From a virus (Duplodnaviria; Caudoviricetes): a stretch of 38,352 nucleotides of DNA. The notes under the pieces are model-generated. The model saw nothing but the letters and a program-made list of their open reading frames with translations, did no database searches and was not told the origin of the DNA. Where the stretch lies: positions 1-38,352 of the IMG/VR virus record IMGVR_UViG_3300037440_000188. One strand, given 5' to 3'. Shown in pieces: positions 1 through 38,352 of the stretch; within the stretch, counting starts at the first letter, position 1, and each line of letters begins with the position of its first letter. Position numbers and translations under genes: made by a program.

Positions 1-1
1 A

Positions 2-64
2 GAAGAGATATTACAGGCAATCCGAGAAGGTAACATAGAAAAGGACATGCCCGGACTCCAATAG
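2..64 (+). CDS. C-terminal end of capsid scaffolding protein (partial)
   Basis: Frame 2 reads EEILQAIREGNIEKDMPGLQ* (TAG 62-64), a scaffold-like C-terminal helix directly upstream of the capsid gene. The N-terminal part is at 37833-38352. Confidence 0.7.
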   Translation, partial: EEILQAIREGNIEKDMPGLQ

Positions 65-122
65 CCACAAACCAAAATACTAATACCTTAGATTTGAAAT
101 TTATTAGTAACTTAATTTATTG

Positions 123-145
123 GGGAGGTGAATAATTAAAATGGC
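123..145 (+). promoter_or_regulatory. Strong ribosome-binding site, 23 nt identical to that of the tail tube gene
   Basis: GGGAGGTGAATAATTAAAATGGC occurs here and at 15231-15253. Confidence 0.85.
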
Positions 146-1058
146 AGAAGATGTATTAAATAACACCACGAACGCGGTGTTTATTCCAACAATCATAGCA
201 CAAAAAGCTATACAAAGATTTCCTAGCTACTTAAACCTAGCTAGAACAGTTAGTAGAGATTCCGAGTGGACTACTGCAAAAGTTGGCGATAAAATCCAAG
301 TTCCTAAATTAGGAGCTGTTACCGCTAACGATAAGGTAGCCGGCGAGAATTTCACAAAGCAGAATCCAACCGGTACAAACGTAGAAGTAACTTTAGACAA
401 GCATAAAGAGGTAACTCTTACAATCGACGACGTTACTAAAGTATTAGAAAATCAAGATACGCAAATGAGATACGCAGAAGACGGCGCTATCGCACTTGCT
501 GAGGCTGTAGAAAGCGCTTTAGCTGGATTACACCCACAAATTGAAAACACTATTACTTTTGACAATACTAGCGACGCTACTAAAGACGCTTCTATTCTTG
601 GAGTAAGAAAATATTTTTCAGACCAAAAAGTTCCTAAACTAGAACAACGCTACGCTTACGTAGACGGTACTATGTTTAATGAAATGTTAGAGGTTGACAA
701 ATATACTAGATACGACGCAAGAGGAGAGGCCGGAGCAATTACAGAAGGACAAGTAATCAGAACTTACGGTATGGAATTTTGGGAAAGTCAAATGGTAGCA
801 CAATCCGGTTCACCGGTTGCATATCATAACTTAGCCTATACTAAAAATGCTTTAGTATTAGCAAGTAGACCTTTACCACAACCCGCACCCGGAACTGGCG
901 TACTATCCGGAATCATTAACGACCCTTCTATAGGTTTGTCTTTACGTACCTTATTTTGGTACAATGGAGATTTAGGCGCACACCAATTAACATTAGACTT
1001 GTTATTCGGTGTTCAAATAGTAGACCAAAGAAGAATCGTAGAAATAGAAAGTTTCTAA
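141..1058 (+). CDS. Major capsid protein (HK97 fold, P22 coat-like family)
   Basis: 305 aa after the scaffold, with a strong SD. Motifs FIPTIIA, KVGDKIQVP, VTLDKHK, G+YG+EFWES and LDLLFGV are typical of this MCP family. Confidence 0.92.
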   Translation: MAEDVLNNTTNAVFIPTIIAQKAIQRFPSYLNLARTVSRDSEWTTAKVGDKIQVPKLGAVTANDKVAGENFTKQNPTGTNVEVTLDKHKEVTLTIDDVTKVLENQDTQMRYAEDGAIALAEAVESALAGLHPQIENTITFDNTSDATKDASILGVRKYFSDQKVPKLEQRYAYVDGTMFNEMLEVDKYTRYDARGEAGAITEGQVIRTYGMEFWESQMVAQSGSPVAYHNLAYTKNALVLASRPLPQPAPGTGVLSGIINDPSIGLSLRTLFWYNGDLGAHQLTLDLLFGVQIVDQRRIVEIESF

Positions 1059-1119
1059 TTTTCTATTGCACATTAGACAGTAAGAAAAAAGCATTCAAAG
1101 TCTTAGGGCAGGAGGAACG

Positions 1120-1150
1120 GGGTATACTTTCGGGTATACCCTTTTCTATT
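1120..1150 (+). terminator. Intrinsic terminator after the capsid gene
   Basis: GGGTATACT-TTCG-GGTATACCC stem with a UUCG loop, followed by TTTTCTATT. Confidence 0.85.
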
Positions 1151-1183
1151 TACTAGACTGTACTACTAATGTAATATATTAAT
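1149..1183 (+). promoter_or_regulatory. Putative leaderless promoter of the glycosyltransferase operon
   Basis: TTTACT-17 nt-TAATAT, then 6 nt to ATG 1184. No SD. Confidence 0.55.
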
Positions 1184-2395
1184 ATGGCGCATATCCTAAA
1201 CCCGACCGGACGAATAATAGAAATAGACGACCCAAAAGAATATAAAAAATGGTTGGCTACTCCGGGATTTACAGCACCCACAAAAGCACAAATAGAAGAA
1301 TATACACAAAAAAGGTTAGCTTTAGTTCAAGAAATGGAGGAAGGACAGTTAAATAATACGGGCCTGAATAGTGTTTACTTGGCTACAGTATCACCGGGAG
1401 GGAAAGACGGTTATGGTATAGCAAGCGATAAAATATTAACTGGATTAAAACAAATGGGACTAGACGTTTCGAGAGAAAACAAAGGACAGCACGTGGGCCT
1501 TTTATTACATAATCCCTATTCAATAATGAGAATGGAAAACAGGTTAAGAATAATTTATACAATGTTCGAAAGTACTAAAATACCCGAAGAATGGGTAGAC
1601 TATTTAAAGGAAGCGGACAAAGTGATAGTACCTAGTAGATTTTGCCAACAGGCTTTTAAAAATGCAGGTGTTGAAAGTGTAGTAGTTCCTTTAGGTTATG
1701 ACGATTCAGTTTTTAAATATCAAGAAAGAATTAACAAAAGAAAGAAAAATAAAGACTTTGTATTTTTACACTATAACGCCTACAACATTAGAAAAGGATT
1801 TTTAGAAGTAGTTAAAGCTTTTACCGAGGAATTTGCTATAGACGAACCGGTAAAGTTAGTACTTAAAACAACACATAAAAACCCGCCCATACCCTTTCCG
1901 CCTACTGTATACCCTAATATTAAAGTAATAAAGGAAGCGTTAAGCGAAGCCAAATTAGTGGAGCTATTAAAAGAATCCGACGCATTTTTATTTCCTAGTA
2001 GGGGCGAAGGTTTTGGAATGACCCCACTAGAGGCAATGGCCACGGGATTACCCGCTATAGTACCTAACGCCCACGGTATTAGTGAATATTTTAACGAGAA
2101 CTACATGTATGAAGTTAAAGTAGGCGAAAAATGCCCGGCTATATACAGCAGATACAAAGACGTAGATACCGGGGAAATGGTGGTGTGCGACGTTAAACAT
2201 TTAAGACAGCAAATGCGCTATATTTATGAACACCAAGACGAAGCAATAGAAAAAGGTAAACTAGCTTCGGAATATGTTAAGAATTACACATTTACCGACA
2301 CCGCTAAAAAATTAAAGGGTGTTATAGACGATTTAGTAAAGAATCCACCCAAGGAAAGAGCTTTAAACAATGTATTAACTTTAGAACAAGTTTAG
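1184..2395 (+). CDS. GT-B (GT4-like) glycosyltransferase with an extra N-terminal ~60 aa domain
   Basis: RKG motif and FLFPSRGEGFGMTPLEAMATGLP (E-x7-E signature). Confidence 0.92.
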   Translation: MAHILNPTGRIIEIDDPKEYKKWLATPGFTAPTKAQIEEYTQKRLALVQEMEEGQLNNTGLNSVYLATVSPGGKDGYGIASDKILTGLKQMGLDVSRENKGQHVGLLLHNPYSIMRMENRLRIIYTMFESTKIPEEWVDYLKEADKVIVPSRFCQQAFKNAGVESVVVPLGYDDSVFKYQERINKRKKNKDFVFLHYNAYNIRKGFLEVVKAFTEEFAIDEPVKLVLKTTHKNPPIPFPPTVYPNIKVIKEALSEAKLVELLKESDAFLFPSRGEGFGMTPLEAMATGLPAIVPNAHGISEYFNENYMYEVKVGEKCPAIYSRYKDVDTGEMVVCDVKHLRQQMRYIYEHQDEAIEKGKLASEYVKNYTFTDTAKKLKGVIDDLVKNPPKERALNNVLTLEQV

Positions 2396-2408
2396 GAGGT
2401 GGTAAGAA

Positions 2409-2582
2409 ATGGCTAGAAAAGAGAAAAAAGCGGAATTAAAATTTCAATATAAATGCAGTAAATGCGGGAATGTTGCAATAAAGACTAGTAACAAAATGAC
2501 CGGTGTATTAATTAATTGTATTAGTTGCGATAGGCTTATACGTTTAGATAACGAAAGTAATTACAGTAAGATAAAAAAATAA
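2409..2582 (+). CDS. Small Zn-ribbon protein, 57 aa (absent from the ORF track)
   Basis: AGGAGGT SD. MARKEKK...CSKC...CISC...KIKK*. Fills the gap between two GT genes. Confidence 0.8.
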   Translation: MARKEKKAELKFQYKCSKCGNVAIKTSNKMTGVLINCISCDRLIRLDNESNYSKIKK

Positions 2583-2585
2583 ACT

Positions 2586-3713
2586 ATGAAAGTTAAGTAT
2601 ATAGGACCGGCTAAAGATTATTCCGGCTACGGCGAAGCAAATAGACATGATATAGCTAGTTTAATGGAAGCAGGGGTAGAAACTACGGCAGAGATACCCC
2701 GCTATACACAAGAACCGGCCGACTTCGGTAGAATAGGGCAATTAGTTGAATCTATAGAGGGTAGACCCTTAGACTATAAGGCCATAATTATTCATACTAC
2801 CCCGAATGTGTATAAACAACACCTAGAACCCGGTATTTACAGTATAGGGCGCGTTTTTTGGGAAACTGATAAGTTACCCCCAGATTTTGCGCAACCTTTA
2901 CAGTATGTGGACGAAATATGGACCGGTTCAGTATTTAATAAAGAAGCCATAGAAAACGCGGGAGTTATTAACAAGCCTATACATATAATTCCGGAAGCAA
3001 TAGACACCGAAATAGATGTAGAAAGCTTTAAACCTTATAAAACACCTAATGAAAAAGATTACAAATTCTATTCTATTTTTGAATGGACCGAACGTAAAAA
3101 CCCTAAAGCATTATTAGAAGCTTTTTGGCGTGAATTTGAAAATACCGAGGGCGTAAGTTTAACTTTAAAAACATACGTAGATAATTTTAGACCCGTTAAA
3201 CAACAAGAAATACACAAGGATATTAATATTTTAAAAGCCAAACTAGGCTTAAAGAGATATGCACCCGTTTATTTATATAAAAACTTAATGGATAGGCACC
3301 AAATTTATAGGTTCCACGCTACTTTTAATTGTTTCGTAAGCGCACACCGTGGCGAAGGTTGGGGAATACCCCAAATGGAAGCGTTACTAATGGGAAAACC
3401 TGTTATATCTACCAATTTAGGCGGAATACATGAGTATTTAACACATAAAAGAAGCGCCTATTTATGCGATTTTAATTTAGTTCCACTATCCGGAAACACC
3501 CGGAACCAACAATGGTATAGACAGGACCAGAAATGGGGCGAAGTCAATTTAGAGCAACTAAGAGAAAATATGCGCTATGTATTTGAAAATCAAGCAAAAG
3601 CCAAAGAGGTAGGATTAAAAGGCCAAGATTTAGTTAAGAGAAGTTTTAGTTTAAAGACAGTAGGTAATTTAATGAAAAACAGACTTAATCAAATTTCGGA
3701 GGGGAAAATATGA
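2586..3713 (+). CDS. GT-B (GT4-like) glycosyltransferase, apparent paralogue of 1184-2395
   Basis: SGYG, WET, ERKN and HRGEGWGIPQMEALLMGKPVI motifs. Confidence 0.92.
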   Translation: MKVKYIGPAKDYSGYGEANRHDIASLMEAGVETTAEIPRYTQEPADFGRIGQLVESIEGRPLDYKAIIIHTTPNVYKQHLEPGIYSIGRVFWETDKLPPDFAQPLQYVDEIWTGSVFNKEAIENAGVINKPIHIIPEAIDTEIDVESFKPYKTPNEKDYKFYSIFEWTERKNPKALLEAFWREFENTEGVSLTLKTYVDNFRPVKQQEIHKDINILKAKLGLKRYAPVYLYKNLMDRHQIYRFHATFNCFVSAHRGEGWGIPQMEALLMGKPVISTNLGGIHEYLTHKRSAYLCDFNLVPLSGNTRNQQWYRQDQKWGEVNLEQLRENMRYVFENQAKAKEVGLKGQDLVKRSFSLKTVGNLMKNRLNQISEGKI

Positions 3714-4705
3714 GAATATTATACTTATCTTGCCATAGCATACTAGAATATGACGAATTAAAAATAATTGAAGAATTAGGAATAGAATACTTTAGTTTAG
3801 GTTCCTACTTGGACCCACAAAAACCCGTAGACGACATTAGACCCGCATTAGGACAAGCTAGAATAGAGGAATTTTATAGCAACGCGCCCGATAGAAACAA
3901 TATACCAAAGGAATTCTTCGACAAGTTCGACACTATAATAGTAATGCATGTTCCGGAATGGATAGAAAAGAATTGGGAAAAAATGAAGCATAAACGCGTT
4001 ATATGGAGAACGATAGGCCAATCAACCACAGCAGTAGAAAAGAGGTTAGAACCATTTAGAGCGGAAGGACTAGAGGTTTTAAGATATTCACCAAGAGAAG
4101 CAAATATAGAAGGAAATATAGGAGCCGACGCAGTAATACGCTTTTATAAAGACCCCGAAGAATTTAAAGACTATACCGGAGTTGAAAAAGTAGCAATAAA
4201 CTTTACTCAAAATATGAAGAATAGAGCCGAGTTTTGTAGTTATGACGCTTTCATGGACGTAGCGAGTAAAGTAGAGAAAGTTAGAGTTTATGGCCCTAAT
4301 AATGAAAACTTGGGGAAAATGAATGGCGGATTTTTAACATACCAAGAAATGCGCCAAGCAATGCGCGACGCTAGAGTTTATATTTATACAGGAACACAAC
4401 CCGCAAGTTATACACTTAATTTTATAGAGGCAATGATGACCGGAATACCCGTGGTAGCTTTCGGGGACAAGTTCGCAAATAGTATGCGTATCGCCGGCGA
4501 TACTTACGAAATTCCGGATATTATCCAAAATGGATTTAGTGGCTATTTTTCAGACGATAAAGAAACTATTATTAAATGTATCAATCACTTACTAAACAAC
4601 CCTAAACTAGCTAAAAGAATAGGCGCAGTAGGAAGGGCTAGAGCTATAGAACTGTTTGGAAAAGAAAAAATTAAAGAAGAATGGAAAACATATTTAAAAG
4701 TATAA
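3710..4705 (+). CDS. GT-B glycosyltransferase
   Basis: SYTLNFIEAMMTGIPVV, IIQNGFSGY and a C-terminal GRARAIELF helix. Confidence 0.85.
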   Translation: MRILYLSCHSILEYDELKIIEELGIEYFSLGSYLDPQKPVDDIRPALGQARIEEFYSNAPDRNNIPKEFFDKFDTIIVMHVPEWIEKNWEKMKHKRVIWRTIGQSTTAVEKRLEPFRAEGLEVLRYSPREANIEGNIGADAVIRFYKDPEEFKDYTGVEKVAINFTQNMKNRAEFCSYDAFMDVASKVEKVRVYGPNNENLGKMNGGFLTYQEMRQAMRDARVYIYTGTQPASYTLNFIEAMMTGIPVVAFGDKFANSMRIAGDTYEIPDIIQNGFSGYFSDDKETIIKCINHLLNNPKLAKRIGAVGRARAIELFGKEKIKEEWKTYLKV

Positions 4706-5358
4706 CCGAAAGATTGGTAAGTTTAGACCCTAGTTTAGTCATTCATAACGAAGGTTCTTGGAGCGGTACGACTTCACACTACAGCGCTTTTAATGACGCG
4801 GGGGTAGAATGTGAGGTAGGCGAGTTCCTTTATGCACTTACGCGCTTAATCAAGCCTAATAATGTTTTAGAAACTGGAACGCATAAAGGTATAGGGGCTA
4901 GTTATATAGGTATGGGATTACAGGATAACGGATTTGGTAAATTGGATACTATCGAATTCTTAGAGCCTAATTTTAAGGAGGCCGTAGCTAGAATAATAAA
5001 ACTAGGTTTAAAGGATAAAGTACAATGCCATTTTGGAGATGTAAAAGAGTTTAGGGCGCCAACTAATTACCAATTAATATTACTTGATACCGAACCACAA
5101 ACCCGATTTGCCGAATTAGTAAAATTTTACCCAAAATTAGATGAGGGCGGTTTTATATTTATTCATGACTTACATAGACACATGGGACAAACACCAAATT
5201 CGGAGCATGGTTTTGCTTGGCCGTGGGGATTGGTAGATAAAAATATGCAAAGGTGGGTAAGACAGTCCAAGTTACGACCGTTTCACTTTAGCACCCCTAG
5301 AGGACTTACCGGTTTTTATAAAGTTCATTCGGAGGATTACCCATGGGCAAGAGATTAG
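4681..5358 (+). CDS. Class I SAM-dependent methyltransferase (Methyltransf_24-like, probable O-methyltransferase)
   Basis: KPNNVLETGTHKG motif I, LILLD and GGFIFIHD. Confidence 0.88.
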   Translation: MENIFKSITERLVSLDPSLVIHNEGSWSGTTSHYSAFNDAGVECEVGEFLYALTRLIKPNNVLETGTHKGIGASYIGMGLQDNGFGKLDTIEFLEPNFKEAVARIIKLGLKDKVQCHFGDVKEFRAPTNYQLILLDTEPQTRFAELVKFYPKLDEGGFIFIHDLHRHMGQTPNSEHGFAWPWGLVDKNMQRWVRQSKLRPFHFSTPRGLTGFYKVHSEDYPWARD

Positions 5359-5858
5359 AAAATCAGATATATGGAGTAGACGAAATTACTAGTTTATTGG
5401 ATATATTAAGAAGATACCCCATTAAAAATATTTTAGAAATAGGGGTAGGAAGCGGTAGTAGGTTAGCTAAGTGGGTAGAAATGTTCGAACCGGAATTAGT
5501 TGTAGGATTAGACGGCGATTGTAGCAAATTAGACGTTAATTTAATTACTAGATTATCCAATACCGTTGTGATACCTTTTGAACCTACTAGTATGGAAGGG
5601 TTTAGCGGAGCTAGGAGGTTTTTAAGTGAAGTAGGTATAGACTTACTTTATATAGACGGCGAACGGACCTACGAAGAACTAGACGGCCTATTTAGGATAT
5701 ACGAACCAATGGTAAACAACGGCGGAATTATAGTTTTTGATAATGATTTAAACTTGAATGGTGACAGTAGCAATTTTTGGTATGATATACCCCAAAGTAA
5801 CCACTATAGGAGTATAAGCTATAACCATGGCGACGGTACCGGAGTATTTATAAAATGA
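5343..5858 (+). CDS. Class I SAM-dependent methyltransferase (Methyltransf_24-like)
   Basis: ILEIGVGSG, IDLLYIDG and GGIIVFD motifs. Confidence 0.85.
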   Translation: MGKRLENQIYGVDEITSLLDILRRYPIKNILEIGVGSGSRLAKWVEMFEPELVVGLDGDCSKLDVNLITRLSNTVVIPFEPTSMEGFSGARRFLSEVGIDLLYIDGERTYEELDGLFRIYEPMVNNGGIIVFDNDLNLNGDSSNFWYDIPQSNHYRSISYNHGDGTGVFIK

Positions 5859-6913
5859 GTAGAGCCGTAATTTTACCAACACCGGGCGACCCTTTTTTAT
5901 TGAATTATTGGTTAAAATATTTCGATAAAGTATGGAGTGACGAAATAGACACACTTTATATCTATCTAAATACCCCTATTGAGAAAGAAGCATACGAATT
6001 TATGCGGGACTTATGTAATGAAAGAAAAAAGGTTAATTTACTTTATGAACCCAACCAGATAGACCATGGCGTTTGTATAGATAGAACCTTAGACATTGTA
6101 AAAGAAGATTACGTAATGTTATTAGAAGATGATTGTTTTATATTACAAAAAGGAAATATAGAAAAATGCTTTAAGCAGTTAGAAAATGGGGAATGCGATA
6201 TAGTAGCAAGTAAGCGCGGTAGCTGTTCAACCGAAATATTAGAACGTGCTAAAGAACTATGGAATATTGATTATTCCGGATACGGGGACCACGGCTGTAA
6301 TTTTTGGCCTAATTTATTTTTTACCCACAAAGAAAACCTATTAAATACAGACCGTAATTTTAGCGCTAGAAAGTGGCTTAAAGGAATGGAAATAAAAGAA
6401 TTGGGTAATTTTATAGCGCCGGTTGACTTATACGGTGATACTTTCGTAAATACCAGTTTACAGCTAAGGCACAAAGGATTAACAATTAGATATATACCCC
6501 AATGCCACGGACACCCCGACGATATTAACCATTACGAATCAAAAACCTATTTATTCGCAAATAATTCCGTGCCTTGGTTCCACGTTGGAAGTTTAAGTAG
6601 CGGAATTTGCGGAATATTAACAGACGATAAAGGCCGTTCTTTATATAGAAGGTTACTAGACCCCGAAAGAGATAGCGATACATTACCTAGCTACTGTAAT
6701 ACCGAAATGGAACGAATGGAGTTCGAACGTAGGGTCCAATGGTTCGAAACATTCTACGAAAATGTAGAAGAAAAACAAATAGATAAATATAAGTTATGGG
6801 ATTTACACGAACTTTATGGTTTAGCAATCGAACGGGTAAAAGTACAATATAAACTAAATAGAAAACGAATTATGAAACGTAAAAGAATTTATAAGGAAAT
6901 AGGAGCAATATAA
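5855..6913 (+). CDS. GT-A fold glycosyltransferase-like protein
   Basis: N-terminal AVILP strand, DHG helix and YVMLLEDDCFI (DxD-like) motif. Cluster context. Confidence 0.72.
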   Translation: MSRAVILPTPGDPFLLNYWLKYFDKVWSDEIDTLYIYLNTPIEKEAYEFMRDLCNERKKVNLLYEPNQIDHGVCIDRTLDIVKEDYVMLLEDDCFILQKGNIEKCFKQLENGECDIVASKRGSCSTEILERAKELWNIDYSGYGDHGCNFWPNLFFTHKENLLNTDRNFSARKWLKGMEIKELGNFIAPVDLYGDTFVNTSLQLRHKGLTIRYIPQCHGHPDDINHYESKTYLFANNSVPWFHVGSLSSGICGILTDDKGRSLYRRLLDPERDSDTLPSYCNTEMERMEFERRVQWFETFYENVEEKQIDKYKLWDLHELYGLAIERVKVQYKLNRKRIMKRKRIYKEIGAI

Positions 6914-6915
6914 TT

Positions 6916-7647
6916 ATGTTTAAACCGGATTTAATAATAACTTGGCCTAGAAATACCGACTATCCATTATGGCGGGAATTTATTAGGAATAATAGAACTA
7001 GATTTAACAATGTAATAATTGTCTTTATGAATCCCAACACCGGAACAGACTATAGGGAGTTTATAAGGAAAGTAATGTTTAAAGATTTTGTTTTATTCGT
7101 AGATTCACCGGAACCAAAAACCGGGGAGGATTGGAGAAATATAGCAGTTCATGCCGGACTTTTTCATAGCTTACATTCCGAATGGTTATGGTTTACCGAG
7201 CAAGATTTTTTACCAATTGAAACAGACGACGAACGGGATTTTTGGAGCGAAGTAGAACACGGGGTAAACGAAGGAAATTCGGTAATAGGAGTTAAGGACC
7301 AAACTAGATTGCACCCCTGTAGTTTATTTATTAAACGAGAAGCTTTAAATATTACTTGCAAAGACTTTGGGATAGTACCGAATAAATTAGACCATTTTGG
7401 ACTGATTCAACGTGATATAGAAATAACCAAATTACCCACTTTTATAGTTAACGAAAGATACTATTATCACATGAACGGATTAAGTCACAATTTTAGATTA
7501 GTAGCGGAAGGTTTAGAACCAAATTACGAGGTAAGAAAATTCCGAAAGTACATGGAGGATTGTTTAAAAGTTAAAGTACCTTTAGACGATAGATTTAAGA
7601 ACTTAGCTAGCTATTATCTAGCTAATAACATAGAAAAATTAGATTAG
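6916..7647 (+). CDS. GT-A fold glycosyltransferase-like protein
   Basis: WLWFTEQDFL at the DxD position, HPCSLFIKRE and YYHMNGLS parallel the preceding protein. Confidence 0.62.
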   Translation: MFKPDLIITWPRNTDYPLWREFIRNNRTRFNNVIIVFMNPNTGTDYREFIRKVMFKDFVLFVDSPEPKTGEDWRNIAVHAGLFHSLHSEWLWFTEQDFLPIETDDERDFWSEVEHGVNEGNSVIGVKDQTRLHPCSLFIKREALNITCKDFGIVPNKLDHFGLIQRDIEITKLPTFIVNERYYYHMNGLSHNFRLVAEGLEPNYEVRKFRKYMEDCLKVKVPLDDRFKNLASYYLANNIEKLD

Positions 7648-7696
7648 CACATTACAAGTAAACCCCTCTCGAAAACACAATTTACGACCTTTCGTG

Positions 7697-7780
7697 CGGA
7701 GTAGGGGAGTAGCAAAAAGGCCTTACTAAAGGATTTTGCAAAAAAATATTAATTTACATACCGGAGTAGGGGAGTAGGGG
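7697..7780. repeat. 16 bp G-rich direct repeat pair
   Basis: CGGAGTAGGGGAGTAG at 7697-7712 and 7762-7777. Confidence 0.85.
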
Positions 7781-7833
7781 ATATAACTAACAATATACTT
7801 ATTAGTTATACACAATTACTATATAATAATACT

Positions 7834-8970
7834 ATGAACAATCCTAGGGTTTTAACAGACTTTCACCATGCGGGTTTATTAAATTCCTTAATTTTACTTT
7901 TTGAAAATAGACTATGCGGACAAGTTTTTAGGCCTATCGGTATGGAATGGGCGGACGAAGGTTTTTGGAATGTTTACGACCACCCCGCAACACGGGAACA
8001 GTATTTAGGAATAGGGGCAAATACACCCGACGGGACCCAACCACTTAATAAAGTTTTAGAAGACGCGTGGTTAACCAACGAATCCGGATTTTCTATTAAA
8101 ACTTATAAATGCCAAGATATAGACAGCGGAAAATATAATCGTGCTATAACTTTAACCGGTTTTTTAAATATGCCGTTTGATATAGTTATAGCAAGTGTAC
8201 CCCAACACGTAGAACCCTTTAAAAGATTATGCGGATTACACCCCAATAAACCAAAACTAATCTTTCAAATTGGAAACGCTTGGACGGTGGAAGCAGGATT
8301 AGCGCCCAACATTTTGGCTAGTGCTGTAATAGACAACGTACCGGAAAATATAAACTTCTTAACGTATCACCAAGAATTTGACTTAAATATTTTTAAACCA
8401 ATAATACCTAGCGACCCAAGTATTTATTTAGTAGAGGATTACGCAGACAATGGGGACACGCTACAACCTTGTAAAAATATTTATAGCTTTGTTAATTGTT
8501 TTAATATTTCGGGACACTTTGAAAAGGATTGGAAGTTATTTAACAAAATAGAGAAGCTAATGCCGAATTGGAATTTTAAAAGTTACGGCGGACAATGTAG
8601 GGACGGTTCTAAAAATGGAAATGAAGAGGTAGCAAATGCAATGAAAGAGGCTAAATTTATATGGCACACCAAAAACGGTGGCGACGGATACGGCCACGTT
8701 ATATTTAATTCCGGAGCAGTTGGAAGGCCCTTAATTACTAAGAAAGAATATTATAAAGGTAAATTAGGGGAAAAATTAATGGTAGACGGTGAAACTTGTA
8801 TAGCTATAGATGATTTAAACCCACAACAAATAATAGACAAAATAGAATACTTTAGCGAGCCGGAAAGATATAAAACAATGTGTAATAATGTATATGTTAA
8901 TTTCCGCATGCATGTGGATTTCGATAAGGAAGCTAAACTAGTAAAAGAGTTTCTAAATAAACTAAAATAA
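7834..8970 (+). CDS. GT-B fold glycosyltransferase-like protein
   Basis: WHTKNGGDGYGHVIFNSGAVGRPLI in the donor-binding position and DGETCI. TATAAT lies 6 nt before the ATG. Confidence 0.72.
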   Translation: MNNPRVLTDFHHAGLLNSLILLFENRLCGQVFRPIGMEWADEGFWNVYDHPATREQYLGIGANTPDGTQPLNKVLEDAWLTNESGFSIKTYKCQDIDSGKYNRAITLTGFLNMPFDIVIASVPQHVEPFKRLCGLHPNKPKLIFQIGNAWTVEAGLAPNILASAVIDNVPENINFLTYHQEFDLNIFKPIIPSDPSIYLVEDYADNGDTLQPCKNIYSFVNCFNISGHFEKDWKLFNKIEKLMPNWNFKSYGGQCRDGSKNGNEEVANAMKEAKFIWHTKNGGDGYGHVIFNSGAVGRPLITKKEYYKGKLGEKLMVDGETCIAIDDLNPQQIIDKIEYFSEPERYKTMCNNVYVNFRMHVDFDKEAKLVKEFLNKLK

Positions 8971-9009
8971 GTATTGTAAATTGCTAATTTGTGTTAGAAT
9001 AAAATTAAT

Positions 9010-9576
9010 ATGGCAACCTATACATGGACATTACAAGGAACTACACCGACTACTATTGAGGCGACCGACATTATACAATTTGCCGGAGCAACTTTTGATA
9101 GTGCTATAACGGTTGGTTCTTATAATGATTCTACACACGTGGAAAGTTCAGTAGGCGCCGACGATTCAAACGCAAATACCCCAAATAACAATAAATTTAT
9201 TTCCGCAAGTGGTGGAACAGGTGGCGACGGGCAAGGAGATTGGGGCGACGGTACCGAAGACATAGACGCAATAGTAGACGCGGAATGTGCTTTAAAAATA
9301 AACTTTTCACACGGTAGCGCCGTGGCTGTATCCGCACACACTTTCTATGCTTATGACGGTTCGACTACTACCGCAGTACCTACAGGGGTTACTTTTTATT
9401 GTGCCGAACAGGGAGACACTAACTGGACCAACGCAGAAGGTAGCGCAAGCGCCTTAACTATTACAGACAGCGCAAGCGCAACAAGCCACGATTTTTATAT
9501 ACTTATTTCCGCTTCGCCGGAATCAGTAGGAGAAAAAACAGATTTTAAATTACGAAGTGAATTAACATACTCTTAA
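9010..9576 (+). CDS. Acidic Thr/Ser/Gly/Ala-rich beta protein, probably virion-associated
   Basis: Composition and position in the head module. Extended -10 TGTTAGAAT upstream. Confidence 0.6.
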   Translation: MATYTWTLQGTTPTTIEATDIIQFAGATFDSAITVGSYNDSTHVESSVGADDSNANTPNNNKFISASGGTGGDGQGDWGDGTEDIDAIVDAECALKINFSHGSAVAVSAHTFYAYDGSTTTAVPTGVTFYCAEQGDTNWTNAEGSASALTITDSASATSHDFYILISASPESVGEKTDFKLRSELTYS

Positions 9577-9577
9577 T

Positions 9578-9892
9578 ATGAAACAAAATACACAGTATAC
9601 CGCAAAAGAAATATTATTAAACGCAGGATTCAACCCCGCCGAAACACTAGGAAAAGTACGCGTAAGAATTGGCGGAATTTCCGGTATAGTGAAGGAAAGC
9701 CATTTAATAAGGACACCAAAAGAAGGTAAACTAGATATTATTGTAGGCGCTGAAAATGTAGAAGTTGAATTAAACGAGGGAGCAGACGAAAGCAGAACGA
9801 GCGAAGAAGCTAAATTAGTTTTAGAGAGTAGAGCAAAAAAACTAGCGAAACAGGCTAAGAGAAACAAGAAAGCCAAAGAAGAAGCAGAATAA
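9578..9892 (+). CDS. Hypothetical protein with a charged C-terminal tail
   Basis: Tightly packed ORF, 104 aa. Confidence 0.7.
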   Translation: MKQNTQYTAKEILLNAGFNPAETLGKVRVRIGGISGIVKESHLIRTPKEGKLDIIVGAENVEVELNEGADESRTSEEAKLVLESRAKKLAKQAKRNKKAKEEAE

Positions 9893-9943
9893 AACCACTC
9901 AGTAGGCCTTTAAGGACTATTTATAATTTACAAAGGTTCCAAA

Positions 9944-10399
9944 ATGGAAACTAAAATATACAACCACAAAGTAAAATTTAAAGTATCTTTAAACAATGGG
10001 GAAACCTTCTACGAGGGTAAAGGCGACTATGTAGAGATTGCCGGGCAACTTTCACCGTGGCAAAGACTTCTAAAATATACAGTAGATAACAAAGTTGAGA
10101 TTACTTCCTTATCCCTTTATACAGATTCCGGACAAACATTTAATTTACCAAGTAGTGGTAAAAATCCCAAATTTAAACCCTTTCGAGATATACAAAAACC
10201 TATAGATTATGATTTAAAGCGGTATGTGGCGCGAGAACTAGACACCACGAGGATAAACGGGGATTTAACATTAGATAATATTGCAGTTTCCGAATGGTTT
10301 ACAGTCATAGAAGCTATTTATCCCGACTACAAATTAGAATTATGGGTAGACGAATTTAATATACAAAATTGTTGGACACTTTGTACCGCTAATAATTAG
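9944..10399 (+). CDS. Hypothetical protein
   Basis: 151 aa ORF in operon context. Confidence 0.75.
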   Translation: METKIYNHKVKFKVSLNNGETFYEGKGDYVEIAGQLSPWQRLLKYTVDNKVEITSLSLYTDSGQTFNLPSSGKNPKFKPFRDIQKPIDYDLKRYVARELDTTRINGDLTLDNIAVSEWFTVIEAIYPDYKLELWVDEFNIQNCWTLCTANN

Positions 10400-10401
10400 A
10401 A

Positions 10402-10749
10402 ATGAAAAAAGTTTACTGGTTAACCAAAATAATAGAACATCCCCAAGAAACTAATACTTTTATAGCCGATGGAGTGCAAATTATTGAGAAAGTAAACGTA
10501 AAGGGGCAAATTACTGATGTAGTAGGTGGCTTTGATAGATTTTCAAAAGTTGGCAAGTTAAATAGAAAAGTTGTTTTAATGACTTATATTAATAATTACA
10601 CAGAACGTAAATTATTAGAACATGGATTAATCCCTTTAGGTGGTAGAAAATCCAATTTAAAAAATCACGTAAATCTTTTTAACGATAAAGATAAAGAATT
10701 GCTTAACAACATAGATGAGTCATTTCCAAATTTACCCGAGGGGGATTAG
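10402..10749 (+). CDS. Hypothetical protein
   Basis: 115 aa ORF tightly packed between its neighbours. Confidence 0.7.
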   Translation: MKKVYWLTKIIEHPQETNTFIADGVQIIEKVNVKGQITDVVGGFDRFSKVGKLNRKVVLMTYINNYTERKLLEHGLIPLGGRKSNLKNHVNLFNDKDKELLNNIDESFPNLPEGD

Positions 10750-10752
10750 AAA

Positions 10753-13272
10753 ATGGCACAGATTTATTTTAATGGCTTCGAATCGGACACAGTAAGTGCA
10801 GAGCCTTCGGGAATAACAAAAAGCAGTGCAACACCTTCTTATACAGTTGTTTCTTCTCCTGTTAAAACAGGCAGTAAAGCTCTACAAATTAATCCTGGTT
10901 CTACAGCTCACTATTTCGCATTTTTCTCTACAGGTTCAAGTGATGGGGATTATAACGTAACAGCACCTATATACTTTGATGTATACGCTGGAGATAGAGC
11001 AGGTATAGTTGGTAGAGCTTATGAAAGTGGCGGAAATTATTATGCAGTTGCGGGTATGCTTAGGGGTGGGAACAGCTTGCGTATAGCTACACTTAATAAT
11101 ACTAGTGAAAGTGTTAAGTCTACATTTACAATTAGTTCTTACAGTACAGACACATGGTATCACTTAAAGCTTTATTTAAGAGGTACAGTAGCAAAGCTTA
11201 GATATTGGGCGGACGGGGATAGCGAGCCGTCAACATGGGCTATTGATACGACACAATCCGATGTAGATAATACCCATACTGGAGCAGGGTTTTATCATTA
11301 TGGGGGTAGTGCAAATTATATAATTGCGGACGATTTAGAAGTTGAGGACAATTTAACACGTGTTTCGGGCGATACCTTTTACCCTGACGGTGACGGTGAC
11401 GTTACTAGTGGTTGGAGGGCAGAAGGTGGCGACTACACAAAGATTGATGAGGAGGGGGCAAATGATGGCGATACAACAAGACTTTATACACCAACGGCAG
11501 GAAATGAAGCAACCTTTACTATACAAAATTCGGCAGACATTGGAGCAAGTGACACAATCAATTCTATTACTGTTCACGCTGTTAATCGTTCTTTAGACCC
11601 TGTTTCAAATACCTTTAAAATAGGTGTAAGAATAGGAAGCACAAACTACTGGGGGGATACAAAAGACACAGACCCTTCAACTTCATATATAGACTTTTCG
11701 CAAGAATGGACTACTAATCCCGCAACAAGTTCGGCATGGACTTTATCAGAGTTAGACTCTTTACAGATAGGAATACAAAAAGGAAATGCCGTGGGTATGG
11801 CTTGTACTCAAATGTACGTTGAGGTTGATTATACGGCGGGGGGTGGTACTGACGCAAATGACGAACGAACAGCAAAAACAACAGGTAAAGATACTTCCAA
11901 TAGCGAACGCCTATCAAAATTAACCGGTACAGATACAAGTAATTCTGACCGTAGCGCTAAACTTATCGGTAACAGTACAGAAATAAGCGAACGTAACGTA
12001 AAAACCATTGGTAAAGATACCTCATTAACCGAAAGGGCCTCTAAAATTACAGGAAAACAAGCCGACAATTCCGAAAAAGAAGCCAAATTAACAGGTATTC
12101 TAACAACTAGCGAAGAGCGTAGCGCCAAAACAATGGGTAAAAGTACCGACGTTAACGAACGTAGTTCGAAGACTATTGGTAAACAGGCTACTAACAACGA
12201 GCGCAGTTCTAAAATTATAGGTACCGAGGGTTCCAATTCCGAACGTAGTTCTAAACTTACCGGTTTAGATACTGATAGTTCCGAGTTTAGCGCTAAATTA
12301 ACGGGTACTTTATCACAAAATAGCGAACGTGGGGCAAAGTTAGACGGTAGGGACACTTTACAATCAGAAAGAAGTACTAAAATACATGGAAAACAAAGTA
12401 CAGCCGTAGAGATTTCGGAAACGCTTGGAAAAACAGATATAGGAGCTAGTAACGTAAGTCTAGGAACTAATAATCTAGTAGGTTCGGGATTTACAGCTAG
12501 TAAACTAGGTTATGTTAGTAAAGCAAGCCTTTATTTATTACCCGCTTCGGGTTCTAATAGAAGATTTAAAATAGTTATAGTTGACGCTAGCGACGGTAGT
12601 ATAGTAACTAATGGAACTTCTAATCCTTCTAGTGCTGTTTCAACCGTACAAAGCGGTTGGTATGATGTTACATTTTCAAATACCCCTATACTTCAAGCCG
12701 GTAGTAGTTATGTAATTGGTATAGTTACTAGTTCGACTTTAAAGCCTGTATTTGACTCAAATGATACTATTCTTCTTTCCGATAGTAGTAATAGTTATTC
12801 TTCACCTACAGCGCCCACGGATAATCCGCCAAGCGTAGGAACGGGTAACGATTATTCCGCATACTTAACTTTTACATCTAGGGAAAACGAGCGTTTCTCT
12901 AAATTGCAAGGCCAAGTTAGTACAAACGATAGCAGGGATTCAAAAATAACCGGAAAATCAAAAATACAAAGCGAAAGAAGTGTAAAAACTACAGGAAGTA
13001 CGACTTCTACGAATGAAAGACCTAGTAAAATAATAGGTAAAGACACTACCGACAGCGAAAGAAATTTTAAAGTAGTGGGTAAGGATACGCAAAGTAGCGA
13101 ACGTGGGGCAAAGTTAACGGGTACCGTTGAAATTGATGTTTCAAGCGAAAGAGGGGCCAAACTGGTAGGTACTCTACCCTTTAGTAGTGATAATCCAATA
13201 GATTGGGAGGACTCAGACCCCCAAACATTTTCTAGTGACGAAGGGAATAAGGAATGGTATTTAAAATATTAA
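10753..13272 (+). CDS. Large Ser/Thr-rich modular fibre or adhesin-like protein (beta-sandwich domains plus a 14-aa repeat shaft)
   Basis: 839 aa. Lectin-like N-terminus (DTWYHLKL...GAGFY...ADDLEV), 13+7 SERxxKxxG repeats and an inserted globular domain. Confidence 0.7.
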   Translation: MAQIYFNGFESDTVSAEPSGITKSSATPSYTVVSSPVKTGSKALQINPGSTAHYFAFFSTGSSDGDYNVTAPIYFDVYAGDRAGIVGRAYESGGNYYAVAGMLRGGNSLRIATLNNTSESVKSTFTISSYSTDTWYHLKLYLRGTVAKLRYWADGDSEPSTWAIDTTQSDVDNTHTGAGFYHYGGSANYIIADDLEVEDNLTRVSGDTFYPDGDGDVTSGWRAEGGDYTKIDEEGANDGDTTRLYTPTAGNEATFTIQNSADIGASDTINSITVHAVNRSLDPVSNTFKIGVRIGSTNYWGDTKDTDPSTSYIDFSQEWTTNPATSSAWTLSELDSLQIGIQKGNAVGMACTQMYVEVDYTAGGGTDANDERTAKTTGKDTSNSERLSKLTGTDTSNSDRSAKLIGNSTEISERNVKTIGKDTSLTERASKITGKQADNSEKEAKLTGILTTSEERSAKTMGKSTDVNERSSKTIGKQATNNERSSKIIGTEGSNSERSSKLTGLDTDSSEFSAKLTGTLSQNSERGAKLDGRDTLQSERSTKIHGKQSTAVEISETLGKTDIGASNVSLGTNNLVGSGFTASKLGYVSKASLYLLPASGSNRRFKIVIVDASDGSIVTNGTSNPSSAVSTVQSGWYDVTFSNTPILQAGSSYVIGIVTSSTLKPVFDSNDTILLSDSSNSYSSPTAPTDNPPSVGTGNDYSAYLTFTSRENERFSKLQGQVSTNDSRDSKITGKSKIQSERSVKTTGSTTSTNERPSKIIGKDTTDSERNFKVVGKDTQSSERGAKLTGTVEIDVSSERGAKLVGTLPFSSDNPIDWEDSDPQTFSSDEGNKEWYLKY
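11863..12402 (+). repeat. 13 tandem 42 nt (14 aa) degenerate coding repeats
   Basis: ER-x-x-K-(L/I/T)-x-G recurs with an exact 14-residue period. Confidence 0.9.
12889..13170 (+). repeat. 7 further 14-aa repeats
   Basis: ERFSK, SRDSK, ERSVK, ERPSK, ERNFK, ERGAK, ERGAK (last spacing is 16 aa). Confidence 0.88.
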
Positions 13273-13292
13273 TTTGTTGATACAATTAAACT

Positions 13293-13994
13293 ATGAGTAG
13301 TGTAACTTCAACTTTACCAACTTCGCGCCGTGGCTATCTAAGTCAAGACGAATTAAAACAAGTAGCCAACATAGTAATTAACGATTCTACGGAAGCCGAC
13401 GACGTTATAGGGCAGGCCGAGGAACTAATAGACGCATTTGTAGGACCGCAGGATACTTGGTTACCTTACGAAGTAACGGGCCTCTTATCTTCTTCGGGTA
13501 GTACTACTTCGCATACTTTGAAAACTTCACACCAAAATGTTTACCATACTGACTACTTTAAAGGTTGCGAAATGGAAATAGTTGGAGGTACAGGAGCCGG
13601 ACAAAGAAAGAGAATTACCGAAAGTACTAAGGCAGGAGTATTAACAACTGACGCCTTTACCGTGGCCTTAGACAATACTAGTTTTTACAGAATTACACAG
13701 GTGGGAAAATTTCCAAGAAGAAAAGACGTACATTTCGATAGCGGAAGTTCTGACAAATATTATAAAACTATCCCGGAACAGGTAAGAAGGGCCGTAGCTT
13801 TTCAAGTTGAGTATATTATAGAAATGGGAGATTCATTTTTTAAAACAGATAAGAACGAGTACCAAAGCGAAAGTATTGGCGATTATTCCTACTCTAAAGG
13901 ACAGTCCGGAGCAGGTATAAACACAATGATAGCGCCTAAAGCTAGAAAAGTACTTAGTGGAATTGTTAATAGGAAAGGCGTAATTCATGTATGA
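13293..13994 (+). CDS. Head-tail adaptor with an inserted beta domain
   Basis: YLSQDEL...QAEELID N-terminus and IPEQVRRAV...SESIGDYSYS C-terminus, as in SPP1 gp15-like adaptors. Confidence 0.82.
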   Translation: MSSVTSTLPTSRRGYLSQDELKQVANIVINDSTEADDVIGQAEELIDAFVGPQDTWLPYEVTGLLSSSGSTTSHTLKTSHQNVYHTDYFKGCEMEIVGGTGAGQRKRITESTKAGVLTTDAFTVALDNTSFYRITQVGKFPRRKDVHFDSGSSDKYYKTIPEQVRRAVAFQVEYIIEMGDSFFKTDKNEYQSESIGDYSYSKGQSGAGINTMIAPKARKVLSGIVNRKGVIHV

Positions 13995-14302
13995 AACACT
14001 TATTAAACCAAACACTAACTTTATACACTTCGCAAGGTAAGGACAAATACGGCCGACAAAGCTATACAACTAGTTCAACCGTAAAGGGTAGATTTCAAAA
14101 GAAAACCATTACCCGAGTTTTACCAAACCAACAGGTAGTAACCGTAGAAGCTACGGCCTATATTCCTTCTAATACAAACGTTTCAAGAGGTGATAGAATA
14201 ACTTACGGTAGTGTAGACTATGAAGTTTTTAATATTAATGAGGCCATAGGTAGAACCGGAAACACTCACCATATAAAATTAGAGCTAACGAAATGGAAAT
14301 AA
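13991..14302 (+). CDS. Head closure (stopper) protein
   Basis: DKYG and RGDRITY motifs, size and synteny. Confidence 0.78.
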   Translation: MKHLLNQTLTLYTSQGKDKYGRQSYTTSSTVKGRFQKKTITRVLPNQQVVTVEATAYIPSNTNVSRGDRITYGSVDYEVFNINEAIGRTGNTHHIKLELTKWK

Positions 14303-14649
14303 GATTAGACACTAGGAGTTTAGAACGTAACCTAAAAAGATTTGAGGAAAAACAACCAAAAGCCACAGATAAGGGAATTAGCGATACAGCCGAAGAAATT
14401 ATGCGACTTTCTCAAAAAGAAGTACCCCACGACACGGGGCAATTGCAAAATAGCGGAGCGGTTGAAAAAGTAGCGAATGCACATTATAAGGTAGGGTATA
14501 ACAAGGTTTATGCTTCACGGTTGCACGAACACCCGGAGTATAATTTTCAAAAAGGTAGAAAGGGCAAATATTTAGAAGACCCTATAAAGACGAATTTAAG
14601 ATTATTATTAAATAAATTAGCTAATGAATTAAAGGAAAGTTTACTATGA
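14293..14649 (+). CDS. HK97 gp10-like neck or tail-completion protein
   Basis: VPHDTGQLQNS, YASRLHE and KYLEDP motifs. Confidence 0.85.
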   Translation: MEIRLDTRSLERNLKRFEEKQPKATDKGISDTAEEIMRLSQKEVPHDTGQLQNSGAVEKVANAHYKVGYNKVYASRLHEHPEYNFQKGRKGKYLEDPIKTNLRLLLNKLANELKESLL

Positions 14650-15023
14650 CACTTATAGAACAGGTAGCAATGTTTTTACAAAATGAGGGAGTAGCTACTC
14701 TAACTACTGATATGTTTTTAAACTATCTACCGGACAATCCGGACAACGTAGTAGCTATAATAGATACAGGAGGAACTGAACCGGACACCTATTTACCTAC
14801 TAGAAGCCCTACATTTCAAATATTAGTTAGAAATAGTAATTATGATAACGGTAAGGCCAAACTAGACGAAATTAGGGACCTACTACACCAAAAAAAGGGT
14901 AATTTAGGCGCAGGGGATACTTATTTTTATTATATCTTTGCAACTGCGGAGGGTGGTAGTATAGGACACGACGTGCAGAATAGGGAAGAATTTAGTATAA
15001 ACTTTAGAGCTAGGACAAGATGA
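14646..15023 (+). CDS. Tail terminator-like protein
   Basis: PDNPDN...PTFQILVR...REEFSINF and synteny. Confidence 0.8.
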   Translation: MTLIEQVAMFLQNEGVATLTTDMFLNYLPDNPDNVVAIIDTGGTEPDTYLPTRSPTFQILVRNSNYDNGKAKLDEIRDLLHQKKGNLGAGDTYFYYIFATAEGGSIGHDVQNREEFSINFRARTR

Positions 15024-15247
15024 AACACAAAGGAAAGTTATATAGAGAGCTTCGCTGTCATGATTGCCGTAAATTAATTTGTTTCGAATATGTTTACGCC
15101 GGACGTGTTTTTTTTGATTGTCCGAGATGTGGAACACCTAACGAGTTCGTATTTAAACACTTGAAAACAACAGAAAACGAGGACAATATAAAGAAAGAGT
15201 TTACAATAGATAGTAATAAGTTAAAAAATAGGGAGGTGAATAATTAA
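15020..15247 (+). CDS. Com-like zinc-finger protein
   Basis: ELRCHDCRKL...DCPRCGTPN matches the Mu Com-family pattern. Confidence 0.7.
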   Translation: MKHKGKLYRELRCHDCRKLICFEYVYAGRVFFDCPRCGTPNEFVFKHLKTTENEDNIKKEFTIDSNKLKNREVNN

Positions 15248-15248
15248 A

Positions 15249-15758
15249 ATGGCTGATGTTACAAACGTAGAATTAGGCCCTTGCGACGTTTCATTTAACG
15301 GTGCAGATATAGGGCATACAAAAGGCGGTGTAGTAGTAACTTACGAACCTATCTACAAAGATATTTCCGTAGATTTATACGGGGAAACTGTAGTAGAAAA
15401 AAGGCTAGTAGGTGAAAAGTTAATGGCTAAAGTGCCTTTAGCTGAATACACAATCGCGAATCTTAGAAATGCTATACCACAATCAACTTTTGCGGGGGCC
15501 GGAAATGCTAGAATTACTTTAGGAGCTAAAGCAGGTAAAAGCGCTTTAGATGATTCCTATCAATTAGTATTACACCCTTCAAGGGAAGGAACTAGAAGAC
15601 ACGATATAGTATTCCACAAAGCTTACGTAGCTAGTACAATCGAAATAAACCACAACAACGAAGACGAAAAAGTAATAGAAGTGGAGTTTCACGCGTTACT
15701 AGATGAAAGTAAGACCGACGGGAACTATCTAGGATTAATCGGGGATTCAACCGCTTAA
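15249..15758 (+). CDS. Major tail tube protein
   Basis: LGP...IGHTKGGV and EVEFHAL motifs. Strong SD. Lies upstream of the chaperone and tape measure genes. Confidence 0.88.
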   Translation: MADVTNVELGPCDVSFNGADIGHTKGGVVVTYEPIYKDISVDLYGETVVEKRLVGEKLMAKVPLAEYTIANLRNAIPQSTFAGAGNARITLGAKAGKSALDDSYQLVLHPSREGTRRHDIVFHKAYVASTIEINHNNEDEKVIEVEFHALLDESKTDGNYLGLIGDSTA

Positions 15759-15790
15759 AAATTTATGGCATTGTAACCAATGTGTTCGCT

Positions 15791-16156
15791 ATGAAAAAAA
15801 CAAAAACAGTACAACTAACAAATAAAGAAGTGGAAGTATCAAAACTACCATTTAAAAAATACGCTGATTTATTAAAACGTATAAAACAACTACCCAAACA
15901 TTTAAGTGACTTTGAGGGTAAAAGTAACGACCAAATATTCCAAATGTTACCTAACTTAATAGCCGAATGTTACGACGATATAGCCGGAATGTTAGAAGTA
16001 GCCACAGGACTTACTAAAGAGGAAATAGACGAATTAGACCTAGTAGAACTTACCGATTTAGTAATAGGAGTATACGAAGTTAATAGATATGCGGAAGTTT
16101 ACGAGAAAATAAAAAAAGCAACAACCCAAACCACAAAGACGGTAAAACCGAATTAA
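15791..16156 (+). CDS. Tail assembly chaperone (lambda gpG-like)
   Basis: Lies between tail tube and tape measure. ATG 15791 is preferred over GTG 15782. Slippery A AAA AAA at 16111-16117. Confidence 0.8.
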   Translation: MKKTKTVQLTNKEVEVSKLPFKKYADLLKRIKQLPKHLSDFEGKSNDQIFQMLPNLIAECYDDIAGMLEVATGLTKEEIDELDLVELTDLVIGVYEVNRYAEVYEKIKKATTQTTKTVKPN

Positions 16157-16476
16157 CGGCGAGCGAAATAGAAGAGTGGACGTATAGGGTTTTAGATTTA
16201 CTAGCTTCGGAATACGGGTGGACTAGAGATTATATTTTCTACAAATTATATTTAGAGGAAGTAATAGAGCTTTCAAATAATATAAAAGAAAGAAGAAACG
16301 ATAACTACCGCGTATTGCTTGCCATTGCACAAAATCCGCACTCTAAAAACCCTAAAGATTTATGGGACATGCTAGACAATGGCGGAACGAAAAAAACAGG
16401 TAGTGAATTTAATAAAACAAGCTTTGAAAACTTTAAGGCAATAATGAGTAAGAACCCTAAGTTTATAGTAAAATAA
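16117..16476 (+). CDS. Frameshift extension of the chaperone (gpT-like, -1 frame)
   Basis: The -1 frame is open from the slippery site to TAA 16474-16476 (…VLDLLASEYGWTRDYI…) and ends 4 nt before the tape measure ATG. Confidence 0.82.
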   Translation, partial: SNNPNHKDGKTELTASEIEEWTYRVLDLLASEYGWTRDYIFYKLYLEEVIELSNNIKERRNDNYRVLLAIAQNPHSKNPKDLWDMLDNGGTKKTGSEFNKTSFENFKAIMSKNPKFIVK

Positions 16477-16480
16477 AACT

Positions 16481-18364
16481 ATGGCATTCGATTTAGGTAG
16501 CGTAATAGCACATATAAAAGCCGACACCTCTAATTTTGAAAAAGGTATAAGTTCGGTAAAAAAACAAACCCAAGGCGTTGGCAAGGCTTTTGCTAGTGCC
16601 TCTAAAACCGCTTCTGTTTTTGCAGGCGTGGGACTAGCCGGTTTAACTCTATTTACCAATAAGTCTATACAGGCTTCTAATGAACAAATAAAGGTAGAAG
16701 CTAAGTTAGATAATTTAATGAGTAATAGGACAGGAACTACAAAGGAGCAGATACAAGCTGTAAAAGATTTAGCTTCGGAGGTTCAAAGTTACGGGATTAT
16801 AGGGGACGAATCAATAATAAACGGACAGGCGCAACTAGCTACCTTTCTACTTAGTTCCGACGCTATAAAAGAGTTAACCCCCGCCATGGCCGATATGGTA
16901 GCACAACAAAAAGGATTTAACGCAACCGGTGAAGATTTTGTAAACGTGGGTAATTTAATGGGTAAAGTAATGGAAGGACAAGTAGGAGCTTTAGGTAGAT
17001 ATGGAGTTTCTTTTAGTGACGCACAAGAGGAAGTTTTGAAAAATGGTAACGAAATGGAAAGGGCCTCTGCGCTTGCGGAAGTCTTGGCGCAAAATTACGG
17101 AGGAGTAAACAAAGCATTAAGGGAAACACCCGAAGGAAGGGCGAAAGCAGCCATGAATAATATAGGGGACGCTATGGAAATGTTTGGAAAAGCTGTAACC
17201 TCTGTCAAAGATAGCATATTGGTAGGATTATTGCCCGCATTGGACGCCTTAATGTTCGCTACTAAGGCACTTTTTACCGGGGATTTAGATGGTGCGTTAA
17301 TGAGGTCATTAGGCATTTATGAAGATGATGAGATAGTTACTAAATTAATGAACATTAGAAGGGCCCTTTTTGGATTAATAGAGTTATTTCAAACGGACGA
17401 TATAGGGAACTTTGGGGAAGCCATGAGAGGTTTAGGCTTTAGCGAAGAGCAAATATCTTTTGTGGGCGTAATGGTTGGTAAACTTCGCGATTTCGGGTAT
17501 TGGGTTACTGCTAACAAGGAACAGATACTAACCTTTTTAAAGGGTATGGCTATAGCTTTCGGAGCTTTAGCAATAATTGGGACCATTACATTTTTAATAA
17601 CTGCGCTACTCAATCCACTAACTTTAATCACTTTAGCGGTTGGGGCCTTATATTTAGCATGGCAAAACAACTTTTTAGGTATACAAGACATAACTAAAAG
17701 CATTTTTGACTGGATTACTAAGCGCGTGGACCAATTCAAAGCATTTTGGGAGCAGTACGGCGAGGATATTACCACGATTGCACAAGGAGCATGGAATATT
17801 ATTTTAGGAATCATACAATACGTATGGAATACCATAGTCGGAATTTTTAAAGTCTTTTCTGCGATACTATCCGGCGATTGGGACGCATTATGGGGCGCTT
17901 TGCAACAACTTAGCAAGAACCAAGGGGAGGCGCTAACAAGGATATTTAGTGGTATATTAGATGTCATTAGCGGACTTTTTGGTATGTGGGTAACCACAGT
18001 ATCCAATTATTTAAGAGATTTATTTAATAAAGCCAAAGAATGGGCCGGTAAAATTAAAGACCAATTAAATAAAATTAATCCTTTCCACAAGTCTTCGCCT
18101 TCTTTAGTTGAAAACGTAATAAAAGGCGTAGGAATTATAAAAGGACAATATAAGAATTTAGGTGGGGCGGTGAATAGTAGTATTTCTTCTTTACCCGGAG
18201 CAGGCGCGGGCGTTGTGCCTAGTACAGCTACAAGCGCGGGTAATTTATCTTTAAATATTAGTATGGACGGCGCATTTATAGGCGACGAACTTAGCGCCAT
18301 GAGAATGGGCGAAAAAATAGGCGACCAAATTATTCGTAAGTTACAAGGAAACGTAAGGTTCTAA
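16481..18364 (+). CDS. Tape measure protein
   Basis: 627 aa, helical and Ala/Gly-rich, MAFDLGSV.A.I.ADTS.F start, Trp/Phe-periodic repeats, hydrophobic segment. Confidence 0.92.
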   Translation: MAFDLGSVIAHIKADTSNFEKGISSVKKQTQGVGKAFASASKTASVFAGVGLAGLTLFTNKSIQASNEQIKVEAKLDNLMSNRTGTTKEQIQAVKDLASEVQSYGIIGDESIINGQAQLATFLLSSDAIKELTPAMADMVAQQKGFNATGEDFVNVGNLMGKVMEGQVGALGRYGVSFSDAQEEVLKNGNEMERASALAEVLAQNYGGVNKALRETPEGRAKAAMNNIGDAMEMFGKAVTSVKDSILVGLLPALDALMFATKALFTGDLDGALMRSLGIYEDDEIVTKLMNIRRALFGLIELFQTDDIGNFGEAMRGLGFSEEQISFVGVMVGKLRDFGYWVTANKEQILTFLKGMAIAFGALAIIGTITFLITALLNPLTLITLAVGALYLAWQNNFLGIQDITKSIFDWITKRVDQFKAFWEQYGEDITTIAQGAWNIILGIIQYVWNTIVGIFKVFSAILSGDWDALWGALQQLSKNQGEALTRIFSGILDVISGLFGMWVTTVSNYLRDLFNKAKEWAGKIKDQLNKINPFHKSSPSLVENVIKGVGIIKGQYKNLGGAVNSSISSLPGAGAGVVPSTATSAGNLSLNISMDGAFIGDELSAMRMGEKIGDQIIRKLQGNVRF

Positions 18365-18365
18365 T

Positions 18366-20087
18366 ATGGCTTTAGCAATCACGACCACGGGACAAAATGG
18401 AATAACGCAAACTACTATTACCTTTTTAGGAAATATAACTAGTGTGGATACCCCAAACCCAACTAAACGGGGATTTCAATATAATACGGTACAATATCCG
18501 GACAAAGAAGTTTACGAAACAGGTAGTTTCGGAACGGGTAGTTTCTCTTTAGATATTACAGGTTTAACACCCGGGACAACGTACTATATAAGAGCTTTCG
18601 CCGAAGATGTAAACGGTACAGTATACGGGACTTGGATTACCGTAACTACGAGCAGTAGCGAATACAAAATAACAATAGACGGCGTAGACAGGACTAACGA
18701 CATTATTAACCAAACCCCGGTAATAGAAGACGCGATAAACGACCAACAAAATTTCTTAAGTTTTCAATTAATGGACTTAAATAGTATTGGTATACCTTCA
18801 AACGACGACGAAGTTATAGTTTATTTAGATGACGACACAAAGCTTTTTGGTGGAAATATTATTTCTATTGAAATGAGTAAAAAGACGACCGGTTCGGTAG
18901 TTGCTACTATTAGATGTGTAGACTATTCGCGCGTTTTAGATAGTAACCTAGTACATAAGTCTTACGAGGACATGACCGACAAGGCAATAATAGAAGATAT
19001 AGTAGCAACTTATTGTGCCGGACTAGATATTACGACGACTAATGTAGTAGAGGGGGTAACTATAGAACAGGTTAGTTTCAATTATGTGCAACCTAGCCAA
19101 GCTTTACGAAAAATAGCCGACTTAACCGGTAGAAATTGGTATATAGATTACGATAAGGATATACATTATTTCCCATTAACTACCAATACTACCCCTTTTA
19201 ATATTGATTCCTCTAACAATGAATATTACAACCTAAGAGTAAGTAAAGACGCTTCGCAGATAAAGAACAGAATTTACGTTAGGGGTGGTACTAAACTTTC
19301 CGACGAAACTACTTATTCAGAAAAAGGCGACGGAGAAAAACGTAAATTCGTTTTACCGGATAAACCGCATGCGGTAACTGTTACGGTAAACGGGGTAGAA
19401 AAAACTTTAGGTATAAAAAACGTAAACGCTGACGGGTTCGAATGGTATTTAAACTTTCAAGAAAAATACTTAGAACAGGACTCGACCGAAACTGTTTTAA
19501 GTACTTCGGACACTTTAGAGGTTACGTATAAATATGATATTCCTATTTTGGTAGCCTTAGAAAATTCCGCTTCTATTATAGAACATGGAATTAAGGAATT
19601 TGCAATTTTTGATAAGCAAATAAGTACTACTAAATCCGCTAGAGATAGAGCAAGCGCGGAACTTACAGACTACGCAAATAATATAATAGAGGGGAGTTTT
19701 AAAACCCTTACTACCGGTTTTACTTCGGGACAGTATATTAATATCAATCTTACCGAATACGGATTAAATGAGGATTATATAATACAAAAAGTAGTAGCGA
19801 ATTCGATAGGTGGTGGCGTATATGAATATACTATTTCAATGGCTAGCGCTAAGACTATGGGAATTATAAGGTTCTTGATAGAATTACTAGAAGACAATAG
19901 AAATTTAATTACACTAGACGAAAACGAAGTAGTGGACGAACTTTTTACTATTAACGATAGCCTTTTATCGGATAGTTTAGTAGATAGTTTAATTACAGAT
20001 AGCGCCGGGCCATACTCAACGTGGGCGGAAGGTGAAGAAACAGAACCGAACACAGTAGCAAAATGGGGTTTATTTCAATGGGGATAA
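18366..20087 (+). CDS. Tail tip hub protein with an N-terminal fibronectin-III domain
   Basis: ITGLTPGTTYYIRAFA (FN3), then WYIDYDKDIHY and IKNRIYVRGG hub motifs. Confidence 0.78.
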   Translation: MALAITTTGQNGITQTTITFLGNITSVDTPNPTKRGFQYNTVQYPDKEVYETGSFGTGSFSLDITGLTPGTTYYIRAFAEDVNGTVYGTWITVTTSSSEYKITIDGVDRTNDIINQTPVIEDAINDQQNFLSFQLMDLNSIGIPSNDDEVIVYLDDDTKLFGGNIISIEMSKKTTGSVVATIRCVDYSRVLDSNLVHKSYEDMTDKAIIEDIVATYCAGLDITTTNVVEGVTIEQVSFNYVQPSQALRKIADLTGRNWYIDYDKDIHYFPLTTNTTPFNIDSSNNEYYNLRVSKDASQIKNRIYVRGGTKLSDETTYSEKGDGEKRKFVLPDKPHAVTVTVNGVEKTLGIKNVNADGFEWYLNFQEKYLEQDSTETVLSTSDTLEVTYKYDIPILVALENSASIIEHGIKEFAIFDKQISTTKSARDRASAELTDYANNIIEGSFKTLTTGFTSGQYININLTEYGLNEDYIIQKVVANSIGGGVYEYTISMASAKTMGIIRFLIELLEDNRNLITLDENEVVDELFTINDSLLSDSLVDSLITDSAGPYSTWAEGEETEPNTVAKWGLFQWG

Positions 20088-20091
20088 AATT

Positions 20092-20550
20092 ATGTTAGAA
20101 AATAGAAACGAAATTATAGTACCAAAAGGAAAGGTTTTAATAGACCTTTATAATGTAATAACTAAAAAACACGATATACAATTAGTTAATAATTTAATTA
20201 CTACTTTAGGTAAAGAAGCATTAGCCGAAACCTTTATTTCTACCGTTGTGTTAGTTAGTTACTGCGCTTTAGGAACGGACGCAACAGCGCCCGACTTAGG
20301 GGATTCGCTTTTAGGTTCAGAATTGGCACGTAAACAAATTTCGGTAAAGAGTAGAGAAAATAACACTGTTACTTTTCAAACTTTTTTTACTACCGCCGAG
20401 GCTATAGGAGCATTAAAAGAGGCCGGTTTATTCGGTGGCAACGCGACAGGAACGGCCGATACGGGTAATTTGTTAGCTAAAACCGCTATAGATAGAAATA
20501 AAACGGCTAACGATACCCTTACTTTAACTTGGAGCATAGCAATAGGATAA
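20092..20550 (+). CDS. Baseplate or fibre-attachment protein
   Basis: NLITTLG, ALGTD, ELARK and LKEAGLF motifs. Confidence 0.72.
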   Translation: MLENRNEIIVPKGKVLIDLYNVITKKHDIQLVNNLITTLGKEALAETFISTVVLVSYCALGTDATAPDLGDSLLGSELARKQISVKSRENNTVTFQTFFTTAEAIGALKEAGLFGGNATGTADTGNLLAKTAIDRNKTANDTLTLTWSIAIG

Positions 20551-20572
20551 ATTTAATTTATAATAAAGATAT

Positions 20573-21412
20573 ATGGCAGTTACACACTCGGACCCAGTAC
20601 AAGCAGGAAACAACGCTAGAGCCTACGAGCATGGAAGGCTTAGAAACGATATACAAGCCGGTTGGATAAAACCACAATATAACACTAGTGGGGACGAAGA
20701 CGCGCCCGTTTATGCGATAGAAACTTGGACCTACGCAAGCGCTACAACTATTACAGTTCCTACGGGGGCGACTGAAAGATACCAAAAAGGCGATAAAATT
20801 AGGTTAAAACAGGGCGGAGCATACAAATATTTTACAGTTACTACGGTAGCTTCTACCCTACTTACTATAACTTCTAAAACTTATACACTTACAAACGATA
20901 CAATTACCGATAACTATGTATCTAAATTTGAAAATCCGGTAGGATTCGAAGGCGTAGGCGGAGGCGTACCCGTTGGCGGTATAATCGCTTGGAGCGGTAC
21001 AATTGCTAATATTCCGGGTAATTGGGCTTTGTGTGACGGTAACAATGGAACGCCTAATTTAAAAGCTAAGTTTTTAGTTGGCGCGGAATTTGAAAGCGGG
21101 GGGGCCGGAAACAATACTACTAGCTATAACGTGGGACATACGGGTGGAGAAAATACGCACACCCTTACAACTGATGAAATGCCCAGCCATACCCACACAC
21201 AAAATTCACATGCACATACAGGCACAAACGAGGGGGGCTATGCACGGGACGGAGGGGGCGCGGGTACCAATGTAGCCTCTAGGACAGCCGGAAGCGCTTA
21301 TGGTGTTATTACGGGTAGTGCAACCGCTACAAACCAGAATACAGGTGGTGGGGCTTCACATGAAAACAGACCACCTTACTATGCGTTGGCTTGGATTATG
21401 AGAATTTATTAA
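20573..21412 (+). CDS. Tail fibre with collar domain
   Basis: VPVGGIIAWSG...WALCDGNNGTPNL, GGENTHTLT.DEMPSHTH and HENRPPYYALAWIMR. Confidence 0.88.
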   Translation: MAVTHSDPVQAGNNARAYEHGRLRNDIQAGWIKPQYNTSGDEDAPVYAIETWTYASATTITVPTGATERYQKGDKIRLKQGGAYKYFTVTTVASTLLTITSKTYTLTNDTITDNYVSKFENPVGFEGVGGGVPVGGIIAWSGTIANIPGNWALCDGNNGTPNLKAKFLVGAEFESGGAGNNTTSYNVGHTGGENTHTLTTDEMPSHTHTQNSHAHTGTNEGGYARDGGGAGTNVASRTAGSAYGVITGSATATNQNTGGGASHENRPPYYALAWIMRIY

Positions 21413-21419
21413 AAAAATT

Positions 21420-22475
21420 ATGAAAAAAATACTTTTACAAAAATCACATATAAATATTAAAACAAATTCAATCGTAGCACTTAGAGGAAGTACGGGCGCG
21501 CCAAACGAGGCACAGTTTAATGAGGATATAGCAAATAGATTAAAATTAAGACTTGAAGAAACGGGAAAGTTTCAAGTTGTTATAGATGACGGTAACGCAA
21601 ACGACCATAGTACTACCATAAATACAGATTGGGACCTATTTCTATCTATACATTACGACGCGGATATATACAGGACCGGAGGTGGATTTGTTGACTTTCC
21701 GGAACCTTCTACAGACGGAGCAACGAAAGAATCCCAAAGAATAGCTAAGAACATAGAAGAGCAATATTTTGAAACTACAGGAATTAAAAACGTCCCTTCA
21801 CGTTCTAACGCTAATACTAGATATTATTATATGTGGAAGTATTTAACAGCTAAAACCCCATGCGTATTAATTGAATGCGGTGTAGGAATGCACAAACCCG
21901 ACGACTACAATATTTTACATAATAATAGAGATTTAGTAGTAGAGGGACTATATAAAGGTATAATGAAGTCTTTTAACTACAAACCACAACCAAAAGATTG
22001 GAAAAGTTATTTTAACTTTGATGTTACTAAAAGATTGTCCGAAGAAATACTAGAGGGATTAAGACTGAAAGAGGCCGTAAATTTTCCACTTAATACAGCG
22101 TTAGACAGTTTTAAAGATATTTGGAATGTTAGACACTCACAACACAAAAAAGAGCTAGAGAATAGAAAGGAGCAAGTAGAAAGACTAGAAGATTCTATAT
22201 TAAGGGAACAGGAATTAAGAAACGATTTAATAAAGGCTTTAGCAGATAAAGAAACAGCAATAACAAAAATGGCCGAAGCATACGAATTTAAGGTAGGAGA
22301 ATTAAACGAAATAATAAACGAAGTATCAAAAGAGAAGGGTAGGTTGATTTTAGAAAAAAATAAACTAGCTACCGAATTAGAATTATGTAAAAATAAAGAA
22401 TGTGTAGAAGAATTAACCGTAGCAGAAGTTTTATTATTAATTTTTGAAAAGCTTAAAGGCGTAAAATTGAAATGA
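21420..22475 (+). CDS. Endolysin: Amidase_3-like N-acetylmuramoyl-L-alanine amidase with a C-terminal coiled coil
   Basis: Zn-ligand pattern H..E..FLSIHYD..VLIECG. Confidence 0.85.
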   Translation: MKKILLQKSHINIKTNSIVALRGSTGAPNEAQFNEDIANRLKLRLEETGKFQVVIDDGNANDHSTTINTDWDLFLSIHYDADIYRTGGGFVDFPEPSTDGATKESQRIAKNIEEQYFETTGIKNVPSRSNANTRYYYMWKYLTAKTPCVLIECGVGMHKPDDYNILHNNRDLVVEGLYKGIMKSFNYKPQPKDWKSYFNFDVTKRLSEEILEGLRLKEAVNFPLNTALDSFKDIWNVRHSQHKKELENRKEQVERLEDSILREQELRNDLIKALADKETAITKMAEAYEFKVGELNEIINEVSKEKGRLILEKNKLATELELCKNKECVEELTVAEVLLLIFEKLKGVKLK

Positions 22476-22669
22476 AAACATTAAAAGAACACGTAGAAAC
22501 AGGGGCGAAATATAGCGGTAGCGCTATTACCCTATCCTTAGCAATAACAGAAATACTTGTTTTTGCGCGCCCGGATTGGGCGCCAATAGAGTTATATTTA
22601 TATGCTATTTTTACTTTTGGCGTTAACTTATTAATGATTTTCTTATTAAAGAACGGCTATAGTAAATAA
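22472..22669 (+). CDS. Holin-like protein (two TM segments)
   Basis: Two hydrophobic helices and a basic tail. Overlaps the endolysin stop. Confidence 0.6.
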   Translation: MKTLKEHVETGAKYSGSAITLSLAITEILVFARPDWAPIELYLYAIFTFGVNLLMIFLLKNGYSK

Positions 22670-22677
22670 ATGAAGTC

Positions 22678-23127
22678 ATGGAATTTGCGGAATTAGCTAC
22701 ACTAAATTCGGTTGGAGGTATAATAGCCTTAATTGTAATAGCCTACACAACGGTAACTAGATTTTTAGATAAAGAAGATAAGAAAACCGACCAGAAAAGA
22801 GCGGAATTAATTAGCTTACTGGAACGCGAAATATCCACTCTAAAAAATTGGCAAAAAGAAGCAGATTTAAAATTAATAAGTGCTACCGAAAAAATAACAG
22901 AACTAACCGCCCAAAATTCGCTACTTAGACAAATATTACAAGGAAAAGACGACGACAGTAAGGACTATAGAGCCAAGGCGATTAGCGCAATAGCTAAGCA
23001 AGATAATATTTTAGAAAGTATAAACAACCTATACAGATTAATAGAACAACATTTAAAAATAGATGAGGATGTACAAAAACAAAGATTAGAAATTGAAAAA
23101 AAAACCCTGAAAAGCAATTCTAAGTAA
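22678..23127 (+). CDS. Membrane-anchored coiled-coil protein (lysis cassette)
   Basis: N-terminal TM segment followed by a heptad-rich helix. Confidence 0.65.
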   Translation: MEFAELATLNSVGGIIALIVIAYTTVTRFLDKEDKKTDQKRAELISLLEREISTLKNWQKEADLKLISATEKITELTAQNSLLRQILQGKDDDSKDYRAKAISAIAKQDNILESINNLYRLIEQHLKIDEDVQKQRLEIEKKTLKSNSK

Positions 23128-23159
23128 ATTTACCCAGTACTAAAGCATTTATAAGAGGA

Positions 23160-23222
23160 ACGAAAAAGCACCCCTTGCGAGGTGCCTTATCGTTTGGTAT
23201 TATTCCAAGTATGAGTTATTCA
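23160..23222 (-). ncRNA. Putative ~60 nt small RNA (sRNA-1)
   Basis: Bracketed by a minus-strand promoter (23229-23257) and terminator (23163-23185). No ORF. Confidence 0.65.
23163..23185 (-). terminator. Intrinsic terminator, minus strand
   Basis: GCACCTC-GCAA-GGGGTGC then TTTTT. The GNRA loop and G.U pair work only on the minus strand. Confidence 0.82.
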
Positions 23223-23228
23223 AATACA

Positions 23229-23257
23229 ATCATAGCACGAAAATACAAGACATACAA
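23229..23257 (-). promoter_or_regulatory. Sigma70-type promoter with extended -10, minus strand
   Basis: TTGTAT-17 nt-TATGAT with TGn immediately before the -10. Confidence 0.72.
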
Positions 23258-23280
23258 CCACGCGTAGACGTGGTTTTTTT
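23256..23280 (+). terminator. Intrinsic terminator of the late/lysis transcript
   Basis: AACCACG-CGTAGA-CGTGGTT followed by a T run. Confidence 0.78.
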
Positions 23281-23285
23281 GTTGC

Positions 23286-23480
23286 CTATTTTGCTAATAG
23301 ACTAGTGTTTTTAAGTAAAGATACTAGCCTATCATTAAGATAGGAGAGGTCACAACGATATAAGGTAAAATGAGAGTACGCGCCGTTATCGTTGGTAGGG
23401 ATTATTTGGACCCTAAACATTTAAAGCGTACAACACACTAACGCGTGAAAGTTAGTAGGAAAAAACAACCTTGCAAGGAT
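23286..23480 (+). ncRNA. Dense hairpin array with a possible pseudoknot (structured RNA or origin)
   Basis: At least six abutting stems. Loop GTACGC (23376-81) is complementary to GCGTAC (23426-31). Confidence 0.45.
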
Positions 23481-23498
23481 TCATATAAACTTTAGTAC

Positions 23499-23533
23499 TA
23501 AAAAGGAAACACCCCGACATTTAAGCCGGGGCG
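23499..23533 (-). terminator. Intrinsic terminator, minus strand
   Basis: CGCCCCGGC-TTAAAT-GTCGGGGTG (two G.U pairs on the minus strand) then TTTCCTTTTT. Confidence 0.75.
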
Positions 23534-23631
23534 AGTAAGGTATTGTATTAGCGTTATTAATTAAGTGCGCTAGTTTTTAATATCTTTTTTCAAGAGGTAA
23601 ACAAAATACAGCCTTCTTCGTGAAAAGTTTA
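23500..23631 (-). ncRNA. Putative ~130 nt small RNA (sRNA-2)
   Basis: TATAAT on the minus strand at 23638-23643, terminator at 23499-23533, internal stems, no plausible ORF. Confidence 0.45.
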
Positions 23632-23640
23632 ATACCTATT

Positions 23641-23671
23641 ATATAAGTTATATTACCAATGTAAGTTACAT
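23641..23671. promoter_or_regulatory. Two related 13 bp palindromes (operator-like)
   Basis: ATATAA-G-TTATAT at 23641-53 and ATGTAA-G-TTACAT at 23659-71. Confidence 0.6.
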
Positions 23672-23723
23672 GTGTAGTTAATGTAAAACCTTTGTAAAAA
23701 AAACAGCAAATTTAAAAAAAAGT

Positions 23724-23951
23724 ATGAATCCTAATCTAATCTATTATAAAACTTCCTTAGTTGGTTTTAATTCTAGTAAACACTACGGTATAGGAACCGA
23801 TAATTTTTATAACTTGTGGTTAAAATCATTACAAAAAAAGCAGTTCAAAAGTGACGGTTGGAAATACGAATACCTTTACAAGTGGGCCTTAGAAAACACC
23901 GACAAAGTTAAAAGTTTCATAGATAAAGAATTTCCAAAAATAAACACTTGA
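23724..23951 (+). CDS. Hypothetical protein
   Basis: 75 aa ORF, the first gene after the control region. Confidence 0.65.
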   Translation: MNPNLIYYKTSLVGFNSSKHYGIGTDNFYNLWLKSLQKKQFKSDGWKYEYLYKWALENTDKVKSFIDKEFPKINT

Positions 23952-23977
23952 CATTTATAATACATTTGTAATACACT
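23948..23977 (+). promoter_or_regulatory. Early promoter P1
   Basis: TTGACA-18-TACACT with the shared spacer motif. Confidence 0.75.
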
Positions 23978-24004
23978 AGATACAGTATTAAATTATTCAA
24001 AAGT

Positions 24005-24217
24005 ATGATTAATAAAAAAAGTTTTAAAAGTGTATTACAAAACCTTAAAAGGGATTGTAAAGTATTAGACGAAGACAAAATAGCAATGTACCTACACGGC
24101 GGATATACTGTAGAAGAAATATTAGAAATTGACTTTTTACATTATGAAGAATTACAGGACGAAGCATGCGAAGCACGTGTAGAAAATTATTTAACTTCCG
24201 AAGATTGGGGGTGGTAA
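24005..24217 (+). CDS. Hypothetical acidic protein
   Basis: 70 aa ORF downstream of P1. Confidence 0.7.
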   Translation: MINKKSFKSVLQNLKRDCKVLDEDKIAMYLHGGYTVEEILEIDFLHYEELQDEACEARVENYLTSEDWGW

Positions 24218-24220
24218 AAA

Positions 24221-24451
24221 GTGGTTTATTTAGAAATTGAGGAAAAGGACATTCCTAATATTTGTAAAATTTTAAAAGAAGCCACCGAAAAACTTAGAAG
24301 GAAAGAAAAACAAATAGTATTTAGTGATGACAGTAAAATTTGTTATAGAAAAGAGTTGGAAGAATTAGACAATAAATTATTACTATTATTAAGTTTAACT
24401 ATTCAGTTAGAAACTGAATTACAAAGGTTACAAAATGAAAATAACAATTAA
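24221..24451 (+). CDS. Hypothetical coiled-coil protein
   Basis: GTG start after GGGGGTGG. Tightly packed ORF. Confidence 0.62.
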   Translation: MVYLEIEEKDIPNICKILKEATEKLRRKEKQIVFSDDSKICYRKELEELDNKLLLLLSLTIQLETELQRLQNENNN

Positions 24452-24692
24452 AGAAAAAGAATCAACTAGGGATATTTCAGTAAAATACAAAGATTTAGAA
24501 CACGGGGAAACTATCGTAAGACTAAGATTATATATAGATATGGAACGAAAAAAAGCTAAATTTCAGTTTGTAAACGGCGCCGGTGAACCTATTAGTATGC
24601 ATACTAATGACCGCCTAGGTTATAAAGATTTTGACGCTGTTAGTTTATTATTTCAAACGGCACATAACGAAATAAAAAAATTAGATAACTAA
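24435..24692 (+). CDS. Hypothetical protein
   Basis: 85 aa overlapping ORF. Confidence 0.65.
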   Translation: MKITIKEKESTRDISVKYKDLEHGETIVRLRLYIDMERKKAKFQFVNGAGEPISMHTNDRLGYKDFDAVSLLFQTAHNEIKKLDN

Positions 24693-24721
24693 TTGACTAG
24701 ATAAGACATTCATAATACAAT
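24693..24721 (+). promoter_or_regulatory. Early promoter P2
   Basis: TTGACT-17-TACAAT, 8 nt before ATG 24730. Confidence 0.78.
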
Positions 24722-24729
24722 ATAGGTAT

Positions 24730-24927
24730 ATGAAGAATCAAGGACATTTAAACCGCAGAAAAAGGGTAGAAAATGTATGGAAAAGAATATACAACGCTTA
24801 CTACGAAGATAATAGACCGGTAAAAGAAATACTAGAAGAATTCAAGAACCCGAAAACCGGTAGGCCTTATAGTAGGAGCCACTTTTATTTCATACTAGAC
24901 CAAGTAAAAGAGTCACTAAAAAATTAA
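24730..24927 (+). CDS. Small basic HTH-like DNA-binding protein
   Basis: PVKEIL...GRPYSRSHFYFIL helix-turn-helix-like pattern. First gene of the P2 operon. Confidence 0.55.
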   Translation: MKNQGHLNRRKRVENVWKRIYNAYYEDNRPVKEILEEFKNPKTGRPYSRSHFYFILDQVKESLKN

Positions 24928-24943
24928 TAAATTATTCCAAAAT

Positions 24944-25762
24944 ATGAGTACAAAAGAAACAAACGAAGAAGTAAAAAAAGACAAAGACAAAGAATTAAAA
25001 ATTTACCATTCACTAGCGCCCAAGAATGTAAAACCCGAAGTCTATTTACAGTTGGTAAAGGACCAAATAATGGGTAGAGATAAAAAAGGCAATTCGAGAA
25101 GTACCGAAGAAACAATGCTATTTTTATACACTTGCCAAAGAACCGGATTAGACCCAATACTAAAACAAATACACCCCGTTTTTAGGTGGAGTAGTAGCCA
25201 TGGTAAGGAGGTAATGAGTATACAAACAGGTATAGACGGTATGAGATTAGTAGCACAAAGAACCGGGAAATATGCAGGTGCCGAGGATATAAAATATAAT
25301 CCAGAAGACGAAAGTTTAGATTATCCACATACCGCAACGGCAACAATTTACAAATTTATTGGCGGACATAGAGTGGCTTTTACAGGTACCGCACGTTGGA
25401 AAGAATTTGCCGTAACAGATAAAGCCGGAAAACCCGAATTTATGTGGGCAAGAATGCCTTACCACATGTTGGGTAAATGTGCCGAAGCTTTAGCGCTTCG
25501 TAAAGCGTTTCCTAATGAACTATCCGGCGTTTACGCTAAAGAGGAAATGGAACAGGCCGAAGAAGTTTTAAACAAGTTACCAACTCCGGAAAGATTTAAC
25601 AAAGAGGAAAAAATAGAAGTTGAACACGGTAGACCCGCAGATATGAAAGTAGAGGAAGTAAAACCAAAAAATACTAGCGTGGCCGATATGCGTAATAATT
25701 TAAAGGACAAACGAAATGGAAAGCAAGATAAACCTACGAAGCCTAGTGCCGGTAAAGTTTAA
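24944..25762 (+). CDS. bet: Bet/RecT-family single-strand annealing recombinase
   Basis: GLDPILKQI, IQTGIDGMRLVAQRTG and W..MP.HML.KCAEALALRKAFP. Confidence 0.92.
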   Translation: MSTKETNEEVKKDKDKELKIYHSLAPKNVKPEVYLQLVKDQIMGRDKKGNSRSTEETMLFLYTCQRTGLDPILKQIHPVFRWSSSHGKEVMSIQTGIDGMRLVAQRTGKYAGAEDIKYNPEDESLDYPHTATATIYKFIGGHRVAFTGTARWKEFAVTDKAGKPEFMWARMPYHMLGKCAEALALRKAFPNELSGVYAKEEMEQAEEVLNKLPTPERFNKEEKIEVEHGRPADMKVEEVKPKNTSVADMRNNLKDKRNGKQDKPTKPSAGKV

Positions 25763-25973
25763 AGATAAAAACGGTAGGGGAGGAATAAAGATTAATTTAA
25801 AGGAAGCGTTCGGATTTATTCCAAAGGAAATCGTTGTGCAAAAAGTACAAAACGAAAATAACAAAATTGTTATATCCGCAGTAATTTCAAGTATAAAAAA
25901 TGAAAAAAGAACAGATAGAAAACAAAATAGCGGAGTTAAAGGAAAAACTAGACGAAATACAAGAAAAGCTTAA
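25716..25973 (+). CDS. Hypothetical basic protein
   Basis: 85 aa ORF bridging bet and the next gene. Confidence 0.6.
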   Translation: MESKINLRSLVPVKFKDKNGRGGIKINLKEAFGFIPKEIVVQKVQNENNKIVISAVISSIKNEKRTDRKQNSGVKGKTRRNTRKA

Positions 25974-26094
25974 ATTGACGGTTAACGAGCCTTTAACTTA
26001 CCAAAATAAAGAACTAATAAAAGAGCTGTATTCTGAAAGAAGGGACAAACATAACGAATTAGAACATTTTAACAATTTACTTAAAAAATCATGA
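25900..26094 (+). CDS. Hypothetical coiled-coil protein
   Basis: 64 aa. ATGA overlap with ssb. Confidence 0.65.
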   Translation: MKKEQIENKIAELKEKLDEIQEKLKLTVNEPLTYQNKELIKELYSERRDKHNELEHFNNLLKKS

Positions 26095-26510
26095 GTTTAT
26101 ACAACGTAAACAGGGCCACATTATTAGGAAATTTAGTTAAGGAACCGGAGGTAAGAACTACCCCAAACGGTACTACTGTTTGCACTCTTAACATGGCTAC
26201 AAACAATTCAAAAAAGAGCGGGGATAGTTGGGAGGACGTACCAACTTTTCATAGATTAGTAGCTTTTGGAAAAACCGCGGAATTTTGCGGTAAAAACTTA
26301 TCAAAAAGTAGTAAAGTATATGTAGAAGGTAGAATAGAAAATAGAAGCTACGAACAGAACGGAGAAAAAAAATATATTTCCGAAATAGTAATAGATAAAA
26401 TAATATCAATGGCCCAAAGTAACAACAATTCATTTAGCAACGAACCAAGTTACGATAGTCAAGATAACGAAGAAAGAGTAGACCCCGACGAAGTACCAAA
26501 TTTCTTATAA
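26091..26510 (+). CDS. ssb: Single-stranded DNA-binding protein
   Basis: NRATLLGNL..EPEVR, VYVEGRIENRSYE and an acidic C-terminal tail. Confidence 0.96.
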   Translation: MSLYNVNRATLLGNLVKEPEVRTTPNGTTVCTLNMATNNSKKSGDSWEDVPTFHRLVAFGKTAEFCGKNLSKSSKVYVEGRIENRSYEQNGEKKYISEIVIDKIISMAQSNNNSFSNEPSYDSQDNEERVDPDEVPNFL

Positions 26511-26525
26511 ATTTTAGGAAAAAAC

Positions 26526-26738
26526 ATGCCCTACATTAAAAACGCATTATATAGCAATCTATTAAAACAACTTAGTAGACTAGAAAAGGATAATTTCGAA
26601 GTATATAGAAAGTATGAATTTTGCCAAGAATCTTTAGACAAGAAAAGGGAAACCCCATTTGGTATAAAAGCTTATTACATGCTATTAGGTTGGTTAATAT
26701 CTACTTTAGCATTTATATTGGCAAGTGTTATCAACTAA
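26526..26738 (+). CDS. Hypothetical protein with a C-terminal TM segment
   Basis: 70 aa with a hydrophobic tail. Confidence 0.65.
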   Translation: MPYIKNALYSNLLKQLSRLEKDNFEVYRKYEFCQESLDKKRETPFGIKAYYMLLGWLISTLAFILASVIN

Positions 26739-27037
26739 TGAATTGGACTAAATATTGGATAAGAGAAAGAAACAAACTAAAAAAGGTTTTTCTTGATAAA
26801 GGTATAACTACTTGCGAAGTATGTATAGAAGACGTTTGTTTTTACGATAACTATTTAGGATTTGCACATAGATATAAAAGGAAGTGGTATTACGAAAAGG
26901 ATAAAAGACATTTATTAGGGGACTTTAACCATGTAATACTTGCTTGCAATCCCTGTCATTTTCAACTCGAACGGGATAAGTATCTAACTAGAGATTATTT
27001 TAGAAAATTACGCCCGGATTATGAGGAAGGACATTAA
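26738..27037 (+). CDS. Zn-binding HNH-like nuclease
   Basis: CEVC...FAHR...LACNPCH. Start placed at the TAATG overlap rather than at 26621. Confidence 0.65.
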   Translation: MNWTKYWIRERNKLKKVFLDKGITTCEVCIEDVCFYDNYLGFAHRYKRKWYYEKDKRHLLGDFNHVILACNPCHFQLERDKYLTRDYFRKLRPDYEEGH

Positions 27038-27320
27038 AAAAGTAAAAATAGTCTTTACTCAACACGCTATACAAAGAATAGGGAATAGGCCGTGGAAAGA
27101 TATATTTAATGGAATAAGAGAAGGTAAAAAAGAAAAACTACAAGAAAAGAAATACAAGAATAGTAAGTATGGCGAGGAACAAGAAGGTATTTTTTATAGG
27201 CGCTTCGGTAGTTGGGTTTTTACTCTTAAATATGTAGAAGATGACTATCAACCCGGAGAAGAAATGCTTTTATTAATAACCTTTACCGACCAAAAAGAGA
27301 ATTTCTATTTTAGTACTTGA
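27021..27320 (+). CDS. Hypothetical protein, RelE/DUF4258-like fold candidate
   Basis: IVFTQHAIQRI start and C-terminal LLITF strand. Confidence 0.5.
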   Translation: MRKDIKKVKIVFTQHAIQRIGNRPWKDIFNGIREGKKEKLQEKKYKNSKYGEEQEGIFYRRFGSWVFTLKYVEDDYQPGEEMLLLITFTDQKENFYFST

Positions 27321-27346
27321 CATTAATAATACATTCATAATATACT
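27317..27346 (+). promoter_or_regulatory. Early promoter P3 (leaderless)
   Basis: TTGACA-18-TATACT, 6 nt before ATG 27353. Confidence 0.8.
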
Positions 27347-27352
27347 AATAAC

Positions 27353-27778
27353 ATGATAATAAAAATGGAAAATTTAGAAAACCTAGTAGCAGAAGCGGAC
27401 AAAATAGTGTTAGACCCTAGAGCCGAGGACGTACTGATAAAGCTACTAGATTTACAAGAACAGGTAGAGAAAGCGTTAAAGGAAGCCAAAGAAAGAATAG
27501 AAAAAAAAGCTTTAGAAATGAACCCAAATGTTCAAAGTATTAGAAGCGATAGATTAAAAGTTTTTTACAGACAATACGGTAGCAGATATAAAATAGACGA
27601 ATCGTATTTAGACCAAATACCAAAAGAATTATATACAAGTAAAACCGTATATTCTCCGGTCCCTAAAGCTATAGACGAGTGGACCCGAAAAAACGACGGC
27701 ATGCCAATTGGTATTATAGAACCCGAAAGACCCAAACAATTAAGTTTTAGTAAAAGGGAGAAGGCAGACCATGAATAA
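27353..27778 (+). CDS. Hypothetical coiled-coil protein (recombination-module associated)
   Basis: 141 aa. Precedes the nuclease gene. Confidence 0.72.
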   Translation: MIIKMENLENLVAEADKIVLDPRAEDVLIKLLDLQEQVEKALKEAKERIEKKALEMNPNVQSIRSDRLKVFYRQYGSRYKIDESYLDQIPKELYTSKTVYSPVPKAIDEWTRKNDGMPIGIIEPERPKQLSFSKREKADHE

Positions 27779-28343
27779 ATTTAGAGCAAGTTACAGCGTT
27801 TTAAGTACATGGAATAGCGGACAATGGGATAGAGCCGTAAAAATGTATTTTAAATTAGACACATTTAAAACCGAAGCAATGGCGGACGGCCAAGAATTCC
27901 ACGAGCTTTGGAAAGCTGAAACCGATAAAACTAAATGTTTACCTGAAATTTTCGGAGGTAAGGAACTAATAGACCCTAAAACAGAATTAAAACTAGTAGT
28001 ACCTATAGAAGAATGGTTAGACCTAGTAGGAGTAATTGACTGTATAGACGGTAATACTATTTACGAGTATAAAAGCGGTAAAACCTCTAGTGAAGTCTAC
28101 GCGAATGGAGTACAACCCGGAATATATGGGGTTTTAGCTACTTATGGCGGGATGTTCGTGGATAGGTGCGAAATAATGCATTACGACCAATATACTAAAA
28201 AACTAGATACGTCTATAATTCATTTAACGGATAAACTGTTAGACGATACGCATAATTGGATTTTAAGTATATCAAGCGAAATGCAAAGTTATTTATTAGA
28301 TAATAACCTTTATAAAATTCTTGGAAAACAAAATGAAAGATAA
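27771..28343 (+). CDS. PD-(D/E)xK nuclease (probable exonuclease partner of Bet)
   Basis: SYS, G.EFH, E.KL, GVIDCI, IYEYKSG and Q..IY motifs. Confidence 0.85.
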   Translation: MNKFRASYSVLSTWNSGQWDRAVKMYFKLDTFKTEAMADGQEFHELWKAETDKTKCLPEIFGGKELIDPKTELKLVVPIEEWLDLVGVIDCIDGNTIYEYKSGKTSSEVYANGVQPGIYGVLATYGGMFVDRCEIMHYDQYTKKLDTSIIHLTDKLLDDTHNWILSISSEMQSYLLDNNLYKILGKQNER

Positions 28344-28926
28344 GGCCCAAAATATAGTACTGTATACGTCTTTAATTATAATAGTGGTTAGCCTATTCGG
28401 TATTTTCTCCGAAACCACTAAATTATTAGACCGAAAAACAGAATATTTAATGCCACTAATAGAAGGAACGGACTTTAGCACATTAGAAAATTGTAAACAT
28501 ATAGAAAGTGGCGTTTATATTTGTACCGATAATTCCGAATATTCTTTAGAAGAACTTTTAAAAGGCCGGGAAGTTGAGGAAAACATGCAAATTCCTAATA
28601 ACGATATAAAGAAAACAGTCTATACCGGTAAAGCTAGCTATTATTGGTTAGGTGGTTGTATAGGTTGTAGAGATGACCGAATAATGGCCAACGGTGAACC
28701 CTTGGACGATACAAAGTTAACTGTAGCGTTTAATAGAGCGCCTTTAAATTCCTACGTTAAAGTATGTAATGTAAATAACGAGTTATGTATAGAAGCTAAA
28801 GTAACAGACACCGGAGGATTTGAAGATTTAGGAAGAATAATAGATTTAGGACTAAGTACAAAGAATTCTATAAGATGTTTCGATTTATGCGACGTATCGG
28901 TAGAATTAATAGAAGATAACGGCTAA
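28333..28926 (+). CDS. Membrane-anchored RlpA-like double-psi beta-barrel (lytic transglycosylase-like) protein
   Basis: N-terminal TM. GKASYY, MANGE, VKVCN..N, KVTDTG and RIIDL motifs. Confidence 0.85.
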   Translation: MKDKAQNIVLYTSLIIIVVSLFGIFSETTKLLDRKTEYLMPLIEGTDFSTLENCKHIESGVYICTDNSEYSLEELLKGREVEENMQIPNNDIKKTVYTGKASYYWLGGCIGCRDDRIMANGEPLDDTKLTVAFNRAPLNSYVKVCNVNNELCIEAKVTDTGGFEDLGRIIDLGLSTKNSIRCFDLCDVSVELIEDNG

Positions 28927-28978
28927 TCTCACCCCCGCGGTTCGTGGTTGGGCAGGACATGGACCGCCGAGGTTAGCC
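28921..28978 (+). other. Long GC-rich intergenic stem-loop
   Basis: 28921-30 pairs with 28969-78 and 28937-46 pairs with 28958-67, using three G.U pairs on the + strand. Confidence 0.75.
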
Positions 28979-29005
28979 ACTATTTTTTATTAATTTATTT
29001 CAAGT

Positions 29006-29503
29006 ATGGAAACAATAAAACAAGCTAAAGAACAGTTACGCGAAGAATGGGAAAAGGGTACTACTTGCCCTTGTTGCAATCAAAGAGTTAAGTTATATAA
29101 GAGAAGAATAACCGGAAGCATGGCGGTAGGACTAATATTTTTTAGTAATTACTACTTTGACAATAAAATAGACCCGGTAGAATATTTAAAACCCATTAAT
29201 GTATTTAATAAAATTAAAGATACAACTACTTACAACGTACATAATCTAAATACTAATTTCGCTTTACTTAGATATTGGGAACTTATAGAGCCTTTAAAAG
29301 AAGAAAGGGCCGACGGTAGCAATAGAAATGGTTTTTACAGAATAACCAATAGAGGTTACAAGTTTATAGCGGGTACTTTAGAAGTTCCGAAATTAGTAAA
29401 ACTTTATAACCAAAAAACTAAGGGATTTGACGCGCAAGAAATGGTTACTATTAAAGATTGTTTAGGTACTAAATTTAATTATAAGGAGTTAATGGAATGT
29501 TAA
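29006..29503 (+). CDS. Hypothetical protein with a CPCC motif, possibly winged-helix
   Basis: CPCC and LRYWELIE...GFYRITNRG. Confidence 0.7.
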   Translation: METIKQAKEQLREEWEKGTTCPCCNQRVKLYKRRITGSMAVGLIFFSNYYFDNKIDPVEYLKPINVFNKIKDTTTYNVHNLNTNFALLRYWELIEPLKEERADGSNRNGFYRITNRGYKFIAGTLEVPKLVKLYNQKTKGFDAQEMVTIKDCLGTKFNYKELMEC

Positions 29504-29709
29504 AAATAAAGGAATATGACAAAACCCCGGCCGGATTCGTAGGCAGAAAAGCAGATTATAAATTAATGAGGGCTAGAGGTTGGGAAGTAATACAGGAAGA
29601 GGAAGTAACTAGCTTTAACGGAAAAAAAGGTTGTTTGTTTTTTATAATATTTCCACCTTTAGCATTGTTGGCTAGAAGTAAAAAAGTAAAAGTTACTTAC
29701 GAAAAATGA
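29497..29709 (+). CDS. Small membrane protein
   Basis: Hydrophobic segment GCLFFIIFPPLALLA. Confidence 0.65.
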   Translation: MLKIKEYDKTPAGFVGRKADYKLMRARGWEVIQEEEVTSFNGKKGCLFFIIFPPLALLARSKKVKVTYEK

Positions 29710-29870
29710 TTAACCAATACAATTTTATCGCATTAATAAAAATAGCTAATAGTTACAAAGAAGAATTAGGAAGGTTAGAAGAAATAATAAAACAAGGAGA
29801 AAAAAAAGGGGTTTTAGTTTCTACGGCTTACTATATACAACGTGATTATTTAAAATCCTTAATTAAATGA
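29706..29870 (+). CDS. Hypothetical protein, 54 aa (absent from the ORF track)
   Basis: ATGA overlaps at both ends. Confidence 0.6.
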   Translation: MINQYNFIALIKIANSYKEELGRLEEIIKQGEKKGVLVSTAYYIQRDYLKSLIK

Positions 29871-29977
29871 AAAAGAAAAGTAAAAAAGCAAAATGGGAGC
29901 TATTCCACAACTGTATACATTGTAAGGCGTACATAGCTTTGTATTTGTGTCCTTATTGCGGGAAAAAAAGTATATGA
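29867..29977 (+). CDS. 36 aa Zn-ribbon microprotein (absent from the ORF track)
   Basis: CIHC...CPYCG with ATGA overlaps at both ends. Confidence 0.6.
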   Translation: MKKKSKKAKWELFHNCIHCKAYIALYLCPYCGKKSI

Positions 29978-30105
29978 AACTAATACACATAATCTTTTAC
30001 ATTTTCGCCGTAATTATAGCTTTACCTTTAATAGGCTTATACAAATTTACAAGCTTATTCATAAAAAGGAAAAGTGAAAAAGTAAAGTACGAGGATTATT
30101 ACTAA
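29974..30105 (+). CDS. 43 aa single-TM microprotein (absent from the ORF track)
   Basis: MKLIHIIFYIFAVIIALPLIGLY... with an ATGA overlap. Confidence 0.55.
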   Translation: MKLIHIIFYIFAVIIALPLIGLYKFTSLFIKRKSEKVKYEDYY

Positions 30106-30121
30106 ATTTAAGGGAAATAAT

Positions 30122-30805
30122 ATGAACAACGAAAACACAACTAATACAAATTGCAACTATTGCAACTATTGCGACTCTTGCAACTATTGCAACTATTGCG
30201 ACTCTTGCAACTATTGCAACTATTGCAACTATTGCGACTCTTGCAACTCTTGCAACTATTGCAACTATTGCGACTCTTGCAACTATTGCAACTATTGCGA
30301 CTCTTGCAACTCTTGCAACTATTGCAACTATTGCGACTCTTGCAACTATTGCAACTATTGCGACTCTTGCAGGAATCTAAAAATGACGGAATATAATACG
30401 TTCTGCTATTCAGAGAGTTACAACGATGAAAACAGCTTTCAACAGAAAAGATTTAGGGTTTTTAATAAAGAACTTGAAAAAGAAGAATATTTTTCAGTAA
30501 AAAATAAAGTTGAGGCTATTCTTGACGGACTTAAACTTGAATTGAATGAAAATTCTTGGACTGAGGAATGGGAAAAAGTAACCTCAAAACAATGGGTAAA
30601 ACTCTTTGAATTAGCCGTAGAGGTGCGTGGTGATAACTTTAAAGAAGGTTTTGAGTTTATAAGTGGTATTAATCTTGATTTTGTTAAAGAGCCTGTAGAA
30701 GACGTAACAGAGGAAGAAATTAAGATGATATTAAAATTTATTAAACAGAATTTAAATATAATAGCAAAGGTTATAGAATTATTAAGGGGTCGGAATGAAC
30801 AATAA
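30122..30805 (+). CDS. Cys-rich (Cxx)n repeat protein
   Basis: 24 CNY/CDS/CNS tripeptides followed by a helical domain. Confidence 0.85.
   Translation: MNNENTTNTNCNYCNYCDSCNYCNYCDSCNYCNYCNYCDSCNSCNYCNYCDSCNYCNYCDSCNSCNYCNYCDSCNYCNYCDSCRNLKMTEYNTFCYSESYNDENSFQQKRFRVFNKELEKEEYFSVKNKVEAILDGLKLELNENSWTEEWEKVTSKQWVKLFELAVEVRGDNFKEGFEFISGINLDFVKEPVEDVTEEEIKMILKFIKQNLNIIAKVIELLRGRNEQ
30152..30370 (+). repeat. 24 x 9 bp tandem repeat with three variants
   Basis: Only TGCAACTAT, TGCGACTCT and TGCAACTCT occur. Confidence 0.97.
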
Positions 30806-31253
30806 ACAAATATTAAACAAAATAAAAAACTTAGAAAAAGAGTCAGAAAAATTAACAAGAGAATTAGAGGAATTAAAGAGAGAAGTAAGCGAGGATAAAG
30901 GGTTTGTGGATGGTGAGGAATATTATTTTTTATATCCTGATGGTAGCATAAGCAATTATGTGTTTGATAAAAACCTTACTATAAACCCAAACCTAGTAAA
31001 ACTAGGCACAATAGCCCGTACACCGGAAGAACTTGAAAAACTTAAACTTAAACTGGAAAGTATTGCACAACGAGGGAGAGAGCCAGAGGAAGATGAGGAG
31101 TCTTGGTATTGGAGTTTTTTTAACAATTGCCCTTTCCAAGTACTATACAGCTCACTACATTTCTCTGTGTACCACGCCATAGGAGCAGTACACAAAACAG
31201 AGGAAGATTGCAGAGCGTGGGGAGATAAATTTGCGGGAGCATTTAAGGATTAA
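30795..31253 (+). CDS. Hypothetical protein (coiled coil plus two internal repeats)
   Basis: GEEYYFL...GTIART and EESWYW...GAVHKT segments. Confidence 0.72.
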   Translation: MNNKQILNKIKNLEKESEKLTRELEELKREVSEDKGFVDGEEYYFLYPDGSISNYVFDKNLTINPNLVKLGTIARTPEELEKLKLKLESIAQRGREPEEDEESWYWSFFNNCPFQVLYSSLHFSVYHAIGAVHKTEEDCRAWGDKFAGAFKD

Positions 31254-31255
31254 AT

Positions 31256-31552
31256 ATGAAAAATAAAGAACTAGAGGGTAAAGAAAAAATAAAAGTAACG
31301 TTCAAAGTACATTTTATTGAAATTAAACGTAACATTTCAGAAATATATCAAGATTTAGATGTTATAGATAAAATGTTACTTGATTGCGGTATTAAACCTA
31401 ATCCAATCCAACAAGAAATACTTAAAAAAATGGTAAAAACTAACAAGAAATATAAGATGTTCTTTCCAATAAGATATAGATTAAATTCCTATACGCCTTA
31501 TTTTTCGTCATTATTAATTAAGGCAATTAAGAAACAAACCAAAAAGGATTAG
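31256..31552 (+). CDS. Hypothetical protein
   Basis: 98 aa tightly packed ORF. Confidence 0.62.
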   Translation: MKNKELEGKEKIKVTFKVHFIEIKRNISEIYQDLDVIDKMLLDCGIKPNPIQQEILKKMVKTNKKYKMFFPIRYRLNSYTPYFSSLLIKAIKKQTKKD

Positions 31553-31554
31553 TT

Positions 31555-31881
31555 ATGAAAAATAAAGAACTAAAGAAAATAATAACGGACTTTATACTAA
31601 GGACTACTAACGCAAATAACTCATCTATAAAAGTAAACAACTTGGATTTAGAAATATTAGAAAAAGAACTACTAGCTTGGAGGGATAAGGAAAATAAATT
31701 AATGAATGAAATAAGGAAGAGAGATTTTCTACTTCTTACAGCTATTCTAAAAGACGAACTTGAGGGAAGATTATTTGATGACCAAACCGAAGCTATTATA
31801 CAGGCAGTATTGGATAGGTATAATAAGATGTTTGTGCCGAGAAGTAATGATGCAGTTAACAATTTTAAAGAAACTGAATAA
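31555..31881 (+). CDS. Hypothetical protein
   Basis: 108 aa. Same first six codons as the previous gene. Confidence 0.65.
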   Translation: MKNKELKKIITDFILRTTNANNSSIKVNNLDLEILEKELLAWRDKENKLMNEIRKRDFLLLTAILKDELEGRLFDDQTEAIIQAVLDRYNKMFVPRSNDAVNNFKETE

Positions 31882-32135
31882 TGCCACACATAATAAAAAG
31901 AACTAAACATAAAAAAACACCTATGTGGGGGTTGTGGAGTACTATAGTAGATGCCTATATTACAGACTATGACTATTTTCCATACAAATTTTTAAGTTTT
32001 GATAAGGTACTTAATCTTTATTTCGACAAGAGGATTGGGCATATCAGGGAAGACCTACAATACTGGGAAAATGAAAGAGCTAAGTTTATTAATGCAAACT
32101 ATGAAGAAATTAACAAATTCAAAGAAAAGGAGTAG
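31881..32135 (+). CDS. Hypothetical protein
   Basis: 84 aa with a WSTIVDAYIT motif. TAATG overlap. Confidence 0.68.
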   Translation: MPHIIKRTKHKKTPMWGLWSTIVDAYITDYDYFPYKFLSFDKVLNLYFDKRIGHIREDLQYWENERAKFINANYEEINKFKEKE

Positions 32136-32137
32136 GT

Positions 32138-32455
32138 ATGGAAAAATTAAGACTCTCTCATAAAGAAAAGTTAGCTTTTAAATATTACGCTGACCTTTTT
32201 TATGAATACGGAGATGAGGCTTTTGCCTATAATAGTGCTGTATGTAAATATGCAGGTCTTACTTATAAAGAGGTTACTAGCTTTAATAAAAAGTTAAGGA
32301 GTTTGGATTTACTGGAATATAAAAGAGGTTTGTTTGATGATGAAGGCATGACCGCAGGAAGTGGAAATGCTTTAACTAGGAAAGGCTATGATTATTTTAT
32401 CAAATTATGGAATCAGAGAGTAGAAAAACAAACCAAAAAGGAGGGTGGGGAATGA
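32138..32455 (+). CDS. Winged-helix-like hypothetical protein
   Basis: AGLTYKEV...KLRSLDLLEY...ALTRKG. AAGGAG SD. Confidence 0.62.
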   Translation: MEKLRLSHKEKLAFKYYADLFYEYGDEAFAYNSAVCKYAGLTYKEVTSFNKKLRSLDLLEYKRGLFDDEGMTAGSGNALTRKGYDYFIKLWNQRVEKQTKKEGGE

Positions 32456-32613
32456 ACAGACTAGCGGAACGTATAAGTAAGACTATTATAGCAGTAATAG
32501 TATGTTGGCTACTTTTACCTATAATTTTAGTAGCGGTTACTTTAATTTGTGCGTTAATACCCTTTATAGCATTTATTAAACCTGAAATAGTAAAAATAAA
32601 TGAAAAAAACTAA
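32452..32613 (+). CDS. Small membrane protein
   Basis: GGAGGGTG SD and ATGA overlap give the start MNRLAER. Long hydrophobic stretch. Confidence 0.6.
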   Translation: MNRLAERISKTIIAVIVCWLLLPIILVAVTLICALIPFIAFIKPEIVKINEKN

Positions 32614-32836
32614 TAAAATAAATAATTATGATACTTACCTAGAGGAGTTAAAAAGGTGTCCTTTTTGTGGTGGAGTTCCTAAAGCTTATTTGAAAGGAAA
32701 CGAATATACAAAGAAAACATTTATAACTGTAAAGTGTACTAAATGCGGAGTAGAAAGAGTTACAGGTTCAATCACCAAAGACCTTAAATGGTTAGAGGAT
32801 AAAGCTATTAATTTATGGAATGAAAGAATAAAATGA
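32600..32836 (+). CDS. Lar-like (restriction alleviation family) Zn-ribbon protein
   Basis: ELKRCPFCGG...VKCTKCG...AINLWNER. Confidence 0.78.
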   Translation: MKKTNKINNYDTYLEELKRCPFCGGVPKAYLKGNEYTKKTFITVKCTKCGVERVTGSITKDLKWLEDKAINLWNERIK

Positions 32837-33084
32837 AATACAAAAGAAAAACATTAGAAGAAAAGATATTAAAAATAGTTAGAAACCAAATAAATGGATT
32901 CGACTATTTAGTTTTATTTAATAACGAATGCATACAAAGCAGAAACATTGTTAATACTCTTTCCAAATATGGAATAGCAACCCAACCCGACGAAAGAATA
33001 GCCAAGGGTAAAATGACATTTATTAGTAGAAAGAAACTAGAGAACTTTTGTACGCCTAGACGTAAAGTGTTTCTAAAAAAATAA
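32833..33084 (+). CDS. Hypothetical protein
   Basis: 83 aa with an ATGA overlap. Confidence 0.6.
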   Translation: MKYKRKTLEEKILKIVRNQINGFDYLVLFNNECIQSRNIVNTLSKYGIATQPDERIAKGKMTFISRKKLENFCTPRRKVFLKK

Positions 33085-33108
33085 CTGTTTTTAGGTTATA
33101 ATTACTAT

Positions 33109-33684
33109 ATGGCAGAATCAAACGCAGGAAGGCCCACGCTTACGCAACCGGAATTAGATTTAATCTTATCGAAAATAGAACCCTATATTAAAAAAGGACT
33201 AAGTTTATATAAGTCTTGTTGTTTAGCGGAGGTTCCATATTCAACAGTACGGGACTATTACGTTAAGGGAGAAGAATTTTCGTTAATAATAGACGCTTGG
33301 AAAGCCTACAAGACCAACATTGTAAGCGATTTATTCCAATACAGGCTAGAAAAATCCAAGGAAGTATTAAAAGATGTTCTAAAACTGCGCGAGGAATTAA
33401 GAACAGCCGAGGACTTAGGAACTAGAAAAAAAATAATAAAGGATATGGAAGAACTAGAACAGTATATAGACTGGCAAACTATTTACACCTTAATAGAAAA
33501 GGATAAGTCATTTAGAGATGAATTCGGATTACGTCAAGAAGTAACTGGAAAAGACGGCGACCCCGTAACCTTAATACTAGATACAATAGAAAACTCTAAC
33601 AAAAAGACCAATTATGGAGAAATGGGACAAGAGGCTAGACAGCAAATGGTGGAGAATAAACAACCTCTACAAAATAAAGAATAA
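33109..33684 (+). CDS. terS: Terminase small subunit
   Basis: AGRPTL N-terminal HTH and QEVTGKDGDP. Overlaps the large subunit. Confidence 0.8.
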   Translation: MAESNAGRPTLTQPELDLILSKIEPYIKKGLSLYKSCCLAEVPYSTVRDYYVKGEEFSLIIDAWKAYKTNIVSDLFQYRLEKSKEVLKDVLKLREELRTAEDLGTRKKIIKDMEELEQYIDWQTIYTLIEKDKSFRDEFGLRQEVTGKDGDPVTLILDTIENSNKKTNYGEMGQEARQQMVENKQPLQNKE

Positions 33685-35221
33685 AAATGGGGAATTAGTA
33701 ACCTTCGTTCCTAACATTATGCAACTTACCCATATCGCGGAACGTGGGGACAGTAAAAGGGGCCTATTATTAAAGTCAAGGCAATTAGGCTTTACTACTT
33801 TATATTCAATTGATTACTTAGACGAATCGTTATGGGTTCCGGGTACAGGTTCCGCAATTATCGGACATGAAAGAACCGCATTAGACGAAATATTCCAAAT
33901 AATTAAAAGAGCTTTTACAAACTTACCGGAGCAATTAAAACCACAAACCAAAACCGATACTACTAGAATGTACCGTTTTACTCACCGATTCGACGGTTTA
34001 CCCTTGGATTCTTCTATTTACGTGGCTTTAAAATTACGTTCCGGGACTGTTCAAAATCTACATATAACAGAAAGCGCGTTTATTAGGGACAGGCAAGAGC
34101 TTAACGCAGGTTCTAAACAGGCCGTACCAAAAGAAGGTAGAATAACCGAAGAAACTACCGCCAATGGACTAAATGAGTTCTACGACGACTACGTAATGTA
34201 CGACGGTAAACAGATACCCGAACCAATGGACTATAAAACTTATTTTTATCCATGGTGGCAAAATCCGGAATACTCTTTAGAGGGAGAAATGCCCGAAATA
34301 CTACCGGAAGATAGGTTATTATACGGTGATGAAATAGCGGAAAAAGAAAAATATAGTTTAACTGACGGGCAACTATTATGGAGAAGGTGGAAAATTAGAG
34401 AACTTAGAGTAGGTAAAGAACAGCAGGGCTTGGGTTTAACACCATTACAACTATTCAAGCAAGAATACCCTAGCAACAAGCGTGAGGCATTCCAAAGTGG
34501 AGCCGGTAACGTGTTCGATTATGATATCTTGGATACTTACGTAGAAGCTACGCCATTAAATAAATTAAGTGTTCCACAAGATAGACCCCAATTATTAGAG
34601 CCGTTTTATAAGTTGTGGGACAAAGGCGTAAGAATATACGAATTACCTGTCTACGGTGAAGAATACGTAGTAGGGGTAGACCCTTCGGACGGTGTACCCG
34701 GTGGAGATGACGGCGCCCTAGCCGTATGGCAAAGACACCCAAGAACAGGCGAGAAATTAAAAAAAATGGCGGACTTTAACGGTGTAATGCGTCCGGATTT
34801 ATTAGGAGATTTAGCTATAGATTTAGCTAAGTTTTATAATAATGCTTTTATAGGTGTAGAAAATAATATGCTTACTTGTGTACTTCATGTATCTAAAAAT
34901 TACGATAATTATTATAGTACTGTAGTAATGGACGAGAAAACACAACGTAGGACTAAAAAAATAGGTTGGAGTACTAACGGTAAAACAAGGGATTTAATGA
35001 TAGATGATTTTGTATCCCTATTTGAAGAACAGGAAGCCGAAATACGTTCGAAAACTACACTATCCCAAATGATGACTTTTATAAAAAAAGATAACGGCAA
35101 AAGAGAACACGCGGACGGTAAAAAGGACGATTTATTATTCGCTGATTTTATAGCTATCCAAATGCGAAAATACAAAGCGCCAAAAGCAAGAAGTTTTAGT
35201 AATAAACCAAGTGGCTTTTAG
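33614..35221 (+). CDS. terL: Terminase large subunit
   Basis: LLKSRQLGFTT (Walker A), LHITESAF (Walker B), ETTANG, VVGVDP and KDDL nuclease motifs. Confidence 0.95.
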   Translation: MEKWDKRLDSKWWRINNLYKIKNKNGELVTFVPNIMQLTHIAERGDSKRGLLLKSRQLGFTTLYSIDYLDESLWVPGTGSAIIGHERTALDEIFQIIKRAFTNLPEQLKPQTKTDTTRMYRFTHRFDGLPLDSSIYVALKLRSGTVQNLHITESAFIRDRQELNAGSKQAVPKEGRITEETTANGLNEFYDDYVMYDGKQIPEPMDYKTYFYPWWQNPEYSLEGEMPEILPEDRLLYGDEIAEKEKYSLTDGQLLWRRWKIRELRVGKEQQGLGLTPLQLFKQEYPSNKREAFQSGAGNVFDYDILDTYVEATPLNKLSVPQDRPQLLEPFYKLWDKGVRIYELPVYGEEYVVGVDPSDGVPGGDDGALAVWQRHPRTGEKLKKMADFNGVMRPDLLGDLAIDLAKFYNNAFIGVENNMLTCVLHVSKNYDNYYSTVVMDEKTQRRTKKIGWSTNGKTRDLMIDDFVSLFEEQEAEIRSKTTLSQMMTFIKKDNGKREHADGKKDDLLFADFIAIQMRKYKAPKARSFSNKPSGF

Positions 35222-35247
35222 TCAAGTTCTGATATAATAAAATTAAT

Positions 35248-36816
35248 ATGGCAACAAAAAGGGACGAATACGACAAAGTTAAACCGCCAAGAATGGAATT
35301 ACCAAACCCACAAATTGAAAGGGATAGAGCTAAAGGACAAAAAAATACAAGTTCTTTAGGTGTTTTTCCTTATCCCGATAGTGACAGTAGATTAAGTGGG
35401 TATGACTATTACGAATCCCTTTTTATGGGCCAACATTTTGAAGCTTTTAGAATAAAGATAGATAACGAAGCATACGGCGAGGCCTACAATAAATTAAGAT
35501 ATGTAAAAATTAACTTCGCCGGTTTAATTTCTAAAGTTGTGGCCGATATGTTATTTAGCGAACCCCCTATTATCCAGGTACCCGGAGGCGACCAAGAATT
35601 TATAGACGCTTTAATACAAGAAAACCACTTAAAGGCGCAATTCTATGAATCTTCATTATCTAACTCTTACGCAGGGGACGCGCTTTTTAAAATTAGAGTT
35701 GGTAAAAGACACCCTAATAGCATTTTTGAGAAACCCACTTTAATAATAGAAGATACCCAACCGGGTATATACTTTCCACAAGTGGACCAATTTAACGTAA
35801 GACAGGACCCCGAAATAAAGGAATTAGCATGGACTTTTAAAAAAGGAGATACTAAATATTTGAGAAAAGAAATACACGAAGTACATAACAGAAGAATAAT
35901 AAACCAAGTGTTCGAAATGGAGGGAAACGAAATTAAACACCAAGTTAATTTGAACATACTAGGAATACAAGGACTAGCGGAACAACAACAAACTAGGGTA
36001 GATAATTCCTTAATAATACATACCCCCAATTGGAAAACTGGACGCAGATATTTTGGTATTTCCGATTATTACGACTTGGACGCTTTATTTTATGCAATTA
36101 ATAATCGTATGACTAAAACCGATAATGTTTTAGACAAACATACCGACCCTATATTAGCGGTTCCACCGGGAGTAATAGGCGAAGACGGTAGGGTAAACCG
36201 TGAAAAGCTTGGAATGATTGAAGTACCCGAAGGAATTGGAGGAAGTGAAGGGAAACCGGAATATATCGTTTGGAATGCTAGTTTAGAAAATGCGTATAAA
36301 CAATATGAGAAACTAATAGAGGCCATTTTTATGGTTAGTGAAATTTCGCCCGATACTTTAGGAATGGGACAAGGTAAAAGCGATAGCGGTAGAGCATTGA
36401 AATTTAAACTACTTCGAACCATTGCGAAAGTAACTAGAAAGAAGACCTATTACGACGTTGCGTTAAAAGAATTATTATACACCGCCCAAGTAGTAGCCAA
36501 AGAATGGGGTTTAGAAGTTGGAGGAAGGAAACTAAAAGGCGAACCCGTTTACCCAGAAATTAAATGGCAAGACGGTATACCACAAGACGACATAGAAGCC
36601 ACAGAAGTAGAAGTAAAGAGGAAAGACGCAGGTTTAACAACTACTAAGGATTCATTAGTTAGATTAGACGGTTTAGACGAGGATAACGCAGAAGCTAAAG
36701 CCAAGGAAATAGAGGAGGAAGGCAAAGTAGAATTACCTAAACCTAATAATGGCGAGAACCCATTTAGTAACAAAACCATAAACGACAAAGCTAACGCAGT
36801 ACCAAACGATAAATAA
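35248..36816 (+). CDS. Portal protein (SPP1 gp6-like)
   Basis: INFAGLIS, FGISDY and SGRALK motifs. Follows terL. Confidence 0.9.
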   Translation: MATKRDEYDKVKPPRMELPNPQIERDRAKGQKNTSSLGVFPYPDSDSRLSGYDYYESLFMGQHFEAFRIKIDNEAYGEAYNKLRYVKINFAGLISKVVADMLFSEPPIIQVPGGDQEFIDALIQENHLKAQFYESSLSNSYAGDALFKIRVGKRHPNSIFEKPTLIIEDTQPGIYFPQVDQFNVRQDPEIKELAWTFKKGDTKYLRKEIHEVHNRRIINQVFEMEGNEIKHQVNLNILGIQGLAEQQQTRVDNSLIIHTPNWKTGRRYFGISDYYDLDALFYAINNRMTKTDNVLDKHTDPILAVPPGVIGEDGRVNREKLGMIEVPEGIGGSEGKPEYIVWNASLENAYKQYEKLIEAIFMVSEISPDTLGMGQGKSDSGRALKFKLLRTIAKVTRKKTYYDVALKELLYTAQVVAKEWGLEVGGRKLKGEPVYPEIKWQDGIPQDDIEATEVEVKRKDAGLTTTKDSLVRLDGLDEDNAEAKAKEIEEEGKVELPKPNNGENPFSNKTINDKANAVPNDK

Positions 36817-36821
36817 AAACT

Positions 36822-37727
36822 ATGGCCCATAATACAAGAGTAGACGGCGTATTAGTGAAAGAAAGAAATATAAAAAAACTTTCTACGTTATATAAAAAAT
36901 CCTACATAAAGATTGTTAGAGAAATAGAAGGCGCTACCAATTTTGGAGTTGCCAATAGAAGGGCCATTTTAAAACAAATTGAAGTAATATTAGAAGGCCT
37001 AGGCGTAGACGTTGATAACTTTATTCGTTCAGAATTACCCCAATACTATAAACAAGGCGCAGACGACGCAATAAAACAACTTCGGGAGGTTGACGCACCT
37101 ATCCCAACACCGAAAGGGTTTAATAATATACACAAACAAGCTATAGAAGCATTAGTAGACGAAACCGCCACCGCTTTCGGTGAATCCTTGACCGGTGTAA
37201 AGCGTTCCGCTACTAGACTATTAGGTAAAGCTACTAGGGAAGCTTTAACACAGCGGTTGGCCGAAGGACAAATAACCGGAGAAGCTTTAAAAGAGGTAAA
37301 AAAAACAATAGTAGGAACATTACGACAAGACGGTTTAGCTTCTTTAATAGATAAAGGCGGTAAAAAGTGGGAACTAGACACCTACGCTGAAATGTTGATA
37401 AGAACTAAAGCAGTAGAAGCGCGTAACAGGGGATTAGCAAATAGAATGGCCGAAAACGACTACGATTTAGTACAAGTTTCGGACCATAATAGCGACCATG
37501 AAGAATGCGCAGTATGGGAAGGGCAAATTCTTTCATTAACCGGGGCTACTAAAGGTTACCCAACCTTAGCAGAAGCCGAGGCAAGCGGATTATTTCATCC
37601 TAATTGCAAGCATGCTATAAACGTAATGATTCCAAGGCTTGCAAAAATTACCAACGCTTACGACCCCGATACAGAAACATATAAAATTCCTAACAAAGAA
37701 GCCGTTAAAATTACCCGTAGTGCCTAA
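36822..37727 (+). CDS. Minor capsid / head morphogenesis protein (gp7/MuF-like)
   Basis: DKGGKKW...YAEM..RT, VQVSDH, C..WEG and GLFHPNCKH. Confidence 0.88.
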   Translation: MAHNTRVDGVLVKERNIKKLSTLYKKSYIKIVREIEGATNFGVANRRAILKQIEVILEGLGVDVDNFIRSELPQYYKQGADDAIKQLREVDAPIPTPKGFNNIHKQAIEALVDETATAFGESLTGVKRSATRLLGKATREALTQRLAEGQITGEALKEVKKTIVGTLRQDGLASLIDKGGKKWELDTYAEMLIRTKAVEARNRGLANRMAENDYDLVQVSDHNSDHEECAVWEGQILSLTGATKGYPTLAEAEASGLFHPNCKHAINVMIPRLAKITNAYDPDTETYKIPNKEAVKITRSA

Positions 37728-37731
37728 TAAA

Positions 37732-37760
37732 TTGACAAAAGATAGTACTTACTAGACAAT
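37732..37760 (+). promoter_or_regulatory. Promoter for the scaffold-capsid operon
   Basis: TTGACA-17-GACAAT. Confidence 0.65.
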
Positions 37761-37832
37761 TAGCATAAGGTATTTATAAATTTAAGGCGTTTGTAGCGTG
37801 GACTTACCACGTTAAAAAAACGAAACTACAAT

Positions 37833-38352
37833 ATGGCCGAAGTAAACGAAAATAATAACGGTGGCGACGGTACACCAAACAACCAAGGCAATGGCGCCGA
37901 AGTTAATAACAATTCCGCAAACCAACCCGGCGGGACTGACCCGAGTAAAACTGGAACGGAAGGTAATAGTTCTTTCGACGTATCCGCTTTAAGCGACGAG
38001 GATTTCTCTAAAGTCTTCGAAGATAAAAGAATATGGACGCACGAAAGATTTAAAAGCTTGAACAGTAAAGCCAAGAAAGCCGAAGAATACGAGCAACGAA
38101 TAGCACAAGAAGAAGAAGAAAAGTTAAAAGCCGAAAAAAAGTGGGAGGAATTAGCCTCTAAAAAGGAAGGCGAGGTAACCACTTTAAGGGAGCAACTTAA
38201 CGAACAGAAGGTTAATAATGCACTTGCTATCGAAGCACAAAAAATAGGTGTGGTAGATTTAGAAGCCGTTACCAAATTAATAGACCGTTCTAGTATAAAG
38301 GTTAACGAGCAAGGGACAGTGGAAGGAATAACAGAAGCCTTGGAATCCCTAC
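37833..38352 (+). CDS. Capsid scaffolding protein (5' part, runs off the window)
   Basis: MAEVNENNNGGDG..., low-complexity N-terminus then an EK-rich coiled coil, open to the window end. Confidence 0.85.
   Translation, partial: MAEVNENNNGGDGTPNNQGNGAEVNNNSANQPGGTDPSKTGTEGNSSFDVSALSDEDFSKVFEDKRIWTHERFKSLNSKAKKAEEYEQRIAQEEEEKLKAEKKWEELASKKEGEVTTLREQLNEQKVNNALAIEAQKIGVVDLEAVTKLIDRSSIKVNEQGTVEGITEALESL

Follow-up and report, generated by a model that had tools for sequence, protein, structure and literature searches.

A predicted antisense RNA facing a leaderless transcription unit at the late/early junction of a Caudoviricetes genome

Results

A compact cassette separates the late and early genes

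The window analysed here is the whole virus record of 38,352 bp. PHROGs annotation of its 59 proteins identifies genes for head, tail, terminase, portal, Bet and SSB; integrase, CI-type repressor, polymerase, helicase and primase are absent from the assignments. Every assigned gene lies on the + strand. The cassette described below occupies part of a 600-bp gap between the end of the last late gene at 23127 and an ORF at 23724, with promoter P1 (23948) downstream (Table 1). Two early promoters, at 24693 and 27317, start leaderless genes whose ATG lies 6-8 nt past the -10 box, a habit shared by relatives. The sequencing runs listed for this sequence comprised six DNA runs and none of RNA; contigs from four of the six left the cassette uncovered and gave no variants.

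Several other features of the genome were recorded. Beyond the cassette, 23285-23720 is a hairpin-rich non-coding stretch, and G-runs occur at this place in relatives (L017:7700-7800; L154:9800-9830; L219:4880-4900); since the window has no recognised replication initiator, the origin may lie here. A weak HTH match was found at the N-terminus of the ORF that follows the leader in L206. Following the major head gene, eight ORFs of more than 170 aa (1184-8970), conserved across the family and including two glycosyltransferases and two methyltransferase-like proteins, possibly serve virion or surface glycosylation. A 227-aa ORF at 30122-30805 (PHROG 15341, no assigned function) carries an N-terminal Cys-rich tandem repeat of CNY/CDS units, and a tail-operon gene at 15020-15247 encodes a Mu Com-like zinc-ribbon protein that scores just below the Pfam cut-off.

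Table 1 Features of the cassette, its predicted targets and the leaders that occupy the same slot in relatives
Feature	Position	Strand	Remarks
Promoter P_L	23229-23257	-	-35 TTGTAT (23257-23252), 17 nt, extended -10 TG-c-TATGAT (23237-23229)
Predicted antisense RNA-L, ~62 nt	23160-23221	-	5' ~22 nt form the pairing seed, CAU at nt 9-11; start site inferred
Terminator T_L of RNA-L	23163-23185	-	Stem 23185-23168, GCAA loop, U-tail 23167-23163
Facing promoter P_R	23175-23203	+	TTGCGA-17-TG-g-TATTAT, 7 nt before ATG 23211; -35 inside T_L hairpin
Leaderless mini-ORF, 18 codons	23211-23267	+	First 11 nt perfectly complementary to RNA-L 5' end; stop in T_R loop
Terminator T_R	23256-23282	+	Ends predicted ~72-nt RNA-R and probably the late transcript too
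Predicted trans target, ORF 24005 start region	23992-24008	+	Weakest target; first gene past promoter P1 (23948)
HTH-like gene, 65 aa	24730-24927	+	Conserved; directly upstream of bet; candidate protein regulator
Predicted trans target, bet (24944) start region	24931-24949	+	Annealing-gene start, the sole target common to all three phages
Predicted trans target, ORF 29006 start region	28995-29009	+	PHROG 2693, no assigned function; 15 contiguous pairs
Loop/target type GGCAAG/CTTGCC	L014:7717-7900, L074:6015-6215, L013:6938-7130, L177:14744-15000		TGGCAA in L215:4250-4460
Loop/target type GCGAAG/CTTCGC	L015:935-1125; L007:3660-3850		Shifted by one base in L007
Loop/target type CCAAGC/GCTTGG	L075:7668-7850		

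A minus-strand promoter and terminator enclose a predicted short non-coding RNA

An earlier sequence-only reading had proposed a self-contained minus-strand unit in which a promoter and a GCAA-loop terminator enclose about 60 nt with no ORF. Both signals lie where that reading had placed them and delimit ~62 nt, and no minus-strand ORF of at least nine codons fits wholly between the predicted start and the terminator. P_L was absent from the list of a consensus scanner because its -35 matches at only three of six positions; a relaxed scan found it. Shuffled sequence yields promoter-like and terminator-like sites no less often than does 20000-38352 itself, so the promoter alone proves little. 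The 62-nt RNA-L folds at -22.1 kcal/mol (z -5.7), with its 5' 13 nt unpaired: the seed consists of an open 5' tail and a weak 4-bp stem, and the terminator is the only strong helix. Rfam gave no credible match for the cassette region, and no c4 (RF01695) match up to E 10 in 22900-24100.

That shuffle result and the weak P_L -35 are what would be expected if AT-rich intergenic DNA merely happened to hold a terminator and no functional RNA. This explanation is hardly credible: the four-part layout is present in three phages with different letters and nowhere else in 3.36 Mb, and the shuffle nulls given below speak against it as well. RNA-L is very probably a real functional unit.

A second minus-strand unit lies at 23665-23500, with a CTTACA-16-TATAAT promoter, a terminator at 23533-23510 and a length of ~130 nt. 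A segment of the predicted RNA chosen after the fact, nt 17-44, pairs at -19 to -21 kcal/mol with SD and start in the major head gene (141), the major tail gene (15249) and 2409, which 21 of 3000 shuffles matched. This unit could be a late-gene repressor.

The same layout with different letters occurs in two relatives

Family members were fetched with alignments of Bet, the 18366 tail protein, 27771 and 24730; they are syntenic, with roughly 45-70% protein identity. No nucleotide similarity to the cassette was found in the syntenic members examined, yet a structural scan placed the same cassette, written in different letters, at the same late/early junction of L156 (G001) and L212 (G002). Their minus-strand promoters are near-consensus (TTGACT-18-TATAAT in G001, TTGAAA-17-TATAAT in G002), and the predicted RNAs of 62 and 60 nt carry CAU near the 5' end and a terminator and fold with z -6.3 and -4.1. 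The three cassettes align poorly, with 38 of 151 columns invariant. Directly upstream of the G001 cassette, at L156:15560-15640, lies a second promoter-terminator-like minus-strand unit with no clear targets.

In 271 sequences (3.36 Mb, redundant and distant loci included), a strong P_R (score at least 10) combined with P_L and T_L was found only in these three cassettes, the window being the discovery case. Twenty further genome stretches held no fourth. A degenerate cassette pattern run against viral contigs gave, among the at least 40 matching loci listed, one in the family, which was G002; G001 fits the pattern yet was not among the matches listed. Locus searches with single proteins returned nothing for bet and 22678 in viral contigs or for terminase in genome contigs, and aligning the bet starts of 69 loci locally, with wobble pairs allowed, produced too much noise for cassettes to stand out.

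A putative leaderless plus-strand unit faces the predicted antisense RNA

Contrary to the earlier proposal, the minus-strand unit is not self-contained. In all three cassettes a P_R-type promoter faces P_L (TTGCGA/TATTAT, TTGCCA/TAGAAT and TTTACA/TAAAAT in the window, G001 and G002), its -35 starting 36 nt before an ATG each time. This leaderless signature precedes 3 of 558 + strand ATGs in the window, 8 of 488 in G001 and 8 of 584 in G002; the other two in the window are the early starts 24730 and 27353. The mini-ORFs of 18, 33 and 16 codons stay open to the 5' arm of T_R in all three cases, with a joint shuffle probability of 0.012. In G001 a further terminator follows the lysis genes, and T_R is therefore not needed there to end the late transcript.

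Given the facing leaderless P_R, RNA-L has a perfect target in cis. At AUG/CAU the facing transcripts would share 11-13 nt (11 nt in the window) and form a duplex of -13 to -15 kcal/mol. An opposite-strand promoter of its own and an overlap with the start of the sense transcript, as in a P22 sar-type RNA, are thus predicted for all three cassettes.

Conservation of the 18-codon ORF at 23211 in place of the RNA had been named as the finding that would speak against an antisense RNA. The opposite was found: the mini-ORF peptides differ in length and are unrelated in sequence, and a conserved peptide was rejected. Overlapping short sense and antisense RNAs with a small ORF also recall a type I toxin-antitoxin system for plasmid-prophage maintenance, with the peptide as toxin and RNA-L as antitoxin. 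Such a system calls for a small, hydrophobic, conserved toxin. The divergence of the peptides, the hydrophilic, basic character of the window's own, which has no membrane helix, and the overlap of only 11-13 nt make this reading very improbable, and it leaves the bet match described next unexplained.

In the window, RNA-L is predicted to pair best with three early start regions

The sequence-only reading had also matched the 5' part of RNA-L to the starts of 24005, bet and 29006. All three matches are present, and that to 29006 forms 15 contiguous pairs. When the 22-nt seed was paired with 58 start regions (-25 to +15), bet (-17.7 kcal/mol), 29006 (-17.0) and 24005 (-13.9) ranked first, second and third, ahead of the next at -11.2, and they did so for three seed lengths. 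Correction for opening energy kept this order (-13.0, -9.4 and -8.5; next start -8.0), leaving 24005 ahead by 0.5 only. The top-3 sum of -48.6 compares with a shuffle mean of -28.7 (sd 4.1) and was reached by none of 1500 CAU-preserving shuffles, as the earlier reading had anticipated. With non-start ATG contexts in place of the seed, 0 of 460 reached the observed ratio to self-energy, but 53 of 460 reached the raw sum. These computed pairings, short, imperfect, above background and directed at several distant mRNAs by a free-standing RNA, are those expected of a trans-encoded multi-target sRNA.

The expectation that the three starts would also rank at the top genome-wide held in part. In a + strand scan, self match aside, bet was third and 29006 seventh, two coding-region sites outranking bet, and 24005 lay outside the best 25. 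The proposed lack of an SD does not distinguish the targets: only 18 of 58 starts pair with the anti-SD at -5 kcal/mol or better, so that SD absence is the norm in this genome, and we rejected it as a mark. The ungapped 18-mer has no second copy within three mismatches, and its four exact matches in viral contigs lie in unrelated contexts with no flanking similarity. The 80-nt gap directly before 29006 (28926-29005) is G+C-rich and hairpin-like.

The motif shared by the cassette and the early starts might instead be bound by a protein: HTH-like 24730 could use it as a DNA operator, or Com-like 15020 could recognise it in RNA. In either case the copy in the cassette would be an extra site or decoy. 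Both proteins are encoded in the window. An AT-rich box is common to three early promoter spacers (23948-23977, 24693-24721 and 27317-27346), with related boxes in relatives, and a similar box at 23223-23240 overlaps the P_L -10. We regard a protein site as quite improbable as the origin of the motif, which differs from phage to phage in the three despite conservation of the HTH protein and which is always in register with an AUG; in addition, both core differences at 29006 permit G-U pairs, in counts too small for a test of wobble direction. The AT-rich box is itself a candidate operator of the 24730 protein. A weak HTH_7 match was found in 5 of 13 homologues of 24730 and not in the window's own protein, which may share the repressor job with RNA-L or be the main repressor.

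Each seed is complementary to the annealing-gene start of its own phage

Immediately after the conserved HTH-like gene, the window and G002 encode Bet and G001 encodes ERF (PF04404, E 3e-37). Every seed finds its complement at the annealing-gene start of the same phage, which ranked 1 of 59 starts in the window, 2 of 56 in G001 and 2-3 of 65 in G002 (seeds of 20, 24 and 28 nt), whereas the six cross-genome pairs, each RNA against the annealing-gene starts of the other phages, ranked 16-59. The observed energy was reached by 0 of 3000 shuffles for the window, 0-1 of 3000 for G002 and 46-115 of 3000 for G001 (p 0.015-0.04). True starts used as mock seeds reached the observed rank in 0/58, 1/55 and 1/64 cases and the observed energy in 0/58, 8/55 and 0/64 (window, G001 and G002); non-start ATGs reached the rank in 0, 3 and 2 of 150.

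As a predicted RNA-target pair, Bet in G002 is an independent strong case and ERF in G001 a weak one. In G001 the pairing with the ERF start reaches -11.7 kcal/mol with bulges, an energy attained by 19 of 150 other ATGs; by identity only, ERF falls outside the top five. The best G001 match is to a late gene. In G002, three of the top four targets (8563, 11433 and 3489) are leaderless promoter starts, inflated by shared -10 boxes. A 7-bp hairpin covers nt 13-29 of the G002 RNA, and its 30-nt seed pairs with two late window starts as well as with its own best targets.

The proposal of an RNA aimed at early starts was thus supported in part, and extended. Pairing with the annealing gene and its specificity for the own phage were seen in three phages, and the matches to 24005 and 29006 in the window only, since neither has a homologue among the listed G001 and G002 early ORFs. 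The expected covariation of RNA and target is strong in G002 and weak in G001, with three cases in all.

RNA-L might act in cis only, where together with promoter interference it would control the mini-ORF and read-through of T_R. The cassette would then be a translation-coupled attenuator that shields the non-coding region beyond it, and the matches to bet and the other targets would be by-products of similar starts. The constant arrangement of P_R, leaderless ATG and ORF running to T_R suits this reading, as do the promoter-leader-terminator unit that fills the slot in relatives (see below) and the fact that similarity between starts is common, 8 of 58 true starts in the window resembling other starts at least as well. 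Yet the bet match takes in 10 nt upstream of the ATG, which are absent from the predicted RNA-R, no mock seed from a true start equals the bet energy in the window or G002, and the pairing is specific to the own genome. We consider action in cis alone rather unlikely, and RNA-L probably represses bet in trans.

Other RNA-like leaders occupy the slot in most examined relatives

In many relatives the slot holds a + strand promoter, a variable-loop hairpin and a leader that contains the loop's complement twice and ends in a U-run and ATG. Of 21 junctions tested, nine returned a word with two downstream complements and 12 returned none. Loop and targets covary in this C4/CI-like module, in at least three types (Table 1); the match in L183 falls inside the leader, and by eye the module is also present in L152, L183 and L012. 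Rfam gave nothing at gathering score in seven relatives and no c4 match in the L014 junction. The loop and its two targets recall P4 CI and P1 c4, and the module resembles c4 more than RNA-L does. RNA control at the junction looks like a family trait, with the window cassette an apparently unrelated occupant of the slot.

A tyrosine integrase was found in 2 of 22 records, none of them the window, G001 or G002, and HTH_3 exceeded the cut-off in 0 of 22. The latter fits a missing CI, but the conserved HTH-like 24730 is present. The lack of a detected integrase and CI-type repressor in the three phages, together with the evidence for targets in trans, would suit a lytic timer: RNA-L would accumulate and damp Bet and other early proteins with no carrier state or immunity, P_R being incidental or a decoy. 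This we hold to be unlikely, as P_R stands at the exact leaderless spacing in all three cassettes and the slot is common to C4/CI-like modules whose loops vary between phages, as immunity types would.

Searches of cultured phages gave three distant matches at 26-27% identity, and a search of 401 genomes from the phylum of G039 with the HTH alignment returned no match. As hints of the host, family contigs are binned in MAGs titled Patescibacteria, Aquaspirillum and PVC group.

Discussion

At this junction two promoter-terminator units face each other, their RNAs would overlap by 11 nt over AUG/CAU, and the layout recurs in two relatives. On balance, we favour the reading that the minus-strand RNA is an early-gene antisense repressor acting in cis and in trans, as one half of a facing-promoter switch. 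P_L would make RNA-L, which in trans would mask the start codon, together with the 5-13 nt before it, in the annealing gene and a few early genes, and in the window block initiation at bet, 29006 and 24005 through 15-17 base pairs. In cis it would cover the AUG of the leaderless mini-ORF; with initiation blocked there, no ribosome would reach T_R, which would then form and stop + strand transcription ahead of the non-coding region and the early genes. Firing of P_R, the 72-nt RNA-R and the fully complementary 3' end of the late mRNA would counteract RNA-L, through interference between the promoters and through titration. At high levels RNA-L would keep recombination and early-gene output low, in a carrier state or at late shut-off, and low RNA-L, as on fresh infection, would allow lytic growth. 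We speculate, since no replication initiator was recognised, that Bet-dependent recombination may matter for lytic replication and that Bet may be a sensible control point.

The promoter of sar faces the promoter of its target. P22 sar is an antisense RNA of ~68 nt with its own promoter that covers the translation start of a phage gene and favours the non-lytic state; it has one cis target, ant, pairs perfectly over a long stretch and works beside protein repressors (PMC12197685, PMC7968456). RNA-L is predicted to be of similar size, with its own opposite-strand promoter, and would cover a translation start; unlike sar, it would overlap its cis partner by 11-13 nt on a leaderless mini-ORF and has predicted trans targets. 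Neither the arc-ant operon nor a blocked antirepressor, which define sar, was found here: the cis partner is an 18-codon ORF with no arc/ant family match.

P4 is not known to need a protein immunity repressor. Its CI RNA causes premature termination by pairing with seqA and seqC and is processed from the transcript that it regulates (PMC4825925). The inferred cis action at T_R parallels such RNA-based termination control, and the layout fits. RNA-L differs in coming from the opposite strand, with its own promoter and terminator in place of a same-strand processed leader between two flanking targets, and in controlling termination via ribosome loading on a leaderless ORF; membership in the P4 CI type was rejected.

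P1/P7 c4 represses genes of its own phage by short pairing near translation starts, and sequence changes give phage-specific control; its structured RNA presents loops that pair with sites on ant mRNA (PMC12197685, PMC2864571). Its Rfam entry, RF01695, is listed in PMC2864571. Unlike c4, RNA-L has an open 5' tail and a terminator, and its predicted common target is a recombinase. With no covariance-model match, a seed that is not displayed in a loop and no antirepressor target, membership in c4 was rejected. PHROGs assigned no antirepressor among the 59 proteins; a divergent one is possible among the ORFs with no assigned function. The early region of lambda encodes OOP, a 77-nt minus-strand RNA transcribed from a promoter of its own, which targets cII mRNA in cis via RNase III (PMC12197685); the passage on OOP in that paper describes no multi-target start-codon pairing of the kind predicted for RNA-L.

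In its mode of action the cassette would work like sar plus a trans-acting sRNA, and on this comparison it falls outside c4, CI and sar proper. No description of the facing-unit layout was found in the literature searched, which consisted mainly of abstracts, most subscription journals lying outside it. Table S1 of PMC12197685, with 38 phage sRNAs of unknown function, and an additional file of PMC2864571 may bear on the novelty of the cassette.

The sequence-only reading had seen in the RNA a substitute for a missing CI protein. A role of RNA-L as immunity repressor is possible, though we put it forward tentatively. Equally tentative is the fullest reading, an RNA-built life-cycle switch in which facing transcripts cancel at AUG/CAU, one silencing early genes and the recombinase, whether Bet or ERF, with its aim renewed after gene replacement, and the other gating read-through by leaderless translation. 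Exchangeable with the separate, uncatalogued C4/CI-like module, such a switch would provide phage-specific RNA immunity in a mostly integrase-less family, possibly of Patescibacteria phages.

The antisense repressors of phages, sar, c4, CI and OOP, come from a few enterobacterial models and mostly have a single target. Here the prediction is of one RNA with a leaderless mini-ORF as its cis target and the recombinase as its trans target, its aim on the annealing gene being kept even in the phage in which ERF replaces Bet. The parts have sigma70-type signals and measure less than 130 bp, so that they are testable in a laboratory E. coli reporter with no need for the native host. Different RNA-like leaders stand in this slot in most relatives examined, and in many of them a loop covaries with two targets. 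This suggests how early genes are controlled in a large family that lacks a recognisable CI and, for the most part, an integrase.
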